56,858 nt of DNA from Klebsiella phage vB_KpnS-Carvaje, in the sequence record NC_071011.1. The stretch is one strand, 5' to 3'. The notes beneath the pieces were generated by a model. It worked only from the letters and a program-made list of their open reading frames with translations. It was not told where the DNA came from and searched no databases. How positions within the stretch are numbered: the stretch's first letter is position 1; every line of letters begins with the position of its first letter. Position numbers and translations under genes: made by a program. Positions 1 to 56,858 of this stretch are shown one piece after another.

Positions 1-138
1 ACTAGGAGGGATTAAAAAGTTATAGGAAAATACCATACTATCTATGATTTTCAATGTTATCAACAACTTAAAGTATGTTGTAGACAATCTGTGATAAATT
101 GTGCAAAATTAACCAAAATGGTAAGAGGAAACTAGCTT
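1..138 (+). promoter_or_regulatory. AT-rich control region upstream of terS; continues repeat region B from the window end; holds a degenerate 15-mer copy (TGGTAAGAGGAAAC, 119..134)
   Basis: No ORF; AT-rich; half-site TGGTAAG shared with the 56665/56719/56838 repeats; sits directly upstream of the 139 start codon. Confidence 0.3.
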
Positions 139-774
139 ATGAAAATTTCAGATCGTGCGAAACGTGCTGCTTTAGAATTAAGCACGGAACAACTACGATT
201 CGCTGATCTGTGGTTAGATCGTGCAAACAACGGTCTGAGTAACGCACAGTGCGTTTTACATGCTTACCCCGGCCATAAAGACCCAAACGCAGCACGAGCA
301 ACCGCACATCGTCTGCTGTCGAATACGAAGGTGTTGAACTACCTCGACGCAATGGGAAGTCATGCACTGGAATCTGTCGGTGAATCGTTATCGTCTCGTG
401 TCGAATGGTGGAAGCGTGCGGCAAGTACCGCTGAAGAATTACTGGAGCCGTTTTGCAAACGTGTAGTGATCCCCGGCACTGACGATTACGAATGCAAACA
501 CCTGTGGGTGAACAGCACTGACGATATTCCGAACCACCTGCAGCAATACGTGGTGCGTTATAAACGTTATCTGTTGGGCGGGTACACGCTGGAAACGCGT
601 GAACTGTTCGATCCCAAGACGCGGGCGAAAGCATCGGAGAACCTGGATAAAATCACCGGGAACAGTGTTGAGCGTGTGGAACTGTCAGGGGCGGTTGGTA
701 ATCTGGTCCAGACGGTGCCGGATGGTGCCAGCATTGAAGATATCGCACAGTTGTATCAGAAGGCGTTGAAATAA
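139..774 (+). CDS. terS: terminase small subunit
   Basis: 211 aa; N-terminal pattern (LSTEQLRFADLWL..NG..AQCVLHAYPG...AARATAHRLLSNTKVLNYLD) typical of the Terminase_2 family; RBS AGAGGAAA; followed by a terminator. Confidence 0.6.
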   Translation: MKISDRAKRAALELSTEQLRFADLWLDRANNGLSNAQCVLHAYPGHKDPNAARATAHRLLSNTKVLNYLDAMGSHALESVGESLSSRVEWWKRAASTAEELLEPFCKRVVIPGTDDYECKHLWVNSTDDIPNHLQQYVVRYKRYLLGGYTLETRELFDPKTRAKASENLDKITGNSVERVELSGAVGNLVQTVPDGASIEDIAQLYQKALK

Positions 775-843
775 CGCCTGCAACCGTTTGCGTTTTGACG
801 ATCTAAATGTGGGTAGTGCTGGGGTACAGGATGACATAAGAAA

Positions 844-865
844 GCCCCTTACGGGGCGTTTTGTT
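844..865 (+). terminator. rho-independent terminator after terS
   Basis: GCCCC-TTAC-GGGGC hairpin followed by GTTTTGTT. Confidence 0.6.
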
Positions 866-1043
866 GAAGATAATTTCTAATGTATTTCATCACCTGTGAA
901 TAACGATCCACTTTTGCTATGAAAATAAAATCACTCATAAGTGGACCTTTAATTACATGAACTGACCACTTTTTTATACGCCAGTGCCAAAAAATCCAGA
1001 AATCTTCACCATTTATGTACAAAGACCTACTTACACGCTTCAC
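849..1043 (-). CDS. hypothetical small protein
   Basis: 64-aa ORF, AT-rich, last gene of the leftward block; weak support. Confidence 0.2.
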   Translation of the reverse strand: MKRVSRSLYINGEDFWIFWHWRIKKWSVHVIKGPLMSDFIFIAKVDRYSQVMKYIRNYLQQNAP

Positions 1044-1746
1044 ATTTACCCCCTTCTGCCCGGTCTATCCCACACTGCAGATATTCGTTATGTTTTTGTT
1101 CAAGTGTTTTCCCACGGCACAAACCGATAATCGTACTTTCAGGTGTCATTTTATGTTTCTGATAGTTTGCTTCCAGTTGCTGAACCCGGTGATAATGCGC
1201 CGGATACATTGTATAAAGCATGTGAATCTCGCTACCTGTCAGGTGTGGGCAACAGTAGCAACTTGATTTGCCAGGATAGTACAAACCAACTTCTTCAACA
1301 GCATCTGATTCTTTTTCGCCGATGTCCCAGTCAAACAACGGGAATACCTGACACCATTTATCTTCTGGTTGCCATTTAGCCGCACGATTTGGCTCATCAG
1401 CATTAATCCCAACAATACGTAAAATAGTCCCGGTATGTGTTGAAAGGTCCCGGCCTTTCCCCTTAACACCCCACGCTTTCCACGCTTGCGGATGATTGTT
1501 GAAATACTTATCAGCCGTTTCTTTTTTGAATCGTAAACTGCATGATTTTGATCCAAAAGCTGCAGCAGGTAAATCGTTAGCCGCTTCAGCCGTGCCTATA
1601 ACACTTAACGGAAAACCACGTTTATCAGTTTTATAAAGTACAACCACTTTTGACCAGTTACGATCAGCGCACCATTTTTTAAGATATTTAATAAATCTAT
1701 AGGTATGCGGGAACTCCGAACCAGTATCACAAAAAAACGATTTCAT
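1027..1746 (-). CDS. PAPS reductase / PP-loop ATP pyrophosphatase family protein (C-terminal segment; N-terminal PP-loop segment is in another frame upstream)
   Basis: FCDTGSEFPHTYRFI matches the conserved CysH/DndC-family DTG..PET-YRFI motif; C-terminal Cys cluster; see 1727..1879. Confidence 0.6.
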   Translation of the reverse strand: MKSFFCDTGSEFPHTYRFIKYLKKWCADRNWSKVVVLYKTDKRGFPLSVIGTAEAANDLPAAAFGSKSCSLRFKKETADKYFNNHPQAWKAWGVKGKGRDLSTHTGTILRIVGINADEPNRAAKWQPEDKWCQVFPLFDWDIGEKESDAVEEVGLYYPGKSSCYCCPHLTGSEIHMLYTMYPAHYHRVQQLEANYQKHKMTPESTIIGLCRGKTLEQKHNEYLQCGIDRAEGGKCEACK

Positions 1747-1879
1747 CAGGCTCAAAACCGCGTTTGTATAGTTCTGCGATTAACATCGCCGTGTCATCAC
1801 CCATACCACCCATAACTACACGAAAAGTGGTACTCATCCACGCGAGTTCGATAGAGGGACGATTGTTGAACAGTATCAT
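1727..1879 (-). pseudogene. N-terminal PP-loop segment of the PAPS-reductase-family gene, separated from 1027..1746 by a frameshift inside an A7/T7 homopolymer (1731..1737)
   Basis: 50-aa ORF MILFNNRPSIELAWMSTTFRVVMGGMGDDTAMLIAELYKRGFEPDEIVFL; VVMGGMGDDT resembles the SGGKDS PP-loop; removing one T from the run gives a continuous EIVFCDTG junction (compare CysH VIFLDTG). Confidence 0.5.
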
Positions 1880-2148
1880 TTATTTTTACCAGATGATGTT
1901 TGATAAAAAGACTCAACCCTGTAATCTAACATGTTGAAACGTTCTTTTAATGTTTGGCAAAAATTAGATTCGCAACATGACTCTGCTACGTAGAAGTCAA
2001 TTTCACAAGCAAGTTCAATCATTTCTTCTTTTAACTCACGAATTTCTCTTTTCATTCGTGATATTTTCTTTGTTTTACTCATTACGTTATCCTTCTGATC
2101 TGACGTTTGACTAACACTAACTTTAAAACAGTTCGTAACGTATTGCAA
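1876..2148 (-). CDS. hypothetical protein
   Basis: ORF with coiled-coil-like KREIRELKEEMIEL segment. Confidence 0.3.
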   Translation of the reverse strand: MQYVTNCFKVSVSQTSDQKDNVMSKTKKISRMKREIRELKEEMIELACEIDFYVAESCCESNFCQTLKERFNMLDYRVESFYQTSSGKNK

Positions 2149-2149
2149 A

Positions 2150-2172
2150 TGAAAAACCCGGCGTTAACCGGG
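2150..2172 (-). terminator. rho-independent terminator (minus strand)
   Basis: CCCGG-ttaacg-CCGGG hairpin followed by TTTTTC on the minus strand. Confidence 0.45.
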
Positions 2173-2181
2173 CAATCTTTC

Positions 2182-2532
2182 TTAATTTTTCAGTGCATCT
2201 TTCAATAACTGATACGTTTCTGGGCAGCGACCCTTACCGCGCTCACGTTCATAAGCAGCGCTGATTTTGTCCCAGTTTTCAATCACACCTTTGAACGATG
2301 GGACACGTTCAGCCACCAGGGGAAATACTTCTTTAATTTCCGGGATCACCTGGACTAACAAATAACAACGGCGAAAATCTGAAACATCAACTGGCGCTGT
2401 TGGAAAATCGTCATGGTGGAACTCTTCACCTTTATAAAAATGAACCAGTGTTTTCGAACTTGCACCAACTTCACCACGTAAAAACCAGGTCAGTAATCGA
2501 CTGTCTACAGAACTTTTAATCATGTTATTCAC
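2182..2532 (-). CDS. hypothetical protein
   Basis: 116-aa ORF in the leftward early block. Confidence 0.4.
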   Translation of the reverse strand: MNNMIKSSVDSRLLTWFLRGEVGASSKTLVHFYKGEEFHHDDFPTAPVDVSDFRRCYLLVQVIPEIKEVFPLVAERVPSFKGVIENWDKISAAYERERGKGRCPETYQLLKDALKN

Positions 2533-2679
2533 CTTTTAAATATTCGTCATCACCAGTAACCCAGAAACGATCGCCAACATCAGGTGACGATTCCCAGGGC
2601 ATCTTTTCAGTCACTTCCAGTTCCAGATCGCCCCGCGTGTTTTCAGCAATAATTTTCACGGGTACACCGTCATAGGTTT

Positions 2680-3012
2680 TCATCGTTGAGCCTCCCCGCC
2701 CAGAGCGGTTACAAGCTGTTTGATCAGCGCTGAAAGTTCACCTGTCATCAGTGTAAAATCAGCGTCAAACCGCGCTAACACATCTTCACGATCGATATCG
2801 TCGTTCTGGTCGATCAGTTCATCGCAGAATTTCAGGCGCGTTAAAATCGCGTCATCAGTCAGCGTGAACGTAACCCGCTGTTGCCAGTCCAGCGCCAGTT
2901 TAGTGATAACTTTCCCGGCTTCGATGTGCGTTGCGATTTCATCGCTTATCAGGTCCTGCTTTTTAACGCGGGCAATACCGCCATCAGCCAGTTCGTAACG
3001 ATCGTCTTTCAT
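2680..3012 (-). CDS. hypothetical protein
   Basis: 110-aa ORF; ATGA overlap with the downstream small ORF. Confidence 0.4.
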
Positions 3013-3165
3013 AATTTGTGCACCTTAAAATTACAACCTGAGTAGCGATGTTTACCGCATAATTTACAGCGGTGTTCCTCAGTGGCGTAATTACGTTCAT
3101 CACCTCGCATGGTTCTGAACAGATACCACTGATGTCTGCAAAAAAGACGCTTAACAAAGTTCATG
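3010..3165 (-). CDS. small Cys/His-rich protein (possible zinc binder)
   Basis: 51-aa [21 protein letters not shown]...[14 protein letters not shown]; stop overlaps the next start (ATGA). Confidence 0.25.
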
Positions 3166-3378
3166 TTTAATTACCCCGTGACCAGGTGCGAAGCAAACCG
3201 TATTACGTTCTTTAAAAACCCATCCAGCTTGCTTCGCCTGTCTCAGACAATCGCGAAAGTTTTCACCAGCGAACCCAGTAACTTTAGTTGTGGAAAACGA
3301 GCCTTTGGGTTGATTGCACATTCTACAATCACAGTAAAGGTCCATTGAGTATCCGCTAACTACTGGCATCAGCAACAC
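3151..3378 (-). CDS. hypothetical Cys-rich protein
   Basis: 75 aa with CDCRMCNQ and C-terminal Cys/His. Confidence 0.35.
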   Translation of the reverse strand: MLLMPVVSGYSMDLYCDCRMCNQPKGSFSTTKVTGFAGENFRDCLRQAKQAGWVFKERNTVCFAPGHGVIKHELC

Positions 3379-3739
3379 CTCTTTACATACTTTGCATCAT
3401 TCGTAGTATCAGCGGCCTTACCGCAGCACGTATTTGAAGTAACGAATAGTCAGGGAACAAGCGTTCCATTTCAGACCATACTTCATTTGCATTATTTTTA
3501 ACGCGACAAAGGCGGACCATCGCCATTTGCATTTCTGCTTCATCATCTTGTGTTTTACTCACGATCAGTAACCCCTCTTCGACTGGTATTCAATTTTGTT
3601 CAGTGTGTTTTGCACGATCTGCCATGAGCGCATCATGAACAACGATGCATACTGTGATAACAAGACACAACGCGGCTGAACACTGTACGCGGTAATCGTG
3701 TCCATATCATCAGGTGTCAGGAGGAAACGCCAGGGTGAG

Positions 3740-3931
3740 TTATTCATGTTCAAGTCGTCCCAGCAGTTCGCGGATGTTCTGCAGAACGTATTGCTTTGTC
3801 TGCGTCGTTACACAAACACCATCGGTACGCCCGAACGTGTCCAGCACCGTTTGAAGCGCGTGTTTCAGTTCGATATATTCCGTGACAGGTATAGAAACCA
3901 TCACCACTAATTTTCCGTCAATGTTAGCCAT
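3740..3931 (-). CDS. hypothetical protein
   Basis: 63-aa ORF. Confidence 0.3.
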   Translation of the reverse strand: MANIDGKLVVMVSIPVTEYIELKHALQTVLDTFGRTDGVCVTTQTKQYVLQNIRELLGRLEHE

Positions 3932-3936
3932 TTTCG

Positions 3937-4194
3937 TTACCCCGCTGTACTTTCAACCTGATTAGGAAATCTTAAAACCTCATCGAATACAGCACCGATA
4001 CGATCCGCGCTGGGGATGAAATCACAACTCCCATTGTCAACGGCTTCACATATTTCGTGGTAGCGCGTTACATCGAATAACGTCACATCACAATCACCAG
4101 TGGTGGCAAATGCGATACGCTTTGATGGGCATTGCGCTAATATTTTATTTACTTTTTCAACCCATTTCCTTTCGGCGATTGTTAAAACGGCCAT
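3937..4194 (-). CDS. hypothetical protein (first gene of the leftward early operon)
   Basis: Start 4194 is preceded by the conserved leader ACTGAACAGAGGGTTTGAAGA and the 4226..4264 promoter. Confidence 0.45.
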   Translation of the reverse strand: MAVLTIAERKWVEKVNKILAQCPSKRIAFATTGDCDVTLFDVTRYHEICEAVDNGSCDFIPSADRIGAVFDEVLRFPNQVESTAG

Positions 4195-4225
4195 TCTTCA
4201 AACCCTCTGTTCAGTTAATGCTCAA

Positions 4226-4264
4226 AGCATAGTAGTATTTCTGCAATCCGTCAAGAATTATTTT
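4226..4264 (-). promoter_or_regulatory. sigma70-type early promoter cassette, copy 1 (UP-element AAAATAATTC, -35 TTGACG, 17-bp spacer, -10 TATGCT)
   Basis: Reverse complement reads AAAATAATTCTTGACGGATTGCAGAAATACTACTATGCT; motif recurs about 11 times. Confidence 0.6.
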
Positions 4265-4328
4265 AACCGATACCAGCTACGATAACCCGTGGTAAACTGT
4301 ACAGAACTGTTGAAAACGGAACATCGCA

Positions 4329-6092
4329 ATGAATAAATTCGCTGGCAACATTCACAAGTACCCGCGCTGGCGGGACGCTTACGCAGAAGATGAACGGATC
4401 TGGCGCAAAGGTGAATCACGGCCTGATTATCGTCAGTGTTACATCGACCGTATCAACCTGATAAACCGTATGCGCACCGATCGGGCGATCATTCCGGTAC
4501 TGAAAAAGTATTACGAAACTAACCCGGTGGCGTTCATCCTCGACTGGGCGTTTACTTATGACCCGCGTAACGTTGGTACGGAATACCCGCCGAATATGCC
4601 GTTCTGCCTGTTTGAGCGCCAGATCGACATGATTCAGTTCGTTTATGAAGCGCTCGAAGATAAAGAAAAAGGATTGTGGGAAAAATCCCGCGACTATGGC
4701 GCAACGTGGGTTGCCTGTGGGTTATCCGTGTGGGCCTGGCTCTATCGTCCCGGTTCATCAGTTGGCTGGGGGTCACGTAAAGAAACGCTCGTTGATAAAC
4801 TGGGGGATCCTGACAGTATTTTTGAAAAAATCCGTCAGATTATCCGTGCTCTGCCTCCTGAATTACGCCCGGTTGGTTACCGTGAAAAAGATCACCTGAC
4901 ATTCATGAAATGTATCAACCCTGAAAACGGTGCAACAATCACGGGTGAGGCCGGGGATAACATCGGGCGCGGTGGTCGTAAGTCAATTTATTTTCTCGAT
5001 GAGGCTGCACACGTTGATCGCCCTGAACTGATAGAAGCGTCATTGTCAGCTAACACCAACGTTCGTATCGATATCAGTTCTGTTAACGGTGTCGGCAACG
5101 TTTTTTATCGTAACCGTAAAGCAGGTATTGAATGGGAGCCGGGTAAGAAAATACCCCGTGGTAAATTGCGCGTTATGGTTCTGGACTGGCGCGATCACCC
5201 GGCGAAAGATGATGAATGGTATAAGCGCGAAAAACAATCATTCGCTGAAAAAGGATTACAGCATATTTTCGCACAGGAAGTTGACCGCGATTACGCTGCA
5301 GCCGTTCAGGGTGTACTCATTAAAGCTGAATGGGCGCGGGCCGCATTCGATGCGTTCAAAGATATCGCGTGGCGTAAAGCAAACGGTCTGCTTGCACCAA
5401 CAGGTAAACGCATTGCCGGGCAAGATGCCGCAGACGGTGGTGAAGATGCGAGCGCACTGGTTGTTGCTCATGGTGTATTTATCACTCATTTGCAACTTGA
5501 TCACCGCAGCGCTGAACTGGCCGCACCTGGTATGCTCAATGCTGCGAACATGATCGGTGTTGATGAATACTGGTATGAAGTGAATGGCGTGGGTGCTGGC
5601 GTTAAAGTAGCGGCTAACGATCGTAAGGATACGTTGCGGTTCCGTGTTCGTCCGTGGCTACCGAACGGAAAAGTAGTCAATCCTGGCGGTGATATTATTG
5701 GTGGAACGATACCAGGCGATAAAGACCGTAAAACGAACAAAGATTATTTCAGCAACTATAAAGCACAAGCGTCATGGGCGCTGCGTATGCGTTGCCAGAG
5801 AATTTATAAATGGTACGTTGAAGGTCAACCACAGGATCCTGATGAGATTATTCTGATTGATCCAACAATGGAAAACGCGCAGCATCTTGAGGCGGAACTA
5901 TGTCAGCCAACGTATAGCACTAATGGTGCGGGGAAAATCGTTATTGATAAAAAACCAAATGGTTCTAAATCACCTAACTTTTTCGACGCAACCGTTATTG
6001 CTACATCACCGAAGCGCGTAGAATTCGAGGAAGAAGCGTTTACAGGTACAGTAAACGCTGTTGGAACACCAGATTACGGGAGTATATTCTAA
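4329..6092 (+). CDS. terL: terminase large subunit
   Basis: 587 aa; Walker-B-like YFLDEAAHV, C-terminal RNaseH-like acidic residues (DEYWYEVNGVGAGV); sits between the terS region and the portal gene. Confidence 0.65.
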   Translation: MNKFAGNIHKYPRWRDAYAEDERIWRKGESRPDYRQCYIDRINLINRMRTDRAIIPVLKKYYETNPVAFILDWAFTYDPRNVGTEYPPNMPFCLFERQIDMIQFVYEALEDKEKGLWEKSRDYGATWVACGLSVWAWLYRPGSSVGWGSRKETLVDKLGDPDSIFEKIRQIIRALPPELRPVGYREKDHLTFMKCINPENGATITGEAGDNIGRGGRKSIYFLDEAAHVDRPELIEASLSANTNVRIDISSVNGVGNVFYRNRKAGIEWEPGKKIPRGKLRVMVLDWRDHPAKDDEWYKREKQSFAEKGLQHIFAQEVDRDYAAAVQGVLIKAEWARAAFDAFKDIAWRKANGLLAPTGKRIAGQDAADGGEDASALVVAHGVFITHLQLDHRSAELAAPGMLNAANMIGVDEYWYEVNGVGAGVKVAANDRKDTLRFRVRPWLPNGKVVNPGGDIIGGTIPGDKDRKTNKDYFSNYKAQASWALRMRCQRIYKWYVEGQPQDPDEIILIDPTMENAQHLEAELCQPTYSTNGAGKIVIDKKPNGSKSPNFFDATVIATSPKRVEFEEEAFTGTVNAVGTPDYGSIF

Positions 6093-6796
6093 TGACCACG
6101 CTAACACTCTTGAGTAGTGAAACCAGTGATGATTTATTGACCAAAATCAACGATGCATTGAGTGATGGTAAATTTCTTTACGGTACAACAACAGTTTTAC
6201 CGGGTGAGAGTCATAACCCGGTGCGTTTTTTCCAGTATGTCAGCGATGTTGATATTACCAGCGGGGCAAGCGCTTATGACATCTGGCTACAGCAGGGTAA
6301 CACAGGAAGTGAACAGGATTTTCTGAATAGTCTACAGGGTGCATCATATATGCGCCAGAAATCAGAGGTGACCTGGTCAGGTATCTCACTGGTTATTCCA
6401 ACCGGATCGCCGATCAACCTGATTAACGCACTGAAAGCACTCACCCCCAGCGGTGGTACGTTAGCGCCATTCTTCAACACCACTGACAACAAACTGCACG
6501 TATTCAACCAGAACATGACGGTTAATTTTAAACTTAACCTGATTGGTTCGTGGGCAGGATCAACCGAAAACCGCAGCATGACCCTAAATTTTGTCGGTAC
6601 AACAGGTAATACGCTGACTTATTCACGAGATAGTAGCGTGACCAGTGATAATGTATCGTTCAGAACGTTCCTGAGTATCGACCAGGATGGGAATATTGCA
6701 ACAAACGGTACAGAGTTGACGATCGTCAGTAACGGTGCAGCGTTTACTGCTACACAGGTGCTATTGATTGCCGAACAGCTTGTTCCGACTCCTTAA
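6092..6796 (+). CDS. hypothetical S/T/N/G-rich protein translationally coupled to terL
   Basis: 234 aa; TAATG overlap with the terL stop; followed by a terminator. Confidence 0.4.
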   Translation: MTTLTLLSSETSDDLLTKINDALSDGKFLYGTTTVLPGESHNPVRFFQYVSDVDITSGASAYDIWLQQGNTGSEQDFLNSLQGASYMRQKSEVTWSGISLVIPTGSPINLINALKALTPSGGTLAPFFNTTDNKLHVFNQNMTVNFKLNLIGSWAGSTENRSMTLNFVGTTGNTLTYSRDSSVTSDNVSFRTFLSIDQDGNIATNGTELTIVSNGAAFTATQVLLIAEQLVPTP

Positions 6797-6804
6797 ATTG
6801 AATA

Positions 6805-6828
6805 GCCCCGTTACTCCGGGGCGTTTTC
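6805..6828 (+). terminator. rho-independent terminator
   Basis: GCCCCG-ttactc-CGGGGC followed by GTTTTC. Confidence 0.6.
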
Positions 6829-6980
6829 ATCGCGGTAAACGTCAGCGCAGCCGTATTTATTTTCAGGATGATACATTTATTCAACTTTCAATGCTGCCTG
6901 ACACTCAGCCCACGTTTGAATATTGTCATTCACAGGTTCGATTGTTGAACTGTTGAGGATGATGATTAACACGTATCCAA

Positions 6981-7316
6981 TTAGCATTTGCGTAACGTCT
7001 CCCGCCAGTCAAGACCATGAAGATTGACGGTTGCTATCATATACCAGTCCTGACCGTCATCATCGTCAGGTTCCCAGTAACCGATAGCAGACGGTTCGTT
7101 TTTAAAGCCGTAAATTTCACCGTCTGAATCAGTCGCAATGAAATTGATACTATGCGGTACAGTTAATTGCAATCCAAAATAATTGACCGTTTTTGTTTTT
7201 GGCAGTTCAACCAGCGTCATTTTACAATCCGGCGCTTCCTCGTGGATATCCCACGACTTACCACAATGCGAGCACTGGTATTCGTCATTGCAGCGAATAG
7301 CGTTTACATGGTTCAT
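6981..7316 (-). CDS. hypothetical protein with CxxC...C zinc-finger-like motif
   Basis: 111 aa; CSHCGKSWDIHEEAPDC. Confidence 0.4.
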   Translation of the reverse strand: MNHVNAIRCNDEYQCSHCGKSWDIHEEAPDCKMTLVELPKTKTVNYFGLQLTVPHSINFIATDSDGEIYGFKNEPSAIGYWEPDDDDGQDWYMIATVNLHGLDWRETLRKC

Positions 7317-7582
7317 GATTGTTCCCCGATGTGACTGTTAATATTACGGCTTGTTAATGGTTCCCAGCCTTTTTCAACAGCGATATCAATACACTCAGCT
7401 AATGTATTAGCCTTAATTGGTACGCCGATTTCTACGTCATCATATGTTCGTTGGATTTGATAACCATCAACTACATATAATATTTCAACTGTGCCATGCA
7501 ACGTGTGCATTGACTGAAGCCATTCAATATGGTTCATTTCACAGTCTCCGGTACAAACCATTGGGAAGCCAGATAAGCACAC
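7313..7582 (-). CDS. hypothetical protein
   Basis: 89-aa ORF overlapping its neighbours. Confidence 0.35.
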   Translation of the reverse strand: MCLSGFPMVCTGDCEMNHIEWLQSMHTLHGTVEILYVVDGYQIQRTYDDVEIGVPIKANTLAECIDIAVEKGWEPLTSRNINSHIGEQS

Positions 7583-7845
7583 CCGGCGATCTTGTGTTCG
7601 TGTTTCGGTTCGAAACTAGCCAGAATCACTTTGATATGTTTGTGGGCGTCTTTGAAATTTACACCTTCTACTGCAACAGCGTAATTTTCCAGACCATTGT
7701 AAAACCATTTGCTAATCCATCTGTTCCACGGGTTAGAGTCTTTGAAAAACTCTTCTGGGATACTACCCATTGCCGGGAGAAATTTAGCAAGGTTTTTAGG
7801 ACCAAAAACGATATTACCAGAGGTGATGTTTTCAAGTGGTTTCAT
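7534..7845 (-). CDS. hypothetical protein
   Basis: 104 aa from the internal ATG (MKPLEN...); the annotated longer ORF would overlap the upstream gene. Confidence 0.35.
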   Translation of the reverse strand: MKPLENITSGNIVFGPKNLAKFLPAMGSIPEEFFKDSNPWNRWISKWFYNGLENYAVAVEGVNFKDAHKHIKVILASFEPKHEHKIAGCAYLASQWFVPETVK

Positions 7846-7846
7846 T

Positions 7847-7990
7847 TTAAAACCCCTTATCTTTAGCAATTTGTTGTGCACGTTTTTTAGTGTGACCAGC
7901 CGCCATCAGACGTTTAATTTCTGCTTTACGGCGTTCGAAATGATCACCACGGGAATTTTCAGCCAACGGGTGCTTATTTCTTGGATTCAT
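7847..7990 (-). CDS. small basic protein
   Basis: 47 aa MNPRNKHPLAENSRGDHFERRKAEIKRLMAAGHTKKRAQQIAKDKGF; ATGA coupling with the upstream ORF. Confidence 0.3.
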   Translation of the reverse strand: MNPRNKHPLAENSRGDHFERRKAEIKRLMAAGHTKKRAQQIAKDKGF

Positions 7991-8157
7991 TTTGCTTGTT
8001 CCTTGGATTTGGTTTTGCATTTACGGCAATACATGGTGACCTTTTCACCGTTGATAAAATTGTAGCAATCGTTAATCCCATTAAAACGTAAATCAGAACC
8101 GCATTCTTTACACTGAGGAATTACTACTGATTTACCGTGATAACCAATACTCGCCAT
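7987..8157 (-). CDS. zinc-ribbon protein
   Basis: 56 aa MASIGYHGKSVVIPQCKECGSD...YCRKCKTK (two CxxC pairs); start preceded by the conserved leader ACTGAACAGAGGGTAGTGAACG and the 8190..8228 promoter. Confidence 0.4.
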   Translation of the reverse strand: MASIGYHGKSVVIPQCKECGSDLRFNGINDCYNFINGEKVTMYCRKCKTKSKEQAK

Positions 8158-8189
8158 CGTTCACTACCCTCTGTTCAGTTCATGCACAA

Positions 8190-8228
8190 ACTATAGCCGC
8201 ACATCTGCAATCCGTCAAGAATTATTTT
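8190..8228 (-). promoter_or_regulatory. early promoter cassette, copy 2 (-35 TTGACG, 17 bp, -10 TATAGT)
   Basis: Reverse complement AAAATAATTCTTGACGGATTGCAGATGTGCGGCTATAGT. Confidence 0.65.
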
Positions 8229-8295
8229 AACCCCGTGCAAAACTAACCTGCCTGATATAACATACGTTAAGAATAAACCCGTGGAGCCTGTGAAG

Positions 8296-9651
8296 ATGGC
8301 AGATGACCAATTTGAACAACTAGCCGTTGCCGGATACAGTCGCACAGGCAACCAGGTTAATGACGACTTTTTACCTAAACTCAACGGTAAACAGGGTCGT
8401 CGTATCCTTCGCCAGATGGCGGAGAACGATGAAACGATCGGTGGTGTACTGTTCGCCATGAACAGCGTTTACCGTTCTGTACAGTGGATTTTTGACCCGT
8501 CAGACAAGAACGATCCGCAAGCTGTTAAATATGCTGAATGGCTGCAAAACACCATTGAAAACCAGATGGGCGATCCGCAGGGTGCGTTACCTGATGACAC
8601 CTGGTCAGCATTCGTTCAAACCTGGACCGATACCGATGTTTTCGGCTGGGGCTGGTATGACGTATGGGTTAAAGATTTACCTGATGGTTCCGTGGGTATC
8701 GCCCGTCTCGTTCCGGTTGCTGCTGAAACGCTCGACGGCTGGGAAATTGAAGAACCGACAGGTTATGTCACTGGTATTTACCAGCGTCAACCGTCAACCA
8801 ATATCAGTAAACTGATCCCACGGTCACGATCACTGCATCTGATTTCATCGCCGAACAAAGGTAACCCGGAAGGTTTATCACTGCTGCGCACCGCTTATCG
8901 CCCGTGGTATTACAAAAAAGTACAGCTTGAGATTGAAGCAATTCTGGCAGAGCGCGGAACAGGTTTCCCGGTCATCACAGTTAACAGCGATATTAAAAAT
9001 GCTGCAAGCGATCCGAACATCCCGGAAGAAAAACGTAAAGCAGCACAGGCGATGATTGATAACTTTGAAACCATCGTTGCCAATATCAAGCGCAATGAAC
9101 AGTCTGGTCTGGTTATTTACTCAAAACCCTATGTCAACGGCTTTGACAGTGAGACAGGCATTACCACATACGCCGGTGAGCAACAGGTTAAACTGGAATT
9201 CCTGACCCCTGAACAGTCTAATGCCGTGGATATCGACCGGACAATCAAACGTCTGGATACCAGTATTGCTCGTGCATTGCTGGCCGACTTTATGTTTTTT
9301 GGTACAGGCGGGAATACAGGCAACCAGGCGAATCTGGGTAGCCGTACAGAACTGTGGATCCGTGCAATGCAGTCGCGCATTGACAGCAACGTTGAATGCA
9401 TTAACCGCCAGTTAATCCCGCAACTGTGGACGTTAAACGCATTCCCTCCAGAATACAAACCAACGTTACGTGCTGGCTCAATCAGTAAAGACAGTATCGA
9501 AACACTAACCACTGCGCTTACGCGTCTGGCACAGGCTGGTGCGCCAGTGTTCCCGGACCCTGTACTTCAGGAGTTCGTGTATAAAGAGGCGGGGTTACCG
9601 ACAGCGGGTATTGATAAAACAGGCGAAGGTTTACCGTCTATCAACGATTAA
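8296..9651 (+). CDS. portal protein (putative)
   Basis: 452 aa from ATG 8296 (RBS GGAG); size and position downstream of terL; no diagnostic motif. Confidence 0.5.
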   Translation: MADDQFEQLAVAGYSRTGNQVNDDFLPKLNGKQGRRILRQMAENDETIGGVLFAMNSVYRSVQWIFDPSDKNDPQAVKYAEWLQNTIENQMGDPQGALPDDTWSAFVQTWTDTDVFGWGWYDVWVKDLPDGSVGIARLVPVAAETLDGWEIEEPTGYVTGIYQRQPSTNISKLIPRSRSLHLISSPNKGNPEGLSLLRTAYRPWYYKKVQLEIEAILAERGTGFPVITVNSDIKNAASDPNIPEEKRKAAQAMIDNFETIVANIKRNEQSGLVIYSKPYVNGFDSETGITTYAGEQQVKLEFLTPEQSNAVDIDRTIKRLDTSIARALLADFMFFGTGGNTGNQANLGSRTELWIRAMQSRIDSNVECINRQLIPQLWTLNAFPPEYKPTLRAGSISKDSIETLTTALTRLAQAGAPVFPDPVLQEFVYKEAGLPTAGIDKTGEGLPSIND

Positions 9652-9677
9652 ATGAAAAGGGGTCTATAACAGACCCC
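9650..9677 (-). terminator. rho-independent terminator for the leftward 9750..10085 gene; the hairpin is also placed right after the portal stop
   Basis: GGGGTCT-ataac-AGACCCC; U-tract (TTTTCATTT) only on the minus strand. Confidence 0.55.
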
Positions 9678-9749
9678 AAAACACCAACGACCAGAACAGA
9701 ATTAATATGATTGCTATCAGTGAATAAACTTTCTGGTTGTATGTCATGA

Positions 9750-10085
9750 TTACCCCACGTAATTTGCAACGATTTGATCGCAGTCGTCCGTGTTGCGGGC
9801 CAGTCGATAAATTTCAGAAGCAACCTGTGACCGATAATACATATCGACGTTGTAATTATTGGTCACGTAATTATAAGCCGCTTCATAACTACCGAACATT
9901 TTGTGATTGCTCACAACTTCTTTTTTTACCGAACCATTCATTAACCAGCCGATCAACAACAGCAACGCACCGATACCGGGGCTGGTTAAAACAGCAATGA
10001 AAAACCATGTTCCGGGGTTACGCCCGGTACGTTTAGCGAAGGTAGCGACCAGAGCGCTAAACAGGATCCACAGGATTACGAACAT
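9750..10085 (-). CDS. small membrane protein (two predicted TM helices); moron-like single-gene unit
   Basis: 111 aa; hydrophobic segments ILWILFSALVATFA and WFFIAVLTSPGIGALLLLIGWL; own promoter (10116..10154), AAGGAGG RBS and terminator. Confidence 0.5.
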   Translation of the reverse strand: MFVILWILFSALVATFAKRTGRNPGTWFFIAVLTSPGIGALLLLIGWLMNGSVKKEVVSNHKMFGSYEAAYNYVTNNYNVDMYYRSQVASEIYRLARNTDDCDQIVANYVG

Positions 10086-10115
10086 TTCAAACCTCCTTAA
10101 TCAGTTATTGATTTA

Positions 10116-10154
10116 ACAGTACACGTCCATGTGTAATCCGTCAAGAATTATTTT
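10116..10154 (-). promoter_or_regulatory. early promoter cassette, copy 3 (-35 TTGACG, 17 bp, -10 TACTGT)
   Basis: Reverse complement AAAATAATTCTTGACGGATTACACATGGACGTGTACTGT. Confidence 0.55.
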
Positions 10155-10399
10155 GAAACGTCAAATACTGGCGGAATACCCATCCCGGCCATGACGCGCC
10201 GTTGTTCGTACTCCTGACGTAGTTTCTGCAACTGTTCTATACCAATATCACAACCACGGATTATATCGTCGCAAAGGTCAGTATAGCTTGCCCCAGCTTG
10301 TGGCGTGGTTCGCGGATAGTCAACCAGCGACGGATCCGTAATGATGACCTTCGGGAGAAACGCCACTGTATCCCCAACGCCATTTTTCATAATTGTCAT
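10148..10399 (-). CDS. hypothetical protein
   Basis: ORF in the dut operon; ATGA overlap with the upstream gene. Confidence 0.35.
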   Translation of the reverse strand: MTIMKNGVGDTVAFLPKVIITDPSLVDYPRTTPQAGASYTDLCDDIIRGCDIGIEQLQKLRQEYEQRRVMAGMGIPPVFDVSK

Positions 10400-10974
10400 G
10401 AGTCGCACCCGTGATAAAGTTCCTGACCCGGTTCAACTTTCGATCCGCAACACTGGCAAACTAAACGCCATTCAAAACCAGGCGCTGCGGAGTATTTACG
10501 GTAACCAGCATAGTAAATACGCGCAGTATCTTCAAAAAATGTACCACGACCGATCATGCTTGCAATTTCATGGATAGCCGTTTCACGTTCGTCAGGCAGT
10601 GGTTTGAAATCGTCGTCATTAACCACAAACGATTCAGAACCATCTTCTGGTTTAACCCACACTTCACTACCATTGACACCCAGTACGTTAACAGTGGTCC
10701 ACTCATTACCGTTATTCCACTGGCAGACTGTACCAACTGGCGGTAGCCCTTGACCGTTCCACACCTCGATCAGTTCGCGCTGTGCGATGAGTGGTAAACC
10801 GCCTACGTCGTCATAACCTTCTTCTTTTTCCCGACTCTTATTTTGCCAGTGACCAAGACCTATCACCTGCTCGTAAAATACAAGACACAAGGATCCTTGA
10901 CATACACTGAGCGCCCAGTGAGGCGCACCTTCAAAATCTTTTTCAGAACCTTTGATATATTTCCACTGTTTCAT
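10396..10974 (-). CDS. hypothetical protein
   Basis: 192-aa ORF. Confidence 0.4.
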   Translation of the reverse strand: MKQWKYIKGSEKDFEGAPHWALSVCQGSLCLVFYEQVIGLGHWQNKSREKEEGYDDVGGLPLIAQRELIEVWNGQGLPPVGTVCQWNNGNEWTTVNVLGVNGSEVWVKPEDGSESFVVNDDDFKPLPDERETAIHEIASMIGRGTFFEDTARIYYAGYRKYSAAPGFEWRLVCQCCGSKVEPGQELYHGCDS

Positions 10975-11300
10975 AAGTTTTCCCCGATGATTGCAGCACA
11001 GTTAACGATCGCTAAACGGGTTGCTTTTTCACGGTCAGCATCGCTGTTAACTACTTCTCGATAACCCACGCCTGTATCTGGATTACTCATCAAAACATCA
11101 CTCCAGTTTATTTCTAAATTCGCATATAAACTGACCATCAAACTGAAAGCATCAGCGTTATTGATAAGCGGGTTCCACAAACGACCACCACCGATATCGA
11201 TCCCTTCGTTTACGTCGCGCTCGCCATACGCGATATAGTATTTACCCTCAATTTCACCAGCGCGGGCCGCATTGATTAGCAATTCACGATTAGTCATCAT
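10971..11300 (-). CDS. hypothetical protein
   Basis: 109-aa ORF coupled to dut. Confidence 0.4.
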   Translation of the reverse strand: MMTNRELLINAARAGEIEGKYYIAYGERDVNEGIDIGGGRLWNPLINNADAFSLMVSLYANLEINWSDVLMSNPDTGVGYREVVNSDADREKATRLAIVNCAAIIGENL

Positions 11301-11800
11301 TTACGCCCCGTCGATCCGAAACCACCTTTACGCTGACTTTCCACGCCGGGCAACTGTTCCACTTCAACCACGGCTACCGGTTCAACGCGCTCTACCATCA
11401 GTTGACAGCAACGTTCACCGTGTTCCAGCATGAACACCTTGTGGGAATGGTTAACCAGAGTAATGAAATATTCGCCGGGATAATCGCGGTCACCGACACC
11501 CACGCAGTTAATCAGCGTCATACCGTTTTTCAGGCTGAGGCCGGAACGAGGGTAAAATTTGATGCAGTGATCAGCATCGACAGACATTTTCAGACCAGTG
11601 GGGATCAGTGCGCGTTCACCTGGGTAGATACCAATAATACCCTCAATGGGTTTTCGTTCCAGTTTAGCGCCTGCAGGCGGAAAGATTGTCACGGTTTCAG
11701 ACCACAGGCACGCGCGAACATCCATTCCGGCGCTATCAGCCGTTTCCCGCGTTGGGATCACAGCCAGGTTAGTGAGTCGTTGAATGTAAAGATTAGACAT
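11297..11800 (-). CDS. dut: dUTP diphosphatase (dUTPase)
   Basis: 167 aa with the five dUTPase motifs (AGMDVRA, IPTGL, PRSGL, GVGDRDYPGE, RKGGFGSTG); RBS GAGGAA. Confidence 0.85.
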   Translation of the reverse strand: MSNLYIQRLTNLAVIPTRETADSAGMDVRACLWSETVTIFPPAGAKLERKPIEGIIGIYPGERALIPTGLKMSVDADHCIKFYPRSGLSLKNGMTLINCVGVGDRDYPGEYFITLVNHSHKVFMLEHGERCCQLMVERVEPVAVVEVEQLPGVESQRKGGFGSTGRK

Positions 11801-11833
11801 TGGTTGGTTCCTCGTTGTGTTTCGACACTTGCA

Positions 11834-11875
11834 ATACTGCGTTCTGTGGTGTAATCTGTCAAGAATTATTTATAA
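11834..11875 (-). promoter_or_regulatory. promoter cassette, copy 4 (-35 TTGACA; weaker -10 CAGTAT)
   Basis: Reverse complement ATAAATAATTCTTGACAGATTACACCACAGAACGCAGTAT; drives the dut operon. Confidence 0.45.
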
Positions 11876-11892
11876 CCAACGAGGAACAAACG

Positions 11893-12576
11893 ATGAATAA
11901 AGTTGACTGGAGTAAAGCGCCGGACTGGGCTGAATGTGTTGTTATACGTACAGGTTATCAACTTAGTGTTCATTATCATTGGTCTGAATTGCCCCGTTCG
12001 CAGGCTCGCATGATGAAGATTGAAACAGGCACTAATTTTTTAATGTCTGATCCTGCTTTTTGGCTAATTGTTGAACATCGTCCGAACATCCCCACGTTAG
12101 CTGATGACAGGTTAATCATGACACCGAAAGCCGGACGTAACACGTATGAGCAATTTATTGCAAACGGGTGGGATGATGACCAGTTAATCGAAAGTGGTTA
12201 CGCTACCAGGTTAAGCGTTGACGAAATGACAAAATACAAACAACCGTCATTAGCAGATTTACACCTGACACATTTATTTACCCCAGTAGAACAACCATCA
12301 ACTGCACCAGAACTGTTGAATCAGGCCGCACAACTTCTGGCTGAACGTGGTAAACAGTACGACAAATCAGGTGAAGAACGTTCAGCGGCTGCAATCGTCG
12401 TGGCGTTTAATGCGATCACTAAACGCGATTTAACACCAGGTGAAGGCTGGTTATTCATGGTGCTATTAAAAGCAGTTCGTTTCTATTCGAATACTGAAAC
12501 ACCACATCGTGACAGTCTGGAAGATATGATTGCCTATGCTGCGTTGCACGCTGAGGAATATCTGAATGATAAGTGA
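11893..12576 (+). CDS. hypothetical protein; carries an internal copy of the motif TYEQFIANGWDDDQLIESGY also found at the C-terminus of the DUF2815 SSB-like protein
   Basis: 227 aa from ATG 11893 (RBS GAGGAA); C-terminal helical domain. Confidence 0.45.
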   Translation: MNKVDWSKAPDWAECVVIRTGYQLSVHYHWSELPRSQARMMKIETGTNFLMSDPAFWLIVEHRPNIPTLADDRLIMTPKAGRNTYEQFIANGWDDDQLIESGYATRLSVDEMTKYKQPSLADLHLTHLFTPVEQPSTAPELLNQAAQLLAERGKQYDKSGEERSAAAIVVAFNAITKRDLTPGEGWLFMVLLKAVRFYSNTETPHRDSLEDMIAYAALHAEEYLNDK

Positions 12577-12757
12577 GTTGCAGGCGTTTCACCTTATGGT
12601 AAAACACAGCATGATTATCATTTACTGTGACCGTGATAGATCGGTATTCACTGACGACTTACAATATACGGAACAGTGGGTTGATAATTTTGATAAACCT
12701 AAAGCCACATGCCGTTTAATTGAGCGTGTGGCGCGTGACCTGGGGGAACAGTTATGA
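12566..12757 (+). CDS. hypothetical protein (AT-rich island)
   Basis: 63-aa ORF; low GC. Confidence 0.3.
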   Translation: MISELQAFHLMVKHSMIIIYCDRDRSVFTDDLQYTEQWVDNFDKPKATCRLIERVARDLGEQL

Positions 12758-13110
12758 AGGGTTTTCCGGGTGTATATTATAACACTACTGGTTTTTCAGC
12801 AGGCGTTCATGTAAATCAAAAGAAATGCCATCTTGGGGTTTTTAAAACTCCAGAGCGTGCAAGTGTATCAGTGCGACTGTTTAAATACTGGTTAAGAAAA
12901 GGTTTTAAACCTGATGAAATCCCACGGTCATGTGTAACACCAATGAATCGTGAACCGGATTATAAACCAGTTGAAAATTATAAAATTTCAACGATCATTA
13001 AAAACAATGGTGAATATAAATTAGACACCATAGATCTATTAAATCTCGCAAGAGAATTACAGTCACTAAGGATTTATAAATATGGTCGGACAAAAGCGCT
13101 CAGATTCTGA
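12754..13110 (+). CDS. AP2-domain DNA-binding protein (homing-endonuclease-associated AP2 fold; no HNH/GIY-YIG nuclease motif seen)
   Basis: N-terminus GVYYNTTGFSAGVHVNQKKCHLGVFKTPERAS fits the AP2 consensus; region markedly AT-rich relative to flanks. Confidence 0.45.
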   Translation: MKGFPGVYYNTTGFSAGVHVNQKKCHLGVFKTPERASVSVRLFKYWLRKGFKPDEIPRSCVTPMNREPDYKPVENYKISTIIKNNGEYKLDTIDLLNLARELQSLRIYKYGRTKALRF

Positions 13111-13217
13111 ATTACTTCGCGATCTGGAACTGGATTATGAACGTGCATTAGCAGCAGTAGAACACCTGGAAGAACAGATCAGGGAAGTGAAGAACCGTTT
13201 GCAAGGGGTGACTAAAC

Positions 13218-13535
13218 GTGAATTTCAGTCATAATTTAGAACGTTCTGCAGAATATAGCGGTTATCCTGCAGATCATCCGAAAGTAATCGGTGTGCATGA
13301 GTTTATCGATATCGTTGTAACATTGCAGTTGTGTGTTGCGATGAATAAAGATAAACCAAATACGGCGTTAAAACGTTGTGCACAGGTACTGAAACAACGA
13401 ATGACAATGCCAAACACAATCAAAATGCTTGACGTTGTTCTTTCACAACCATTCCCATCAGGCTATGTTGCCAAACTCCAGCGCCTGCTGATCGCAACCG
13501 ATCGTGAAGTTGGTCAACGCATGATAAACCTGTGA
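13218..13535 (+). CDS. hypothetical protein
   Basis: ORF; true start may be downstream. Confidence 0.3.
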   Translation: MNFSHNLERSAEYSGYPADHPKVIGVHEFIDIVVTLQLCVAMNKDKPNTALKRCAQVLKQRMTMPNTIKMLDVVLSQPFPSGYVAKLQRLLIATDREVGQRMINL

Positions 13536-13541
13536 TACAAT

Positions 13542-13571
13542 AAGCCTCAGTAACCACGCTGAGGCTTTTCT
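13542..13571 (+). terminator. hairpin/terminator whose 3' arm contains the SD (GAGG) of the Mu F-like gene
   Basis: AAGCCTCAG-taaccacg-CTGAGGCTT followed by TTCT then ATG. Confidence 0.5.
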
Positions 13572-14525
13572 ATGAAAGACCCATACCCGGACATTGCTGA
13601 TAAATATGACCTGCGGATCCGTGAAGCACTGAACCTCGTGTGGGAAAACGTGCGCCGTAGCGAATCATTAGCGAACCTTGAGTACATTATTGAAACTCAG
13701 GGTATTAGCGGGTTACTCCCCATTCTTGACACCCTCCCGGATGAATTGAGCGCACAGTTACGACCTGTTATTGAAAACGCGATAGCTGAATCAGGTCGTG
13801 TAGTCGTTCAGGTTCTGCCGAAAGCAGCTGTCACCGCCCCCGTTGTTTTCAGCCTTGTTAACCCACGGGTTGGTGCATATATCAATAACTACGTTGGGCA
13901 GATGATCCGCGAAGTAAGCGATGAAACGGTGAAGGCTGTTCAGATTGCCGTGAACCAGGGTATTGTTACCGGACGTAATCCGCGCCAGATTGCCCGTGAT
14001 TTTCGTTCCAGCATCGGGTTAACCAGTCGTCAGGAACAAACAGTTCAGCGGTTGCGTGCTGCGCTTGAAAAAGGTGAAGCAGGTTATGTGAACAGCTTAA
14101 CCACCGTGACTGATAGCACAAAAAATGCTGTAAGCGCCGGGAAACTGTCTGAAAGTCAGATTGATAAGATTGTTGAACAAACCCGCCTACGCTACGTAAA
14201 ACAGCGCACAGAGACAATCGCACGTACTGAGTCATTACGTGCAACATCTGTTGGTCAGGATCTGGCAATTCGTGAAGGGCAGATCACCGGGGCTATCAGC
14301 AACGAACTGTTAAAGCGCTGGTTATATCGTCACGATACACGCACTCGTGATGCACATATTAGCGCCGGGGAAACTAACGGGTGGATTCCAATGAACAGAC
14401 CGTTTTCAACACCGTTAGGGCCGCTTATGTTCCCTCGTGACCCTAACGGAAGCGCATCGAATACGATTAACTGCAGGTGCCGGGTACAGTACAGTTTGCC
14501 GGAAGATATCGGTTCACTGGGTTGA
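13572..14525 (+). CDS. head morphogenesis protein, Mu F-like / SPP1 gp7 family (minor head protein)
   Basis: 317 aa; C-terminal region ARTESLRA...G...W...HDTRTRDAHISAGE...NCRCRVQY matches the Phage_Mu_F signature. Confidence 0.8.
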   Translation: MKDPYPDIADKYDLRIREALNLVWENVRRSESLANLEYIIETQGISGLLPILDTLPDELSAQLRPVIENAIAESGRVVVQVLPKAAVTAPVVFSLVNPRVGAYINNYVGQMIREVSDETVKAVQIAVNQGIVTGRNPRQIARDFRSSIGLTSRQEQTVQRLRAALEKGEAGYVNSLTTVTDSTKNAVSAGKLSESQIDKIVEQTRLRYVKQRTETIARTESLRATSVGQDLAIREGQITGAISNELLKRWLYRHDTRTRDAHISAGETNGWIPMNRPFSTPLGPLMFPRDPNGSASNTINCRCRVQYSLPEDIGSLG

Positions 14526-14780
14526 ACAGGTACAGCGCCCGAACATAGCCAGACTGATCGGAGACGGATCAGCAGGACTTGAAACAGAATCAGCGTGGTA
14601 AACAGTCCCGCGATAAATCACGCTGAAACCTTTCTCTTTAATCAACATGAGTTTTCCGGTTCTGGTGGTCATTCGAATACTGTTACCTGTTCGTTTCTCG
14701 ATCACAAAATCAACTTTATCACCCACTTTTACAGGTGTTGGTTCACCCTGATAACCATTACATACATCACAACGTTTCAT
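14514..14780 (-). CDS. hypothetical protein
   Basis: 88-aa ORF. Confidence 0.3.
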   Translation of the reverse strand: MKRCDVCNGYQGEPTPVKVGDKVDFVIEKRTGNSIRMTTRTGKLMLIKEKGFSVIYRGTVYHADSVSSPADPSPISLAMFGRCTCSTQ

Positions 14781-14791
14781 CAGCGTTTACC

Positions 14792-14965
14792 TCATGGTTC
14801 TGATATTTCAAGATTAACACTAATACCAGAACGAATGGCCTGCGGTGCTAATTTTGCCAGTTCTTCCTGATCGTCGCGCCATTGTTTTCTGAGTATTTCG
14901 ATACTCTCACGAACGCAAACCTGACGCCTGCGCAGTTCTTTAATTCGTTTTTCGATATCGGTCAT
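14792..14965 (-). CDS. small coiled-coil protein
   Basis: 57 aa MTDIEKRIKELRRRQVCVRESIEILRKQWRDDQEELAKL... Confidence 0.3.
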   Translation of the reverse strand: MTDIEKRIKELRRRQVCVRESIEILRKQWRDDQEELAKLAPQAIRSGISVNLEISEP

Positions 14966-14970
14966 GGGTA

Positions 14971-15210
14971 TTACTCCTGCCCCGGGTAGATAACATCGTA
15001 TTCGTTGATCTCCACCCAGTAATATTCACCTTCAGCCCGATCATCCGATTTCCACAAAATATTATCGAACTGATTAATACGTTCAATGACTTTTTCAGCA
15101 TGTTCTTTAGCCAGTTCAAAACTGCTGTACATACCGCCTTCACGTTCCCCACTGCCTGGTGCACTATTCATGCCAGATCGAACTTCAAAAACTGATTCTA
15201 AGTCACACAT
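14971..15210 (-). CDS. hypothetical acidic protein
   Basis: 79-aa ORF. Confidence 0.4.
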   Translation of the reverse strand: MCDLESVFEVRSGMNSAPGSGEREGGMYSSFELAKEHAEKVIERINQFDNILWKSDDRAEGEYYWVEINEYDVIYPGQE

Positions 15211-15215
15211 TAGCG

Positions 15216-15491
15216 TTACTCCTGCTTTTCACCACAGAACGGGCAGTAAGACATTTTCACGTTAGTTTCTAATCGCGTGAAGTTCTTCGCCAGTTCACCG
15301 TTTTTCTTCGGCGCACGATACGCCAGGCGATATTTCAGCATGACGTAGATGTTCCCGGATGACAGCCCCAGACACTGGTTATCCCAGCCCACTTTGTCAA
15401 ATATGTTGGTACTGACTTCTGCGCCCTGCGGCACTTTTTCCATCAGTCGTTGTTGAAGTTCGTCACCAAGTTTTTTCATGCATTCGCACAT
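15216..15491 (-). CDS. hypothetical protein with C-terminal CPFCG motif
   Basis: 91-aa ORF. Confidence 0.4.
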   Translation of the reverse strand: MCECMKKLGDELQQRLMEKVPQGAEVSTNIFDKVGWDNQCLGLSSGNIYVMLKYRLAYRAPKKNGELAKNFTRLETNVKMSYCPFCGEKQE

Positions 15492-15787
15492 TACCAGCCA
15501 CCTTTCTTTAAAAGAATACGTTTAGTTTCAGGGTGAGGATGACGGTAGTTAACCAGTTGTTCCGGCATACTCATAAATTTATTGTTTTCATCTTTGACCG
15601 TGACAAAACAGGAATGAACACCAAACGCACCAGTGTTGATTGTTTCGTCGTATTCGTGGAGAAGTTCGGCCATTTTTTCCTGCCACTCTTTCGGCATCTG
15701 CATCATAGCCACACGGGGCATAACGACAAACGCCGCGTAAGATAAACCGAACCACCCATGCAGGTCTTTTCGATAGTCATATTCCAT
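15491..15787 (-). CDS. hypothetical protein
   Basis: Start at ATG 15787 (RBS AAGGTAAAGG); the longer annotated ORF would begin upstream of the predicted TSS of the 15832..15870 promoter. Confidence 0.4.
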   Translation of the reverse strand: MEYDYRKDLHGWFGLSYAAFVVMPRVAMMQMPKEWQEKMAELLHEYDETINTGAFGVHSCFVTVKDENNKFMSMPEQLVNYRHPHPETKRILLKKGGW

Positions 15788-15831
15788 CGCCTTTACCTTT
15801 TCAGTTAACCCACCCGTTATTGGGTGTAGTA

Positions 15832-15870
15832 ACCATACCCCCATATCTGCAATTCGTCAAGAATTATTTT
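15832..15870 (-). promoter_or_regulatory. early promoter cassette, copy 5 (-35 TTGACG, 17 bp, -10 TATGGT)
   Basis: Reverse complement AAAATAATTCTTGACGAATTGCAGATATGGGGGTATGGT. Confidence 0.6.
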
Positions 15871-15893
15871 AAATCTTCTTTCATCTTACCAAA

Positions 15894-15908
15894 CTGGTAA
15901 GCCGTAAC
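15894..15908 (+). repeat. 15-bp direct repeat CTGGTAAGCCGTAAC (copy A1)
   Basis: Identical second copy 60 bp downstream; related CTGGTAAGCTGAAAC copies in region B. Confidence 0.6.
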
Positions 15909-15953
15909 TCAGCGTCATAGATGACATAGATAGTATGAAAGAGTTATACAGAT

Positions 15954-15968
15954 CTGGTAAGCCGTAAC
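15954..15968 (+). repeat. 15-bp direct repeat CTGGTAAGCCGTAAC (copy A2)
   Basis: See copy A1. Confidence 0.6.
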
Positions 15969-16188
15969 ATAGATCGCATAGTTTGCGTATACTTATTTTT
16001 AACAAATTTATCTTCTAACTTACTGTTTTTATTATCTTTTACATACTTATCATAGATAGTATAGATTTATATAAGAATTATAAAAGTAAGGTAAGTAAGG
16101 GTTAGTAGGGTAAGATCTAAAAGATAAGGAAAACAGCATGAAATGTATGATACTATGCACCCGTGGTTAACTCGCGAGGAAACACCCA

Positions 16189-16599
16189 ATGATCGAAGTT
16201 AAAGTTAACAAGGTCGATCCACAGTTACGGATGGTTTTTGGCTGGGGTTCGATTTGTAAAAAACGGAATCAGGAAACGGGTCAGTTAGAAATTTACACTG
16301 ACACCGACAACGAACAATTCCCTGAAGATGTAACGTTAAAGGCATGGCTGGATTTCATGAACGGCGATCAGCGGATCATGGATAACATGCACAACGAACA
16401 ACCCGTGGGTAAAGTGGTGTTCGCTTTTCCGATGACCGAAGATATCGCCGCAAGTTTTGGACTGGTTGAAAAACTGGATCAAACAGGCGTTATTGTTGGT
16501 ACGCTGATCACCGACGATGACATTCTGAAAAAATTTCAGTCTGGCGAATATACCGGGTATAGTATCGGTGGAACTGCTTACTATGAGGACGTTGAATAA
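16189..16599 (+). CDS. XkdF-like phage serine protease (putative prohead protease)
   Basis: 136 aa; VDPQLRMVFGWGSI... pattern and position immediately before the scaffold and MCP genes; RBS GAGGAAA. Confidence 0.5.
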   Translation: MIEVKVNKVDPQLRMVFGWGSICKKRNQETGQLEIYTDTDNEQFPEDVTLKAWLDFMNGDQRIMDNMHNEQPVGKVVFAFPMTEDIAASFGLVEKLDQTGVIVGTLITDDDILKKFQSGEYTGYSIGGTAYYEDVE

Positions 16600-17855
16600 T
16601 GCGTACTGATGGCACTAACCATTTACGCCGGGCGCGGTCAATGAAAATTGGCTTTCTGTCCGGTGTGACCAAACCAGCGCATGAAGGCGCAAACGCCCTC
16701 ATGCTTAAATCCCACGGTGAAACACCCGGCGAAGCCCTGCTGAAGTCTGCGTTTAGTGCGGCGCTTGCTGAACAGCAGCTGGAACAGCAGGTGAACCAGT
16801 TCCTTTCTAACTCATGGGTGCTTAATGAAGCGCTTCGCGAGTCAGCAGAGGATATTGCGAAAGATGATTCAATTACTGATAAACAAGCAGCATTGCGTGA
16901 CGCAGTAAATGAATATATTATAACAATGCAGCAGGCTGCTGGTATTTCGCTTAATAAAGCGAAGGGTGGTAAAACAGAAGGTGGTGAAGTATTCCCGGCA
17001 TCCGATTACGCTTATGTACCGGACCCGGAAAAACCTTCAACCTGGAAACTTCGTTTAACCTCCACACCCGGCGGAAAACCTGATTCACGTATTGTCGGCG
17101 CTGCACTGGCTGCATTAGGTCCAGGGTATCGCGGTAATAAGGTTGAAATCCCTGAAGCTGATTTAGCAGGTGTGAAAAGTAAGGTTCGGGCCGCGTGGAA
17201 AGAATTGCACCCGGATCAAGAAATCCCCCAGGTTTTAAAAACGGCAGAGGAAATTGAAATGTCCGAACTGGAAAAATACAAAGCTCTGGCTGAGATGAGC
17301 GATACCCACAAGGCGTATCATGACGCTCTGCCTGAAACCGATCAGGAAGCGTTCCGTAAAATGGACGCAACCGCCCGTGACGCTCTGGTAGTTATGGCGA
17401 AACAGGCTGACGAATCTTTCACCACCGTAGCTGGTCAGGAAGTGAAAAAATCCGCAGCTGGCGCGATGTATGACGTTCTGAAAACTCAGGACGAACAGAT
17501 CCGCAAAGCACAAACCGAAGCAGCGCTGGCGAAAGCAGAACGTGTGGTTAACACCGATTACGCAAACATCCCAGGCGAAGTTGTTCAGAAAACCGCTATG
17601 GTTATGGCGCTGGATAAACTGCCGGAAGCAGATCGCACTTTCCTGGTTGAAAAACTGAAACAGGCCGATGCACTGTGGAAAGAACGTAAAACGCCTGCCG
17701 CACCAACTGGCGGTAAAGGTTCTACTGCGCTGGATGAGTTGGTCAGCGAATACATGAAAAACAACCCCGGCAAAACCCGTGCACAGGCTATGCAGGCTGT
17801 AGCCGCGACCAAAAAAGGCCAGGAAGTTATCGAAACCATGCGAGGTGATGAATAA
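16599..17855 (+). CDS. scaffolding protein (putative)
   Basis: 418 aa, acidic, Ala/Glu/Lys-rich helical; sits between protease and capsid genes. Confidence 0.5.
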   Translation: MRTDGTNHLRRARSMKIGFLSGVTKPAHEGANALMLKSHGETPGEALLKSAFSAALAEQQLEQQVNQFLSNSWVLNEALRESAEDIAKDDSITDKQAALRDAVNEYIITMQQAAGISLNKAKGGKTEGGEVFPASDYAYVPDPEKPSTWKLRLTSTPGGKPDSRIVGAALAALGPGYRGNKVEIPEADLAGVKSKVRAAWKELHPDQEIPQVLKTAEEIEMSELEKYKALAEMSDTHKAYHDALPETDQEAFRKMDATARDALVVMAKQADESFTTVAGQEVKKSAAGAMYDVLKTQDEQIRKAQTEAALAKAERVVNTDYANIPGEVVQKTAMVMALDKLPEADRTFLVEKLKQADALWKERKTPAAPTGGKGSTALDELVSEYMKNNPGKTRAQAMQAVAATKKGQEVIETMRGDE

Positions 17856-18262
17856 TGGCTACTAACAGCAAAATCTACTGGAACTATGAGCGCCCGACCC
17901 GTGCTGTTGCCAGCGTAGTGATCGCTGCTGGTGTTGGTCTGGTGCTTGATACCAGTCTGGGCGACACCAACGCGTGCGTACCGAAATATAAACTTCCTGC
18001 TGCTGGCGGTCGTATTGACGGTGTAGCACTGGACGATGTAGCGGCTAATCAGTTCTTTGACCTGGTCAACGAAAAAGAAAAATTCGTTCCGGTTAAAGCG
18101 GCTGCAACTTTCGGTGTCGGTGTTGAACTCGCAGTAACTGCCGCTGGTAAATTCCAGACTGCAACCACGGGTCAACTGGTCGTGGCGATTTCCCAGACCA
18201 AGGCCACCGCTGCGGATCAGGTTGTTACGGCTTTAGTCCGTGCGCCATACGCTAAAGCATAA
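17855..18262 (+). CDS. head structural/decoration protein (putative)
   Basis: 135 aa, Ala/Val/Thr-rich; directly upstream of MCP; RBS GAGGTGA. Confidence 0.35.
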   Translation: MATNSKIYWNYERPTRAVASVVIAAGVGLVLDTSLGDTNACVPKYKLPAAGGRIDGVALDDVAANQFFDLVNEKEKFVPVKAAATFGVGVELAVTAAGKFQTATTGQLVVAISQTKATAADQVVTALVRAPYAKA

Positions 18263-18277
18263 TCAGGAGCAAATCAG

Positions 18278-19297
18278 ATGAGCTATAAACAGAATTTCCG
18301 CGACGTTGGCAACCCGGATCTATTCCTGTCCAACTTTTCGGTAGCGTACTGGCAGGACACATCGCGCTTTGTCGGTACTCGCTATTTTCCGGTAGTTCCG
18401 GTAACTCAGGCTGCAGGTAAGTATCTTACCTACCCGAAGGGTTATTTCGGTCGCCCGGTAAACTCAAAACGCGCTGAAGATGGTGTTGCCAACACTATTG
18501 GTTACAAAACCAAAAATCAGGGCTATACCGTCGATGACGACGCGATCCGTATTTTTATCTCTGATAAAAAACGCGCGAACGTCGCAAACGGTCAGCAACT
18601 GGATATGGAAGCAACCGGTGTTGTTACCGATGCGCTGCTGATCAACAAAGAGATCGATTTCGTATCTAAGTTCCTGGTGCCGGGCAAATGGGCTACCGAT
18701 TATCAGGGTGTTGCATCAACACCGACTGGTAACCAGTTCCTGAAATGGTCTAACGCCAACTCTGATCCGATCGGTGACATCCTGTCACATCGTGTGGCGT
18801 TCTCGCTGGCTACTGGTGGTCGCCGCTGGAACAAGGCGCTGATGACGCTGGATGTGTATGATGCGCTGACCCGTAACCCGTCTGTGATTGACCGCATCAA
18901 CGGCGCGTCAACCAGCCAGAATCCGGGTATTGTGACCCAACAGGCGCTTGCGGCACTGCTGGAAGTTGACGAAATCGAAATCATGCAATCCGTGGTTAAC
19001 ATGGCTGCTGACGGTCTGGAAGATGCCGAAGGTAACCCGCTGTCCGACTTCCAGTTTGCGGCAGAAGGTGTGCTGATGCTGAACTACGTCGAACCGACCG
19101 TAGGTAACATGAAACCGATTTCGGCTGTAACCTTTGCCTGGAATGAGTTTGCAAGTCTGGGTATTGATAACGGCCCGTCTATCCGTACTTATCCGGGTGT
19201 TGAAGGTCGTCGCGGTAACTTTGTTGAAGCAGAGTTTGCGATCGATACTGAAATGGTTGCACCGGATATGGGTATTCTGTTCTACGACGCTGTTTAA
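18278..19297 (+). CDS. major capsid protein
   Basis: 339 aa; position and size; strong RBS AGGAG; followed by a stem-loop terminator, typical of highly expressed MCP genes. Confidence 0.7.
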   Translation: MSYKQNFRDVGNPDLFLSNFSVAYWQDTSRFVGTRYFPVVPVTQAAGKYLTYPKGYFGRPVNSKRAEDGVANTIGYKTKNQGYTVDDDAIRIFISDKKRANVANGQQLDMEATGVVTDALLINKEIDFVSKFLVPGKWATDYQGVASTPTGNQFLKWSNANSDPIGDILSHRVAFSLATGGRRWNKALMTLDVYDALTRNPSVIDRINGASTSQNPGIVTQQALAALLEVDEIEIMQSVVNMAADGLEDAEGNPLSDFQFAAEGVLMLNYVEPTVGNMKPISAVTFAWNEFASLGIDNGPSIRTYPGVEGRRGNFVEAEFAIDTEMVAPDMGILFYDAV

Positions 19298-19316
19298 CAG
19301 TCTGCCGTAATCATAA

Positions 19317-19345
19317 AGGGGTGGCTAACGCTGCCCCTTTTGCTT
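19317..19345 (+). terminator. stem-loop / leaky terminator after the MCP gene
   Basis: AGGGGTGGC-taac-GCTGCCCCT (9 bp including two G-U pairs) followed by TTTGCTT. Confidence 0.45.
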
Positions 19346-19359
19346 ATGTGAGGTTTATC

Positions 19360-19722
19360 ATGAAAAAGAACGAATTTGATCCGTCAGCCACATATCGGTT
19401 TACACGCCCTATGAAATGGAACGGTAAATATGTTGGTACGGGCGATTTATTACCCGATGATGGTACACCGATCGGAATCCTGCGTTCCCTGTTTAAGATG
19501 CGTCAGATTGAACTGGCTGACGGTTCGGAACCGGAACAGCAACCGGAACAGCAACCGGAACAGCAACCGGAACAGCCTGGCGCAGTAGCTGAAATCCGTA
19601 ATGAAGGTTCTGGCTGGTACAACGTCTACATGGGTGGGATGCTGATTAGCGAGAAGAAATTACGCAAAGATGATGCTGAAAAATGGTGTGAAGAAAAAGG
19701 TTTGACTTACAATATTTCTTAA
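19360..19722 (+). CDS. hypothetical protein with (PEQQ)4 repeat
   Basis: 120 aa from ATG 19360 (RBS GAGG); contains EPEQQPEQQPEQQPEQP. Confidence 0.45.
   Translation: MKKNEFDPSATYRFTRPMKWNGKYVGTGDLLPDDGTPIGILRSLFKMRQIELADGSEPEQQPEQQPEQQPEQPGAVAEIRNEGSGWYNVYMGGMLISEKKLRKDDAEKWCEEKGLTYNIS
19531..19578 (+). repeat. 12-bp tandem repeat x4 (CCGGAACAGCAA) encoding (PEQQ)n
   Basis: Read directly. Confidence 0.8.
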
Positions 19723-20119
19723 CATATTGTTAGTTCAAGGCGACGATGATTAGATAGAACTGCATAGCAGACGCTGTTGAAAACCCTAGCCTTTAATCGG
19801 TCACCGTGTGTGACGCTGGATAAACGTAACCAGCAACTATCAGGTAAGGGCGCTATTAGGTAGCTTCAGGGGACATGCCCGCACAGGTGACGACTTATGC
19901 GCAAAAATACATGTGGTAAGGCTTGAAGTGCTCTTTCCGATAGTTTTCGTGGCGACTTTGCTGGCTTTTTAGAAACTGACCACAAAGATAAATGCAAACG
20001 AAGAAATGTATCTGGCAGTAGCCTAACAGCTAAACACCAGTGAGGTATTCCAGTTCCTCATCAACGAATCTGGCGCACTGGCCCGGTGTGATTAATAATG
20101 GGCGCACAACAGGTAAGAA

Positions 20120-20184
20120 CACTGACAGGTGGATGTTCGTAGCGCTGCGTAACTTTAGATGGGTTCGAGTCCCATACAGTGTTC
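20120..20184 (+). other. tRNA-like remnant: canonical T-arm plus partial acceptor stem, no complete cloverleaf found
   Basis: ATGGG-TTCGAGT-CCCAT at 20159..20175 followed by ACAGTGT, which is near-complementary to upstream ACACTGA; D and anticodon arms could not be built. Confidence 0.25.
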
Positions 20185-20298
20185 TTTCCGTTGTGGTGAA
20201 GTATAAGATGGCAGTGCTGATGAATCGGGGACATCAAAACCCTTGATCCGGGTCTTATGGGGACGGAAACAACGCGACTTCAGCCACCACAACACCCC

Positions 20299-20386
20299 GG
20301 ATAGTTGGCTGAGAGGCCGAAAGCAGTCGGTTGCTAACCGATAAACCGGAAACGGTTCACAGGTTCGAATCCTGTACTATCCGCCA
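20299..20386 (+). tRNA. tRNA-Ser(GCU), type II with long variable arm, CCA encoded
   Basis: Manual cloverleaf: acceptor GGATAGT/ACTATCC; D-arm GCT-GAGAGGCCGAA-AGC; anticodon arm GTCGG-TTGCTAA-CCGAT (anticodon GCT); variable-arm hairpin ACCG-gaaa-CGGT; T-arm ACAGG-TTCGAAT-CCTGT; discriminator G, CCA. Architecture is near-identical to E. coli tRNA-Ser(GCU). Confidence 0.85.
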
Positions 20387-20514
20387 AATCAGCGAATCAC
20401 ACCGACGGGAGGTGATCGCTATCTTGCTGGCGGGCAAGCCGCAAAGCGTGGGTAAAGCACGTTGTGAAACGTCCTGAACTGCGTAAAGAATTAACCCAGA
20501 GCCAAGCAATCGTT

Positions 20515-20541
20515 AGCCGTCTGTTTAAGACGGCTTTTTTT
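20515..20541 (+). terminator. rho-independent terminator closing the non-coding RNA island
   Basis: AGCCGTCT-gttta-AGACGGCT followed by TTTTTTT. Confidence 0.75.
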
Positions 20542-20581
20542 CGTGCTAAAATAATGAAAACTATTCTATACAGGTGACCAC

Positions 20582-20989
20582 ATGGCAATCACAGTTGATG
20601 GTATCCGCAATTTAATTAATGTTCCTGATATCAGTGATGAAACAATTCAGTGGTACATCGATAACGGCTATACAAACCCGTTAAGTATCTGTATCGCACT
20701 TTGTGATTACATGGCTTCACTGGTCAGTAACGATACTGATATTAGAGTTGGTCCTATTTCACTTTCTGGTAGTGATGCAGCTAAAGCCTGGAACTTGCTT
20801 AAAAAAGATTTTATTTTGCGTTTGAATACCGGGACGGATCCGGGTGGTTCAGGATTTGGCTTAGGGTTTGGTGTCGGCGGTATCACATTAACTGGTCAGG
20901 GTATACCACCTGCTATTCAGCGTGGGCAGTTTGATAACCCACCGATCACGCTTGAGAACAACACTACGCGCATCAATGAAGGTGAATAG
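20582..20989 (+). CDS. head-tail connector/adaptor protein (putative)
   Basis: 135 aa; first of four 124-142-aa genes between MCP and tail tube; Gly-rich patch. Confidence 0.4.
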   Translation: MAITVDGIRNLINVPDISDETIQWYIDNGYTNPLSICIALCDYMASLVSNDTDIRVGPISLSGSDAAKAWNLLKKDFILRLNTGTDPGGSGFGLGFGVGGITLTGQGIPPAIQRGQFDNPPITLENNTTRINEGE

Positions 20990-20991
20990 TA

Positions 20992-21366
20992 ATGTCCGAT
21001 CAACGTAACCGCGTTTTAGCAGGTGTAACCCGTGCACTCGCAGAAGTGGGTGAAGATCTGACTGTATCACGTACAGTAACCACACCAAACCCCAGTAATC
21101 CCACGCTGCCAGGTGTGACAGAAACTACGGTTCACAGTTGCCGTGGTTACGTTTACCCACTGGAAAAATGGGATCCGTCAACCATGACGCGCAATACCGT
21201 GACAATGGTTATTATGGATACGAAATCTTTTGACCCACCTTTTGTGCCTGAACGTGGTGATGTGGTAACTGATAACCGTGGACGTGAATACAGGCTATTA
21301 GACCGTCAAAATCCACGTTTGCTGGGTGATGATATGGCGTTTATTCATCCTACAGGCGCTGCATAA
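20992..21366 (+). CDS. head closure / head-tail joining protein (putative)
   Basis: 124 aa, position. Confidence 0.35.
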   Translation: MSDQRNRVLAGVTRALAEVGEDLTVSRTVTTPNPSNPTLPGVTETTVHSCRGYVYPLEKWDPSTMTRNTVTMVIMDTKSFDPPFVPERGDVVTDNRGREYRLLDRQNPRLLGDDMAFIHPTGAA

Positions 21367-21794
21367 TGGCACGTAACGTTAATGATATAAACCGGATCAC
21401 TGGTGTCTTTAAAGACATTAAAGCTGATTTACAGGATTTCACAAATCGTGAAGTTATCCGGTATGTTTTAACGTTGCGTAATATTTTAATCAGTGAACCA
21501 CCTACAGGTACACCTATTGATACGGGATGGGCGTCTAACAACTGGTGGTTCGATCAAGGTCAACCAGCTAACAGCCCTTCTACAGCATCTGGTGATGTTG
21601 CAACCAGTAAAGCGCGTATTGAACAGGATACAATAACGATCAGCAGCATTGTTGTTAATGGTCAGTCACTGCATATAACGAATAACGTTCCATATATCGG
21701 TGTTCTGAATAGTGGTAGCAGCTTACAAACACCATCCGGGTTTGTGGATCGTGCTATTTTAACAGCCGGAATTATGGTGAGGTTCAATCAATGA
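21366..21794 (+). CDS. neck/tail completion protein (putative)
   Basis: 142 aa, position; ATGG overlap coupling. Confidence 0.35.
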   Translation: MARNVNDINRITGVFKDIKADLQDFTNREVIRYVLTLRNILISEPPTGTPIDTGWASNNWWFDQGQPANSPSTASGDVATSKARIEQDTITISSIVVNGQSLHITNNVPYIGVLNSGSSLQTPSGFVDRAILTAGIMVRFNQ

Positions 21795-22213
21795 AAATCT
21801 CTGACGTATCTGGGGTTGTTTATAATCGTGTTCTGGCTAATCTCCCCGTGGAGATAACACCAGATCGTTTTACGATTGCATCTGGTAATCTTCCCGATGA
21901 CACAACAAAGAAGCCCGGACTTATTTTAACGCATAACCCCGGCCCGTGGGCAATTACTACACTGGGCGGTGAGGGTGTTTGTCGTCGCCGTTTACGTACA
22001 GGGAACGTTTTTTTACAGGTGCGCACTCCTGCACAATACGGAATGGACACGTTAAGTCTTGATATTGCTGATCGACTGGCGCGTTTGTTTGAAGGTATCT
22101 GGCAGGATCGCCCGTTACTTTATACAGGTGTTGATGTAAGATATGTGGGACGTGATAATGCCTGGTTCCTCGCGAATACGGTTATCACTTATGAATTCGA
22201 AGAAGTCTATTAG
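21791..22213 (+). CDS. tail terminator/completion protein (putative)
   Basis: 140 aa, position. Confidence 0.35.
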   Translation: MKISDVSGVVYNRVLANLPVEITPDRFTIASGNLPDDTTKKPGLILTHNPGPWAITTLGGEGVCRRRLRTGNVFLQVRTPAQYGMDTLSLDIADRLARLFEGIWQDRPLLYTGVDVRYVGRDNAWFLANTVITYEFEEVY

Positions 22214-22229
22214 CGAATGAGGAACCAAA

Positions 22230-23687
22230 ATGGCTGAGTCAATTTTTAACTGTAATCAGGCCAGCGCTGCAGACGTTAACGCAACCCGTCTCTCTGTGGC
22301 TAAGGTCTGCGAGCCTGTCAGCGGTACACCCTGGACTGTACAGCAACCGAACGAAATCAGTTCGTATTCTGCTGACATTACCAAAACTCAACGTACCCCG
22401 ATCAGCACTGACCGATCCGCGCGGAAAGGCACTGTAACCAATATTGAAGTTGCGCCAGGGTTTCAGACTGATATCACGCTGGACACATTCCGTTACTGGG
22501 GTGACGGCTTCCTTTACAGCCGCTGGATGGGTGCCGGGGCTATCGATATTGATGTGATCAGTGTTGATAGCGATAGCTATACCGTTGCCACACTTGCAAG
22601 CGCATTACCAGCCGGAACATTGGTTTATGCAGCAGGGTTTATGATGGCTGCGAACAATGGCCTGAAAACTGTTGGTTCAGGTAGCACGACTACCGATATC
22701 AATGTTACTGGTCTGGTAGCTGAGGCATCCCCGCCAGCGACTGCACGTTTATATGTAGTCGGTACAGTCGCGGCTGCAGGCGATATTGCGGTGAATGCAA
22801 ATGGGCAAATCACCTCAACCACGCTGGACTTTACCACGCTGGGGTTGATTCCGGGTCAGTACATCTATATTGATGGCTTCACCCAGAGTGTTACCAGTAA
22901 ATTAGCGCGGGTTGTTTCGGTTACAGATCATGTGCTTACTCTGGCAAGCAGTGAGTTTGTAACCGAAGTCGGTACAGGGAAAACTGTTAGCATTTACGTA
23001 TCCAGTTTTGTGCGTAACGTTCCGGTTGATTCACCGGATTTCGTGAAAACTGAATACACGATGGAAGCGCGTTATAATACCGAACCTGAAATTTACGAGT
23101 ATGCCCGTGGTGTCAGCGCTAATCAGATGACCATCAACGCGCCGTTGACTGAAAAAATGACAATGGACCTGACGTTTGTAGCACAGGATCTGTCAGAACC
23201 TGTTGACACACCGTTACCGGGTTCAGGTTATTATGATTTCGTTGAAAACGAAGCGTATAACACGGTTACTAACCTCAATCGTGTTCGCCTGACCGGGATC
23301 GATGAAAGTGGGCTTTCAACCTATTTGAAAGATACCACCATCACGATCAACAACAACGTATCGGGTGAAAACACGCTGGGCCGCATGGGTGCCACGTTTA
23401 CCAACCTGGGTAATCTGGAAGTCACTATTGATACTGAAGCAGTGATGACTGATGGCGCGGTACTTGCGGCGATCCGCAACAATACTACCGTTACGTTTGA
23501 ACTGGCGGGCGTTAACGGTGACGGTGCATTCGTGGTTAACATTCCTGCTATGACGCTGGGTGATGGTTCGAAGAACCTGGCGACGGGTGAGAAGGTTAAA
23601 GTAACAGTATCAGGTACAGCCCATGAAGAAGCTGGTCTGGACTTCATGATCGGCTTCAGCCTGTTCCCTTACTTACCTACCGCGTGA
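22230..23687 (+). CDS. major tail protein (putative, with C-terminal extension)
   Basis: 485 aa; RBS GAGGAA; followed by a strong terminator and then the G/GT chaperones. Confidence 0.5.
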   Translation: MAESIFNCNQASAADVNATRLSVAKVCEPVSGTPWTVQQPNEISSYSADITKTQRTPISTDRSARKGTVTNIEVAPGFQTDITLDTFRYWGDGFLYSRWMGAGAIDIDVISVDSDSYTVATLASALPAGTLVYAAGFMMAANNGLKTVGSGSTTTDINVTGLVAEASPPATARLYVVGTVAAAGDIAVNANGQITSTTLDFTTLGLIPGQYIYIDGFTQSVTSKLARVVSVTDHVLTLASSEFVTEVGTGKTVSIYVSSFVRNVPVDSPDFVKTEYTMEARYNTEPEIYEYARGVSANQMTINAPLTEKMTMDLTFVAQDLSEPVDTPLPGSGYYDFVENEAYNTVTNLNRVRLTGIDESGLSTYLKDTTITINNNVSGENTLGRMGATFTNLGNLEVTIDTEAVMTDGAVLAAIRNNTTVTFELAGVNGDGAFVVNIPAMTLGDGSKNLATGEKVKVTVSGTAHEEAGLDFMIGFSLFPYLPTA

Positions 23688-23706
23688 CATGGTGGATGGT
23701 AGTTTT

Positions 23707-23735
23707 GCCCCGGAACTGTCCGGGGCTTTTTTTTT
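23707..23735 (+). terminator. rho-independent terminator after the major tail gene
   Basis: GCCCCGG-aactgt-CCGGGGC followed by T9. Confidence 0.8.
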
Positions 23736-23952
23736 AACGAGCGTTGCATTCAAGAAAACGTGCAGTTTTACCATCAACTGTAAGCCATATATTTTCATTA
23801 TAATCAGACTTGAATACTTCTGATTGATTCCCGTGTTGGTCCGTCACAAAGTAATCTCCATCAATCAAAAATACTTCATAATTAATATCATGCTTAAAAA
23901 GATGCGTTAAAGTGGTTTCACAAGTGATTGTGCAGAAATATTCTGGTTCCAT
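23734..23952 (-). CDS. hypothetical protein (single-gene leftward unit inside the tail module)
   Basis: 72 aa from ATG 23952, preceded by the conserved leader ACGAACTGAGGGTAAGACG and the 23984..24022 promoter. Confidence 0.4.
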   Translation of the reverse strand: MEPEYFCTITCETTLTHLFKHDINYEVFLIDGDYFVTDQHGNQSEVFKSDYNENIWLTVDGKTARFLECNAR

Positions 23953-23983
23953 CGTCTTACCCTCAGTTCGTTTCGTTGTGATA

Positions 23984-24022
23984 ACTATACATTCCTGTCT
24001 GCAATCCGTCAAGAATTATTTT
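23984..24022 (-). promoter_or_regulatory. early promoter cassette, copy 6 (-35 TTGACG, 17 bp, -10 TATAGT)
   Basis: Reverse complement AAAATAATTCTTGACGGATTGCAGACAGGAATGTATAGT. Confidence 0.65.
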
Positions 24023-24090
24023 AAATACCTTGCGCAATTCGTACAGAACTATTACTATCAACGTGTCATCTAACATAACAGGTAAACATC

Positions 24091-24513
24091 ATGTCCAAGT
24101 TTGATCATCTTAAAAAAGCACTTTCACCGTTGGTTTTAAAAGCCTCTGCTGAACTGATTCTGAACGAAAATTTCAAAATCATCGTGTTGAACCTGAACAC
24201 CGCTAACCAGGCGTATAACGCTGCTGTTGCGAACTACATGAAAGGTCGCGCGGCGCTTCCTGAAGATTTTTTTGAACGTCTCTGGAAGCAGGAGTATTTC
24301 CCGCAGGGGATCGAGTTCGTCGCTAATGTCCTGATGCTGGACTGGGTATTGTTGTCAGAAGATGACACGCCTGAACCGTTCAGCCCGAAAGAAGCGATTG
24401 AACTGATGAACGATGATCGGTTTGGTCCGTCCATTTATGCGCGCGTGATTCAGTTCTCCATCAACTCCGCAATGTTTAAAGACGATTGGGAGAAACAGAT
24501 CACAAAAAACTAA
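24091..24513 (+). CDS. tail assembly chaperone (G-like)
   Basis: 140 aa, immediately upstream of the tape measure gene; ends at the slippery site. Confidence 0.6.
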   Translation: MSKFDHLKKALSPLVLKASAELILNENFKIIVLNLNTANQAYNAAVANYMKGRAALPEDFFERLWKQEYFPQGIEFVANVLMLDWVLLSEDDTPEPFSPKEAIELMNDDRFGPSIYARVIQFSINSAMFKDDWEKQITKN

Positions 24514-24779
24514 TTGACTTCCTCCAGTGGAACCGCAAAACAGACGGCGATGATCTGGACTGGGTTGCACAGGGGGCTGCAGCGCGTGGTAAGGCCGTTC
24601 CAGCAGTAATCAGCAATCGTCCGGTATTACGTCGCGATGCTTTGTTTTACTGGAATGCTTACCTTGATCTGATGACGGCTGACTGGGGAACCTGTGAACG
24701 TTACGCCCGGTGTTATAACGTGGACGCTGAATTCCTGTGGTCATTACTAATTAAATTACGCGCTGTTGGGTCAAAGTAG
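24091..24779 (+). CDS. tail assembly chaperone GT-like fusion made by programmed -1 ribosomal frameshift at A_AAA_AAC (24504..24510)
   Basis: Heptamer X_XXY_YYZ = A AAA AAC sits 1 codon before the G stop; the -1 frame continues as KKLIDFLQWNRKTDGDD... to 24779. Confidence 0.6.
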
Positions 24780-24835
24780 TCACGGGGTCACGGTTGAGTT
24801 AAACTATTCGTATCAACGTTTCAGGAGGCTTGACC

Positions 24836-27751
24836 GTGGCCCAATATCCTATAGATATAAAGTTAGATACCGGGTCTGCTGACCGTGATCTAAAAAATCT
24901 TAATACTCAGTTAGATCAAACTGAGAAATCAACTATTGCGGCTGCACAGGCTGCTAACCAGTTATCTGCTGCCGATCAACAGGTCGCTAAAGCATCCCAG
25001 CAATTAGCCCAACAACAAGTACAACAGGCTACTAAAGCGGCTGCTGTTGCCCGTGCTACTCGTGAGGCTGCGCAGGAACAATCGCGCCTTTTAGCCACAC
25101 AGGGCGCTGCTGCACGTGCTGCTGGTGAAACGGTCAATAACCAACAGAAGTTTGCAGATCTTGCTAAAACAATTAAACAAGCAACTGCTGATGAAAAGAA
25201 AGCAATTGACGATCTGACAAATAGCCTTAAAAAACTGGATAGCCAGCAGAATAATACAAACCAGTCAGCACAGAAAACTAATACCGCATTTGACACTATC
25301 GCAACAGGTGTTAAAGGTTTTATCGGTTTACAGGTCGTAAGCACTGTCGCTGAATGGGGTAAGGCTTTCATCGATACCGCATCTCAGGTTGAACTTTTAC
25401 AGAGTCGCATTCAGCTTTATTCAAATACGTCTGTTGAAGCAACACAGATTTTTCAGCAACTAGTACAACAGGCTAACCGTGCGGGTACAGATATTAATGC
25501 TGTAGCCAACAGTTTTCAGCGTTTTGCAGCTGCTGGTAAAGATGCCGGGATCAGTAATCAGGTTATTCTGCAGTTCACCGACAACCTGCAGAAAATGGCG
25601 CGTATTTCCGGCGCATCATCACAGGAAGCATCTGCCGCTATTTACCAGTTATCACAGGCGTTTGCATCTGGTCGATTACAGGGTGATGAATTCCGGTCTG
25701 TTTCGGAACAGATGCCTACTGTTTTGCAGGTGTTAGCTAAACAGTTAGGTGTCACCACGGGTGAATTAAAACAAATGGGTTCTGAGGGACTCATTACCCG
25801 TGATCAAATGTTGTTGTTAAACAACGCCACCGACGATATTAACGCACAGTTCGACCGTATGCCGCGTACCGTCGATCAGGCTGCTACAGCATTGCAGAAT
25901 AACCTTTCTGTGGCTATCGCTGAACTGGATCAGCAGATCGGTGCGTCTAAATTTCTGGCGAAATTCCTCGATTTACTGGCAGGCGGTGTATCCGGGGTTA
26001 CTGACCTGGTCAAAGCCGCTGGTGAAATTGATAAAATGGCGCAGGCTACAAATAACCTTAACGCCGTTACCAGTCAGCGTGAATCGAACCTGAAAGAGAT
26101 CGCGGATCTTGAGAAACAGATCCAGAATGGTTACACCACGCAATCAATCGGTGGTTATACCAAATTTGTTAACAGCACTGCTGATGCACAAAAACGCCTG
26201 ACTGAACTTAAAAAAATTGATGTTCAGTTAACAAAACAACAGGCAGACGCACAACGTCAGGTAACACAGGCTACCCCACTGGGTAAAGGTGTTGCTGAAA
26301 ACCTGGCGTCACAGGCAAGCCAGTTAGCATCGCTGAATAAAAGTGTCACGGCTGCTGGCCGTCCTGATGCAGATGCAGCCAAACAGATTAAAAACCTGCA
26401 GGAACAATTCACTTATACTAAAGCGCTTGCCGATGGTAACTACGAACTGGCCGCTGCTCAAAAACTGGGTAATAAAGCCACCAAAGACCAGATTTCTTCT
26501 TACGCTGCGTTACTGAAACAGCAGGCAGAGTATAAGCAAGGTCTTAAAGACGATAAAAAAGCCCAGTCAGAGGCCGCAGCGGCTGCTAAACGTGCACAGA
26601 AAGAACTGGAACGTAATCAGGCTGCGAATGAAAAATATTTAAAAACACTCAACAATAAAGTTACTGCAGGTCAATATGATGTTCAGTTGGCCCGTGAGCA
26701 GGTTCAATTAAGTCTCACGCAGGGTGCATCAGTTGATCAGCTTACGGCAGCGTATCAGAAGTCCTATCAGGTACAGCAGCAGTTAACGCTACAGTCACAA
26801 CAGGCAGAAGCACAATCACGCCTGAATAAAGATGCTACGGACGCTGAACGTAAAGCGGTTGATGAACAGGTTGCAGCGCTTCAGCGCCAGCAGGAGGCTA
26901 AACGCCTTGCTGCACAGGTTTCCCAGGTTCAAAGCGATGTTACCAGTACGCTTAACCCGGTTCAGGGACAAATGGACCAGATTAACCAGCAGGAAGCACA
27001 GCGTTTAACTGTTGCTGAACAGGCACGCCAACAGGATCTGATTAACGAACAGCAGTACCAGGATCTGAAAACGCAGATCATGATGGCGGGTGAACAACAG
27101 CGCAATGATGTGATGACTGCTAATAATGCGATGTTGCTGGGTGCAACTGGCGATCTTTTTGGTGGTCTGGCTGATGTTTTAAAGAATGCGCAAGGTGAAC
27201 AGTCAAGTATCTATAAAACGATGTTTGCAGCAAGTAAAGCATTCGCCATTGCGCAGGCGTCTGTTCTTCTGTGGCAAAACGTCAGTAAAGCAATGGCGAT
27301 TGGTTTCCCTCAGAACATCCCATTTATTGCGGGTGCTTTAGCACAGGGTACGTCTATTTTAAGTAGCCTATCATCAGTTGCTGCAACCGGGTTTGCAACG
27401 GGTGGTTTAGTCACTGGCCCAGGTACAGGGCAGAGTGATAGCATTAACGCACGTTTAAGTAACGGTGAATTCGTCAGTACTAAACAAGCAACAAGTCGTT
27501 ATCGTGATACACTGGAATCAATGAACCGTGGCACCTATACACCGGGTTCTGAGGGTGGATCAGGAACTAACGTACAAGTTCACAACTATGTTGGTGAGCG
27601 TGTACAGGTCAAGCAAGGATTAACCCGTGACGATGTAGTTCTGATTATCGGTGAAGAATTCCCGCGTCAGTCTGCCGCACAATGGAATAACCCGTACAGC
27701 CAGACTAACAAATCATTCAGATCGAATTACGATGTGAACAGGAAACTTTAA
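24836..27751 (+). CDS. tail tape measure protein
   Basis: about 971 aa, Q/A-rich coiled coil, follows G/GT; GTG start 7 nt after AGGAGG. Confidence 0.85.
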   Translation: MAQYPIDIKLDTGSADRDLKNLNTQLDQTEKSTIAAAQAANQLSAADQQVAKASQQLAQQQVQQATKAAAVARATREAAQEQSRLLATQGAAARAAGETVNNQQKFADLAKTIKQATADEKKAIDDLTNSLKKLDSQQNNTNQSAQKTNTAFDTIATGVKGFIGLQVVSTVAEWGKAFIDTASQVELLQSRIQLYSNTSVEATQIFQQLVQQANRAGTDINAVANSFQRFAAAGKDAGISNQVILQFTDNLQKMARISGASSQEASAAIYQLSQAFASGRLQGDEFRSVSEQMPTVLQVLAKQLGVTTGELKQMGSEGLITRDQMLLLNNATDDINAQFDRMPRTVDQAATALQNNLSVAIAELDQQIGASKFLAKFLDLLAGGVSGVTDLVKAAGEIDKMAQATNNLNAVTSQRESNLKEIADLEKQIQNGYTTQSIGGYTKFVNSTADAQKRLTELKKIDVQLTKQQADAQRQVTQATPLGKGVAENLASQASQLASLNKSVTAAGRPDADAAKQIKNLQEQFTYTKALADGNYELAAAQKLGNKATKDQISSYAALLKQQAEYKQGLKDDKKAQSEAAAAAKRAQKELERNQAANEKYLKTLNNKVTAGQYDVQLAREQVQLSLTQGASVDQLTAAYQKSYQVQQQLTLQSQQAEAQSRLNKDATDAERKAVDEQVAALQRQQEAKRLAAQVSQVQSDVTSTLNPVQGQMDQINQQEAQRLTVAEQARQQDLINEQQYQDLKTQIMMAGEQQRNDVMTANNAMLLGATGDLFGGLADVLKNAQGEQSSIYKTMFAASKAFAIAQASVLLWQNVSKAMAIGFPQNIPFIAGALAQGTSILSSLSSVAATGFATGGLVTGPGTGQSDSINARLSNGEFVSTKQATSRYRDTLESMNRGTYTPGSEGGSGTNVQVHNYVGERVQVKQGLTRDDVVLIIGEEFPRQSAAQWNNPYSQTNKSFRSNYDVNRKL

Positions 27752-27753
27752 TC

Positions 27754-28257
27754 ATGGCAAATACTGACGATTTACCACGGCTTGAATATGGGGGTGAAAT
27801 GGTTCGCCCCGCCCGTGATAATTATAATTATAATCCCCCGTGGGGTGCGACTAAATCAGATATTGCCGGGACACTATCGCGGCTGGGGCGTAGCGCTTTC
27901 GGTGGTCCGGCTGATGTTTCCTGTACTGTTCAGTTGCATAGTCCAGCAATGCTTCAGTGGTGGGACGATTTCTACAACCTTGAAATTGCAGAAGGTACGA
28001 AACGCTTCGTGATGGAACTATTTGTTAACGGTTTTATTCAGGAACACGTAGTACAGATCGTATCACGACCAGCAGCAGTTACAGTAGGCTGGAAAGGAAG
28101 TATTGACCTGCAGTTACAGGCAGTGCCGATTATTGATCGCTGTGCGATGGTGTCCCGTTTACTTATCACTAAATGCCAAGGTGATCATTCATCTTGCTAT
28201 ATTAACGATCTGATTGATTTAGGTTTATCTCTGAATAACGCCTGGACAACAGAATGA
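27754..28257 (+). CDS. minor tail protein (distal tail / tail assembly, putative)
   Basis: 167 aa, position after the tape measure gene. Confidence 0.4.
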   Translation: MANTDDLPRLEYGGEMVRPARDNYNYNPPWGATKSDIAGTLSRLGRSAFGGPADVSCTVQLHSPAMLQWWDDFYNLEIAEGTKRFVMELFVNGFIQEHVVQIVSRPAAVTVGWKGSIDLQLQAVPIIDRCAMVSRLLITKCQGDHSSCYINDLIDLGLSLNNAWTTE

Positions 28258-28760
28258 AAGACGAACTGAAAGAACTATTAACAGTTGCCACGACGGGTAA
28301 AGGAGTGGTTGACGGCATAAAACTTAACCATAGTTCCTGGCCGCAGCCACTTTATATCACCAGTGTTTACCCCGGCTTTACGGCAGTACATGAAGATGGT
28401 CTGGAATATGATTACGAATATATTCCTATGTCTGTTAAAAAAGCGAACAAGCAAAACGACTTATCACAGGATTATAGTTTCACTATTCAGGATCTGAACG
28501 AGGTTGTCGGGGTTTATCTGGACCTGATACCGCTTGACAGTGAAGAAAAACCATCGGTGGAGTTGCGAACCTTCGTGTATCGTGAGGACGGATCTATTTC
28601 TGATATTCAGGATGGTCCGTATGTGCTCGAATCGGGTGATATCACTACTGAGCCGCAAGGGTGCACGTTTACAGCTACACCACCTATCACTAACTTTTCA
28701 GGAACAGGTGAACTGTATACCTTCGAACTTTTCCCCTCATTGCTGGCATATACATCATGA
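28254..28760 (+). CDS. minor tail protein (putative)
   Basis: 168 aa, position. Confidence 0.4.
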   Translation: MKDELKELLTVATTGKGVVDGIKLNHSSWPQPLYITSVYPGFTAVHEDGLEYDYEYIPMSVKKANKQNDLSQDYSFTIQDLNEVVGVYLDLIPLDSEEKPSVELRTFVYREDGSISDIQDGPYVLESGDITTEPQGCTFTATPPITNFSGTGELYTFELFPSLLAYTS

Positions 28761-29116
28761 TCGGCGATCGTTATGATGTTGATAAGTGGAACTGTACACA
28801 TGAAGTCAGTCAGTGGTACAGGTTAAATAATTATCCTCATCAGTTGCAAAGTGTCAACAGTAGTGAATGGGGTGTATCGTTCGTCAGATGGATGCGTAAG
28901 CGTTTTACACCATTGGTTAAGCCTGAACAGGGCGCGTTAGTTTTAATGAAAAATCGTTGTTCTGGTGGGCTTCACGTTGGCGTTTGGGATGACGGTATGG
29001 TTCACCATTGCTATCAGCCTCCCGGTGATACACCAGGACAAACCATAAGAACGCCTCTAAGTATAATAAAATGTTCTCATAAAGATGTGACTTTCTGGAG
29101 AATGAAAAATGTCTAA
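28757..29116 (+). CDS. minor tail protein, possibly NlpC/P60-like (lambda K-like position)
   Basis: 119 aa; Cys (WNCTHEV) and His (GLHVGVW) spaced as in papain-like folds; weak. Confidence 0.3.
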   Translation: MIGDRYDVDKWNCTHEVSQWYRLNNYPHQLQSVNSSEWGVSFVRWMRKRFTPLVKPEQGALVLMKNRCSGGLHVGVWDDGMVHHCYQPPGDTPGQTIRTPLSIIKCSHKDVTFWRMKNV

Positions 29117-31646
29117 AGTTGTTTATCACACAGTGCCGATTGAAAAAGCTGAAAATGTTGATTTTGGTGAATGGTTGCTGAAACGCTGGCCTGTTGGGTC
29201 TGTTCGTCCGCGTGGGTTACTGATTTTTAAAAATGACGAAAACATTACTCACGAATGGGTGAACAATCCATTAGTTTTAAACGATCCTGATGCAACGTAT
29301 CATATTTACGAACTTCCACGCGGTGGCATTGTAAGCGCTATTACTGGCGTGATCGGTGCTATCCTTAACCCTATTTTAAAAATATTCACACCGCAAGGGA
29401 ACGTTTCAAACGCAACTATAAACAGTAAAATAAAATCATCGAATAACTCACTACAAGGTCGTTCTAATGATTCACGACCAGGCGAACGAATTGCAGATAT
29501 TCGTGGTATGGTCAGAGCATACCCGGATCTGTTAATGAACTACAATATTTTTAAAGACGGTACAGAGTTTGAATGTCAGTTTCTTTGTCTGGGTGCTGGT
29601 TCTTACGTTACTGATGAAATCAGTGATGGTGTAACACCTATTACTAACGTATCTGGTTCTCAAATTTCAATCTATGAACCGGGAACTGGACCCGGTTATG
29701 GTTCACCTTCAAAGGTTATCAACGGTGCTATCGATATCGCATCCTTCCCCGTGGTTATCGCTAAAGAATCGAATGAAGTTGATGGCGCTGAACTATTCCC
29801 GCCGAACTATGCCGATGTTAGTTCTGGGAATGTAACCTATACAATATATTCTACTGGTCAAATAGATGCCGTCAGCAATGATGATGATAACCCTATTAAC
29901 TGGTCTGATCGTGTAGCGATTGGTGATGATTTTGTAATATCAGGTTTTATTTCACTAGAAGAACAAATAGTGGGTGGTGTACCAACAGGTTTATATTATC
30001 TACATGATTTAAGTGGTACATATCAGGTTACTGGAACATCTGATGACGGTGTATTACTAGACGTGTCTGGAAATTCGAACTGGTCTTTTCTTTCTTCCAC
30101 TGGACAGGCACCTTATACGACTGTTTACGATGTTGGTGGTGGTCTGTACTCATTAAGTGCTTCATCTGGCGGTACTAAAATTACTTATAAACCGAGTATG
30201 GATACAACCCGCCCTTATAGTGTCGGCCCGTACTTAATGATTAATTCACCGAAAATTCTGGTGAATGCTTACGCTCAAAACGGTATTTATCGTCGTCGCT
30301 ATTACATTACCCCGTTTGATGTAACTTTGCGTGTAACCGTATCTAATTATGATAATCCGTCAGATCCTGAATATACATTCGACTTTGTAGTTAAGGGATC
30401 GACAAGTGCTACAGGCGCGTCTTTATTATTTGATAATCCTTATCCAGATGCAGCGTTTATCAGGATGCAACGTATCACAGATACAACATTAAATGAAAGT
30501 ATTTCAACAATCGATACTGTTAAATGGCGCGATATGTATGGTATCACTGATATTTCACCTCGCAGTTATGGTAATGTCACAACCATTCATTCTGTAACTA
30601 AAGCAACGTCAGCAGCTTTAAAACTAAAAGAAAGAAAATTAAATATGCTTGCTACCAGAATTTATAACGGTAGTCCAAGTAGTAATTTTGCGGATGTTGT
30701 TATGTCGATGCATCTTGATCCGCACTTTGGACGTCGCGACTTATCCACAATTGATGTTGATGCTTTATATGCTGTACAACAGCAGTTACTTGATTATTTC
30801 GGCGATCCCCGTGCTATTCAGGTTGGGTATACGTTTGACGATAACGGGACCACCTATGAAGAAGCGTTGCAAACCATTTGTAATACGGTCAACGTAACCC
30901 CATATCAGGTGGGTAGCGTGCTTTACTTTTGGCCTGAGTTACCACAATCAGTATCTGCAATGCAATTTGGGCACGCGTTTAAAGTACCAGATACTGATAA
31001 ACGTACCCGTGCATTTGCACCACCAAAAGAATACACGGGCGTTCAGGTTAAATACTTCGACCACGATGAAAAATCATATCTTTACGTTACAATCGGTGAA
31101 GAAACTAACCTGAATAAAATAGATTTAGTTGCCTGCCAGTCAAAATATCTGGCTACAATTCGTGCTAATCGTGAGATGAATAAACTACGTTATCAGCGTA
31201 TTACCCACGAATGCACCGCGCTTAGTATCGGTTTACAAGCTACCCCCGGAATGCGCGTGGATATGATTGATAATACCAGAATGAAACAACATGAAGGTGT
31301 GATCGTTGATGTTGATGGTTTAACACTGACGTTGAGTGATCCTGTTGATTTTGTTACAGGTAATACGTATTCAATCACGATAACAGGTCGTTTAGGCACG
31401 CTTGAAAACATACCAGTTTCACCCGGTGATGATGAATTTACCGTTGTATTACAGTCAGCACCGACAGAAGAAATATATACCGGGTGGTTACAGGATCGGA
31501 CCAGTTATATCATCAGAACGGATGATGAACGTAGTAAGCTGGCGATGCTGGTAAAGACTATGGAACCGTCAGGCGCTGATAACAACTATCAGGTGGGTTT
31601 AACGTGCATCAATTACGATGCACGTTATTACCAGGATGATGTTTAA
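29109..31646 (+). CDS. tail tip / central tail fibre protein (J-like, putative)
   Basis: 845 aa, last gene of the rightward tail operon. Confidence 0.5.
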   Translation: MSKVVYHTVPIEKAENVDFGEWLLKRWPVGSVRPRGLLIFKNDENITHEWVNNPLVLNDPDATYHIYELPRGGIVSAITGVIGAILNPILKIFTPQGNVSNATINSKIKSSNNSLQGRSNDSRPGERIADIRGMVRAYPDLLMNYNIFKDGTEFECQFLCLGAGSYVTDEISDGVTPITNVSGSQISIYEPGTGPGYGSPSKVINGAIDIASFPVVIAKESNEVDGAELFPPNYADVSSGNVTYTIYSTGQIDAVSNDDDNPINWSDRVAIGDDFVISGFISLEEQIVGGVPTGLYYLHDLSGTYQVTGTSDDGVLLDVSGNSNWSFLSSTGQAPYTTVYDVGGGLYSLSASSGGTKITYKPSMDTTRPYSVGPYLMINSPKILVNAYAQNGIYRRRYYITPFDVTLRVTVSNYDNPSDPEYTFDFVVKGSTSATGASLLFDNPYPDAAFIRMQRITDTTLNESISTIDTVKWRDMYGITDISPRSYGNVTTIHSVTKATSAALKLKERKLNMLATRIYNGSPSSNFADVVMSMHLDPHFGRRDLSTIDVDALYAVQQQLLDYFGDPRAIQVGYTFDDNGTTYEEALQTICNTVNVTPYQVGSVLYFWPELPQSVSAMQFGHAFKVPDTDKRTRAFAPPKEYTGVQVKYFDHDEKSYLYVTIGEETNLNKIDLVACQSKYLATIRANREMNKLRYQRITHECTALSIGLQATPGMRVDMIDNTRMKQHEGVIVDVDGLTLTLSDPVDFVTGNTYSITITGRLGTLENIPVSPGDDEFTVVLQSAPTEEIYTGWLQDRTSYIIRTDDERSKLAMLVKTMEPSGADNNYQVGLTCINYDARYYQDDV

Positions 31647-31683
31647 AATAATTCTTGAGTGATTATAGGCAGATTAGTAAAAT
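31645..31683 (+). promoter_or_regulatory. promoter cassette, copy 7 (rightward; -35 TTGAGT, 17 bp, -10 TAAAAT); would read antisense into the tailspike cassette
   Basis: AAAATAATTCTTGAGTGATTATAGGCAGATTAGTAAAAT. Confidence 0.4.
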
Positions 31684-31718
31684 TCACTGCCAGGTTAACA
31701 CTAGCGGTGAATTTTACT
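31676..31718. repeat. perfect 12-bp inverted repeat AGTAAAATTCAC / GTGAATTTTACT with 19-nt loop, between two convergent gene ends
   Basis: Read directly; overlaps the -10 of copy 7. Confidence 0.7.
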
Positions 31719-31983
31719 CTGAAATCTCCTTTTTAAGTGCCGTTTCTGCATCCTCAAAAATTGTTGCAAGGTCACTAAATTCGAAAGAATAGTACATCTG
31801 ACCTGTAGCATCCAGCCCTTCAACCTGTGTATCAAACAGCACCGTTGCAGTAGTCCCATTGATACTGTCGACCCCTTTGGCAGTATATGTCACAGCTACA
31901 GGTGTGGCACTAAGTGGCTCAACGAGATTAAGGTATGGAATAGTACGAAACGACTTCAAATTTTGCGTGATGGTAAATGACAT
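31714..31983 (-). CDS. hypothetical protein downstream of the tailspike (possible chaperone/accessory)
   Basis: 89 aa, co-oriented with and immediately after the tailspike. Confidence 0.35.
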   Translation of the reverse strand: MSFTITQNLKSFRTIPYLNLVEPLSATPVAVTYTAKGVDSINGTTATVLFDTQVEGLDATGQMYYSFEFSDLATIFEDAETALKKEISE

Positions 31984-31984
31984 T

Positions 31985-34141
31985 TTAGACTCCTGCTACC
32001 CGTGAAACTTCTACCCAGCCCTGACGGAACCCCGTGTTCATCGCCATCAGGGTTATCGTGCATGCACCCGTCACCGCACCGCCAGGAAGGAAAATATTCC
32101 CTCCGGCAACCAGGCAATTTGATGTGTCTGCACATCTGACAACCATCCGCTTACCTGTATGGCAGTATCCGATGTTGGCTACATTTCCCGAGGCATTCCA
32201 CGTCCAGGATTCATCATAGCCAAGAGGGTCTGTACCCTCAGAGAGCGTCAGTGATGAAGACTGAAGTGATTTGCCTCTCACATTGATTATTGACTGCCGG
32301 CGCGATGCGGTGGTCATTGCCGTATTGGTGTAAACGGTTCCTGCCACGCTTCCGTTATATTTATCAACGTTTACGTCTGCCTTTACCGATGAGGCAGCAA
32401 CATTAAACAGTGAGGTCTGATAATCGCTGGTAACCGCCCCTAATAACGTCAGGTTTTCAATATCAATTTTGCAGTTCCAGTTGATGTACATGAAGGCATT
32501 TGGCCGCGCCAGGCGAATAGCCTTAGCACGGAAAACAACCTCACCCTCAAAATCAAACGGTGAGAGCTGATTCGCCCCGTTATATCCGTACCCGTCCACA
32601 TGCATCATGTCAATATCAGCGACCAGCTGAACGCACGCAGTCGCACTCGCCCAGTTTGTACGGTGGATGCGGAACCAACGCAACCCAGTGTACCCGCCCA
32701 AATCTGACGGACTCATAAACGAGCCGGCCCGGATTGATACGTGTCGGCCATTGCTGTCCAGCCAGTATACGGAAATACCAGATGGGTGGCTTACGAATAC
32801 GTTATCAAATTTGATGCCCTCTGATGTGGACCCGTAAATCTGGTTAACAGGAACAAGGTTGTTTCTGCTGTTATTTTCAAATTTGCACATTCCGCCAAAT
32901 AGAATGTTGTTTGACGAGCCGCGAATATATGACACACCTGAATAGTTGTTTTCAAAATGGCAGCTCATAAATCTTATTGCATTACAGCTATCGTGCTTAT
33001 TCAACATGTTAATCTGGTGGGTAACATCCGAAGTTGCGGTGAGGAATCGGCCGCCGGAGTTTACCCTCACCTGGTTAAATACCCCATCCATCGTGTCGGT
33101 CATATCAAAAGCAGATAGTGGCGGAGACCACACCTGGACGTTCTCCACAGCAAAATCCCAACCAACGCCGTAGAATTTGAAAATCTTCTTACGTATCCAC
33201 GTTGGTGTTTCCCCAAGCACCGTAAAATCACTAAGGTACAATTCTGAAATACGCACACGTCCGGTAGAACTCCACCCAGATGAGGAGAAGTCAAACAGGT
33301 AGTCGTCGTCGGATGCCGCGCTGGGGTGTATGGTGAATACCGTCTGATATATCCCTTCGCCGCACATTGCAAAAGGGCCGAAGGTGAGTTGTACCTTCGT
33401 TTTGATATGCAGCAACCCTGCAGGGAGATTAATTCTGCGCCGGGGAATATGCTCTACGCTGGTTGAGCCTAAAGCGGCCATGGCAGCAATAGCACGGTTA
33501 AGCCCAAGCCCGTAATCCACAAAACCATCTACAACATCCGTGTCGTATACAAAATCCAAGAGATTAACACTGTCCCAGTTTTTGTCGTGCTGAGTTCTGG
33601 CCACGGATCCTGCGTATGGTTGTTTGGTAGCAAGTAGTGCATCTCCCATGCCGTCTGCACTAGAAGCCAGATTTTGACGAAGCGTATCGCCATCCATCAG
33701 AACGAAGTGAATAACATCGTTTGCAAAGGTAGTCGCTGAGGTGCCGGTTGTGGTAAAACCGACATCCGTAGCGGCATTCAGTCGGTAATACTGGTTATTG
33801 TAGCGGATGTACTGGTTACGGGCGCTGAACTGAAATGGACCATCTTGATAGTCACCGAGAAACACGTAACCTGATGAAAGGAGGAACTGTTGAAATCGTG
33901 CTTCTTTATCTGCCTGCGAGGCTACAAATTCGTTTTCTCTTTCAGTTTGAGCCGTCTGAAACTGAGTTTCCATACCGTCAAGCGTTAAGTTTGTAACTTG
34001 CTCACCGCGAATGGTATCAGTTACAGTTAAAGCATATGCACCGTTAGCATCTTTGCTTTTAGCTACATGTTCTATGTGCTGGACTGCTTGTTTACCTGTT
34101 TTAAGATCATCAGCACTGATATAATCACTGCAGTTAGCCAT
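31985..34141 (-). CDS. tailspike / receptor-binding protein with right-handed beta-helix (pectate-lyase-like) domain
   Basis: 718 aa; conserved tail-fibre N-terminal anchor region, then beta-helix hallmarks (NNILFGG, CHFENN, repeated N/G/S-rich rungs). Confidence 0.65.
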   Translation of the reverse strand: MANCSDYISADDLKTGKQAVQHIEHVAKSKDANGAYALTVTDTIRGEQVTNLTLDGMETQFQTAQTERENEFVASQADKEARFQQFLLSSGYVFLGDYQDGPFQFSARNQYIRYNNQYYRLNAATDVGFTTTGTSATTFANDVIHFVLMDGDTLRQNLASSADGMGDALLATKQPYAGSVARTQHDKNWDSVNLLDFVYDTDVVDGFVDYGLGLNRAIAAMAALGSTSVEHIPRRRINLPAGLLHIKTKVQLTFGPFAMCGEGIYQTVFTIHPSAASDDDYLFDFSSSGWSSTGRVRISELYLSDFTVLGETPTWIRKKIFKFYGVGWDFAVENVQVWSPPLSAFDMTDTMDGVFNQVRVNSGGRFLTATSDVTHQINMLNKHDSCNAIRFMSCHFENNYSGVSYIRGSSNNILFGGMCKFENNSRNNLVPVNQIYGSTSEGIKFDNVFVSHPSGISVYWLDSNGRHVSIRAGSFMSPSDLGGYTGLRWFRIHRTNWASATACVQLVADIDMMHVDGYGYNGANQLSPFDFEGEVVFRAKAIRLARPNAFMYINWNCKIDIENLTLLGAVTSDYQTSLFNVAASSVKADVNVDKYNGSVAGTVYTNTAMTTASRRQSIINVRGKSLQSSSLTLSEGTDPLGYDESWTWNASGNVANIGYCHTGKRMVVRCADTSNCLVAGGNIFLPGGAVTGACTITLMAMNTGFRQGWVEVSRVAGV

Positions 34142-34169
34142 CTTTTAACCCTCGTGGGAGTGTGGAACA

Positions 34170-34493
34170 ATGTCAGAGAATCAATTGTTAAAATATTGGC
34201 CCATCATAACATTTATTGTGAGTGGTGCGGTAGGTTTTGGTGTTCTCCAGAACCAGGTTAACGCAACGGGTCGTGATGTTGCTGATGCCAAAGTAAAAGC
34301 GAACGAGGCGTTTACACTAGCCAAACGGATCGAATCCCGCGTGGATGTTCACGATGTAAAATTAGAATATCAGGCCGTACAGAATACTCAAATCCTTTCC
34401 AGCGTCAAAGAACTTACCCAGTCTACCAACGATCTTAAAGTCGTCATCGAAGGTCTTAAAAATCAACGTCGTATAGAAGGTGAATCACGATGA
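34170..34493 (+). CDS. putative holin/lysis-associated protein (single N-terminal TM plus coiled coil)
   Basis: 107 aa; TM YWPIITFIVSGAVGFGVL; first gene of the lysis cassette, RBS GGGAG. Confidence 0.4.
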   Translation: MSENQLLKYWPIITFIVSGAVGFGVLQNQVNATGRDVADAKVKANEAFTLAKRIESRVDVHDVKLEYQAVQNTQILSSVKELTQSTNDLKVVIEGLKNQRRIEGESR

Positions 34494-34957
34494 GTAAGCT
34501 GATCGAAATCCTTAATTTTGAAGAAGGTTATAAAGAAAAACCGTACATCGACTCTCGTGGTTATCCGACAGTTGCCGGTGGTATTCTGATTGGTCCTAAA
34601 GGTGCATCACTGAGTAATTACACATTCACAGTCCCCCGTGAAGTTGGTGATGTATGGAAACAATCTATCATTCGTCAAAAAACATCTGAAATTAAAAATT
34701 ACCCGGATATTCTCAGCGCGTTGAAACAGTGTAATGATGCGCGTACCGATATCATCATGAGCATGGCTTATCAGATGGGCGTAGCTGGTTTAGCTGGTTT
34801 TAAAAACACTTTGAAAATGATTTCCACGGGGGATTTCAAAGGCGCTGCTAACGGTATGATGAACAGTGCATGGGCTAAACAAACACCAAATCGTGCTAAA
34901 CGTCATGCACAGGTTATGAGCGACGGTACTTACAAAGCATATGAAGGGCTAATCTAA
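34490..34957 (+). CDS. endolysin, T4-lysozyme-like (GH24)
   Basis: 155 aa; N-terminal EEGYKEKPYIDSRGYPTVAGG matches the catalytic Glu/Asp/Thr region of phage lysozymes. Confidence 0.85.
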   Translation: MSKLIEILNFEEGYKEKPYIDSRGYPTVAGGILIGPKGASLSNYTFTVPREVGDVWKQSIIRQKTSEIKNYPDILSALKQCNDARTDIIMSMAYQMGVAGLAGFKNTLKMISTGDFKGAANGMMNSAWAKQTPNRAKRHAQVMSDGTYKAYEGLI

Positions 34958-35199
34958 TGGATATGTTCAGCATGTTTCGTAATGCGGCGGGTGGTATCTC
35001 GCTGAGTCGTGCACAGGCTGCATTAGGTTTCCTGGTGGTAACCGGGATCCTGATTTACCAGGCAGTTGACCAAACGTTAGACAATACCGTTCTGTTAACT
35101 TATTTTGGTTTCTGTATCGGTCAGTATGTTGGCGCTAAAAAGATCGCCGTTGATAAGGATATCAAAGAACAGAAAATTGATGCGGGGTTGAACCCATGA
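34957..35199 (+). CDS. small two-TM membrane protein (holin/antiholin candidate)
   Basis: 80 aa with two hydrophobic helices. Confidence 0.4.
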   Translation: MDMFSMFRNAAGGISLSRAQAALGFLVVTGILIYQAVDQTLDNTVLLTYFGFCIGQYVGAKKIAVDKDIKEQKIDAGLNP

Positions 35200-35594
35200 C
35201 TATTCGTAGTTTTACAATCACTGCAATCGCACTTTTACTGGCTTTAACAGCAGGTGGTATAACCTGTTATAAGGCCGGGTATAAAGCGAGGGTGAATGAA
35301 GAAAAACAGGAAAAATTAAACGATGCTCAACAGGAACAGCTACGTTTAAAAGCACAGCAGCAGTTGGCTGATAACGTTTTACGGGGTCTTGCTGACTGGT
35401 CACAAAATACTAAAATAGTGGAAATTCGTCATGAAAAAACTAATACTGTTTTTCGTAATGAGTGTCTTACTCCTGAATATCAGCGCCTGTACAACGAACG
35501 AGTTACCGAAGCAGAAAGCCGTTTATCAGGCCGCACTGGTTCAGAAGTGTCAGACCGAAAACCTGCCACGGCTAAACGGTCTGACGGGAACTGA
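35196..35594 (+). CDS. i-spanin (Rz-like)
   Basis: 132 aa; N-terminal TM, coiled-coil body; o-spanin embedded in the +1 frame. Confidence 0.65.
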   Translation: MTIRSFTITAIALLLALTAGGITCYKAGYKARVNEEKQEKLNDAQQEQLRLKAQQQLADNVLRGLADWSQNTKIVEIRHEKTNTVFRNECLTPEYQRLYNERVTEAESRLSGRTGSEVSDRKPATAKRSDGN

Positions 35595-35679
35595 TTCAAC
35601 CGATGTGAATGATTTGTGGTTGGATATTTATTTTAAATGCGCTTATACGCACAACGCGTTAGTAGACAGCCTTCAGTAA
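35431..35679 (+). CDS. o-spanin (Rz1-like lipoprotein) embedded in and extending beyond the i-spanin gene
   Basis: MKKLILFFVMSVLLLNISAC lipobox signal. Confidence 0.65.
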   Translation: MKKLILFFVMSVLLLNISACTTNELPKQKAVYQAALVQKCQTENLPRLNGLTGTDSTDVNDLWLDIYFKCAYTHNALVDSLQ

Positions 35680-35892
35680 TTCTTCAACGCTCACTTCAAC
35701 CCAAGACGCCGGGACAGGGTATTCAGTCCGATACATGAACAGGGATGTTCCGATCAGACCGTTAGGATCTGTTTTAATTCCCTGCATGGCAACCAGTGGT
35801 AAAAACTGTTCACGCGTTTGTGACAATCGCGCAAAGCGCCCTGTGGGACGTTTCGCAGGGTCCATAGGGTTAAACTCAACGATTGTTGACAT
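35659..35892 (-). CDS. hypothetical protein
   Basis: 77-aa ORF, last gene of the long leftward block. Confidence 0.35.
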   Translation of the reverse strand: MSTIVEFNPMDPAKRPTGRFARLSQTREQFLPLVAMQGIKTDPNGLIGTSLFMYRTEYPVPASWVEVSVEELLKAVY

Positions 35893-35907
35893 AAGCGATC
35901 CTCTTTG

Positions 35908-36687
35908 TTAGTAAATACCCATTGATGCTAAATTAATACGTTTATTAGCAATTTCGAAATATTCTTTATCTAACTCTATACCGATAAAATTACGATTAGT
36001 CTTCACGGCAGCAACACCTGTTGTTCCACTACCCATTGTGAAATCTAAAACCGTATCACCTTCTTTTGTGTAAGTTAAAATAAGATATTCCATTAACTCT
36101 ACAGGTTTTTGCGTGGGATGAACTGTTTTATTCTCACTCTGAATATTCAATTGAGTGCATGGGTATCCTGTAAATTCTTGAATATACGTAGGTTCGTGTA
36201 ACTTGTTATTTGGTCCTAAATTTTCACCATTACGACCCAAAAAACCAGAACCACCACCGCCGTTTTTAGCCACTTTATTAATACGTTTCAAACCTTGTGG
36301 GTAATAGTTCATCATCGAAGATGCACCATTCGCAACAGAACCTTTACTGAAAACCAAAACGCTTTCGTGACCACCCATTGGTTTTAGTTTTGCTCTTACA
36401 AAATCAGTTCGTTTTGATTTATTCCACACCCAATCGTATTTAAACATTTTGATGTTTGAATTTACTAAAATACTTGCAAACGGTTGTGTTGCCGTAAGAA
36501 CGATTGCCCCTTTATCCGTAATGATTCGATTTAAATTTGACCACATTAAATCTAAATCTATTATCGAATCCCATTTGCAAGCAGTTGTACCATACGGAGG
36601 ATCTGTAAGAATTAAATCAATCGATTTTTCAGTAATGAAGTTCATCATGAACAAACAATCTTGATTGAATAATTTAACGTCAACCAT
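35908..36687 (-). CDS. DNA N6-adenine methyltransferase (Dam-like, beta-class)
   Basis: DPPYG motif IV near the N-terminus and the SAM motif VLDFTMGSGTTG near the C-terminus; start ATG 36687 with GGAGAG RBS. Confidence 0.8.
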   Translation of the reverse strand: MVDVKLFNQDCLFMMNFITEKSIDLILTDPPYGTTACKWDSIIDLDLMWSNLNRIITDKGAIVLTATQPFASILVNSNIKMFKYDWVWNKSKRTDFVRAKLKPMGGHESVLVFSKGSVANGASSMMNYYPQGLKRINKVAKNGGGGSGFLGRNGENLGPNNKLHEPTYIQEFTGYPCTQLNIQSENKTVHPTQKPVELMEYLILTYTKEGDTVLDFTMGSGTTGVAAVKTNRNFIGIELDKEYFEIANKRINLASMGIY

Positions 36688-37027
36688 GTGGCACACTCTC
36701 CACACTGTAATAAACGGGGATGCCCAGCCGTTCAGCCTCTGCAATTTCTGCCAGTGTGCCAGACGAACGACGGTAATCAGGAAGCACCAGAACAGCATCA
36801 CAGCGGCGCATAACTTCCAGTGTACCTGACAGGTAGTATTCAGGCTGAACGTTGCGCAGACCGCCGTCAAAGTCCCAAAGTTCGGTGTTCTTGTGTGGGA
36901 TTACCGGGAACCATTCAGGACGCTCTAACGTCAGACGTTTACCCATTTGTTCAGCACGAGACACGTTACGGGATGTTTTAAGCGCACATTCAGCACGGTA
37001 AGGCCCGGCAATATAGCAGAGTTTCAT
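36680..37027 (-). CDS. DUF4406 / nucleoside 2-deoxyribosyltransferase-like protein
   Basis: 115 aa; KLCYIAGPY ... CDAVLVLPDYRRSSGTLAEIAEAERLGIPVYY typical of the NDT-like Rossmann family. Confidence 0.6.
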   Translation of the reverse strand: MKLCYIAGPYRAECALKTSRNVSRAEQMGKRLTLERPEWFPVIPHKNTELWDFDGGLRNVQPEYYLSGTLEVMRRCDAVLVLPDYRRSSGTLAEIAEAERLGIPVYYSVESVPHG

Positions 37028-37356
37028 TGTTTATCTTCCTGCATCTGTAAGAATACGATCATCGCGGCGCGAAGTGGGTTTACGTCAGTGACAGCACTAT
37101 CACTTGCATAAAAACAAACGTCAAAATCTCCGGTAATCCCATCAATTACGGTATCAACCGGTGCTGCAATCCATTTATCATCGAGTGATACGATACTTAT
37201 CTTGTTAGCAACAATGATCGACCATGCATCTGTTGGATTATTGCAATAATGTTTGTTATATCCTTTTACATGACGTAAATTTGTATATGGAGGATGTAAG
37301 ATATCATCAACTTTTTTATTGATCTCAAAGTCGCTCAACTTACTGTAATCAGTCAT
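37024..37356 (-). CDS. hypothetical protein
   Basis: 110-aa ORF. Confidence 0.4.
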   Translation of the reverse strand: MTDYSKLSDFEINKKVDDILHPPYTNLRHVKGYNKHYCNNPTDAWSIIVANKISIVSLDDKWIAAPVDTVIDGITGDFDVCFYASDSAVTDVNPLRAAMIVFLQMQEDKQ

Positions 37357-37885
37357 GACGTTTCATTCCTTCTAACATATCCCAGATGATAGCCACACGG
37401 CGCGGGTTGGTGCTGATTGAATGCAGGGTTTCGCACCCGTGATGATAGCCCCAGCGAACAGATAGTTCTGATAACAGGTAGCCGCGAGTATTAGCCAGTT
37501 CTGCCAGTTCACCCGGCGCGAAAACAGTTGTATTCGGCTCTGTCAGAACATGCGAGCCGAAAATTGCGTCAGTGATGCGCCACGGTTTCATGAGGTCGTC
37601 AACCATGTACCAGTTACTGATACTGATTTCAGAAACACCCCAGCGTGCAGCCAGTTTCAAACGTTCCTGGCGCGGCGGGAAAACCGGCATTCGTGGTAAA
37701 CGCAATTCGATCTGTTCTACAGGTTCAAAAAGTGCGTCATCGGTCAGGCGGAATTCACCACGGTCATCAATGTAGAAACCACGGGATTTCCCGTCACGAA
37801 CGAACCCGTCAACGCGGTTGTAAACTTTACCCGGCGTAAACACGCCAATGGTGGAACCAGAAAGGAATTTATGTGAAGTATGCAT
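37349..37885 (-). CDS. hypothetical protein
   Basis: 178-aa ORF. Confidence 0.4.
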   Translation of the reverse strand: MHTSHKFLSGSTIGVFTPGKVYNRVDGFVRDGKSRGFYIDDRGEFRLTDDALFEPVEQIELRLPRMPVFPPRQERLKLAARWGVSEISISNWYMVDDLMKPWRITDAIFGSHVLTEPNTTVFAPGELAELANTRGYLLSELSVRWGYHHGCETLHSISTNPRRVAIIWDMLEGMKRHD

Positions 37886-37925
37886 TGTTTATCGCCTCAG
37901 TAAGTTTTAAATAATTCTATACGGT

Positions 37926-39809
37926 TTACCGTAACGGCGCAACCAGCTTTTCAGCCTCTTTAATGTAAAACTCATAGTTCAGTGTTGCCCGGTTGAAGCG
38001 CTGCATGTTGTTACACTCTGTTACTGTCCACCCTTTGCATACCGCCATGCGACGTTCTGGTGCGTTAGGATCAATCTTCAGTGCTTTAGCCAGTGGTGGC
38101 ATGACTTTTATTAACGGTGCACCATCAGTGCTGACATAATAACGGGTAATATTTTGAACCTGCTGATCGCCACACATTAGTTTGCTGTTACGGGGAACTT
38201 TCGTCACTAGCATGAAATCATGAATATCTTCATGTGATGTTATAAACTTACGAATATCTTTACCGTATACCAGCGCGGCTTCAGCAGCTTTTGCAACAAC
38301 CTGCATACTGTGGTTCTGATGCCAACCCAGGTCGCCGTTAGGGTTTGCATCAGTCTTAGTAGTGTGACAGTACGCACCTTTACGTTTAACTTTCTTACCG
38401 CCTTCATAAACAGCGATGTAGTTGTTTACATCACGAATAAACATCGCGTCATAAATGGCTTCTTCCAGTTCCAGACGTGTCAGTTTTTCCCACGCGTGAC
38501 GAACCTGTTCAACCTGTCCTGTAAACACACGGGGGACGTATACTGTAAGACCATCAGTGTTAGCCTGAATCATAGACAGACCCGGAATTTTCAGAAGTTC
38601 TTCAGCTAACATACACAACAGTAACTGACCGTTGATAGTGATCGACATTGTATACGCCGGGTCATAGAACGGGCTGTATACGTTATTTGAGTCACCGTAA
38701 ACACCGTTAAGTGCCAGTTTTAACATTGCGTTTTCTGGCGTACCTTTCGGGTAGCTGGAACGCATGTCATAAACGTTTTTATAAATCACACAGAACTGTT
38801 TGCCCAGATGTGCCGGGAACAGTTCATTACTGATCGCCAGGTTCGGGTAAAAACTGGCAACATCTAAATCGATGATCACATAATTATCAGTTGACCGGAT
38901 TGTTTGAGATTCAATCGATCCGTGGATACCACCTGTACCGAAATCAAAAGCAAAACCGTTAATGTTTGCACTCAGATCTGTAAATACACCTTTTGTTTCA
39001 GTGATCACCTGCTGACGTAACCAGTTTAATACACGGTTAAATTCAGGTTGTTCAAAACGGATATACGGAAAAATGACGTCATTAAGTGCAATTGAAGGTC
39101 GGATTGTTTGCCGTGGTTTTTTACCCGGTCCAGGGTAATAACATTCGATTCCTGATTTTTCCAGTTCCATAATGAAATAATCTTTACCAATTTTCGTATC
39201 ATTATGGTTCATAAAATTTCGATTATATTTAGCACTTAGTTCACGCCGGAAATCGATCAGTTTTTTACTGTGACCGTGGAACATTAAAGTCGCTTTCAAA
39301 TCGTGGATAAGATAGTGCCGAAGTGTATCAATTTGAGAATCAGTTAAATATATCCCTGGTGTAAAAGGAAGGTCTTCAATATTTTCCATTCTCATATTGA
39401 ACTCAAGCGTTTTTAAACTTGTTCTTTTTGCCTGATTATCAAAGTGGTGAATCTTATAAAGATCAATTTGTGGAACAATCCAGTCATTTTCCCACACCAT
39501 GTGAGCAAAACGATTATCATCGCCACAGTTAATGATCGCATCACCTTTACGATAAATATCAGCATTGGTGATATACATGATATTATTGAGTATCGAATGT
39601 TGAACAGGGTAGTCATAACCAATGTTGTTATAACCCACTTCTTCAGCACCATGTTCACGAAGAAATTCAGTGAACATGTAATACGCCTGACGATCATCCC
39701 GGCGATGCGAAATTTCAAAAATATAAGGCGTTCCTGTCAAAGCGTGAATAGCACCAAATAACCACACGTTAGGGTAATTTTCAATATCGTAAATGTAAGC
39801 GTCTGACAT
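37926..39809 (-). CDS. family B DNA polymerase, compact, with 3'-5' exonuclease motifs
   Basis: 627 aa; Exo I YDIE, Exo II N..GYD, Exo III Y...D; PolB motif A DLDVASFYPNLAI (DxxSLYPS), motif B KLALNGVYG (KxxxNSxYG), motif C NTDGL (DTD-like), KGAYC (KxY). Confidence 0.65.
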   Translation of the reverse strand: MSDAYIYDIENYPNVWLFGAIHALTGTPYIFEISHRRDDRQAYYMFTEFLREHGAEEVGYNNIGYDYPVQHSILNNIMYITNADIYRKGDAIINCGDDNRFAHMVWENDWIVPQIDLYKIHHFDNQAKRTSLKTLEFNMRMENIEDLPFTPGIYLTDSQIDTLRHYLIHDLKATLMFHGHSKKLIDFRRELSAKYNRNFMNHNDTKIGKDYFIMELEKSGIECYYPGPGKKPRQTIRPSIALNDVIFPYIRFEQPEFNRVLNWLRQQVITETKGVFTDLSANINGFAFDFGTGGIHGSIESQTIRSTDNYVIIDLDVASFYPNLAISNELFPAHLGKQFCVIYKNVYDMRSSYPKGTPENAMLKLALNGVYGDSNNVYSPFYDPAYTMSITINGQLLLCMLAEELLKIPGLSMIQANTDGLTVYVPRVFTGQVEQVRHAWEKLTRLELEEAIYDAMFIRDVNNYIAVYEGGKKVKRKGAYCHTTKTDANPNGDLGWHQNHSMQVVAKAAEAALVYGKDIRKFITSHEDIHDFMLVTKVPRNSKLMCGDQQVQNITRYYVSTDGAPLIKVMPPLAKALKIDPNAPERRMAVCKGWTVTECNNMQRFNRATLNYEFYIKEAEKLVAPLR

Positions 39810-39820
39810 AGTAAATCCTG

Positions 39821-39846
39821 ATAAGTAAATGGGGCGCTATGGCCCC
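39821..39846 (-). terminator. possible terminator (minus strand) after the SSB-like gene
   Basis: GGGGC-gctatg-GCCCC followed on the minus strand by ATTTACTTAT; weak U-tract. Confidence 0.3.
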
Positions 39847-39888
39847 ATGTCTGTTTAAAGCGGTATGTCGTCCCAGTTCCAGTAACTA

Positions 39889-40827
39889 TCAGTAACCGTT
39901 ACCTGTGAGAAACCCCGGCGCGGGAGTGGTCATAACCATGTAACCCTGATCAATCATTGCCTGATCTGTCCAGCCACCTGCAACAAACTGTTCATAAGTT
40001 GCACCACCTGCTTTTTCAGTCATCACTTTCACAGGTGCTGCCGCTGGCGTAGGCGCTGCTACAGGTGCTGCTACAGGTGCTGCCGCTGGCGTAGGCGCTG
40101 GCGTAGGCGCTGCTACAGGTGCTGCCGCTGGCGTAGGCGCTGCTACAGGTGCTGCCGCTGGCGTAGGCGCTGCTACAGGTGCTGCTACAGGCGCTGCTAC
40201 AGGTGCTGCCGCTGGTGTAGTCGCTGCGCCGATCGCAGTAGCGCCTGCTGGCATTGCTGGTACAGCACCAAACACAGAAGCAGGAGCCGGACCAGAAATG
40301 ATTTCTTCACCTGCGTATAGCAGTTGCGCCATTTCCATATTGATATACATCCCCGCCTGATTGCCAGTACGACCATTAGGAGACGTTGAGCCGCTAATAC
40401 GGTAATAGTAGCCTTTTTTGGCCTGATTTTTATCGATCACAGGCTGGAATTGTGCGTTATACAACGGGCAAGCATCGATCGCCACGTTGCGTGAAAATCC
40501 GATTACCCAGTGACCAGGATAACCCGTTTTTCCGGCGTGTTTTGGATCGTCACCATTCGTGATTTTCCATGCAAAAGTAGGTTGTTGCGTTTCACCATTT
40601 ACATAGTGTGCGCCAGCAGCTTTCAAAATTGCCTGGAATACCACACCCAGTTCACCTTGTTCTTCCCACCAGTTCGCGGCGGATTTAGGAAACGCCAGGC
40701 CAACCCACCAGTTGTATTTTTCAGGCGCGAGCGGTTTGTTTTCATGATCGCTGGTGTTCATATCAAAGAACGAGCCACCAACCAGACGACCAACCGGGGT
40801 GACGAATTTTTCAACAATCTTAGCCAT
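39889..40827 (-). CDS. DUF2815 family ssDNA-binding-like protein with low-complexity (AAPV)n linker and C-terminal tail motif
   Basis: 312 aa; N-terminal MAKIVEKFVTPVGRL... typical of DUF2815; linker AAAPVAAPVAAPVAAPTPAAAP...; C-terminal ATYEQFVAGGWTDQAMIDQGYM. Confidence 0.6.
   Translation of the reverse strand: MAKIVEKFVTPVGRLVGGSFFDMNTSDHENKPLAPEKYNWWVGLAFPKSAANWWEEQGELGVVFQAILKAAGAHYVNGETQQPTFAWKITNGDDPKHAGKTGYPGHWVIGFSRNVAIDACPLYNAQFQPVIDKNQAKKGYYYRISGSTSPNGRTGNQAGMYINMEMAQLLYAGEEIISGPAPASVFGAVPAMPAGATAIGAATTPAAAPVAAPVAAPVAAPTPAAAPVAAPTPAAAPVAAPTPAPTPAAAPVAAPVAAPTPAAAPVKVMTEKAGGATYEQFVAGGWTDQAMIDQGYMVMTTPAPGFLTGNGY
40031..40225. repeat. imperfect tandem repeats (12-18 bp units GCTGCTACAGGT / GCTGCCGCTGGCGTAGGC) encoding the (AAPV/AAPTP)n linker
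   Basis: Read directly; coding, in-frame. Confidence 0.8.
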
Positions 40828-40839
40828 GTTACTTACCTT

Positions 40840-41985
40840 TTATAACGGACGTGCGCCAGCGGGCATCGTCACGGGAGTATTAAAAACGGATTCAGCCATT
40901 GTGCTAAAACCAGTTCGAGCATCGGTATCAGGCACTAACGCAAACTGACCTTCAGGTTTTGTTGTGCACATGTCAACCAGTTCTTTCGGTAATGTTTTTT
41001 CCAGAGTAGCCAGAGTTTTCAATTTACGTTCATAAAGCGTATCAGGGTTGACACCAAACATAGGCGCAATACCAATCAGTTTCCCTTCATCGGTTAACTG
41101 ACGTTTTGTTTGTTTCGGAGCCAGTTTAAAACCGGGTAGCGGTTTACCCTGTCGAACGAAATGCAAACCCTGAATATGCAACGCAGTTTTAGCATCGCTT
41201 GCGCGTGAATAAAGTTCCTCCAGAAGCAATAAACGTTGTCCCACTTCTTCAGGGGTTAATGATGGTGGTGCATCCAGAACGGTAGCCAATTCTGTGATCC
41301 TCTCATAAAGAGCCGGGCATAAACCACGGGCCGGGCAATAATGACAATGTTCACCAACAATCAACGGCGCATCAATTTTGTGAGCATCAGCGAAACCTTT
41401 TTTAAACCGATCTGCCCACTCCATTAACACGCTGCGTGAAAACTGCCAGCGCCTTACAGGTCCGTCAGGATGCCACGCACGGGGTTGAATAACGGTGAAT
41501 ACCACTTGTTTAACTGAACTGATGCACCGTTGATCAAGCGCATAGTAAACACCCTGTGAGTTACCAACAGCATCAATCGCCTTATGGCCGTATTTGTAAT
41601 CCCAGATATACAGGGTATCAGTTAAAAAATCGTACCAGCGATAATCACAGATCCCATATTGCCCCGGCAACAACCAGTCAATGTGAATGCGAACTTCTGA
41701 AAACAGTGGATCGACTTTTGCACCAACTGATAAAATATCAGCAATGAATTCATCAGCATGTTCATGCATATCATCAGTTACTGTAATACCGTTTGGTGCA
41801 ACACAAGGCATTAATGGCGACTTACCTTTAATCTTTTGTTCAAGTACCCAGTGAGCCGCTTTACCTTCGTACTTGCTCTGACTTAAAGGTTCGTCAAAGT
41901 CGATCCGCTGCGACAGTTGAACGCTACCCGGACAAGATAACCAACGTTTTGAACCACTGGCACTAAAGGTAGCGTTGCGTGTCAT
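40840..41985 (-). CDS. DUF2800 family PD-(D/E)XK nuclease (Cas4/RecB-like, C-terminal Cys cluster)
   Basis: 381 aa; N-terminal SASGSKRWLSCPGS signature; C-terminal CHYCPARGLCP. Confidence 0.7.
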   Translation of the reverse strand: MTRNATFSASGSKRWLSCPGSVQLSQRIDFDEPLSQSKYEGKAAHWVLEQKIKGKSPLMPCVAPNGITVTDDMHEHADEFIADILSVGAKVDPLFSEVRIHIDWLLPGQYGICDYRWYDFLTDTLYIWDYKYGHKAIDAVGNSQGVYYALDQRCISSVKQVVFTVIQPRAWHPDGPVRRWQFSRSVLMEWADRFKKGFADAHKIDAPLIVGEHCHYCPARGLCPALYERITELATVLDAPPSLTPEEVGQRLLLLEELYSRASDAKTALHIQGLHFVRQGKPLPGFKLAPKQTKRQLTDEGKLIGIAPMFGVNPDTLYERKLKTLATLEKTLPKELVDMCTTKPEGQFALVPDTDARTGFSTMAESVFNTPVTMPAGARPL

Positions 41986-42773
41986 CAGAAGGATCCGCCC
42001 ATATTTTTGCTGACTTCTGCCTGACCCAGAATATTTTCAGCATCAGCAGGTGTCTGGTTGATACGCTCGATCAGGTCGATTGCAGATTTCAGTTGTGCAG
42101 GATCGGACAACGCCATGATATTCTGCGTGTTATACAGTGCCAGGATACGCTGACTAATCGGCGCGGCGCGATCGCCGGTAATCTGGCCGAACATCTGCAT
42201 CAGTGCAGACTGCAACACCTGACTGTTGTAAACTTTCGCTGGTTCTGATTCCACTGGCGGAACGTTAACCGGAGCAGCCGGAACGGTATTCACTGGTGCT
42301 GCGGGGACCGGGTTAGCGGGTGCAACAGGTACAGCAGGAGTCGGATCGACTGGTGCAACATAACCCGGCGCAAGTTCAGCGGGTCCGGTATAACGTCCGG
42401 CTGCTGCGGCTTCTGCGATCAGTTCGCGTTTCACTTTGTCCAGGAAAACTTCATCCAGTTTTTTACGCTGACGCCACAGGCCATCGCCTTTATTGATAGA
42501 TTTGCTGTCAGTGTGAATACGCGGATCGTGGCGCAGACCCCATGCGTCGAATTCGTCGGTGCTGGTTTCACCCTCTTCACCGTCATCAGATCCGGTCACA
42601 GGTGCTGCTGGAGGAAAGGTTACCTGCCCACTACAAATGTGAATGGCTTCTTTAGGGGTGCTGTTAGGATCAAACCGCATAATTGGCGCAGCACCAGTTG
42701 CAATAGCATTCGCCAGATTGTTGATCGCAGTTTCCAGACCAGGAGCGGTGATAAGCAATTTAACTTCAAACAT
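41985..42773 (-). CDS. hypothetical protein with Pro/Ala/Val-rich linker (first gene of the long leftward replication operon)
   Basis: 262 aa from ATG 42773 (RBS AAGGAA); the longer ORF would start inside the promoter. Confidence 0.45.
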   Translation of the reverse strand: MFEVKLLITAPGLETAINNLANAIATGAAPIMRFDPNSTPKEAIHICSGQVTFPPAAPVTGSDDGEEGETSTDEFDAWGLRHDPRIHTDSKSINKGDGLWRQRKKLDEVFLDKVKRELIAEAAAAGRYTGPAELAPGYVAPVDPTPAVPVAPANPVPAAPVNTVPAAPVNVPPVESEPAKVYNSQVLQSALMQMFGQITGDRAAPISQRILALYNTQNIMALSDPAQLKSAIDLIERINQTPADAENILGQAEVSKNMGGSF

Positions 42774-42812
42774 AGTTGGTTCCTTGTGTGGTTGATTGGT
42801 TGCTACGTGGCT

Positions 42813-42855
42813 AAGGTTACGAGTCAGGTTGCAATGTGTCAAGAATTATTTTATG
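42813..42855 (-). promoter_or_regulatory. promoter cassette, copy 8 (-35 TTGACA, 17 bp, -10 TAACCT)
   Basis: Reverse complement AAAATAATTCTTGACACATTGCAACCTGACTCGTAACCT. Confidence 0.5.
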
Positions 42856-43027
42856 ATTATTTCACATTCAAAACGGAGATACAGACCATGGGTTTATACA
42901 GTTTCATTCGTCATAACGTATTTTTCGATCGCGTAACAGGTAAGTATGTTTTCAGAGGCCGTGAGTTTAAACGAAACGGACAAGCACAGAAAGCCGCGCG
43001 TGACGCATACGTTAAGGAGAACCGCGC

Positions 43028-44692
43028 GTGAGTCAACAACCGTTACGTTACTATCAGCAGGACGCCGTTAACGGTGTGAATGCTGAATGGGACGCTGGTA
43101 AAAAAGATGTGATCCTGGTAATGCCTACCGGGAGCGGTAAAACGCGAACGATGGCTGAACTGGTTAAGGTTGACGGGATCAAAGTTATCCAGGCGCACCG
43201 TAAAGAACTGGTTAGTCAGATAGCAATGGCTATCGCTGCCCAGGGATTACCACACCGTTTCATTGCGCAAAAAGACGCTATTAAATTTGCTACTGGTCAG
43301 CAGATGAAAAAGCTGGGTTACAGCACCTACGCACCCGGCGCAGATATTGTTATAGCCAGTGCGCCCACGCTGCGAACAAAAAAATACGAACGTTGGCATG
43401 ATAGCGTAACCCGTGTTTTTTGTGATGAAGGCCATCATCTTGTACGCGGAACCATGTGGGGAACCTGCCGTGAACTTTTCCCTAAATCACTAGGGTTAAG
43501 TGTAACCGCATCACCGATCCGTGCCGATGGTAAGGGGCTTGGGCGTCATGCGTCTGGTTATGCTGATGCAATGGTAATCGGTCCGGCAATGCGTGAGTTA
43601 ATCAATCAGCAGCACCTGGCAGATTATCGCCTGATTATGGCTGAAACTGACATTGATCTGACTGCGGATATGATTTCCAGCACTACAGGGGATTACAAGC
43701 CATCTGCATTAAAAAAGGCAATGGAAGATTCAACCATTGTTGGCGACACAGTGAGTACCTGGAAGCTGTACGCTGACGGTATGTTGACTGTAGTTTTTAC
43801 AGTTGATGTTGACGCGGCTATAACACTGGCACAGGAATTCAGGGACGCAGGAATTCCGGCTGAAGCAATCAGTTCACGTAATACCGATCAGGAACGCGCT
43901 GATATTCTGGAGCGTTTCGAAAAACGTAAGACCCTGATTATGTGTAATGCGGATCTGTTCGGAGAAGGCTACGATTGCCCTGCAATGGAATGTGCCGTGA
44001 TGGACAGACCCACTGAATCCTATTCGTTGTTCATCCAGCAAATGGGACGCCCGTTACGCTATGTTCCGGGTAAAAAAGCACTCATCATTGATAAAGTGGG
44101 TAATGTCCGGCGCTTTATTGCTCGTGGGTTTCCTTTACCTGATCAACATTACAACTGGTCGTTAGACGACCGCGATCGTAAATCATCGAGTGGCGGGGCC
44201 AGCAATACAACCTGTACGAATAAAGGGGATGCTGCAAAAGGTATTGAACCCTGTCTGAAACCATACCCTGCAGGGCTTGCTGCCTGCCCTTACTGTGGTC
44301 ATGTGCCGGAAAAAGCATTACGTTCTGGTCCCGATCGGGTTGAGGGTAATTTACGCGAACTAACCCCTGAAGAACTCGAAGAACTGCGCCGGGCAGTGGT
44401 GATTATTGACCGTGACCCAGCAGCCGTTAAAGACCAGATGTTACACGCTGGCGCACCTGCTGTTGCAGCTTACAGCGCAATGAAAAATATTCAGGCGATG
44501 AATGACGCACAACGTAAGTTACGTTCCATGATAACCACATGGGCTGGGTTACAGCGTGATAAAGGTATTTCGCCTGATGATGCTTACCGTATGTTTTATC
44601 AGGTATTTGGCGTTGATGTTCTCAGTGCACAGGCGTTACACACGCGGGAAGCAAACGAGTTGTCAGCACGGGTTGCAGGAACTATGATTTAA
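43028..44692 (+). CDS. SF2 DNA helicase (DEAD/DEAH-box type) with C-terminal Cys4 zinc ribbon
   Basis: 554 aa; motif I VMPTGSGKT, motif II DEGHH, C-terminal CPYCGH; GTG start after AGGAGA. Confidence 0.8.
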   Translation: MSQQPLRYYQQDAVNGVNAEWDAGKKDVILVMPTGSGKTRTMAELVKVDGIKVIQAHRKELVSQIAMAIAAQGLPHRFIAQKDAIKFATGQQMKKLGYSTYAPGADIVIASAPTLRTKKYERWHDSVTRVFCDEGHHLVRGTMWGTCRELFPKSLGLSVTASPIRADGKGLGRHASGYADAMVIGPAMRELINQQHLADYRLIMAETDIDLTADMISSTTGDYKPSALKKAMEDSTIVGDTVSTWKLYADGMLTVVFTVDVDAAITLAQEFRDAGIPAEAISSRNTDQERADILERFEKRKTLIMCNADLFGEGYDCPAMECAVMDRPTESYSLFIQQMGRPLRYVPGKKALIIDKVGNVRRFIARGFPLPDQHYNWSLDDRDRKSSSGGASNTTCTNKGDAAKGIEPCLKPYPAGLAACPYCGHVPEKALRSGPDRVEGNLRELTPEELEELRRAVVIIDRDPAAVKDQMLHAGAPAVAAYSAMKNIQAMNDAQRKLRSMITTWAGLQRDKGISPDDAYRMFYQVFGVDVLSAQALHTREANELSARVAGTMI

Positions 44693-44734
44693 TGGTAATC
44701 TGTTTAGAATTATTTTAAACATAAGGTTGAACGA

Positions 44735-45241
44735 ATGCAGGATCTGATGATTGATATTGAAACATGTGGCACGAAACCCGGTTGTGCGGTGTTGTCAATC
44801 GGTGCTGTCTATTTCGATCGTAAAGGTAACATCGGCGAACAGTTTTACGCATCGATGGGGTTTAGCGCATTGTCGTATGGTCATGCTGACGTTAACACAA
44901 TGCGTTGGTGGTCGCGGCAATCTGAACAGGCGTGTAATGATGCGTTTGGTGGGACGGATGACCCGCGCGAAGTTGCACAACGTTTTGCAAAATTCATTCG
45001 TTCTGGTGTGCGTCCCTGGGGTAATGGATCAGTATTCGATATCACTATTTTAGAAGCATGGTTTGATGCTGTAGCCGTTGAATGCCCGTGGAAATTCTGG
45101 AACGTTCGTGATGTTCGCACTGCTGTAGATTTGCTGGGTATCAATACAAAACTGTTTACGCGCGAAGGTGTGTTTCATAACGCGCTGGATGATTGCCTTC
45201 ATCAGATCAAATACCTGACCAGCGGGACTAAACATTTATGA
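44735..45241 (+). CDS. DnaQ-like 3'-5' exonuclease (DEDDh)
   Basis: 168 aa; Exo I IDIET, Exo III HNALDD. Confidence 0.75.
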   Translation: MQDLMIDIETCGTKPGCAVLSIGAVYFDRKGNIGEQFYASMGFSALSYGHADVNTMRWWSRQSEQACNDAFGGTDDPREVAQRFAKFIRSGVRPWGNGSVFDITILEAWFDAVAVECPWKFWNVRDVRTAVDLLGINTKLFTREGVFHNALDDCLHQIKYLTSGTKHL

Positions 45242-45729
45242 CACCACTTGAACAATGGGCGAAACGCCACGGTGTCAGCCAGATGGCGCTATATGAACTG
45301 TACGGTTTGTTTCAGCCGGACGGGAAACCGCATGAGGATGGTGTTAGCGAGTCAGCAACGTCTAAAGAATGCGAACTGATCGCGGCTCGTGCTGGTCAAC
45401 GTCTCTGGCGAAATAACAACGGTGCTTTACAAAACGAAAAAGGCCAGTGGGTTCGTTACGGTCTGGGTAATACCAGCAAGAAGATCAACGATGTTATGAA
45501 ATCCAGTGATTATATCGGGATCAAAACGTTGATCATCACCCCTGCTGATGTTGGGCGTAAAATTGGAATGTTCATCGCCGCTGAAATGAAAGAACCAAAC
45601 TGGCACATGACACCCAGCGATAAACGCGCACAGGCGCAGGCAACTTTTGGTACAGTTGTAGTTAATGCAGGTGGTGAATTCAGATTCATCACCCACCCAT
45701 CACAGTTTGAACAATGGATGAAACAATGA
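45238..45729 (+). CDS. VRR-NUC domain nuclease (putative)
   Basis: 163 aa; PD-(D/E)XK-like SDYIGI...FIAAEMK. Confidence 0.5.
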   Translation: MTPLEQWAKRHGVSQMALYELYGLFQPDGKPHEDGVSESATSKECELIAARAGQRLWRNNNGALQNEKGQWVRYGLGNTSKKINDVMKSSDYIGIKTLIITPADVGRKIGMFIAAEMKEPNWHMTPSDKRAQAQATFGTVVVNAGGEFRFITHPSQFEQWMKQ

Positions 45730-45899
45730 ATAACGAACGCGTAAACCGTCTGCAAAAACTGATTGATAACCATGGTATCGAAAACGTCGCTAAACGTATG
45801 AACGTTACTGAAATTCACATTAAACGTAACCTTCTCACGGGTCATTCAGCGATCAATCTGGTAAAACTCATGGCTGCTGAACGTCAGTTCGGAGCGTAG
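45726..45899 (+). CDS. small HTH-like protein
   Basis: 57 aa; VAKRMNVTEIHIKRNL helix-turn-helix-like; ATGA coupling. Confidence 0.35.
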   Translation: MNNERVNRLQKLIDNHGIENVAKRMNVTEIHIKRNLLTGHSAINLVKLMAAERQFGA

Positions 45900-45902
45900 A
45901 TC

Positions 45903-48257
45903 ATGAAAGGATTGCTGAACCGCAAACAATGGGTCTGCTGGAGACTGGAACACGTTGAAGGTCGCCCAAAACCTACCAAAGTACCTTACAGCCCAATTCA
46001 CGGGTATAAAGCCAGTACAACAAACCCTGCTGACTGGTCTGACTATCATACTGCGCTTGGTATGGCGCAAATGTATGGTATGTCAGGTGTCGGTTTCGTG
46101 TTCACTGAAAACGATCCTTATTTTTTCATTGACGTTGATAACTGTCTGGTAGACCAGGCTACCGCTACATGGTCACCACTGGCGCACGAATTTGTAAACC
46201 GTTTCCCCGGCGCTTATACGGAAGTAAGTCAGTCAGGAACAGGTTTGCATATCATCTGTGCTTACACCAGTTTACCGGAAGGTTTCAACAGCCTTAATGA
46301 TCAGAAAACCGGACTTGAAATGTACTGGCGCGATCGTTTTGTCGCCATGACATTAACAGGAAACGGTGAAGTTGACGTTGATTATACACAGGGTGTTCAT
46401 GACTCTATCGCCCGGTATGGTCGTATTCGTTCCGATCGTTCAGCGCACTGGACCAGCGCACCCTGTGATGAATGGTCCGGGCCTGACGATGATGAAGAAC
46501 TGATCGCAATGGCGTTAAAGTCGTCCAGTGCGGCTTCAGTTTTTGGCAATAAAGCATCATTTGCGGATCTGTGGACTGCTAATGTCGAAAAGCTGTCTGT
46601 CAGTTATGCCAGCGATCAAGGAAAAGATTACAACGCGTCAGCCGCAGATGCTGCCCTGTGTTCACACCTTGCTTTCTGGACAGGTAAAAACTGTGAACGC
46701 ATGGAGCGGTTATTTAATAAATCAGCGCTTGTTCGTAGTAAGTGGACTGATCGACAGGATTACCGCGAAACCACCATATTAGGCGCGGTTGAACGTTGCG
46801 ATACTGTTTATCGTGCGCAACCTGCGCTGACCCCAGAACTGATTAACGCTGTTACGCCAGCGCCTACAGTTGCGGTAACGGGTAGTGTTCCGGCGTATAT
46901 GTCGATCAGACCTGGTGAAGGTGCTTATGGGGCTAACCACACAGTTAACGCATCCACTTTCGTTAATAACTATTATCCAAATAACACGCTGGTTTTTGTA
47001 CAGCAGCAACCGTACCGCTTTAACGGTCGCGTCTGGGAACGTGTGACAGAAGATGAATTAAAACATCAGTTATCTATGGCAATGCTGGCAAGCGAACCAA
47101 AAGCTGACGTTATTAATGGTACCTATAAGGTTTTAAGCTATTTATTCACCCGTGCAGATCGTGAGTTAGGCACCTGGCCGGGCGTTGATGTTTCACACTA
47201 TATTGTGTGTCAAAATGGGATACTTGACGTTCACACCAGAAAATGTGAACCGCATAACCCTGATTTCTTCACCACCAGTATTTTACCATACAGTTATGAC
47301 CCTTTCGCACAAGCACCCGTTTTTCAGGATTTTCTGAATACTACGCTGGAAGGCGATCAGGAACGTATTGCACTATTGCAGGAATGGCTGGGGTATATGC
47401 TGGTTAACTCCTATGACTATCAGAAAGCGATGTTACTGATCGGTGCGCCTCGTTCTGGTAAAGGTACTATTGGCCAGATTATTCAGGCGCTGGTAGGTGA
47501 TGAAGCCTATGCCGGGATTACGCTTGAAGGGCTGGCAAGTGATGCTGTTCTGGAAACTGTGCTTGATAAATCGGTGTTATTTATTGGTGATGCTCACAGT
47601 GTTTCCGGGCCTGACCGTAACAGGATCCTCGACCGTTTTAAATCGATAACCGGTGCTGATGCGATACCTGTTAACCGTAAATATAAAGGGGCCTGGAATG
47701 GTCGTTTACCGGGTCGTATGACACTTGCCGCGAACAACATCCCGGCCTTTGCTGATGATTCCGGCGCAATGGCAAACCGCTTGCTGATCCTGCCGTTTAA
47801 TATCTCATTTCTGGGTCGTGAAGATATCACGCTGAAATCACGGTTAATGAAAGAATTACCGGGGATCTGCAACTGGGCTATCGAAGGTCTTGAACGGTTG
47901 CGTAAAAATAACCGCTTCACTGAACCAACAGCAAGTATTGTTGAACGTCAGGAAATCATGGATCAGCAGGCACCGTTGATGGCTTTCGTTCGCGACTGCT
48001 GCGAGCTGTTACCTGATGGCGTAACCCACACTGAAGAACTTTTCTGTAGATATAAAATGTGGAAGATGCAGGAAGGCGGCGCAACGATGACTAAAACCGC
48101 TTTCAGCCGGGCGTTTAAAAGTATGTTGCGTGGTCGTGTGGTTAAAGATGTGGTGTCTGTTAACGGTCAGCGGGCGAACGGTTTTCGGGGAGTGCGTTTA
48201 CTCCCTTTCCAGCCAGCGGGTAACGTTGTTCCTTTCGCGCCCGCCAGTAATAGTTAA
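45903..48257 (+). CDS. primase-helicase (AEP-type PrimPol N-terminal domain plus D5/P4-like SF3 helicase)
   Basis: 784 aa; FIDVDN and SQSGTGLHIIC AEP motifs; Walker A GAPRSGKGT in the C-terminal half. Confidence 0.85.
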   Translation: MKGLLNRKQWVCWRLEHVEGRPKPTKVPYSPIHGYKASTTNPADWSDYHTALGMAQMYGMSGVGFVFTENDPYFFIDVDNCLVDQATATWSPLAHEFVNRFPGAYTEVSQSGTGLHIICAYTSLPEGFNSLNDQKTGLEMYWRDRFVAMTLTGNGEVDVDYTQGVHDSIARYGRIRSDRSAHWTSAPCDEWSGPDDDEELIAMALKSSSAASVFGNKASFADLWTANVEKLSVSYASDQGKDYNASAADAALCSHLAFWTGKNCERMERLFNKSALVRSKWTDRQDYRETTILGAVERCDTVYRAQPALTPELINAVTPAPTVAVTGSVPAYMSIRPGEGAYGANHTVNASTFVNNYYPNNTLVFVQQQPYRFNGRVWERVTEDELKHQLSMAMLASEPKADVINGTYKVLSYLFTRADRELGTWPGVDVSHYIVCQNGILDVHTRKCEPHNPDFFTTSILPYSYDPFAQAPVFQDFLNTTLEGDQERIALLQEWLGYMLVNSYDYQKAMLLIGAPRSGKGTIGQIIQALVGDEAYAGITLEGLASDAVLETVLDKSVLFIGDAHSVSGPDRNRILDRFKSITGADAIPVNRKYKGAWNGRLPGRMTLAANNIPAFADDSGAMANRLLILPFNISFLGREDITLKSRLMKELPGICNWAIEGLERLRKNNRFTEPTASIVERQEIMDQQAPLMAFVRDCCELLPDGVTHTEELFCRYKMWKMQEGGATMTKTAFSRAFKSMLRGRVVKDVVSVNGQRANGFRGVRLLPFQPAGNVVPFAPASNS

Positions 48258-48295
48258 AATAATTCTTGACGGATTACAAGGAAGTGATCCATACT
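48256..48295 (+). promoter_or_regulatory. promoter cassette, copy 9 (rightward; -35 TTGACG, 18 bp, -10 CATACT) with the conserved leader
   Basis: AAAATAATTCTTGACGGATTACAAGGAAGTGATCCATACT then ACTGAACAGGGGTTAAGACG then ATG. Confidence 0.55.
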
Positions 48296-48325
48296 CTGTA
48301 CATCAACTGAACAGGGGTTAAGACG

Positions 48326-48535
48326 ATGGTTAACGTTAAGTGCGTCAAAGATAACGAAGGCTACTGGACTGAAGGTGAAATTTATCAGGCTGAAACAGAA
48401 CCGGGTGGTTTTTTAAGAATCGGTGACGATGACGACAAAAATGCTGATTGGTGTTTAGTGCCTGTGTCATATGATGAAAATGAAAAAGCCACTTATTCAT
48501 TAGCTGGTTTAGACGCTGAATTTGTTGATCTATGA
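48326..48535 (+). CDS. hypothetical protein
   Basis: 69-aa ORF, first after the promoter. Confidence 0.4.
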   Translation: MVNVKCVKDNEGYWTEGEIYQAETEPGGFLRIGDDDDKNADWCLVPVSYDENEKATYSLAGLDAEFVDL

Positions 48536-48759
48536 AACATCGCCGTAAGCAATATACATGCCGTTGTAGCGCTTATGACTTCCCACACCGTTTCAGCGGT
48601 GGGCGCTGTCAGGGTTTGTGGTTAGTCGAGCCTAATCATTATTGCCCGGCGTGTAACTTGCTTACGGATTCTGGTTGTCAGGTTATCAACGGTATTGAAC
48701 ATCCGCGTGAATGTCCGTTAGTTCAGGACTTTTGCAATCACCACGAGGTTAAATTATGA
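48532..48759 (+). CDS. Cys-rich small protein
   Basis: 75 aa with 8 Cys. Confidence 0.35.
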   Translation: MKHRRKQYTCRCSAYDFPHRFSGGRCQGLWLVEPNHYCPACNLLTDSGCQVINGIEHPRECPLVQDFCNHHEVKL

Positions 48760-48968
48760 AACCGCGTTATCGGTTAATGAAATTATCAGATTGTGCAAAT
48801 GGTACGCGATTTTATTTTTATCGTTCTAAAATGATGCTGCCTTATACGCTGATTGCCATCAATCGTAAGAAATACGAAGGTGTTTATCACATAGGTCATG
48901 ATTTCAATATTAATGTTCGGATGTTTAGAACATCGTTAAATAAACAAGTTTGGGCTAAGGTGGAATAA
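48756..48968 (+). CDS. hypothetical protein
   Basis: 70-aa ORF. Confidence 0.3.
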   Translation: MKPRYRLMKLSDCANGTRFYFYRSKMMLPYTLIAINRKKYEGVYHIGHDFNINVRMFRTSLNKQVWAKVE

Positions 48969-49223
48969 ATGGAGTGGAAAACAATCAATCGTCGTAGTGG
49001 TAATGTTGAGTATTATTATATCGGTAAAATTGCAGTGGCTTCTGTTCAATGGGATTTCGGACAGAGTAAAGGAACCAACCTTACTCATCGCGCTACTATT
49101 GACCTACCGTGCTTGAAAAATAATGTTAAAAATACTACTCACGCGGGCGAACAATCAGCGAAAGAATACGCTGAAGCAGTTGTTAAACGCTGGGTAGATG
49201 CTGCCGGACTGGAGTTTAAATAA
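48969..49223 (+). CDS. hypothetical protein
   Basis: 84-aa ORF. Confidence 0.35.
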   Translation: MEWKTINRRSGNVEYYYIGKIAVASVQWDFGQSKGTNLTHRATIDLPCLKNNVKNTTHAGEQSAKEYAEAVVKRWVDAAGLEFK

Positions 49224-49417
49224 TGGGTGGTCGTGGGTCTTGTCGTCGAACTCGTTCGTTACGCTGCAGCAAGTGTTATGAACAATACGGTTATAACGGT
49301 CTTGTCAAAGTAACAGGTAAGAATGGAAACGCTTTTACCTGCCGCTGTGAAACCTGTGGTTATACTTATCAAACAACATCAGCGGCTGCACGCCGCACCT
49401 GGAGATACCATGCTTGA
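49223..49417 (+). CDS. zinc-ribbon protein
   Basis: 64 aa; CSKC...CRCETCGY. Confidence 0.35.
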   Translation: MGGRGSCRRTRSLRCSKCYEQYGYNGLVKVTGKNGNAFTCRCETCGYTYQTTSAAARRTWRYHA

Positions 49418-49571
49418 ACGTATCGTCATTTCAATTATTTTTCTGATTTCCGTGGCGCTGGTTTCATCGAATCTGGCGTTTATCAGTGAACAGTGGGTAC
49501 TGGCGTTAACAGGTGTTGTTGCAGCATTAGCCAGTATTGCCGCGTGCATGTGGGGTGCTCAAAATGACTGA
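49410..49571 (+). CDS. small membrane protein
   Basis: 53 aa, two hydrophobic segments; RBS GGAGATA. Confidence 0.35.
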   Translation: MLERIVISIIFLISVALVSSNLAFISEQWVLALTGVVAALASIAACMWGAQND

Positions 49572-49779
49572 ATTAGGAGCGGTGATCCGTAAAGGTGAAT
49601 ATTACGCACAAATTAATGATCGGCTGAACTGGGTTGATATTAATCATGCGACTGTTTTCAGTTCAACGTATAAAGCCGGTATCGCACTGCAGGCACTTCG
49701 CGAACAGGGGTTTGACGTGCGTAAAATGTGTGTCGCACAGGTTAAGGTAATAACTAGTGTAATGGAGACTGGTGTATGA
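49564..49779 (+). CDS. hypothetical protein
   Basis: 71-aa ORF. Confidence 0.3.
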   Translation: MTELGAVIRKGEYYAQINDRLNWVDINHATVFSSTYKAGIALQALREQGFDVRKMCVAQVKVITSVMETGV

Positions 49780-50465
49780 AAGTCGTCTGGTCGCTCTTTG
49801 ATGGTTCCGGGATTATGGGTTTACCGTGGGCTGAGGCTGGTTATCAGGTTTATTGCTTTAATGCGGATAAGGGTAATCACGGTGAATATAAAGTCAAAAT
49901 GGATCACCCCAACCTTCATTACATTGATCAGTGGATTAACCCAGATTTTGCAATTAAACGTGAAATCCTCGGAACGCCGTTACCGTCTATCATTTTTGGT
50001 TTCCCTGATTGCACGCTATTTGCTCAATGTGGGTCACAGCATGAACGATCGCAGGGGTCGCTACAATACGCGTTGACGCTGGCAAAACTAATCCGTGAAC
50101 TGGGCGAACGATATAACGTACCGTGGATGATCGAAAACCCGGTAGGCGCATTATCCTGTCCAGATATGATGGGTAAACCTCACGCATATTTTCACCCGTG
50201 GGAATACGGCGGTCACATGACTGCTGATGACCGACCATTTCACCCAAAAATGCCGATGTTTGATGGGTATACAAAGAAAACCTGTTTATGGTTTGGTAAC
50301 GGCTTTAAGATGCCTGAAAAGTGTCCGGGTCCGATTAATATTGGTTTCTTCTGGGGCTGGAAGTATCTCGGTGGTAAGTCTGAAACGACTAAACAGTTAC
50401 GATCGTTAACGCCGCGTGGTTTTGCTCGTGCGGTATTCAGGGCTAACCATCATGACCCATCTTGA
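49776..50465 (+). CDS. short C5-cytosine-methyltransferase-like protein (motifs I, IV-like, VI; no obvious target-recognition domain)
   Basis: 229 aa; LFDGSGIMG (motif I F.G.GG), FGFPDCTLFAQCG (PC-like), MIENPVG (ENV). Confidence 0.5.
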   Translation: MKVVWSLFDGSGIMGLPWAEAGYQVYCFNADKGNHGEYKVKMDHPNLHYIDQWINPDFAIKREILGTPLPSIIFGFPDCTLFAQCGSQHERSQGSLQYALTLAKLIRELGERYNVPWMIENPVGALSCPDMMGKPHAYFHPWEYGGHMTADDRPFHPKMPMFDGYTKKTCLWFGNGFKMPEKCPGPINIGFFWGWKYLGGKSETTKQLRSLTPRGFARAVFRANHHDPS

Positions 50466-50649
50466 AAAACTACGGTCGCTGATGGGGTATTACCAGTCAG
50501 GTAGCGATCAGATAATCAGTCTTGCCCAGGATCCCCACACGGGGCTTTACTGGGTCAGTTGTAAACGTGCCTGGTATGAATGCGGCGCAACACTGGAAGC
50601 CGCAATTGATACTGCCTACGAAAAACATGGGGTGCCTTCCTATGAGTGA
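50452..50649 (+). CDS. hypothetical protein
   Basis: 65-aa ORF. Confidence 0.25.
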   Translation: MTHLEKLRSLMGYYQSGSDQIISLAQDPHTGLYWVSCKRAWYECGATLEAAIDTAYEKHGVPSYE

Positions 50650-50890
50650 ATTTAACTTAGAGAAATTAAAAGAAATTGCTGAAACAGATCATGTTCAGTG
50701 TGGTGATGCGTCATGGTTAGCTAACAGACTTTTAGAAATTCTGGAAGCGCAACCAGCGGCATTTCTAATTGAGTTTGAAGAAGCTGTTACTGAGGATCAT
50801 ACGCGTTTTTGTGCTGATGTAGTATTTGAAAAACCTGAAGGTCATTACGGCGAATGTTCAACAGAACTCATCAGGAAACCAAAACTATGA
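50642..50890 (+). CDS. hypothetical protein; shares N-terminal motif IETDHVQCG with the 52679 gene
   Basis: 82 aa. Confidence 0.4.
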   Translation: MSEFNLEKLKEIAETDHVQCGDASWLANRLLEILEAQPAAFLIEFEEAVTEDHTRFCADVVFEKPEGHYGECSTELIRKPKL

Positions 50891-51282
50891 TAGTCGTGGT
50901 CACTGGTGGTCGTGATTATAACGATCAGGCCGCTATCTTTGGTGCGTTATCAGCATTGCACGCCCAACACCCGATTACCGAACTGATCGAAGGTGAAGCG
51001 TCTGGTGTTGATACCATTTGCCGTGAGTGGGCACAACTGCATGCGATCCCTGTGCGCCGTTGTCCTGCTGACTGGGGTAACCTTGACGTACCGGGCGCGG
51101 TTATTAAGCAGGGTAAACACGGGCCTTATAATGCCGTTGCTGGTCATCAGCGCAATCAGTCTATGCTGGATAATGAGCCACGTCCGACATATGGTGTTGT
51201 GTTTCCTGGTGGGCGCGGAACGGCTGATATGCATCGTCGCATGTTGAAAGCTGGTTTAACTGTGTGGGTGCCTTACTCGTGA
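50887..51282 (+). CDS. DUF2493 / SLOG-like Rossmann-fold protein
   Basis: 131 aa; VVVTGGRDY...EGEASGVDT...FPGGRGT pattern. Confidence 0.5.
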   Translation: MIVVVTGGRDYNDQAAIFGALSALHAQHPITELIEGEASGVDTICREWAQLHAIPVRRCPADWGNLDVPGAVIKQGKHGPYNAVAGHQRNQSMLDNEPRPTYGVVFPGGRGTADMHRRMLKAGLTVWVPYS

Positions 51283-51707
51283 AACTGTCTAAAAAACAGC
51301 GTCAGGAACTGCGCATGAAGTTTGGCGGATATTGTGCTTACTGTGGTCAGTTGTTGCCGGAAAAAGGCTGGCACGCTGATCATGTTGAGGCGATCCACAG
51401 GAAACTTGAAATTGATGAGGATGCAAGAAGCAAAGGAAAATGGAAACTGAAACAGACTGGTGAATCATACCGACCACAGCATGATACGCTAGAAAATCTT
51501 TATCCAGCTTGTGCACCCTGTAACCTGTTTAAATCTGTTTATGATATTGAGGAATTCAGGAGACAAATTGCCTTTCAGGCTGGGAGAGCACTTAAAACAT
51601 CTGTTAACTTCCGCACTGCTGAACGCTTCGGACTGGTTCAGGTAGTCGAACGCCCCGTGGTATTCTGGTTCGAGATCTACCCTCTCATAGTTCAAAATAA
51701 TTCTTGA
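51279..51707 (+). CDS. HNH endonuclease
   Basis: CAYCG...HADHV...N..PACAPCN HNH motif; GTGA overlap start. Confidence 0.75.
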   Translation: MKLSKKQRQELRMKFGGYCAYCGQLLPEKGWHADHVEAIHRKLEIDEDARSKGKWKLKQTGESYRPQHDTLENLYPACAPCNLFKSVYDIEEFRRQIAFQAGRALKTSVNFRTAERFGLVQVVERPVVFWFEIYPLIVQNNS

Positions 51708-51732
51708 CACATTGCAAACCCTCCACCATAAT
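51694..51732 (+). promoter_or_regulatory. promoter cassette, copy 10 (rightward; -35 TTGACA, 17 bp, -10 CATAAT)
   Basis: AAAATAATTCTTGACACATTGCAAACCCTCCACCATAAT. Confidence 0.6.
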
Positions 51733-51766
51733 CAGCCTCAGTTACTACACATGAGGCTGAAAACCA

Positions 51767-52564
51767 ATGTCTAACATCCATTCACTGCGCAAGCTGTCAG
51801 AAGCAGACAAAGAAAACGTAAAACGCGCTAACTCCTTCATGATCGACCCGCGCATTATCCAGATCGAGCCGGGCTTTAACCCGCGTGGTATGTTCACGGA
51901 AAACTACTGGGAACAGCCTGATACTCTGGCGCATATCGAACAGTTCGTTAAAGCGTATCGCAACGGTGATTTCGTCCCGCCGATCGCCGTTAAAGTTATC
52001 AATGGTGTGCCGTATGTACGCGACGGTGAGCACCGCTTACGGGCGCTGCGTAAACTGATCGCTGAGGGTGTACCATTCCAGCGTGTTGAAGTCGTTGAAG
52101 CGTCTGGTGACGAACTGGCGCAGGCTAAAACCAACTTTAACGCTAACAATGGTCGCCAGTGGTCAGCCGTCGAACGTGCGGTTCATTATGGTCGCCAGTG
52201 GTCAGCCGTCGAACGTGCGGTTCATTATGGGCGCTTTAAATCCTACGGTATGACCGTTGAAGAAATCGCCCACGAAGTTGGTAAAACCGTACAGCACGTT
52301 TACCAGTTGCTGACTATCCTTGAAATGCCGCTGGAACTCAAACGCCGGATCCAGGAAGGGTCGATCAGCGCATCAGCCGCTATCAACCTGTTTAAAAACC
52401 CGGACGTTGCTACCGTAAAACGTCCCCCGGCTAAACTGATTCGTTCGGCTGTTGAAGCCATCCGTGGTGAATGGTCGGTCACGCGTCAGGAAGGCGGTAA
52501 AGTCCTGGTTGAACTGACCGCTGAACAGTACGAAGCACTGAAGGCGCTGAAAGATCATGAATAA
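51767..52564 (+). CDS. ParB-like nuclease domain protein
   Basis: 265 aa; VRDGEHRLRAL ParB/Srx motif; contains a 39-bp in-frame tandem duplication. Confidence 0.7.
   Translation: MSNIHSLRKLSEADKENVKRANSFMIDPRIIQIEPGFNPRGMFTENYWEQPDTLAHIEQFVKAYRNGDFVPPIAVKVINGVPYVRDGEHRLRALRKLIAEGVPFQRVEVVEASGDELAQAKTNFNANNGRQWSAVERAVHYGRQWSAVERAVHYGRFKSYGMTVEEIAHEVGKTVQHVYQLLTILEMPLELKRRIQEGSISASAAINLFKNPDVATVKRPPAKLIRSAVEAIRGEWSVTRQEGGKVLVELTAEQYEALKALKDHE
52151..52228 (+). repeat. perfect 39-bp tandem duplication (x2) inside the ParB-like gene (GRQWSAVERAVHY x2)
   Basis: Read directly. Confidence 0.85.
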
Positions 52565-52678
52565 ACTATTAATAGAAGCGTCACGGTTCAGAACGGCGGA
52601 AGAACGCCGTTCATTTTTCAAAACGATTATCGGCGCGTTTTTGTTTGGCGGGCTGATACTTCTGTTGAGGGCAGTTTT

Positions 52679-53272
52679 ATGACCAGAGAAGAACTGCTGA
52701 ACATCATTGAAACCGATCACGTTCAGTGTGGCGAGGCTGCTGCACTGGCCCGCATGGCGCTGGCGTTTTATGAGTGGCATGATAAAACAGCGTGGGTACA
52801 AACGGATAAGCGCTTTGATGTCCTGACGCCGTGGGGTAAGCATCGGGCGGATGTTCTGAAAGAATATATTGAACATCTGGAAAACCGTATTGCAATGGAC
52901 AGCAAACCGGCTGTGGTCATTGCTGGTCTCACTGAAGACGAACTGGATGAGATACAAGAGCGGATAAAATATGAAAATGTGCGACCAGATGGGATAATCG
53001 TTACGCAGCCAGCACCGGTAGTGCCGGGTGGCTACGCTTTGGTGCCATTAAAACCAACCAAAGATATGCTTACAGCAGCTGAATATGACCGTGGCGCTGA
53101 CTGGCAATACGCCATCGATATCTGGGACTCTATGTGCCGCGCCGCCATGCTCGCTACTGTGCCGGAATCCGAAGATCGCTATTTGGTACCGGAAAATGTT
53201 TCAAGGAAAGATGCGTATCTGGCAGGAGAGTGGAACAATGAATGTAACCCACGAGAGACTGACCATGACTAA
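52679..53272 (+). CDS. hypothetical protein (N-terminal IETDHVQCGEAA domain; C-terminal PTKDML segment reminiscent of DUF550/551 prophage proteins)
   Basis: 197 aa. Confidence 0.4.
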   Translation: MTREELLNIIETDHVQCGEAAALARMALAFYEWHDKTAWVQTDKRFDVLTPWGKHRADVLKEYIEHLENRIAMDSKPAVVIAGLTEDELDEIQERIKYENVRPDGIIVTQPAPVVPGGYALVPLKPTKDMLTAAEYDRGADWQYAIDIWDSMCRAAMLATVPESEDRYLVPENVSRKDAYLAGEWNNECNPRETDHD

Positions 53273-53633
53273 TATCATTGAACTGGTACAGATCCTGAAA
53301 ACTGCAGCCAATATAACCGCCGATGCCATCGACCGCCTAAACGCATTTCCAGGTGACGAACTAATTGACCTTTCACAACACGAAGGTGAACAGGTCGACA
53401 TTGATATCACAACGATCAATAAATGGTACGAGTTATCAAGTCCGGCTAATATCCTCGTTCTGGTAGAGGCGCTGGAGAAGGCGCAGCAGCCGGTAGTGCC
53501 GGATGAGATTAAAAAACGCCTACCAGAAATAATGCGTACTGGAAAGGCAAATCGTTGGGAGATTCATGATTTGGCAAAAATTTGTGCCATGCTCGCAGCC
53601 GCACCACAGGAGACTGACCATGTCAGAAAATAA
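53238..53633 (+). CDS. hypothetical protein
   Basis: 131 aa from ATG 53238 (RBS GGAGAG). Confidence 0.35.
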   Translation: MNVTHERLTMTNIIELVQILKTAANITADAIDRLNAFPGDELIDLSQHEGEQVDIDITTINKWYELSSPANILVLVEALEKAQQPVVPDEIKKRLPEIMRTGKANRWEIHDLAKICAMLAAAPQETDHVRK

Positions 53634-53778
53634 CCCCAACTACGGTACAATTCAGTGTAAGTCTAAATTTATACGGCTTACAGCAGATGAAGAAAAAGCC
53701 TGTAAAGGACGCAATAGTTTTCCCAGCGTTAATGAAAACAAGTGGGTCAATAAATTTATTAAGGATGGTAAGAAATGA
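53620..53778 (+). CDS. small hypothetical protein
   Basis: 52 aa; RBS AGGAG. Confidence 0.3.
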   Translation: MSENNPNYGTIQCKSKFIRLTADEEKACKGRNSFPSVNENKWVNKFIKDGKK

Positions 53779-53990
53779 CCGTTCGTTTTCTTAACTCAAC
53801 TCCTGCCCGTGATATTAAACCCAGTGATAAAATCGAATGTTTCGGTGAATGGTACTGGGTGCGTTATATCAATTATCACGGGTCGTCGCTTACTTTGCGC
53901 CTGCAACCAGAAGATGAACCGCTGTCTGAAAACATTCGCATTGTTGTGACGGTGCCGGGCGACTTGATGATCGATGTGGAGGCACGCTAA
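53775..53990 (+). CDS. hypothetical protein
   Basis: 71 aa. Confidence 0.35.
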   Translation: MTVRFLNSTPARDIKPSDKIECFGEWYWVRYINYHGSSLTLRLQPEDEPLSENIRIVVTVPGDLMIDVEAR

Positions 53991-54283
53991 TGAAATGGAT
54001 CTCGTGGTTTCAACCGACTGAAGATTATCGGCCTGTAAATTACCCACCGACTGAGAAAATTTTAGCATGGTGGTGTACTGGTCATAGTGAAAACGGTGCA
54101 ACACTTGTTGCTTTGGTTGACGTAGATGATCAGGAACAGGCAAAACACCACGTTAAACTGAACTGGCCTGAAGCGGAAAACTGGCGTTTCTGTGAAGATA
54201 AGGATGATAAAACTTTTGGTGATCGCTTTCCTCTTGAAGATTGGATGATCGAACGTGGTTGTTCTAACCGGGAGGTACGTTAA
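53990..54283 (+). CDS. hypothetical protein
   Basis: 97 aa. Confidence 0.35.
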   Translation: MKWISWFQPTEDYRPVNYPPTEKILAWWCTGHSENGATLVALVDVDDQEQAKHHVKLNWPEAENWRFCEDKDDKTFGDRFPLEDWMIERGCSNREVR

Positions 54284-54516
54284 TGAAACGCTATGAGTTT
54301 TGGTTCTGTCATAACCTGATGTATAACGCACAAACCATTAAGCGGATACGGTGGTATAACCGCTGGTTTATTTCGATGGGCTGTATAGTGATCGATAAAG
54401 TAAAAGGTAATGCAATTTTTAGTGGATGGGATACGCCGGAAATTGCATTTAAAGAGGCGAAAAAAGAATTTGAACGCCGTGGGCTGTATGAACATATCAT
54501 GGGTAAACGTATATGA
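54283..54516 (+). CDS. hypothetical protein
   Basis: 77 aa. Confidence 0.35.
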   Translation: MKRYEFWFCHNLMYNAQTIKRIRWYNRWFISMGCIVIDKVKGNAIFSGWDTPEIAFKEAKKEFERRGLYEHIMGKRI

Positions 54517-54890
54517 ACGCGAAACAAATCGCTAAAGCGTTAGAAGGTTGCGACTGGTCTAGTGTATCAGTGGGTGACAAGGCGATTATTCAGGCCGCTA
54601 TCGATGAACTGAATACTGAAGATTATTTTGCCTCACTGGTTGTTGCCGCGCGTATTGCCGCTGATAAAGCCATGAAAAAATTTCCTCAACCAAACTATGT
54701 ATTGCTAAAAGTGGCTGAGGAAGCAGGTGAAGTTGTTCAGGCCGGGGTTCACTATGCTGAAAAACGGATGCCGTGGGAGAATGTTGAAAAGGAAACGATC
54801 CAACTTCTGGCAATGCTTATCCGTCTTGTAAAAGAAGGCGATCTGGTTAACGGCGTTATACCACCAGAGGGCATCCGTGATGAAAATTAA
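54513..54890 (+). CDS. MazG-like nucleotide pyrophosphohydrolase (putative)
   Basis: 125 aa; KVAEEAGEV...E..E...D..V pattern of the all-alpha NTP-PPase family. Confidence 0.5.
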   Translation: MNAKQIAKALEGCDWSSVSVGDKAIIQAAIDELNTEDYFASLVVAARIAADKAMKKFPQPNYVLLKVAEEAGEVVQAGVHYAEKRMPWENVEKETIQLLAMLIRLVKEGDLVNGVIPPEGIRDEN

Positions 54891-55071
54891 AATAGTTTCT
54901 GACGGGACTGTTCCCGGAACACATATTTACGACAAAGATGGAAAAGAAATTGAAGGTGTAACGTCTGTTTCGTGGAAAATAGACGTATCAAGTAAGACAG
55001 GAACCGCTATTCTTGAAATACCAATAGCAGGTGCTGACATTATCTGTGAGACTACTGATCATGAAAATTAA
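54877..55071 (+). CDS. hypothetical protein
   Basis: 64 aa. Confidence 0.3.
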   Translation: MMKIKIVSDGTVPGTHIYDKDGKEIEGVTSVSWKIDVSSKTGTAILEIPIAGADIICETTDHEN

Positions 55072-55291
55072 AAACATGGCTGCATCTGGCCTGTCAGGGC
55101 GTATCTTTTACGGTACGATGGAAACCAGTAATGGTGGTCAGTCCGGGCGCTGGTTAGCCGGGAAGCAGGACGTTACTGATATGGCGATCAAAGCCGTTGC
55201 TGAACACTGCTATCAGACGGGTAACAGTTACAGTTGCCAACTCGTTACCGGGGAGACTCTTACATTATCAGTGGAGGTGAGCAGACCATGA
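55061..55291 (+). CDS. hypothetical protein
   Basis: 76 aa. Confidence 0.3.
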   Translation: MKIKNMAASGLSGRIFYGTMETSNGGQSGRWLAGKQDVTDMAIKAVAEHCYQTGNSYSCQLVTGETLTLSVEVSRP

Positions 55292-55434
55292 AACGATTAC
55301 TTCTGATCTCTCTGCTGGCAACCGCTGCGGTGAACGGTGCGGAGTTAAAACGCTGTGACCTGACGATCACCCGGCTGAACTCAACGGACAGCATTACGCG
55401 GCCTGGTGGCGCAACTGTGGTTGATGACCAGTGA
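55288..55434 (+). CDS. small secreted protein (signal peptide)
   Basis: 48 aa; MKRLLLISLLATAAVNGA signal sequence. Confidence 0.35.
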   Translation: MKRLLLISLLATAAVNGAELKRCDLTITRLNSTDSITRPGGATVVDDQ

Positions 55435-55595
55435 TCTGACAAGCTGGAGCCTGAAACTCAACCGCTACGGGTTCGGCAAATCGAAAGACGGTAAACGGAT
55501 GTTCGTAAAAGACAACGGCAACTACACCGCGAAAGAAACGCTGATCACCTTATCTGCAACAAACTGTCATCCCTTCTGAACTGCTGGCGGGGCGC

Positions 55596-56531
55596 TCAAC
55601 CCCGCTGCATATCCGTGTAAAACTGCATAATCACATCGTCCGGGAATGCGTTAAAATCACACTGCGGGTTCATCATCATGGCGAACGGTCGAACGTATTC
55701 GCGGATCTCTGGCGTTACAGTAGCCTGTGTGGTCATCGCATTAAACAGCGTGCCTGTCCCTTCATAACGCTCTGTCAGCGTCACCATTACATCAAGCACA
55801 TCAGAAGGCCATTCCCGCCCAATATGGTTGTGTAACCAGTTCTCCGTAATGTTGTACCCGGTGGTATTCCGGCGCAGAGTGTACAGCGCGTTATTGAAGT
55901 TGCCGCACAGCGTTTCAAACCGTTTCCAGACGTCGAAGCCATAGCGGATCACTACATCCTTTTGACTCATTACCCGTGGTGTTGCGTCCGGTTCCGTCTG
56001 TGGTAAACCGTCGCGGATCACGCCGTCCATATAGTTCAGAACGTCAGGATACCAGCCACTGTCGATCCGGTTCAGTACCCATGACTCAGTGACCCGGCGA
56101 TTCAGTCCGGCGTTACGCAGCACGTCAACCGCCTTAAACATCCCGCCACACTGATCCCTGAACCGTTCCCAGACATCATAGCCATAGATCACCTGTTCAA
56201 CTTCCTTATCCACCATCCGCAACTGCTGAAAATAATTATCGCTGAACCGACGATGAGGCAGCGCAGCACGCAGGGTATCAACACTGACACTTCTGTTCAG
56301 TACGTGCGGCTGCGCTGGCGGTTGTGTGGTGATGACCACAGGGTTCAGATCCAGTTCCCCGCCCGTTACCGTACTGAGGATAAGATTTAACGTTTCTGCC
56401 CGTGGTAGCCGTTTTCCTGTCATCCATTCCGTAAAACGACCCTTGTTTACGTTGCAACCCATCATGTTCAGATAATTTACAGCGTTGTCTGCTGAACCAA
56501 AGTGACGAGCAAATTTATCGAATAAATTCAT
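55596..56531 (-). CDS. putative transcriptional regulator: N-terminal Cro/YdaS-like HTH plus two internal ~60-aa repeats
   Basis: 311 aa; N-terminal FGSADNAVNYLNMMGCNVNKGRFTEWMTGKRLPRAETLNLILSTVTGG resembles the YdaS/Cro HTH; repeats YGYDVWERFRDQCG... and YGFDVWKRFETLCG...; RBS AAGGTG; divergent from repeat region B. Confidence 0.45.
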   Translation of the reverse strand: MNLFDKFARHFGSADNAVNYLNMMGCNVNKGRFTEWMTGKRLPRAETLNLILSTVTGGELDLNPVVITTQPPAQPHVLNRSVSVDTLRAALPHRRFSDNYFQQLRMVDKEVEQVIYGYDVWERFRDQCGGMFKAVDVLRNAGLNRRVTESWVLNRIDSGWYPDVLNYMDGVIRDGLPQTEPDATPRVMSQKDVVIRYGFDVWKRFETLCGNFNNALYTLRRNTTGYNITENWLHNHIGREWPSDVLDVMVTLTERYEGTGTLFNAMTTQATVTPEIREYVRPFAMMMNPQCDFNAFPDDVIMQFYTDMQRG

Positions 56532-56664
56532 TGTTGTTACACCTTACCAGATGTGATTAGGTCAAGTTTACGCCTTATATGAAACAAGTACAACTCTTAT
56601 ATGCAACAGGATCAAAGTTGGCCTTGTTACAACTGGTAGGATGAAAGAGAAACCTTGTTATATC

Positions 56665-56679
56665 TGGTAAGCTGAAACA
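56665..56679 (+). repeat. 15-bp direct repeat CTGGTAAGCTGAAAC (copy B1)
   Basis: Read directly. Confidence 0.6.
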
Positions 56680-56718
56680 TAGATTGCTAAAGTTCTATGT
56701 AAACCATCCAAGCACATC

Positions 56719-56733
56719 TGGTAAGCTGAAACT
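56719..56733 (+). repeat. 15-bp direct repeat CTGGTAAGCTGAAAC (copy B2)
   Basis: Read directly. Confidence 0.6.
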
Positions 56734-56837
56734 AAAAATCCTTATATATTAGTTATTTATCTTTTTATAGTATAGATAGTATAGATAGTATAGATATATA
56801 AGAAATTATAAAGTAGGTATAGTTAGGCTAGTTAAAC

Positions 56838-56852
56838 TGGTAAGCTGAAACA
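56838..56852 (+). repeat. 15-bp direct repeat CTGGTAAGCTGAAAC (copy B3)
   Basis: Read directly. Confidence 0.6.
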
Positions 56853-56858
56853 AGGTAA

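What the first reader, a model, noticed from the sequence alone, without database searches (positions are those of the whole stretch)
4226..4264. A ~40-bp promoter cassette (UP element, TTGAC(G/A) -35, 17-bp spacer, TATAGT-like -10) repeated about 11 times, orientation tracking gene direction
Copies with the consensus AAAATAATTCTTGAC(G/A)(G/C)ATT(G/A)CA-N-(-10) sit at 4226..4264, 8190..8228, 10116..10154, 11834..11875, 15832..15870, 23984..24022 and 42813..42855 (leftward), and at 31645..31683, 48256..48295 and 51694..51732 (rightward). Each precedes a block of small early-type or replication genes. The predicted TSS falls 20-45 nt upstream of the first start codon in every good copy. The fixed A/T tract exactly where an UP element would sit implies strong host-RNAP promoters that mark all early transcription units. 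Their distribution splits the morphogenesis genes (terS / terL / portal / Mu F-like) into islands, each separated by an independently promoted early cassette.
Basis: seen in the sequence. Interest (0 to 1): 0.55.

Follow-up and report, generated by a model that had tools for sequence, protein, structure and literature searches.

The report
Repeated early promoter of 9NA-like phage
A nearly invariant 25-base block repeated about eleven times in this Klebsiella phage genome is most likely the phage family's standard host-polymerase promoter for its early gene blocks; this is a real but fairly ordinary kind of feature whose extreme conservation is not fully explained.

Summary
The block TTtAAAATAATTCTTGAC(G/A)nATT(G/A)CA occurs 9 times almost perfectly and 2 times in degraded form, at the reported coordinates, against 0 expected by chance.

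The window is a complete 9NA-like siphovirus genome, closest to Klebsiella phages VLCpiS10a and KP13-27. All 9NA-like genomes examined carry 7-13 copies.

In 50 copies from five genomes, positions -47 to -23 are almost invariant. The following sequence varies, yet 48 of 50 copies keep an A2/T6 hexamer exactly 17-18 bp after TTGAC. All nine strong window copies point at a gene start 24-38 nt beyond the predicted transcription start.

This is the signature of sigma-70 promoters that rely on the -35 and upstream elements. They head dUTPase, replication, ParB and ORFan blocks wedged between late genes.

Homology with relatives often breaks at the cassette. The identical 27-nt block also drives a single-gene moron in unrelated Klebsiella prophages, which argues that host polymerase alone suffices.

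It is not a T4-type PeSL, because no shared stem-loop exists.

The invariance of the spacer part (GATTRCA) and a changed variant shared by all eight copies found in a Proteus relative remain unexplained. They leave room for a phage factor or concerted evolution.

No experiment was possible, and the key family paper could not be read.

The parts
4226..4264 (-). Cassette copy 1. The core is 4242-4264, with -35 TTGACG, a 17-bp spacer and -10 TATGCT. The predicted TSS is about 4219. It heads the leftward block 4194 to 849, between terS and terL.
   Evidence: Homology with four relatives breaks at 4202-4239.
8190..8228 (-). Cassette copy 2, with -35 TTGACG, a 17-bp spacer and -10 TATAGT. The predicted TSS is about 8183. 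It heads the leftward block 8157 to 6981, between terL and portal.
   Evidence: Homology breakpoints lie at 8165-8171 in all four relatives.
10116..10154 (-). Cassette copy 3, an internal promoter inside the leftward block, with -35 TTGACG, a 17-bp spacer and -10 TACTGT. The predicted TSS is about 10109. It drives gene 10085-9750. Its spacer carries the small inverted repeat TTACAC-N6-GTGTA.
11834..11872 (-). Cassette copy 4, starting TAAATAATTC, with -35 TTGACA, a 17-bp spacer and -10 CAGTAT. The predicted TSS is about 11827. It heads the dUTPase block 11800 to 10148.
   Evidence: dUTPase is confirmed by Pfam. The equivalent site in AVIO78A is annotated as a generic sigma-70 promoter.
15832..15870 (-). 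Cassette copy 5, with -35 TTGACG, a 17-bp spacer and -10 TATGGT. The predicted TSS is about 15825. It heads the leftward block 15787 to 14971, between the MuF-like gene and the capsid operon.
23984..24022 (-). Cassette copy 6, with -35 TTGACG, a 17-bp spacer and -10 TATAGT. The predicted TSS is about 23977. It drives the single 72-aa gene 23952-23734 (33.8% GC), between the tail tube and tail chaperone genes.
   Evidence: Homology breakpoints lie at 23949-23961 in all four relatives.
42814..42852 (-). Cassette copy 7, with -35 TTGACA, a 17-bp spacer and -10 TAACCT. The predicted TSS is about 42807. It heads the leftward replication operon 42773 to 35659, which includes exonuclease, an SSB-like gene, DNA polymerase and a methylase.
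   Evidence: Homology with Sasha and AVIO78A ends at 42853. The equivalent site in AVIO78A is annotated as a generic promoter.
48256..48295 (+). Cassette copy 8, with -35 TTGACG, an 18-bp spacer and -10 CATACT. The predicted TSS is about 48302. It heads the rightward ORFan block 48326 to 51707.
   Evidence: Homology with 9NA and Sasha ends at 48316.
51694..51732 (+). Cassette copy 9, with -35 TTGACA, a 17-bp spacer and -10 CATAAT. The predicted TSS is about 51739. It heads the ParB-like gene 51767-52564 and the genes downstream. Its 5' UTR holds a hairpin.
   Evidence: 11 of 12 consensus matches; z -3.6.
31645..31683 (+). Degraded copy, with TTGAGT, a 17-bp spacer and TAAAAT. It begins inside the stop codon of the tail-tip gene and has no same-strand gene downstream. 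Its -10 lies in the left arm of the inverted repeat AGTAAAATTCAC-N19-GTGAATTTTACT. It sits at the edge of the swapped tailspike module.
   Evidence: Homology with 9NA, Sasha and AVIO78A ends at 31640.
44694..44716 (-). Degraded copy (AAAATAATTCTAAACAGATTACC) with no -35 and no -10 at 17-18 bp, lying antisense between two rightward genes. The same 23 bases occur in 9NA and VLCpiS10a. On the plus strand the site reads TGGTAATCT 34 nt before the ATG at 44735.
37908..37930 (+). Weak relative (TAAATAATTCTATACGGTTTACC) lying antisense between the DNA polymerase gene and the next leftward gene. It is identical in 9NA, Sasha and AVIO78A although the flanks differ by about 20%.
844..857 (.). Bidirectional terminator-like hairpin at the tail of the first leftward early block and after terS.
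2156..2173 (-). Terminator-like hairpin inside the first leftward block.
6805..6822 (.). Bidirectional terminator-like hairpin between the terL-side genes and the tail of the second leftward block.
9659..9677 (-). Terminator-like hairpin at the tail of the third leftward block, next to the portal stop codon.
39829..39848 (.). Terminator-like hairpin inside the leftward replication operon, upstream of the DNA polymerase gene.
   Evidence: A terminator is annotated at the equivalent place in Sasha and AVIO78A.
52591..52612 (+). Terminator-like hairpin after the ParB-like gene.

Best explanation
The cassette is the family-specific early promoter of 9NA-like siphoviruses, read by the host sigma-70 RNA polymerase.

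Proposed mechanism:
- The near-consensus -35 (TTGACA/G) is bound by sigma region 4.
- The fixed A/T tract at -47 to -36 is probably bound by an alpha C-terminal domain as a proximal UP subsite.
- Together these recruit polymerase strongly, so only a minimal -10 (xAxxxT, 17-18 bp downstream) is needed.
- Transcription starts about 7 nt after the -10 and gives a 24-38 nt leader with a Shine-Dalgarno site.

Each copy heads one unit of small ORFans or DNA-metabolism and replication genes. Several units end at hairpin terminators. The units are wedged, mostly in the opposite orientation, between the late morphogenesis genes.

Because the promoter (and in some copies the leader) is the only conserved sequence at the head of otherwise fast-changing gene blocks, it also coincides with the junctions where cargo genes are gained, lost or replaced.

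Shown here: the repeat, its geometry, its orientation, its conservation, and the breakpoints.

Inferred: recognition by sigma-70 and alpha, early timing, strength, and any causal role in recombination.
For: 1. Repeat. There are 11 matches against 0 expected. PWM scores fall into two groups, 37-42 for nine copies and 25 or less for the rest.

2. Geometry. In 50 copies from five genomes, the A2/T6 hexamer occurs at spacer 17 in 74% and at spacer 18 in 32%. Forty-eight of 50 have one or the other, and no other offset from 8 to 44 exceeds 20%. The sequence there is not itself conserved, so function rather than copy identity is being kept.

3. Context. All nine strong copies lie in the sense orientation, with the predicted TSS 24-38 nt upstream of a start codon that has an RBS. 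The downstream genes include dUTPase, the replication operon, ParB-like, a methylase and ORFans.

4. No other polymerase. No phage RNA polymerase or sigma factor turned up in the Pfam or PHROG scans run on about 50 of the roughly 100 ORFs, including all large ones, or in the relatives' annotation. Host polymerase must therefore be used.

5. Family-wide presence. Every 9NA-like GenBank genome has 7-13 places. IMG/VR genomes of 52-61 kb have 7-10 exact copies. Proteus phage PmiS-Isfahan and Vibrio phage 13VV501A have the same layout with their own versions, always built on TTGACA plus a -10.

6. Self-sufficiency. The identical 27-nt block, with a -10-like hexamer at 16-17 bp, precedes a single DUF1902 gene in unrelated Klebsiella prophages, one copy per genome. 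No 9NA-type factor is expected there.

7. Terminator-like hairpins lie at the tails of several units.

8. Twenty of 173 homology endpoints fall in the cassettes, against 2.7 expected if uniform and 7.2 expected at gene boundaries.
Against: - There is no experimental TSS, timing or in vitro transcription evidence.
- Sigma-70 and alpha contacts do not account for the invariance of -28 to -23 (ATTrCA, about 2 bits, the same as the -35). They also do not explain why the UP-like tract is fixed to one sequence rather than merely A/T-rich.
- All eight copies seen in the Proteus relative carry the same altered version (AAAATATnGC instead of AAAATAATTC), including copies at the orthologous terL, portal and chaperone junctions. 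Hosts of both groups are Enterobacterales, so the host polymerase surfaces involved are expected to be very similar (inference; not compared here). This points to concerted evolution or a co-evolving factor.
- Relatives of the block without a -35 (37908, 44694, 4290-4312) are conserved although they cannot be promoters in that orientation.
- Information content in the core is inflated somewhat, because copies were picked with a PWM built from the window.
- The breakpoint statistic treats related genomes as independent.
Confidence: 0.75

Rival explanations
1. Promoter plus operator. The block is a sigma-70 promoter, but its invariant parts outside the -35 (TTTAAAATAAT and GATTRCA, on either side of the hexamer) are the common binding site of a phage-encoded protein. 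That protein switches all early units together, either as a shut-off repressor or as a factor that remodels sigma region 4. Late operons use TGn extended -10 promoters that do not need a -35 and therefore escape the switch. This is the logic known from T4 AsiA (my own knowledge).
For: - Spacer positions -28 to -23 and the tract -47 to -36 are as invariant as the -35 in 50 copies.
- A changed variant is shared by all eight copies found in PmiS-Isfahan, while GATTRCA is retained there.
- Copies without a -35 are conserved 23 of 23 between lineages whose flanks differ by about 20%.
- Five intergenic TGnTAnnnT elements lie 30-39 nt before the starts of terS, terL, the capsid operon, the neck/tail operon and gene 44735. 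Portal has TGATATAAC at 35 nt. None of the cassette copies listed by the generic promoter scans has TG before the -10.
Against: - No DNA-binding regulator other than a ParB-like HTH protein was found among about 50 proteins scanned. Most small early proteins have no detectable domain, so this is weak evidence.
- The identical block works as a lone moron promoter in unrelated prophages.
- Concerted evolution by gene conversion between copies would give the same lineage-specific pattern without any factor.
- The block has no clear dyad or direct-repeat symmetry (read by eye, not tested statistically).
Confidence: 0.17
2. Primarily a recombination module. The repeats are kept because they serve as portable homology patches, like the PeSLs of T4-type phages. 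Gene cassettes are exchanged through them within and between genomes, and promoter activity is secondary.
For: - Homology endpoints are enriched at the cassettes: 20 of 173 against 2.7-7.2 expected, and seven of nine cassettes are a breakpoint in at least one relative.
- The first gene behind the promoter is often unique to this phage (3937-4194, 7987-8157, 23734-23952).
- The same 27 nt occurs in unrelated prophages.
- Copy number varies from 7 to 13 with cargo content.
- All-copy lineage variants fit frequent conversion.
- The phage encodes an exonuclease/annealing-type recombination system according to the relatives' annotation.
Against: - Homologues of the cargo genes stay in the same slot between the same late genes in four relatives. 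The only mover is an HNH endonuclease gene.
- There is no shared stem-loop. Only three of nine copies fold better than shuffles, each at a different place.
- The strict 17-18 bp -10 geometry shows selection for promoter function.
- A conserved promoter at the edge of a variable region produces breakpoints there without causing them.
Confidence: 0.06
3. Bidirectional element. The conserved block also works on the opposite strand, where it reads CGTCAAGAATTATTTTAA and contains the -10-like AAGAAT. In that orientation it would help start the divergent late genes.
For: - Five of the nine strong copies sit back-to-back with a late or rightward gene.
- In the Vibrio relative the early and late promoters share the same -35 position. 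In the Proteus relative they are directly back-to-back.
- A plus-strand TTGCAA-17-TATGAT overlaps the cassette at 42829-42857 and points at the helicase operon.
- The weak relatives of the block keep AGAAT/AGAAC on the strand that faces the next gene.
Against: - Copies at 10132, 48256 and 51694 have no divergent gene yet are just as invariant.
- Better late-promoter candidates (TGn extended -10) lie outside the block.
- There is no -35 for AAGAAT in most copies.
Confidence: 0.02

Closest known systems
PeSL (promoter-early stem-loop) cassettes of T4-type myoviruses (Arbiol et al. 2010, PMC2839356; Comeau et al. 2014, PMC4122927)
   Same: Both are repeated motifs holding a strong sigma-70-like early promoter with an A/T-rich upstream tract. 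Both sit in front of ORFans in variable regions interspersed among conserved core genes, and both coincide with insertion, deletion and replacement junctions between related phages.
   Different: - PeSLs are defined by an attached stem-loop terminator. No common stem-loop is present here.
- The present block is far more uniform (25 nt almost invariant), with about 10 copies rather than about 50.
- The units here are mostly inverted relative to the late genes.
- No exchange between different sites was seen.
- The host phage is a 57-kb siphovirus.
Early sigma-70 promoters of virulent coliphages with A/T-rich upstream tracts (T4 early, T5 early such as PN25, T7 A1-A3); my own knowledge, not checked in a paper here
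   Same: Both are host-polymerase promoters with a good -35, a 17-bp spacer and an upstream A tract. Both occur in several copies and drive the first genes expressed.
   Different: Those promoters share a consensus, not an identical 25-nt string, and usually have strong -10 hexamers. Here the -10 is weak and variable, while the upstream half, including seven spacer positions, is fixed.
Morons of temperate phages (promoter-gene-terminator units inserted between phage genes; Juhala et al. 2000, my own knowledge)
   Same: Several units have their own promoter, a few small non-essential-looking genes and a terminator, inserted between morphogenesis genes. One unit (23734-23952) has a deviant GC content of 33.8%. 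The same promoter block heads a true single-gene moron in Klebsiella prophages.
   Different: Morons normally each bring a different promoter and are expressed from the prophage. Here one promoter type serves all units of a virulent phage, including core genes such as dUTPase and the replication operon.

Membership tests
sigma-70 (housekeeping) promoter with UP element | A -35 hexamer close to TTGACA | tested here: met
   TTGACA or TTGACG occurs in all nine strong window copies and in 49 of 50 family copies; the exception reads TTGGCG.
sigma-70 (housekeeping) promoter with UP element | A -10 hexamer with A at position 2 and T at position 6, 17 +/- 1 bp after the -35 | tested here: met
   Forty-eight of 50 copies meet this. 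There is a sharp peak at spacer 17 (74%) and no other offset exceeds 20%. Hexamers match TATAAT in only 3-5 of 6 positions.
sigma-70 (housekeeping) promoter with UP element | Position upstream of, and in the same orientation as, a gene with a leader and ribosome-binding site | tested here: met
   Nine of nine strong copies meet this, with predicted leaders of 24-38 nt. The degraded copies at 31645 and 44694 do not.
sigma-70 (housekeeping) promoter with UP element | An A/T-rich UP element between about -40 and -60 that is bound by alpha-CTD | tested here: inconclusive
   A fixed A/T tract lies at -47 to -36, matching the proximal subsite position. There is no conservation from -48 to -60. Binding by alpha was not testable.
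sigma-70 (housekeeping) promoter with UP element | Initiation by E-sigma70 at the predicted start site | not testable with these tools
   This needs TSS mapping or in vitro transcription. No such data for 9NA-like phages were found in the library.
PeSL cassette (T4-type phages) | A strong sigma-70-like early promoter with an A/T-rich upstream region | tested here: met
   The definition is taken from PMC2839356.
PeSL cassette (T4-type phages) | A stable stem-loop (terminator/attenuator) as a constituent of the motif | tested here: not met
   Folding of nine cassettes gave z-scores of -0.9, 0.0, -0.2, -3.5, -0.6, -0.2, +0.4, -2.5 and -3.6. The three structured ones have unrelated hairpins at different places.
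PeSL cassette (T4-type phages) | Location in variable regions, immediately upstream of ORFans | tested here: met
   Many cargo genes have no homologue in four relatives.
PeSL cassette (T4-type phages) | Recombination between copies shuffles modules or creates mini-circles | tested here: inconclusive
   Breakpoints are enriched at copies, but cargo homologues stay in the same slot. Mini-circles are not testable here.
Moron | An autonomous unit with its own promoter and terminator, inserted between two genes of a phage operon | tested here: met
   Terminator-like hairpins lie at 844-857, 6805-6822 and 9659-9677. This holds for units 1-3; no leftward terminator was found for the unit 23952-23734.
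Moron | Nucleotide composition that differs from the neighbouring genes | tested here: inconclusive
   Early blocks have 41-47% GC against 44-51% for late blocks. Only 23734-23952 (33.8%) clearly deviates.
Activator-dependent middle promoter (T4 MotA type) | No -35 hexamer; an activator box replaces it | tested here: not met
   The -35 is consensus or one base off.

The most novel reading that the evidence does not exclude
The 25-nt block is both a sigma-70 promoter and the shared recognition site of an unidentified small early phage protein. Together with TGn extended -10 promoters in front of the late operons, it would form an AsiA-like early-to-late switch in a siphovirus family that has no known transcription factors. 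The block and the factor would co-evolve: AAAATAATTC in Klebsiella, Salmonella and E. coli phages, and AAAATATnGC in Proteus phages.
Probability: 0.17. Interest if true: 0.6.

Novelty: new member of a known kind. Interest (0 to 1): 0.35.

Why it matters
The result gives a transcription map for a phage group (9NA-like: Nonanavirus, Sashavirus and their Klebsiella relatives) whose records carry almost no promoter annotation. This group is being isolated for Klebsiella and Salmonella biocontrol.

It explains the odd layout of late genes chopped into islands. Each interruption is an independently promoted early unit.

The block is a compact candidate strong promoter for Enterobacterales and a precise marker for finding cargo-gene slots.

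If the unexplained invariance reflects a trans-acting factor, the family would offer a simple new early/late switch to study. Otherwise this is a tidy but ordinary example of a conserved phage early promoter.

Tried and rejected
1. Chance or low-complexity artefact. Rejected: 0 matches in shuffles.

2. Generic promoter scan. It does not single the copies out, because promoter-like hits overall are not above shuffles. The evidence rests on the repeat and its geometry, not on consensus matching.

3. PeSL membership. Rejected for lack of a shared stem-loop.

4. Exchange of cargo genes between different slots. Not seen in four relatives.

5. Host-genome origin of the motif. There were only 3 exact matches in 596 Gb of bacterial genomes, about the chance level (my estimate is roughly 0.3 for even base composition). 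It is a phage motif.

6. A 14-mer scan of IMG/VR was too unspecific. The 23-mer scan was informative.

7. Search for a regulator, sigma factor or RNA polymerase among about 50 proteins with Pfam or PHROGs. Only a ParB-like HTH protein was found.

8. Prior description.
- Zeng et al. 2019 (J Virol, PMC6819911), the main genomics paper on the group, is not held, so I cannot say whether it already reports the motif.
- The 2014 genome announcement mentions only the many small interspersed genes.
- A full-text search for the motif string found nothing relevant.
- GenBank records of 9NA, Sasha and VLCpiS10a do not annotate it. AVIO78A labels two copies as generic promoters.

9. The prophage DUF1902 cargo gene is not present in 9NA-like phages, so what they share is the promoter, not a whole cassette.

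10. By-eye comparisons with IHF, CRP, lambda CII and MotA sites gave no convincing match. These were not tested formally.

Full report
**What the window is.** The first 25 kb match Klebsiella phages KP13-27, e270.1 and VLCpiS10a at 92-93% identity. They match Salmonella and E. coli phages 9NA, Sasha, Sergei and AVIO78A at about 79%. The gene order is terS, terL, portal, MuF-like, capsid, tail, tailspike, lysis, replication, and it closes on itself. The window is therefore a complete genome of about 57 kb from a virulent 9NA-like siphovirus. [quoted passage not shown]

**The observation.** AAAATAATTCTTGACRSATTRCA with up to 3 mismatches occurs 11 times against 0.00 expected. A weight matrix separates nine strong copies (scores 37-42) from 31645 (25.5), 44694 (24.0), 37908 (17.0) and 2125 (16.1).

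The conserved unit runs from about -47 to -23. The -10 is not part of the repeat. It reads TATGCT, TATAGT, TACTGT, CAGTAT, TATGGT, TATAGT, TAACCT, CATACT and CATAAT.

**Gene context.** All nine strong copies lie in the sense orientation in front of a start codon with a Shine-Dalgarno site. Predicted leaders are 24-38 nt. Seven copies head leftward units:
- 4194 to 849
- 8157 to 6981
- 11800 to 10148, continued by an internal copy that drives 10085-9750
- 15787 to 14971
- the single gene 23952-23734
- the replication operon 42773 to 35659

Two copies head rightward units, 48326 to 51707 and 51767 onward. The cargo includes dUTPase, an exonuclease, an SSB-like protein, DNA polymerase and a methylase, a ParB-like HTH protein, and many ORFans with no Pfam match. 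Terminator-like hairpins lie at the tails of several units: 844-857, 2156-2173, 6805-6822, 9659-9677, 39829-39848 and 52591-52612.

There are exceptions. The 31645 copy starts in the stop codon of the tail-tip gene and faces the 3' ends of the convergent tailspike genes. The 44694 and 37908 copies are antisense to their operons and have neither a -35 nor a -10 at the right place.

**Promoter test.** I collected 50 copies (weight-matrix score 30 or more) from the window, 9NA, AVIO78A, VLCpiS10a and Sasha. The sequence after -23 is essentially random. Even so, a hexamer with A at position 2 and T at position 6 is found at a 17-bp spacer in 74% of copies and at 18 bp in 32%. Forty-eight of 50 copies have one or the other, while every other offset from 8 to 44 gives 0-20%.

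This is selection for a sigma-70 -10 element at the canonical distance, not inheritance of a copied string. It is the strongest computational argument that these are working sigma-70 promoters. None of the cassette copies listed by the generic promoter scans has TG before the -10.

No phage RNA polymerase or sigma factor was detected in the Pfam or PHROG scans, which covered about 50 of the roughly 100 ORFs and all the large ones, or in the annotation of relatives. Host polymerase must therefore read the genome.

**Family distribution.** A 46-nt query finds 7-13 places in every 9NA-like GenBank genome, and none is annotated as a repeat. Sasha's record lists ribosome sites and terminators only. 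AVIO78A labels two of the copies as generic promoters. IMG/VR holds several genomes of 52-61 kb with 7-10 exact copies.

More distant relatives, found with the capsid protein, keep the architecture:
- Proteus phage PmiS-Isfahan (capsid 58% identical) has GTTTAAAATAT(A/G)GCTTGACAGATT(A/G)CA before its leftward blocks. These sit back-to-back with rightward promoters that have good TATAAT boxes.
- Vibrio phage 13VV501A (capsid 50% identical) has TGTTGACAGGGTGTAAC...TGTAGTATT leftward and CTGTCAAC-N14-CGTGATATACT rightward. The two share the -35 position.

The motif is not a host sequence. Only 3 exact matches were found in 596 Gb of bacterial genomes.

**Self-sufficiency.** The identical 27 nt (TTTAAAATAATTCTTGACGGATTGCA), followed at 16-17 bp by TAAGAT or TAGTAT, precedes a lone 85-aa DUF1902 gene next to the tail-fibre gene of the temperate Klebsiella phage ST512-KPC3phi13.3. 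It also appears in about ten prophage-like IMG/VR contigs, one copy each. That gene is absent from 9NA-like phages. A single-copy moron promoter in an unrelated prophage is most simply read by host polymerase alone. This favours the plain promoter reading and shows that the block itself travels between phages.

**Mosaic junctions.** Of 173 blastn alignment ends against four relatives, 20 fall within the nine cassettes (core to start codon, plus or minus 12 nt). The expectation is 2.7 if ends were uniform and 7.2 if ends were confined to gene boundaries (p about 0.002, although the genomes are not independent).

Typically the late gene, the promoter and sometimes the leader are conserved, and homology stops at or just before the first cargo start codon: 8165-8171, 23949-23961 and 48316. 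The first cargo gene is often unique to this phage. Cargo homologues, where present, stay in the same slot between the same late genes. Only an HNH endonuclease gene has moved. The cassette therefore marks the junctions, but I found no evidence that copies at different sites exchange cargo.

**Comparison with PeSLs.** PeSLs are defined as a sigma-70-like early promoter with an A/T-rich upstream tract plus a stem-loop terminator, in variable regions, mediating shuffling (PMC2839356; PMC4122927). The promoter, the location and the breakpoints fit. The stem-loop does not. Only three of nine cassettes fold better than shuffles, and each does so through a different, unrelated hairpin. This element works much like a PeSL promoter but is not a member of that family.

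**What remains unexplained.**
- Spacer positions -28 to -23 (ATTrCA) and the exact sequence of the A/T tract are as invariant as the -35. As far as I know, sigma-70 and alpha do not read these positions base-specifically.
- All eight copies in the Proteus phage carry AAAATATnGC in place of AAAATAATTC, including those at the orthologous terL, portal and chaperone junctions. GATTRCA is kept. Changes shared by all copies at old sites need either gene conversion among copies or co-evolution with a trans-acting factor.
- Relatives of the block without a -35 are conserved. TAAATAATTCTATACGGTTTACC at 37908 is identical in 9NA, Sasha and AVIO78A. GTGGTAAACTGTACAGAACWGTT before terL is identical in five genomes.

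These points keep alive a reading in which a phage protein also recognises the block.

**A second promoter class, noticed in passing.** Five intergenic TGnTAnnnT elements lie 30-39 nt before the start codons of terS (92-100), terL (4290-4298), the capsid operon (16148-16156), the neck/tail operon (20544-20552) and gene 44735 (44693-44701). Portal has TGATATAAC at the same distance. The Vibrio relative repeats CGTGATATACT before six rightward genes.

Early units thus look dependent on the -35, and late operons look like the extended -10 type. This is the arrangement that lets T4 AsiA shut off early promoters while sparing TGn promoters (my own knowledge). It is a lead, not a result.

**Verdict.** The repeat is real and family-wide, and it is best explained as the standard early sigma-70 promoter of 9NA-like phages (confidence about 0.75). 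It is a new member of a known kind. Its interest lies in the unusual 25-nt invariance, its role as the fixed edge of hypervariable cargo slots, and its sharing with prophage morons. I could not check whether Zeng et al. 2019 already described it.

Noticed in passing
window 15885-16188 and 56532-56858 (continuing to 1-138): Two similar A/T-rich repeat regions lie upstream of the capsid operon and of terS. CTGGTAAGCYGWAAC occurs 6 times against 0.31 expected, alongside ATAGATAGTATAGAT runs and a shared TATATAAGAAnTTATAAA(A)GTA(A)GGTA stretch. PmiS-Isfahan has analogous iteron-like 21-bp repeats at the same two places. These could be regulator, origin or pac sites.
   Followed up: partly
window 92-100, 4290-4298, 8253-8261, 16148-16156, 20544-20552, 44693-44701 (all + strand): TGn extended -10-like elements (TGATAAATT, TGGTAAACT, TGATATAAC, TGATACTAT, TGCTAAAAT, TGGTAATCT) end 30-39 nt before the start codons of terS, terL, portal, the capsid operon, the neck/tail operon and an exonuclease gene. 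The terL and portal ones are conserved in all five aligned genomes and the capsid-operon one in four. They are candidate late or middle promoters lacking a -35.
   Followed up: partly
window 4291-4307 (+), 37914-37930 (-), 44694-44710 (+), 24033-24049 (+), 20563-20579 (-): A second motif class, GGTAAWCYGTWYAGAAY, gives 15 hits with up to 3 mismatches against 2.4 expected. It is a variant of the cassette read backwards without the -35, and it sits 2-36 nt before start codons. Its function is unknown.
   Followed up: partly
window 4285, 8277, 16159 (+) and 7 other sites: ACCCGTGG occurs 10 times against 1.67 expected. Three plus-strand copies lie 11 to 36 nt before the terL, portal and capsid-operon start codons (measured from the end of the octamer).
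   Followed up: no
window 42829-42857 (+): TTGCAA-17-TATGAT on the plus strand overlaps the leftward cassette 42830-42852 back-to-back. It is a candidate promoter of the rightward helicase-primase operon, which has no cassette copy of its own.
   Followed up: no
L128 2498-2570 (Klebsiella phage ST512-KPC3phi13.3), and L133-L136, L157, L158, L161, L162, L164, L165, L184: The identical 27-nt promoter block precedes a single DUF1902 gene in temperate Klebsiella prophages. This indicates horizontal sharing of the promoter between virulent and temperate phages.
   Followed up: yes
window 31645-31720: The degraded cassette copy overlaps the tail-tip stop codon. Its -10 lies in a 12-bp-stem inverted repeat (AGTAAAATTCAC...GTGAATTTTACT) between convergent genes, exactly where homology to Salmonella and E. 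coli relatives stops before the swapped tailspike module.
   Followed up: partly
window 11801-11892: An inverted repeat of about 12 bp (GTTCCTCGTTGG / CAACGAGGAAC) brackets the dUTPase promoter. It is formed by the ribosome-site regions of the two divergent genes. The fold z-score is -3.5.
   Followed up: no
window 2680-3012 (-): This ORF matches only the C-terminal third of RdgC (profile positions 201-298 of 298). Relatives have a full 915-nt gene. It is a truncated gene at a mosaic junction.
   Followed up: no
window 6092-6796 (+): A 234-aa protein directly after terL carries an Sf6-type tail needle knob domain (Pfam E 3e-50). This is an unexpected domain and position for a siphovirus.
   Followed up: no
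window 19723-20581: A gap of about 860 bp without convincing ORFs lies inside the late region. It holds one tRNA-Ser (GCT) at 20299-20386 and a strong terminator at 20515-20535.
   Followed up: partly
window 23734-23952 (-): A single 72-aa gene behind cassette copy 6 has 33.8% GC, against 44-51% for its neighbours, and has no homologue in four relatives. It looks like a recent acquisition.
   Followed up: no
L127 (Vibrio phage 13VV501A), e.g. 7740-7810, 21300-21375, 28840-28930: Leftward TTGACA promoters and rightward TGATATACT promoters share one -35 position (TGTTGACA / TGTCAACA). The divergent early and late promoters overlap and may compete for polymerase.
   Followed up: no

What the first reader, a model, noticed from the sequence alone, without database searches (positions are those of the whole stretch)
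19723..20581. ~860-bp ORF-free RNA island inside the head module carrying tRNA-Ser(GCU) and a tRNA-like remnant
There is a long gap between the post-MCP gene (ends 19722) and the head-tail joining genes (start 20582), with no credible ORF. It contains a cleanly foldable type-II tRNA-Ser(GCU) (20299..20386) whose D-loop, anticodon loop and T-loop are nearly identical to E. coli serV and whose CCA is encoded. It also contains an upstream canonical T-arm (ATGGG-TTCGAGT-CCCAT, 20159..20175) with a partial acceptor stem for which I cannot build the rest of the cloverleaf. That could be a decayed tRNA, a tRNA with unusual structure, or part of another structured RNA. The island ends with a strong terminator (20515..20541) and could also encode small RNAs (about 575 bp before the first T-arm and about 130 bp after the tRNA are unexplained).
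Basis: partly seen in the sequence, partly recalled or inferred. Interest (0 to 1): 0.55.

Follow-up and report, generated by a model that had tools for sequence, protein, structure and literature searches.

The report
Phage RNA that docks on host tmRNA
The gene-free stretch holds a real serine tRNA and a widespread, apparently undescribed phage RNA whose front end is antisense to the host's ribosome-rescue RNA (tmRNA) and whose back end carries its own tmRNA-style tag message, which suggests that phages reprogram or block ribosome rescue.

Summary
Window 19723-20581 has no credible ORF. It carries tRNA-Ser(GCU) at 20299-20386, a canonical T-arm at 20159-20175 and a terminator at 20515.

The interpretation needs revising. 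The T-arm is not a decayed tRNA. It is the head of a conserved, covarying RNA stalk (20105-20195).

The "unexplained 575 bp" contains a module (19941-20103) found in 743 phage genomes, including P1/P7, Felix O1-like, Vi01-like, N4-like and T1-like phages, almost always beside tRNA genes. Its downstream half looks like the message part of tmRNA:
- the invariant resume context UAAAU|GCAAACGA;
- an always-10-codon tag (here ANEEMYLAVA) under codon-type constraint;
- a hairpin with the stop codon in its loop;
- two covarying pseudoknots.

It has no tRNA-like domain of its own. Its unstructured 5' arm (19941-19976) is antisense to host tmRNA nt 57-106, which span the 3' half of pseudoknot 1, the resume codon and the first tag codons (z about 7-8). 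It does not pair with the module's own message. In a distant lineage the arm has changed in step with a different target tag.

Best reading: an RNA that docks on host tmRNA, masks its message and supplies a surrogate tag template. The function is inferred, not shown. No description was found in the literature searched.

The parts
19702..19730 (+). sigma-70-like promoter (TTGACT-17-TATTGT) at the start of the island
   Evidence: Consensus scan only, 9/12 matches. Not tested. Related phages have strong TTGACA promoters immediately before their module A.
19723..19834 (+). 5' leader; function unknown
   Evidence: 19725-19795 is 97-99% identical in phi_KPN_H2, KP13-27 and VLCpiS10a, and 85% identical in Salmonella phage 9NA. 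No Rfam hit. No antisense signal to tmRNA.
19835..19945 (+). Cassette 1: conserved stalk (AACTATC-A-GG-T-AAGGGCGCT ... AGTGCTCTT-T-CC-GATAGTT) carrying a 72-nt variable head
   Evidence: Stalk model supported by covariation. G.U wobbles fit only the + strand RNA. The same head occurs downstream of module A in Roufvirus-like Klebsiella phages.
19941..19976 (+). Anti-tmRNA arm. TAGTTTTCGT (19941-50) pairs with tmRNA tag codons 3-6, GCGAC (19952-56) with the resume-codon region GUCGC, and TTTGCTGGCTTTTTA (19957-71) with the 3' strand of pseudoknot 1 plus linker
   Evidence: The reverse complement aligns collinearly to E. coli tmRNA nt 57-106 with score 41.5, against shuffles of 17.4 +/- 2.9 (z 8.3). 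The sense orientation and all other island parts are at background. RNAduplex gives -38.3 kcal/mol. No internal consensus structure.
19977..19993 (+). Linker and frame-setting context; invariant (A/G)UAAAU just before the resume codon
   Evidence: Invariant in 35 sequences. Keeps U(-5) and A(-4), the equivalents of tmRNA U85/A86 that set the reading frame (PMC2481249).
19994..20026 (+). tmRNA-type tag reading frame: GCA resume codon, 10 codons (ANEEMYLAVA), then TAA
   Evidence: Always 10 codons in 25 distinct nucleotide variants, whereas the other two frames vary in length. 54% of single-nucleotide codon differences are synonymous, against 5% and 15% in the other frames.
20012..20040 (+). Helix-5-like hairpin holding the last tag codons, with the stop codon in its loop
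   Evidence: Outer stem 100% paired with a compensatory G-C/A-U switch; inner stem also covaries.
20041..20073 (+). H-type pseudoknot a (S1 20041-45/20056-60; S2 20050-53/20070-73)
   Evidence: S1 is 100% paired with 3 compensatory pairs. S2 is 94-96% paired, and 3 of its 4 pairs are compensatory.
20074..20103 (+). H-type pseudoknot b (S1 20074-78/20086-90; S2 20081-84/20100-03) with invariant loop GAUUAAUAA
   Evidence: S1 is 98% paired with 2 compensatory pairs. S2 varies in length and sequence but stays complementary.
20105..20195 (+). Cassette 2: the same stalk (CACAAC-A-GG-T-AAGAACACTG ... CAGTGTTCTT-T-CC-GTTGTG) carrying a tRNA-like minihelix. Parts: acceptor-like stem 20119-24/20177-82, GG-containing loop, hairpin 20135-53, T-arm 20159-75.
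   Evidence: Stalk covariation. Acceptor-like stem and hairpin covary with VLCpiS10a and SP-076 copies. Not called by ARAGORN. No CCA and no G3:U70. In relatives it lies upstream of module A or is absent.
20190..20293 (+). Module C: long-range stem GTTGTGGTG(AAG)/(CTTCAGC)CACCACAAC enclosing a structured insert; function unknown
   Evidence: Conserved in VLCpiS10a, phi_KPN_H2 and Roufvirus-like phages. A variant frame occurs in many phages and in P7, each time just upstream of a tRNA-Ser-like gene. Not formally tested for covariation.
20299..20386 (+). tRNA-Ser(GCU), class II, CCA encoded
   Evidence: ARAGORN; Rfam RF00005 57.5 bits; annotated as tRNA-Ser in relatives.
20387..20514 (+). 3' tail; function unknown
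   Evidence: 95-98% conserved in relatives, including KP13-27, which lacks the tRNA-Ser. No Rfam family reaches its gathering score. Only very short ORFs.
20515..20545 (+). Intrinsic terminator (8-bp stem, 5 G-C pairs, T-run)
   Evidence: Terminator scan.

Best explanation
The island is a non-coding RNA operon running from the promoter-like site at 19702 to the terminator at 20515. It would be processed into several RNAs.

Its centrepiece (19941-20103) is a chimeric RNA with two parts:
1. A single-stranded 5' arm complementary to host tmRNA nt about 57-106. That region covers the 3' strand of pseudoknot 1, the A-rich linker, the resume codon and tag codons 1-6.
2. A tmRNA-like message: a UAAAU|GCA resume context, a 10-codon tag (ANEEMYLAVA), a stop codon in a helix-5-like hairpin, and two pseudoknots.

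It has no tRNA-like domain because it borrows the host's. By docking on alanyl-tmRNA-SmpB it would mask the host resume codon and tag. It would then offer its own reading frame, so that rescued ribosomes add a phage-specified tag (tag switching).

Shown here: the complementarity, the structure, the codon-type constraint and the distribution. Inferred: the docking in vivo, the translation of the phage tag, and its consequence.

The flanking stalk-mounted cassettes, including the T-arm minihelix, and the tRNA-Ser are co-transcribed accessory RNAs. The tRNA-like elements probably also serve as RNase P-type processing signals that free the ends of the module; this is inferred.
For: Message-like half:
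- Rfam's best non-tRNA hits are tmRNA families on this element in the window and in 4 other phage loci, at 21.7-29.2 bits, all below the gathering score of 47.
- The invariant AUAAAUGCAAACGA is shared with genuine two-piece tmRNAs scoring 124-130 bits, whose tags are ANDNAFLMAA and ANDERFLMAA.
- The tag is always 10 codons, of the form AN[DE]x..[LM][AM][VAS]A.
- In the tmRNA frame 54% of single-nucleotide codon differences are synonymous, against 5% and 15% in the other two frames, and the third codon position is the most variable.
- The hairpin plus two pseudoknots are 93.0% paired, against 36-51% when the partners are slid. 14 of 26 pairs show compensatory changes, and 0 of 500 shuffles reach the observed values.

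Antisense arm:
- The reverse complement of the arm aligns collinearly to E. coli tmRNA nt 57-106. Median z is 6.9, and 29 of 33 distinct arms beat all 500 shuffles. The sense orientation is at background.
- The arm scores higher against host tmRNA than against its own message in 33 of 33 cases (median 38.5 against 16).
- Only this segment of the island shows the signal.
- The target region is near-invariant in Enterobacterales.
- Distant members L033 and L079 carry UUGUUCG instead of GUUUUCG. They match GAACAA-type (ANDEQY) tmRNAs best: 37-39 against 29 for E. coli. The equivalent upstream regions of genuine tmRNA genes are at background.
- Erwinia and Serratia phage versions keep the arm.
- The arm has no conserved internal structure.

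Context:
- The element is found in 743 phage records of many unrelated genera and sits in or beside tRNA clusters.
- Some lineages have their own promoter directly upstream of it.
- In P7 it lies behind the C1-controlled Op(ban) operator, so it would be expressed on lytic induction.

Literature:
- A86 and U85 set the tmRNA reading frame, and the tag template is freely replaceable (PMC2481249).
- Antisense oligonucleotides to tmRNA suppress release of stalled chains in cell-free systems (PMC3384345).
Against: - There are no expression or interaction data; everything is computational.
- The Rfam tmRNA hits are below threshold.
- Sense similarity of the message part to E. coli tmRNA is not significant on its own, so descent from tmRNA is not proven.
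- No pseudoknot-1-like structure precedes the phage resume codon. Nothing shows that a ribosome could load a message tethered in trans.
- Helix I of the duplex requires opening host pseudoknot 1.
- Most arms carry a mismatch or bulge in helix I.
- Host tmRNA is so conserved in Enterobacterales that phage-host covariation rests on one distant lineage whose host is only inferred.
- The loci used were partly selected through the 14-mer at the resume codon.
- The module is dispensable: the 98%-identical relative phi_KPN_H2 lacks it.
Confidence: 0.55

Rival explanations
1. Pure inhibitor or decoy. The arm binds host tmRNA and blocks trans-translation or ssrA tagging, as laboratory anti-ssrA oligonucleotides do. 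The message-like half is not translated; it acts only as a structural or protein-binding decoy, for example for SmpB, S1 or RNase R.
For: The antisense complementarity is the same as for the main explanation. Antisense oligonucleotides do block tmRNA function in vitro (PMC3384345). A phage TLD-only tmRNA (DS6A type) is reported to inhibit tmRNA (PMC4131195). No tRNA-like domain or pseudoknot 1 is present to guide ribosome loading.
Against: The tag frame shows protein-coding-type constraint: constant 10 codons, 54% synonymous changes against 5% and 15% in the other frames, a conserved hydrophobic Ala-rich C-terminus, and interchangeable TAA/TAG/TGA stops. The frame-setting U(-5)A(-4) is invariant. 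A pure decoy would not need any of these.
Confidence: 0.22
2. A self-contained phage tmRNA, either two-piece or permuted. The T-arm cassette would be its tRNA-like domain and module A its coding piece, working without host tmRNA.
For: A T-arm minihelix lies next to module A, on either side, in about 12 of 37 loci. Its 5' half (CUGACAGGUGGAUGUUCGU) resembles the 5' end of two-piece tmRNA coding pieces (GGGGCUGACAAGGUUUCGAC). The tmRNA_permuted model is the top Rfam hit.
Against: ARAGORN calls no tmRNA in the window or in any of the 12 related phage loci scanned. The acceptor-like stem has A3-U70, not G3:U70, has no CCA, and continues into a 17-bp stalk. The cassette is absent from most module-A loci and belongs to at least 5 unrelated sequence families. 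It shows no similarity to the host tmRNA TLD beyond the T-loop. This reading also leaves the antisense arm unexplained.
Confidence: 0.06
3. One reading: an ordinary phage tRNA gene that supplements AGY decoding, a decayed second tRNA, and leader or trailer sequence with perhaps generic small RNAs.
For: The tRNA-Ser is genuine. Phage tRNA clusters are common, and the element always accompanies them.
Against: The 'remnant' and the upstream sequence are conserved across unrelated phage families and covary as RNA. AGY usage is not elevated overall. The relative KP13-27 keeps the RNA modules but lacks the tRNA-Ser.
Confidence: 0.04
4. A DNA-level feature. The inverted repeats would be recombination linkers or MITE-like ends that shuffle cassettes, and the similarity to tmRNA would be a captured, decaying ssrA fragment.
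For: Closely related phages differ by whole modules, with breakpoints at the stalk sequences. The same cassettes appear in different positions and in different genera.
Against: G.U wobble pairs fit only the + strand RNA; for example, U.G occurs at one stalk position in 25 of 31 cassettes. Compensatory changes keep pairing rather than sequence. The tag is under codon-level purifying selection, and the arm is maintained against host tmRNA but not against the module's own message. None of this is expected of decaying DNA. Shuffling at the linkers may still be how the modules spread.
Confidence: 0.05

Closest known systems
tmRNA (SsrA), one-piece, e.g. E. coli (Rfam RF00023)
   Same: Resume codon GCA preceded by U(-5)A(-4). 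Short tag starting AND and ending in a hydrophobic Ala-rich C-terminus. Stop codon in the helix-5 loop. H-type pseudoknots after the tag. Found among tRNA genes.
   Different: No tRNA-like domain: no G3:U70 acceptor stem and no CCA. No pseudoknot 1. About 165 nt rather than 363 nt. It carries an arm antisense to tmRNA itself. It scores below Rfam thresholds and is not called by ARAGORN.
Two-piece (permuted) tmRNA of Beta- and Alphaproteobacteria and cyanobacteria (RF01850, RF04321)
   Same: A separate coding piece must pair with another RNA that provides the acceptor end. The resume context AUAAAUGCAAACGA is identical and the tags are similar (ANDxxFLMAA).
   Different: There the two pieces come from one gene and pair through the acceptor stem and helix 2. 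Here the partner would be the host's complete tmRNA, and pairing is antisense to the host's message region.
TLD-only tmRNA of mycobacteriophage DS6A, and the complete tmRNAs of Bxz1-like phages and Bacillus phage G (PMC4131195)
   Same: Phage-borne derivatives of the trans-translation RNA. The DS6A form is thought to interfere with host tmRNA.
   Different: Those keep the tRNA-like domain, and DS6A lacks the message. This element is the converse: a message without a tRNA-like domain, plus an antisense arm. No enterobacterial phage was on the published lists.
Synthetic anti-ssrA / anti-tmRNA oligonucleotides used in cell-free translation and ribosome display (PMC3384345; the ribosome-display use is from my own knowledge)
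   Same: They target the same stretch of tmRNA (resume codon and first tag codons) by antisense pairing, which suppresses release of stalled chains.
   Different: They are man-made DNA oligonucleotides with no surrogate message attached.
tRNA-like processing signals (MALAT1-mascRNA type) and bacterial Y RNAs (YrlA)
   Same: The T-arm cassette is a stalk-mounted tRNA mimic. A weak mascRNA model hit lies at 20141-20183.
   Different: No YrlA hit, no GNCGAAN0-1G motif, and a different order of elements (PMC4201824). No Rfam family reaches threshold, and the role in processing is only inferred.

Membership tests
tRNA (tRNA-Ser, class II) | Cloverleaf recognised by dedicated detectors at or above curated thresholds | tested here: met
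   ARAGORN tRNA-Ser(gct) at 20299-20386. Rfam RF00005 57.5 bits against a gathering score of 29.
tRNA (tRNA-Ser, class II) | Long variable arm, anticodon GCU, 3' CCA | tested here: met
   The Rfam alignment shows a 14-nt variable-arm insertion and the anticodon loop UUGCUAA. GCCA ends at 20386.
tmRNA (SsrA) | tRNA-like domain: T-arm plus acceptor stem with G3:U70 and 3' CCA closing the molecule | tested here: not met
   No tmRNA was called by ARAGORN in the window or in the 12 related phage loci scanned. The only nearby T-arm has an A3-U70 acceptor-like stem, has no CCA, and is absent from most homologous loci.
tmRNA (SsrA) | Resume codon with the upstream frame-setting U85/A86 equivalents | tested here: met
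   UAAAU|GCA is invariant in 35 sequences. The role of U85/A86 is from PMC2481249.
tmRNA (SsrA) | Short tag ORF without a start codon, ending in a hydrophobic Ala-rich C-terminus, with the stop codon in helix 5 | tested here: met
   Ten-codon tags of the form AN[DE]x..LAVA or ..LMAA; codon-type constraint; covarying hairpin with the stop codon in its loop.
tmRNA (SsrA) | Pseudoknot 1 upstream of the tag and pseudoknots downstream | tested here: inconclusive
   Two downstream pseudoknots are supported. No upstream structure was found: RNAalifold predicts 0 pairs.
tmRNA (SsrA) | Score at or above the Rfam gathering threshold for a tmRNA family | tested here: not met
   21.7 bits in the window and 25.7-29.2 bits in homologues, against a gathering score of 47.
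Two-piece (permuted) tmRNA | Acceptor piece (T-arm, 3' acceptor strand, CCA) upstream of a coding piece that starts with the 5' acceptor strand GGGG... | tested here: not met
   A genuine example, L051, shows this layout. Module A starts at a promoter or stalk with the arm GAUAGUUUUCG and has no acceptor strand.
Trans-acting antisense RNA | Extended complementarity to a defined target RNA beyond chance, located in an unstructured region | tested here: met
   z of 8.3 in the window and a median of 6.9 over 33 arms. Sense orientation, the module's own message and other island parts serve as controls and are at background. No internal structure in the arm.
Trans-acting antisense RNA | Pairing maintained through co-variation with the target | tested here: inconclusive
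   One distant lineage (L033, L079) has an arm matched to GAACAA-type tags. Its host is not known, and enterobacterial targets are too invariant to be informative.
Trans-acting antisense RNA | Physical interaction with the target and an effect on it in vivo | not testable with these tools
   Needs RIL-seq, CLASH or pull-down experiments, and tagging assays.
Bacterial Y RNA (YrlA) | GNCGAAN0-1G Ro-binding motif, T / closed acceptor-like stem / D order, an rsr neighbour, and an Rfam hit | tested here: not met
   No Y RNA or YrlA hit at E up to 10. The cassette has the order 5' acceptor strand, loop, hairpin, T-arm, 3' acceptor strand, and lacks the motif.

The most novel reading that the evidence does not exclude
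Phages of enterobacteria, including P1/P7, Felix O1-like, Vi01-like, N4-like, T1-like and 9NA-like phages, encode a trans-acting 'surrogate message' RNA. It base-pairs with host tmRNA, silences the host tag template and makes rescued ribosomes translate a phage-specified tag instead. The result would be a hybrid two-piece tmRNA assembled from host and viral RNA. The surrounding constant stalks that display hypervariable heads would be a second, separate and undescribed system of modular phage RNAs.
Probability: 0.4. Interest if true: 0.95.

Novelty: categorically new. Interest (0 to 1): 0.86.

Why it matters
Trans-translation is the main ribosome-rescue pathway in bacteria, and some phages need it. 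No virus is known to reprogram it through an RNA that pairs with tmRNA.

If the model is right, it would show three things:
- A new way for phages to take over or disarm a core quality-control system.
- That a tmRNA message can act in trans.
- That the degradation tag is a point of conflict between host and phage.

It is directly testable in classic model phages that carry the element (P1/P7, Felix O1, Vi01), using standard genetics and mass spectrometry.

It also matters for annotation. The element is unannotated, or called as 'hypothetical protein' on the wrong strand, in hundreds of deposited phage genomes. It is also present in 822 of 5426 complete E. coli genomes, mostly on plasmids such as P1-type ones. 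Phage-therapy candidates, including Klebsiella and Salmonella phages, carry it.

Tried and rejected
- Single-sequence folding of 19930-20298 and 19723-19940 gave z-scores of +0.69 and -0.11, which is uninformative.
- Rfam at gathering thresholds finds only the tRNA.
- YrlA / Y RNA was rejected: no motif and no hit.
- A hammerhead reading of CUGAUGA...GAAAC in module C was rejected. Stem II does not form, the common variant lacks the core, and there is no Rfam hit.
- An integron attC or MITE reading of the stalk was rejected. The core sites do not fit GTTRRRY. In addition, strand-specific G.U pairs and compensatory changes point to RNA.
- The search for a pseudoknot 1 upstream of the tag gave no consensus pairs.
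- The search for a standard or permuted tmRNA topology found no G3:U70/CCA acceptor closing module A. The G3:U70 tRNA-like element in Felix O1-like phages turned out to occupy the slot of an ordinary tRNA-Arg(UCU) in a sister phage.
- blastn of the module against E. coli genomes finds prophage and P1-type plasmid copies but not ssrA, because the helices are too short for blastn.
- RNAduplex on whole sequences was noisy, with a median z of -2.5. It was replaced by collinear local alignment with shuffles.
- Cassette heads, the leader, module C and the tail show no antisense or sense signal to tmRNA.
- The P1 genome paper could not be read.
- Eight literature searches found no description of the element, of its tag peptides, or of any phage anti-tmRNA.
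Full report
**1. Observation**

Window 19723-20581 (859 bp) lies between the gene that follows the major capsid gene and the head-tail joining genes. In the closest annotated relative, Klebsiella phage VLCpiS10a, the order is major head protein, a hypothetical gene, the island, then head closure, neck and tail terminator.
- Inside the island no ORF exceeds 68 aa, and the short ORFs overlap on both strands.
- ARAGORN finds one tRNA in the whole window, tRNA-Ser(GCU) at 20299-20386, with CCA encoded. The Rfam tRNA model scores 57.5 bits against a gathering score of 29.
- The T-loop GGTTCGAGTCC at 20162-20172 is one of only two perfect matches in the window.
- A terminator-like hairpin lies at 20515-20535 with a T-run, and a promoter-like site lies at 19702-19730.

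blastn finds no E. coli tRNA-Ser similarity. AGY codons are 38% of Ser codons in the window's ORFs, which is not elevated overall.

**2. The island is conserved far beyond this phage**
- A megablast of the island matches 225 phage records. Only 19939-20295 is shared widely.
- A more sensitive search with 19900-20298 matches 743 phage records. They include Salmonella, Escherichia, Klebsiella, Shigella, Erwinia, Citrobacter and Serratia phages of unrelated types: Felix O1-like, Vi01-like Ackermannviridae, N4-like Schitoviridae, Drexlerviridae, Roufvirus, and P1/P7.
- 822 of 5426 complete E. coli genomes also match. Most of the matched places are on plasmids (731 of 883), P1-type plasmids among them, and the rest are chromosomal.
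- In nearly every locus inspected, the shared core sits in or next to a tRNA cluster on the tRNA strand, and is unannotated.
- In some records it is covered by a 'hypothetical protein' called on the opposite strand.
- In P7 it lies just downstream of the C1-controlled operator Op(ban), ahead of tRNA-Asn and tRNA-Thr.

**3. A tmRNA-like message**

An E-value Rfam scan of the island gave sub-threshold hits to tmRNA families and nothing else of note. tmRNA_permuted matched 19912-20026 at 21.7 bits, and tmRNA matched the T-arm and 19984-20046. The same family hits the homologous element in four other phages at 25.7-29.2 bits, against a gathering score of 47.

Alignment of 13 and then 35 distinct homologues shows an invariant (A/G)UAAAU|GCAAACGA followed by a reading frame that is always exactly 10 codons:

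| Tag | Where seen |
|---|---|
| ANEEMYLAVA | the window |
| ANDNTFLAVA | Vi01-like phages |
| ANDNVFLAVA | Felix O1-like phages |
| ANDDVVLMAA | N4-like phages |
| ANDDLMLMAA | T1-like phage CS01 |
| ANDDLMMAAA | P7 |

The stops are TAA, TAG or TGA. The other two frames give products of variable length.
- Among 25 distinct nucleotide versions, 54% of single-nucleotide codon differences are synonymous in this frame. The figures for the other two frames are 5% and 15%. The third codon position is the most variable. That is the signature of a translated sequence.
- There is no start codon in frame. The frame begins with GCA after U(-5)A(-4), the equivalents of tmRNA U85/A86 that set the frame on tmRNA (PMC2481249).
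- The same 14-mer and very similar tags (ANDNAFLMAA, ANDERFLMAA) occur in genuine two-piece tmRNAs found on IMG/VR contigs. ARAGORN calls these 'tmRNA*', and Rfam scores them at 124-130 bits.

Downstream of the resume codon there is a hairpin that holds the last tag codons with the stop codon in its loop, followed by two H-type pseudoknots. Counted over 35 sequences, 93.0% of cells are paired, against 36-51% when the partners are slid. 14 of 26 pairs show compensatory changes, and 0 of 500 shuffles reach the observed values.

In layout this is the mRNA-like domain of a tmRNA.

**4. No tRNA-like domain of its own**
- ARAGORN calls no tmRNA in the window or in any of the 12 related phage loci scanned.
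- In Roufvirus-like and Felix O1-like phages a near-consensus sigma-70 promoter sits immediately upstream, so the RNA starts only a few nucleotides before the conserved GUUUUCG. That leaves no room for a 5' acceptor strand.
- The region between that start and the resume codon is strongly conserved in sequence, yet RNAalifold finds no consensus pair in it.

**5. The 5' region is antisense to host tmRNA**

Folding this region against E. coli tmRNA (fetched and confirmed by ARAGORN) showed long complementarity. The window arm 5'-UAGUUUUCGU-GG-GCGAC-UUUGCUGGCUUUUUA-3' (19941-19971) pairs with three parts of tmRNA:
- ACGAAAACUA, which is tag codons 3-6;
- GUCGC, which spans the resume codon;
- UAAAAAGCCGCAAA, which is the 3' strand of pseudoknot 1 plus the linker.

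Formal test and controls:
- The reverse complement of each arm aligns collinearly to tmRNA nt 57-106. Scores are 25-50, against shuffles of about 18 +/- 3. Median z is 6.9, and 29 of 33 distinct arms exceed all 500 shuffles. The sense orientation is at background.
- The arm does not pair with the module's own message. The median score is 16 against 38.5 for host tmRNA, and host exceeds own in 33 of 33 cases. It is therefore a trans-acting arm, not one half of an internal hairpin.
- Within the window only 19936-19980 gives the signal (z 8.3). The leader, both cassette heads, the message part, module C and the tail are at background in both orientations.
- The target is near-invariant across 115 gammaproteobacterial tmRNAs sampled from species genomes. 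This explains why GUUUUCG is invariant in the phages.
- Different lineages cover different subsets of the same target. Felix O1-like and Erwinia phage arms also pair with AAAAUAG.
- A distant lineage (L033 and L079; tag ANDDSFEVARLAA) has UUGUUCG in place of GUUUUCG. It matches tmRNAs whose tags read GAC GAA CAA UAC (ANDEQY type, Pasteurellaceae and Photorhabdus) better than it matches E. coli: 37-39 against 29.
- The equivalent upstream regions of genuine tmRNA genes give only background scores.

**6. Mechanism proposed**

Shown:
- an RNA gene with an antisense arm to the message region of host tmRNA, joined to a tmRNA-like resume context;
- a translated-looking tag;
- a hairpin and two pseudoknots;
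- no tRNA-like domain.

Inferred: the RNA docks on host tmRNA, masks its resume codon, its first tag codons and part of pseudoknot 1, and presents its own resume codon about 20 nt beyond the duplex. A ribosome rescued by host alanyl-tmRNA-SmpB would then translate the phage tag.

Three points from the literature make this plausible:
- The tag template and the pseudoknots of tmRNA are replaceable, and frame choice depends on the local upstream sequence (PMC2481249).
- Natural two-piece tmRNAs show that the message can reside on a separate RNA.
- Antisense oligonucleotides to this stretch of tmRNA block its action in cell-free systems (PMC3384345).

The main rival is that the RNA only inhibits tmRNA. 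The codon-type constraint on the tag argues against that, but does not exclude it. What the altered tag would achieve (a different degron strength, different adaptor binding, or relief of protease load) is not addressed by any data here.

**7. The 'tRNA-like remnant' and the rest of the island**

The T-arm belongs to a 91-nt cassette at 20105-20195. A conserved stalk carries a head made of an acceptor-like stem, a GG-containing loop, a hairpin and the T-arm. The stalk consists of:
- the outer helix CACAAC/GUUGUG;
- a bulged A;
- GG/CC pairs;
- a U.U mismatch;
- the inner helix AAGAACACUG/CAGUGUUCUU.

A second cassette with the same stalk and an unrelated head lies at 19835-19945.

Evidence on the stalk and heads:
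- Over 31 cassettes the stalk is 98.9% paired, against 39-63% when slid. It has 9 compensatory pairs out of 17, and 0 of 500 shuffles reach the observed values. It also has strand-specific G.U pairs. I picked these cassettes by their conserved motifs, which is a mild selection bias.
- The heads are hypervariable: 33 distinct inserts falling into 25 unrelated families in about 36 cassettes, six of them (in four families) with T-loops.
- The window's minihelix covaries with copies in VLCpiS10a and Salmonella phage SP-076, so it is maintained rather than decayed.
- It has A3-U70, has no CCA, continues into the stalk, and shows no similarity to the host tmRNA TLD beyond the T-loop. It therefore fails the tests for a tRNA and for a tmRNA TLD.
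- In relatives it lies upstream of module A (VLCpiS10a, KP13-27, SP-076) or is missing.

My inference is that such tRNA-like heads and stalks act as processing signals or scaffolds that release the neighbouring RNAs. This is not tested.

Module C (20190-20293) is another conserved frame with a variable interior. It sits directly upstream of a tRNA-Ser-like gene here and in VLCpiS10a, KP591P1 and P7. Its function is unknown. The tail at 20387-20514 is conserved within the genus, even where the tRNA is absent. It is unexplained.

**8. Modularity**

Phages more than 95% identical in the flanks differ by whole modules:

| Phage | Module content |
|---|---|
| phi_KPN_H2 | a different cassette, module C and the tRNA-Ser; no module A and no T-arm cassette |
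| KP13-27 | T-arm cassette, module A and further cassettes; no tRNA-Ser |
| VLCpiS10a | T-arm cassette, module A, another cassette, module C and the tRNA-Ser |

The head of cassette 1 recurs in Roufvirus-like Klebsiella phages right after their module A. The modules therefore behave as exchangeable accessory genes, with breakpoints at the shared stalk and linker sequences.

**9. Comparison with what is known, and novelty**

Published surveys list phage tmRNAs only in mycobacteriophages, in Bacillus phage G and in DS6A, which is TLD-only and inhibitory (PMC4131195). A 2025 database update relied on detectors that need the tRNA-like domain.

Searches for the tag peptides, for tmRNA-like or ssrA-like phage elements, and for anti-tmRNA RNAs found nothing relevant. 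The library is incomplete, so prior description cannot be excluded.

The element fails membership tests for tmRNA (no TLD, below Rfam thresholds), for two-piece tmRNA (no acceptor strand) and for Y RNA. It works partly like a tmRNA message and partly like an antisense RNA. I know of no described system that combines the two.

**10. Verdict**

The tRNA-Ser is ordinary. The 'remnant' is a maintained stalk-mounted tRNA mimic. The core of the island is a widespread and apparently undescribed phage RNA aimed at host tmRNA.

| Claim | Confidence |
|---|---|
| The RNA targets host tmRNA | about 0.75 |
| It also supplies a translated surrogate tag | about 0.4-0.55 |

All functional statements need experiment.

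Noticed in passing
L006 (Escherichia phage AYO145A) 2165-2243: An unannotated D-armless tRNA-like gene about 40 nt after module A. It has acceptor CGGGGCG/CGCCUCG (G3:U70), A73, CCA and anticodon loop CUUCUAA. Rfam tRNA scores 31.7 bits, but ARAGORN does not call it. A sister phage (L124) has an ordinary tRNA-Arg(UCU) in the same slot.
   Followed up: partly
L004 (phage P7) 3546-3633: An unannotated tRNA-Ser(UGA)-like gene (called by ARAGORN; Rfam tRNA-Sec model 46.6 bits) directly after a module-C-type element. This mirrors the order module C then tRNA-Ser in the window. P1/P7 are usually described as having three tRNAs.
   Followed up: no
window 19835-19945 and 20105-20195; 36 cassettes in related loci: A constant 17-bp stalk (bulged A, U.U mismatch) displays at least 25 unrelated head sequences of 13-91 nt. 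The heads differ even between phages that are more than 95% identical. The purpose is unknown; it could be a processing site, a protein scaffold or a display of antisense or decoy heads.
   Followed up: partly
window 20190-20195 against 20105-20110 and 20288-20293: GTTGTG can close either the T-arm cassette (with the upstream CACAAC) or module C (with the downstream CACAAC). The two pairings are mutually exclusive. In EC1-UPM the downstream partner covaries (ATTGTG/CACAAT).
   Followed up: no
window 19321-19722: The ORF after the capsid gene contains a PEQQ repeat (EPEQQPEQQPEQQPEQP). Relatives differ in the length of this gene: 351-447 nt annotated in KP13-27, phi_KPN_H2 and VLCpiS10a.
   Followed up: no
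L003 2085-2372 (pIS4-A AEPG_00055); L006 1986-2126 (AYO145A gp130): 'Hypothetical protein' CDSs are annotated on the opposite strand across the tmRNA-like module. These are probably mis-annotations of an RNA gene, and the same is likely in many other records.
   Followed up: partly
window 20387-20514: The tail after the tRNA is 95-98% conserved in relatives, including one that lacks the tRNA. It contains a possible 21-codon ORF (GTG at 20412) behind a GGGAGG motif, and a 37-codon ORF (20464-20577) that runs through the terminator. This was not resolved.
   Followed up: no
L004 (phage P7) 3743-3858: A near-threshold match to the enterobacterial sRNA family STnc100 (43 bits against a gathering score of 47) lies in the same tRNA/ncRNA operon.
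   Followed up: no
L033 5427-5640; L079: A distant family member starts 2 nt after the CCA of a tRNA-Arg(UCU) and encodes a 13-residue tag, ANDDSFEVARLAA. L079 comes from a contig whose ID looked to me like a Human Microbiome Project sample. The arm points to a Pasteurellaceae-type host tmRNA.
   Followed up: partly

What the first reader, a model, noticed from the sequence alone, without database searches (positions are those of the whole stretch)
39889..40827. SSB-like DUF2815 protein with a repetitive (AAPV)n linker and a C-terminal tail motif that recurs inside an unrelated gene
The DUF2815 protein has a globular N-terminal domain followed by an approximately 60-aa Ala/Pro/Val/Thr low-complexity linker encoded by DNA tandem repeats (40031..40225). 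Its C-terminal segment ATYEQFVAGGWTDQAMIDQGYM is re-used almost verbatim (NTYEQFIANGWDDDQLIESGYA) in the middle of the 11893..12576 protein in the dut region. A globular domain plus flexible linker plus conserved acidic/aromatic tip resembles the bacterial SSB C-terminal tail, which acts as a protein-interaction hub. The shared motif may be a docking peptide for a common partner such as the polymerase, the DUF2800 nuclease or the primase. The tandem-repeat linker is also a likely site of length polymorphism.
Basis: partly seen in the sequence, partly recalled or inferred. Interest (0 to 1): 0.6.

Follow-up and report, generated by a model that had tools for sequence, protein, structure and literature searches.

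The report
Shared mini-domain on phage SSB tail
The phage's single-stranded-DNA-binding protein ends in a flexible Pro/Ala repeat linker carrying a tiny, previously unnamed folded domain that is also present in a second, unrelated protein of the same phage and in over a thousand other phage protein clusters, most likely as a tether that brings proteins together at replicating DNA.

Summary
The window is the whole genome of Klebsiella phage vB_KpnS-Carvaje, a 9NA-like siphophage. Gene 39889..40827(-) encodes a T7-gp2.5/Enc34-type (DUF2815-like) SSB. It has an OB domain, an 80-aa Pro/Ala/Val/Thr linker encoded by tandem DNA repeats, and a C-terminal element shared with the 11893..12576 protein (17/29 identical, E 8e-10).

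The shared element is not an acidic SSB-type tip. It is a folded mini-domain of about 33-36 aa with beta-alpha-alpha-beta topology (AlphaFold pLDDT 97) and no model in Pfam, NCBIfam or PDB.

A profile search finds 1066 protein clusters carrying it. Most are phage SSBs of at least three families (9NA-type, bona fide PF10991, DUF669). The domain usually sits at the very C-terminus behind a P/A linker, often in 2-4 copies.

In all ten loci or genomes outside the 9NA-like group where this could be checked, a non-SSB carrier was encoded alongside a second carrier. That second carrier was an identifiable SSB in eight.

Linker length varies from 31 to 101 aa among close relatives.

The best reading is a modular protein-protein tether on the SSB tail that accessory proteins also carry. 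The binding target is unknown: a common receptor or the domain itself. DUF2800 nuclease is unlikely to be a universal partner.

The parts
39889..40827 (-). SSB gene (312 aa): gp2.5/Enc34-type (DUF2815-like) ssDNA-binding and annealing protein
   Evidence: PHROG 7011 E 4e-94. Pfam PF10991 scores 20.7 bits, below the 26-bit cut-off. The OB profile hits PDB 4jg2 (DUF2815) at E 3.3e-6 and Enc34 5odk weakly. The gene is syntenic with 9NA gp66, between the DUF2800 exonuclease and the DNA polymerase.
40273..40827 (-). OB-fold ssDNA-binding domain (aa 1-185)
   Evidence: This is the region aligned to PF10991 and to PDB 4jg2. It is conserved down to about 30% identity in distant homologues.
40033..40272 (-). 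Pro/Ala/Val/Thr linker (aa 186-265). It begins with the conserved FG..AMPAGA segment and continues with about 6.5 decapeptide repeats (TPAAAPVAAP)
   Evidence: 93% P+A+V+T for the 81-aa stretch measured up to the VMT start of the mini-domain, which overlaps the next part by one residue. The length of that stretch varies from 31 to 101 aa in close homologues while both flanking domains stay constant.
40031..40227 (.). DNA tandem-repeat array that encodes the linker repeats
   Evidence: TRF periods 30/42/12, 4.7-7 copies, 74-77% matches. GC 64.5%. The same region is annotated 'direct tandem repeat region' in the Sasha and Sergei records.
39928..40032 (-). Mini-domain copy 1 (SSB aa 266-300, VKVMTEKAGGATYEQFVAGGWTDQAMIDQGYMVMT)
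   Evidence: AF2 on an 81-sequence alignment: pLDDT 97.4, strand 3-5, helix 14-19, helix 24-30, strand 33-35. Profile family of 1066 clusters. Synonymous codon changes outnumber non-synonymous ones against 9NA-like relatives.
39892..39927 (-). Terminal short motif TPAPGFLTGNGY (aa 301-312) ending in a conserved aromatic residue
   Evidence: Conserved in all 9NA-like SSBs as TPAP[GN]FL[TNQ]G[ND]GY. In distant SSBs an NP[AG]FL-type motif lies before or between mini-domains. Only synonymous changes against relatives.
11893..12576 (+). Second carrier gene (227 aa): small beta-barrel, then mini-domain, then DUF6378 helical bundle. It is transcribed divergently from dUTPase (11297..11800, -)
   Evidence: PF19905 DUF6378: 32.7 bits against a 27.1-bit cut-off, aa 140-221. 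AF2 model. dUTPase confirmed by Pfam.
11893..12078 (+). N-terminal five-strand beta domain (aa 1-62), weakly SH3/KOW-like
   Evidence: pLDDT 88-97. Foldseek finds only weak SH3/KOW matches: E 0.36-2, probability up to 0.84. No Pfam hit.
12106..12213 (+). Mini-domain copy 2 (aa 72-107, DRLIMTPKAGRNTYEQFIANGWDDDQLIESGYATRL)
   Evidence: 63.8 bits to the motif HMM. In the full-length model it has the same strand-helix-helix-strand pattern (E74-76, H85-90, H95-100, E104-106) with block-mean pLDDT 87-96.
12304..12573 (+). DUF6378 four-helix domain (aa 138-227), function unknown
   Evidence: Helices 138-156, 163-176, 182-200 and 206-224, pLDDT 55-74. This domain usually occurs alone as an 85-100-aa phage protein.

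Best explanation
The 312-aa protein is the phage's T7-gp2.5/Enc34-type SSB and annealing protein. In place of the canonical acidic tail it carries three elements: (1) a neutral, extended Pro/Ala-rich spacer whose length drifts through slippage or recombination in its DNA tandem repeats; (2) a 33-36-aa beta-alpha-alpha-beta mini-domain; (3) a short terminal motif ending in an aromatic residue.

The mini-domain is an autonomous, portable protein-protein interaction module, a tether held on a leash above SSB-coated ssDNA. Accessory proteins of the same phage carry the same module. Here that is the beta-barrel/DUF6378 protein next to dUTPase; elsewhere it is DUF7173, GapR-like and other small proteins. 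They are therefore directed to the same place as the SSB tail. This could work by binding the same receptor, competitively or cooperatively, as the acidic tails of T7 gp2.5 and gp4 both bind gp5/thioredoxin. It could also work by mini-domain to mini-domain association.

Shown: the family, the fold prediction, the architectures, the co-occurrence within genomes, the linker polymorphism and purifying selection. Inferred: that the module mediates protein binding, and what it binds.
For: (1) Two significant copies in the window.
(2) It is a folded unit. AF2 gives pLDDT 97.4 alone and the same secondary structure inside the DUF6378 protein, where it is flanked by lower-confidence segments.
(3) A profile search of 1.84 billion representatives finds 1066 hits at E<=1e-3 and 311 at E<=1e-10.
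(4) Portability. All 180 pooled sequences (the 150 best profile hits, the 28 SSB-search hits and the 2 window proteins) were clustered on their non-motif parts. This gave 94 9NA-type SSBs, 23 PF10991 SSBs and 12 DUF669 proteins. The remainder include NGO0469-like, DUF7173, GapR, Cys-rich phrog_27714 and other families.
(5) Position. In 113 of 172 carriers it is within 5 aa of the C-terminus behind a P/A linker, and many carriers have 2-4 copies separated by P/A spacers. This is the geometry of a tethered interaction module.
(6) It coexists with canonical D(I/L)PF SSB tips in 6 carriers, so it is a distinct function and not a degenerate tip.
(7) Co-occurrence. Every non-SSB carrier whose context could be read sits in a locus or genome with a second carrier, normally the SSB. 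These are the window, 9NA, KP13-27, L021, L068, L084, L088, L103, L106, L107, L108 and L109. In KP13-27 the SSB copy is detected by tblastn only. In L021 and L107 the partner is a Cys-rich phrog_27714 protein not shown to be an SSB.
(8) The mean net charge is -1.26 and no basic residues are conserved, which argues against nucleic-acid binding.
(9) Synonymous codon changes outnumber non-synonymous ones in the mini-domain and tail.
(10) Precedent: the T7 gp2.5 tail competes with the gp4 tail for gp5/trx (bioRxiv 10.64898/2026.05.20.726333), and the Redbeta C-terminal domain binds lambda Exo and host SSB (PMC11611040).
Against: No interaction was modelled or measured. No coordinates or PAE were available, so no interface can be described. 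No gene family is present in all carrier loci. Of 31 loci with at least 8 kb on both sides, DUF2800 is in 26, the SF2 helicase in 27 and the NrS-1-like primase-helicase in 24, so a single phage-encoded receptor is not established. Within-genome copies are not generally more alike than between-genome copies; only 3 of 11 genomes show this. There is therefore no co-evolution signal for a lineage-specific partner. About half of the 9NA-like DUF6378 homologues lack the module or keep only a remnant, so it is dispensable for that protein.
Confidence: 0.6

Rival explanations
1. Common-receptor version. The module docks on one phage replisome component. The hexameric NrS-1-like primase-helicase, the SF2 helicase or the PolA-type polymerase are the best candidates. 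SSB and accessory proteins then share or compete for that site.
For: The window encodes all three candidates next to the SSB. The same trio recurs in very different carrier phages: L008, L106, L107, L108 and L109. Multiple tandem copies would suit an oligomeric target. T7 provides a precedent.
Against: None of these families was detected in all 31 well-flanked loci, although flank length and HMM sensitivity limit this test. There is no covariation with genome lineage. The DUF2800 nuclease specifically is missing from the AAA_24/DUF669 loci.
Confidence: 0.3
2. Homotypic version. Mini-domains bind each other, so any protein carrying one is recruited to SSB-coated ssDNA. Multi-copy SSB tails would crosslink into cooperative assemblies or condensates, with the mini-domains as stickers and the P/A linkers as spacers.
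For: A second carrier, normally the SSB, was found in every carrier genome that was examined. Carriers have 2-4 tandem copies. The sequence is generic and highly conserved across unrelated phages with no lineage specificity. This is expected if the partner is the domain itself.
Against: There is no structural or biochemical evidence of dimerisation. A single-copy, 33-aa acidic domain is a weak candidate for stable self-association. Co-occurrence is explained equally well by a common receptor.
Confidence: 0.22
3. Host-factor hook. The module binds a conserved proteobacterial protein (for example DnaB, the beta clamp, host SSB, RecA or RNA polymerase) to couple or hijack host machinery.
For: All 53 cultured-phage records with the domain infect Proteobacteria. 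The sequence is conserved irrespective of which replisome the phage encodes.
Against: Some metagenome bins with genuine copies are labelled Bacteroidota, Verrucomicrobiota, Chloroflexi or Planctomycetes, although binning of phage contigs is unreliable. No host protein carries or is known to bind such a domain. Only 9 genuine copies were found in representative genomes of 185,579 species.
Confidence: 0.15
4. Accessory nucleic-acid-binding mini-domain (HeH/SAP/LysM-like beta-alpha-alpha-beta fold) that adds DNA contacts to the SSB.
For: The helix-turn-helix-like core resembles small DNA-binding motifs in outline. All carriers are DNA-associated proteins.
Confidence: 0.05
5. Chance or low-complexity similarity, or a neutral remnant of an intragenomic duplication with no function.
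For: The motif is short. It is optional in the DUF6378 protein, and half-deleted remnants exist.
Against: E 8e-10 pairwise and 1e-9 against the six-frame window. 1066 family members. A confident fold. DNA identity is only about 70%, yet the protein motif is retained across all 9NA-like SSBs with synonymous changes outnumbering non-synonymous ones.
Confidence: 0.03

Closest known systems
T7 gp2.5 and Enterobacter phage Enc34 ORF6 (DUF2815, PF10991) SSBs
   Same: Homologous OB-fold ssDNA-binding domain. Gene context with a PD-(D/E)XK exonuclease, a PolA-type polymerase, a helicase and a primase. The C-terminal extension is thought to mediate partner contacts.
   Different: Those proteins have a short, strongly acidic, disordered tail: 16 of the last 29 residues in Enc34 are acidic (PMC5686142). 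Here only 2 of the last 29 residues are acidic. The tail is replaced by an 80-aa neutral P/A repeat linker, a folded mini-domain and a neutral motif ending in Tyr.
Shared acidic C-terminal tails of T7 gp2.5 (SSB) and gp4 (helicase-primase)
   Same: Two different replication proteins of one phage carry the same C-terminal element and compete for one site on the polymerase/thioredoxin complex (bioRxiv 10.64898/2026.05.20.726333). This is the closest functional precedent for a module shared by the SSB and another protein.
   Different: In T7 the element is a disordered acidic peptide ending in Phe. Here it is a folded domain. The second carrier is not a core replisome enzyme, and the receptor is unknown.
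Bacterial SSB intrinsically disordered linker plus acidic tip (DDDIPF) interaction hub
   Same: An OB domain, a flexible low-complexity linker and a conserved C-terminal recognition element. Six carriers of the mini-domain also end in D(I/L)PF.
   Different: The window protein has no acidic tip. The recognition element is a domain rather than a 6-9-residue peptide. The OB domain belongs to a different SSB lineage (own knowledge for E. coli SSB).
RPA32 C-terminal winged-helix domain of eukaryotic RPA (own knowledge, not tested here)
   Same: A small folded protein-recruitment domain tethered to an SSB by a flexible linker.
   Different: Unrelated fold and size, about 70 aa winged helix against about 33 aa beta-alpha-alpha-beta. 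RPA32C is not duplicated on its client proteins.
Lambda Redbeta C-terminal domain
   Same: A small C-terminal domain of a phage annealing protein, joined by a flexible linker, that binds the partner exonuclease and host SSB (PMC11611040). The window SSB gene lies directly downstream of a DUF2800 exonuclease gene.
   Different: No sequence or fold relationship was detected. The mini-domain also occurs in phages without DUF2800.

Membership tests
DUF2815 / Enc34-type (T7 gp2.5-like) SSB | OB-fold domain homologous to PF10991 / solved DUF2815 structures | tested here: met
   Pfam PF10991 E 3.6e-4 but 20.7 bits, below the 26-bit cut-off. PHROG 7011 'Gp2.5-like SSB' E 4e-94. A profile of the OB domain hits PDB 4jg2 at E 3.3e-6, and 4klk and 5odk weakly. 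The protein is a divergent subfamily rather than a core Pfam member.
DUF2815 / Enc34-type (T7 gp2.5-like) SSB | Long acidic, disordered C-terminal tail | tested here: not met
   Only 2 of the last 29 residues are acidic, against 16 of 29 in Enc34 ORF6. The C-terminal region consists of a neutral P/A linker, a folded mini-domain and TPAPGFLTGNGY.
DUF2815 / Enc34-type (T7 gp2.5-like) SSB | Replication-module context (exonuclease, polymerase, helicase, primase) | tested here: met
   DUF2800 (E 8e-51) lies upstream and the polymerase downstream. An SF2 helicase, an Rv2179c-like exonuclease and an NrS-1-like primase/D5_N/DUF5906 protein are nearby.
DUF2815 / Enc34-type (T7 gp2.5-like) SSB | Preferential ssDNA binding / annealing activity | not testable with these tools
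   This needs EMSA or annealing assays.
Bacterial-type SSB C-terminal tip (SSB-Ct) | Extreme C-terminal acidic residues followed by a hydrophobic I/L-P-F | tested here: not met
   The protein ends ...PAPGFLTGNGY. Other carriers of the mini-domain do end in DDLPF, DIPF or GIPF, which shows that the two elements are distinct.
New 'GWTD' beta-alpha-alpha-beta mini-domain family (defined here) | 33-36 aa matching the profile, with conserved M5, T6, A9, G11, Y14, W22 and G31 (>=90% in A4, A9 and W22 invariant) and D24 (>=90% in A3 only) | tested here: met
   Both window copies headed the 81-sequence alignment. The DUF6378 copy scores 63.8 bits. The SSB copy belongs to the seed alignment.
New 'GWTD' beta-alpha-alpha-beta mini-domain family (defined here) | Autonomous fold strand-helix-helix-strand | tested here: met
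   AF2 gives pLDDT 97.4 for the isolated domain, and the same elements appear in the full-length DUF6378 protein. This is a prediction only.
DUF6378 (PF19905), second carrier | C-terminal helical domain matching PF19905 above the gathering score | tested here: met
   32.7 bits against a 27.1-bit cut-off, aa 140-221. Four helices are predicted.
HeH/SAP/LysM-type small nucleic-acid- or glycan-binding domains (considered) | Structural similarity and basic or ligand-binding surface | tested here: not met

The most novel reading that the evidence does not exclude
The mini-domain is a general 'address tag' of a large group of Proteobacteria phages. SSB tails display one to four copies on P/A spacers, and any phage protein carrying the same tag (DUF6378, DUF7173, GapR-like and others) is concentrated on SSB-coated ssDNA. 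This could happen through homotypic or hub-mediated multivalent binding. The result would be a self-organising replication/recombination compartment whose composition evolves by gain and loss of a 100-nt cassette.
Probability: 0.25. Interest if true: 0.75.

Novelty: new variant of a known kind. Interest (0 to 1): 0.6.

Why it matters
SSB tails are the organising hubs of replication, repair and recombination. The paradigm is a disordered acidic peptide. Here a large set of phage SSBs uses a folded, portable mini-domain on a proline/alanine leash instead. The set spans at least three SSB families and more than 1000 clusters at 50% identity, and includes cultured Salmonella, E. coli, Klebsiella, Yersinia, Vibrio, Pseudomonas and Burkholderia phages.

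The same domain marks accessory proteins of unknown function in the same genomes. This gives three practical benefits:
- a named, searchable domain for annotating many 'hypothetical' C-termini;
- a direct handle (bait) for finding the interaction network of the poorly studied DUF2800/DUF2815/NrS-1-type replisomes;
- a guilt-by-tag route to functions for DUF6378, DUF7173 and related orphan proteins.

It is also relevant for engineering therapeutic Klebsiella and Salmonella phages and gp2.5-type recombineering systems.

Tried and rejected
- Known domain models. Pfam, NCBIfam and PHROGs were scanned with the motif and with motif-only proteins. Results were only sub-threshold 'Decapeptide' PF25296 hits (22 bits against a 45-bit cut-off) and matches to the C-terminus of phrog_7011 itself.
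- Fold of the DUF6378 protein. The AF2 model has pTM 0.39. Foldseek finds nothing significant, only weak SH3/KOW-like matches for the N-terminal barrel. The helical DUF6378 domain remains unassigned, and a PDB phmmer search gave nothing.
- Co-evolution test. I asked whether an accessory protein's mini-domain is most similar to its own genome's SSB copy. This is true only for L084, L088 and L103, which look like recent duplication or conversion. It is not true for the window (27th percentile), for 9NA, or for the others. It therefore gives no support for lineage-specific specificity.
- Search for a universal neighbouring gene, as a candidate receptor, in 31 well-flanked viral loci. None was present in all.
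- Alignment-based scan of bacterial genomes. I replaced it with a degenerate DNA pattern, which gave 15 matches, 9 genuine and mostly on MAG contigs.
- Literature. No paper describing the mini-domain was found. The 9NA-like genomics paper (PMC6819911) and the gp2.5 review (PMC6162179) are not held.
Full report
**Identity of the window.** The 227-aa product of 11893..12576 is 100% identical to a protein of Klebsiella phage vB_KpnS-Carvaje, found on a contig of 56,858 bp, which is the window length. The closest DNA relatives are Klebsiella phages phi_KPN_H2 and phi_270 (94% over the SSB gene) and the Salmonella/E. coli 9NA- and Sasha-like siphophages (81-85%). The region is syntenic with 9NA: methylase ... 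DNA polymerase (gp65), SSB (gp66), exonuclease (gp67), gp68, then helicase, exonuclease and primase on the other strand.

**Check of the observation.** Both ORFs exist as described.
- Tandem Repeats Finder reports an array at 40031..40227 with periods 30/42/12 and about 7 copies of a 30-nt unit. It encodes decapeptide repeats (TPAAAPVAAP) and creates a local GC peak of 64.5%.
- BLASTP between the two proteins gives one significant segment of 29 aa, with 17 identities and E 8e-10.
- A six-frame tblastn of the window finds only these two copies, at E about 1e-9. The next hit has E 0.02-0.07.
- The two copies are only about 70% identical at the DNA level, so they are old paralogous modules and not a recent duplication.
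- The similarity is significant but not 'almost verbatim'. The segment is followed in the SSB by 12 more residues, so it is not the tip.

**The SSB.** PHROG 7011 ('Gp2.5-like ssDNA binding and annealing protein') matches over the full length at E 4e-94. Pfam PF10991 (Enc34_ssDNA-bd, formerly DUF2815) matches aa 69-187 at 20.7 bits, below the 26-bit cut-off. A profile built from the OB domains of 16 homologues hits the solved DUF2815 protein 4jg2 at E 3.3e-6, and hits 4klk and Enc34 5odk/5odj weakly. The N-terminal 185 aa are therefore a divergent member of the T7-type SSB fold.

[quoted passage not shown] The Carvaje protein does not; only 2 of its last 29 residues are acidic.

**The linker.** I measured the stretch between the end of the OB domain (…EEIISGPAPASVF) and the VMT start of the mini-domain. 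It is 81 aa and 93% P/A/V/T. In 15 close homologues the same stretch ranges from 31 to 101 aa, while the OB domain, the mini-domain and the tail remain constant. Different relatives use different decapeptide registers, such as ATPAPVAAPV or TPAAAPVAAP. The GenBank records of phages Sasha and Sergei already annotate a 'direct tandem repeat region' here.

**The shared motif is a folded mini-domain.**
- The first homologue search showed the consensus (K)VMTxKAxGATYEQFxAxGWTDxQxIxxGYM at the C-terminus of every 9NA-like SSB. It also appeared in SSBs whose OB domains are only about 30% identical, and in three DUF669 (PF05037) proteins.
- AlphaFold2 on an 81-sequence alignment of the 36-aa segment gives mean pLDDT 97.4. 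The elements are strand 3-5, a short turn, helix 14-19, helix 24-30 and strand 33-35.
- The same pattern appears, with block-mean pLDDT 87-96, inside the full-length model of the 227-aa protein. There it is separated from the DUF6378 bundle by a disordered segment at 116-134.
- A9 and W22 are invariant. M5, T6, G11, Y14 and G31 are at least 90% conserved in the 81-sequence alignment. D24 is at least 90% conserved only in the 17-sequence seed.

**Distribution.** A profile HMM search of 1.84 billion cluster representatives returns 1066 proteins at E<=1e-3 and 311 at E<=1e-10. Two of the top 150 (P0042, P0090) are spurious repeat proteins.

Many proteins carry 2-4 copies separated by P/A spacers. 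I pooled all 180 sequences held (150 profile hits, 28 SSB-search hits and the 2 window proteins) and clustered them after masking the motif. The result was:
- 94 9NA-type SSBs;
- 23 bona fide PF10991 SSBs (P0054, E 4e-15);
- 12 DUF669 proteins;
- a tail of other architectures.

The other architectures include:
- an NGO0469-family protein ending in DDLPF;
- two other families ending in DDLPF or DLPF;
- a Cys-rich phrog_27714 family;
- a DUF7173 fusion;
- a GapR/DUF2312 fusion;
- a family with 2-3 copies followed by a conserved W..DG..W.D..G..W…G.FKKRRG…DLIKDWG module;
- short stand-alone proteins.

In 113 of 172 carriers the last copy is within 5 aa of the C-terminus. Six carriers add a canonical D(I/L)PF tip. 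DUF669 carriers end in PPW.

Among cultured phages, tblastn finds 53 records, and every host is a proteobacterium: Salmonella, Escherichia, Klebsiella, Yersinia, Vibrio, Shewanella, Alteromonas, Pseudomonas, Stenotrophomonas and Burkholderia. For example, the DUF2815 protein of Vibrio phage 1.021.A has two copies. A degenerate DNA pattern scan of one genome for each of 185,579 bacterial and archaeal species gave 15 matches. Only 9 were genuine, and most were on MAG contigs. The domain is therefore essentially viral.

**The second carrier.** The 227-aa protein has four parts:
- a confidently predicted five-strand beta domain (aa 1-62), with weak SH3/KOW-like Foldseek matches only;
- the mini-domain (aa 72-107);
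- a disordered segment;
- a four-helix DUF6378 domain (PF19905, 32.7 bits against a 27.1-bit cut-off).

DUF6378 normally occurs alone as an 85-100-aa phage protein. One such protein sits beside the primase in L008.

Among 120 homologues from 9NA-like phages, about 53 have the full mini-domain, about 14 retain only its second half (NDDQLVEHGYAVRT) and 53 lack it. In 9NA the module is present behind a different N-terminal domain. The module is therefore an optional cassette in this protein, while it is constant in the SSB. The PHROG label 'phosphofructokinase' has no support. The function of DUF6378 remains unknown.

**Co-occurrence.** In 80 IMG/VR loci retrieved with the motif, most have one carrier within ±10 kb, and that carrier is the SSB. 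Four loci have two carriers. Whenever I could read the surroundings of a non-SSB carrier, a second carrier, normally an SSB, was encoded nearby:

| Locus | Carriers |
|---|---|
| L021, L107 | Cys-rich phrog_27714 protein plus the FKKRRG-module protein, adjacent genes |
| L068, L084, L088 | PF10991 SSB plus a protein of about 195 aa |
| L103 | SSB plus a polymerase-exonuclease fragment plus a coiled-coil protein |
| L106 | DUF7173, AAA_24 and a DUF669-like SSB in one operon |
| L108 | a 310-aa protein, DUF2800 and the SSB |
| L109 | DUF7173, DUF669 SSB and a 261-aa protein |

In L104 the GapR fusion lies next to DUF2800, but the SSB is cut off by the contig end. With the window, 9NA and KP13-27, that makes 12 independent loci or genomes and no counter-example. 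In KP13-27 the SSB copy rests on a tblastn hit only. In L021 and L107 the partner carrier has not been shown to be an SSB.

**What the module binds.** This is not resolved.
- Nucleic-acid binding is unlikely. The mean net charge is -1.26, only 6 of 231 copies are positive, and no basic residue is conserved.
- In 31 loci with at least 8 kb on both sides, DUF2800 occurs in 26, the SF2 helicase in 27 and the NrS-1-like primase/SF3 helicase in 24. The polymerase occurs in 13, but its HMM was narrow. No family is universal.
- Still, a large primase/SF3-helicase protein of about 760-800 aa is present in all seven fully annotated contexts. It is NrS-1-type in five of them, RepB_primase/DUF5906 in L107 and DUF3987 in L007. 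The SF2 helicase is Pfam-annotated in all of them except L007.
- Within-genome copies are markedly more similar than background only in L084, L088 and L103. The module therefore looks generic rather than lineage-matched.

These data fit either a conserved receptor or homotypic association. They do not discriminate between the two. Codon comparisons with 9NA-like relatives show more synonymous than non-synonymous changes in the mini-domain (7:4, 6:5, 7:3). In the terminal motif the ratio is 2:0 in each comparison, which is comparable to the OB domain.

**Comparison with known systems.** The closest functional precedent is T7. There the acidic tails of gp2.5 and gp4 bind the same basic patches of gp5/thioredoxin and compete with each other (bioRxiv 10.64898/2026.05.20.726333). 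The Redbeta C-terminal domain, a small domain on a linker that binds lambda Exo and host SSB, is another analogue (PMC11611040). From my own knowledge, the RPA32 winged-helix domain is the eukaryotic analogue of a folded recruitment domain tethered to an SSB. The Carvaje protein belongs to the DUF2815/gp2.5 fold family but fails that family's 'acidic tail' feature. It also fails the bacterial SSB-Ct definition.

**Verdict.** The linker and the SSB identity are ordinary. The mini-domain is new as far as these libraries and the searchable literature show. It is a widespread, portable C-terminal module of phage SSBs that is shared with accessory proteins in the same genomes. I class it as a new variant of a known kind, namely SSB C-terminal interaction hubs.

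Noticed in passing
window 39892..39927 (-); also P0013-P0024 and L108:12280-13236: A second short motif, TPAP[GN]FL.G[ND]GY, ends all 9NA-like SSBs with a conserved terminal Tyr. In distant SSBs an NP[AG]FL-type motif lies in the linker before or between mini-domains: 40 of 172 carriers have it, 21 before, 15 after and 5 between. It may be an independent docking peptide.
   Followed up: partly
window 40230..40272 (-), SSB aa about 186-200: The start of the linker carries a conserved FG...(A/L)(M/L)PAGA..(I/P) segment. It is retained in SSBs whose OB domain is only about 30% identical. It is not part of the repeats, and its role is unknown.
   Followed up: no
window 11893..12078 (+): The N-terminal 62 aa of the DUF6378 protein are predicted with pLDDT 88-97 as a small five-strand beta domain, with weak SH3/KOW/Tudor-like Foldseek matches (E 0.36-2). 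An SH3-like domain next to a proline-rich SSB linker is suggestive but unproven.
   Followed up: partly
P0226, P0229, P0231, P0233, P0236, P0223, P0273 and others; L006:1226-1861: About 14 of 120 DUF6378 homologues keep only the second helix and strand of the mini-domain (NDDQLVEHGYAVRT). These are in-frame deletion remnants and show ongoing loss of the cassette.
   Followed up: yes
L103:2675-5619 (Verrucomicrobiota-labelled MAG contig): An ORF that starts with a polymerase 3'-5' exonuclease motif (DVDFETYSE) continues into a near-exact copy of the neighbouring SSB's linker and mini-domain. A coiled-coil ORF with a degenerate copy follows. This could be a split or rearranged polymerase gene, or an assembly artefact.
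   Followed up: partly
P0070, P0095, P0099, P0109, P0121, P0065, P0119; L021:10098-10952; L107:10001-11050: An uncharacterised protein family with 1-3 mini-domains plus a conserved W..DG..W.D..G..W...H...P..T..G.FKKRRG module and a C-terminal D.EL..LIKDWG. It is encoded directly beside the SSB-like gene. No Pfam or PHROG function is assigned.
   Followed up: partly
P0025, P0026, P0028, P0157, P0158, P0138; L106:11480-12421: DUF669-type carriers place a second P/A linker after the mini-domain and end in a conserved PPW(A/E) tip. This is a different terminal motif from both the acidic IPF tip and the 9NA-type GNGY.
   Followed up: no
window 37926..39809 (-): The 627-aa protein syntenic with the 9NA DNA polymerase (gp65) has no Pfam hit at E<=0.01. 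Polymerases in related modules hit DNA_pol_A only weakly. It is a very divergent PolA-like enzyme.
   Followed up: no
window 11893..12576; PHROG 474/1167: The PHROG and GenBank label 'phosphofructokinase' for DUF6378 proteins appears to be a propagated misannotation. Nothing in Pfam, PDB or the fold search supports it.
   Followed up: partly
P0111; L104:10001-10363: A GapR-like (DUF2312, PF10073) nucleoid-associated DNA-binding protein carries the mini-domain at its N-terminus and lies immediately upstream of a DUF2800 exonuclease gene.
   Followed up: partly
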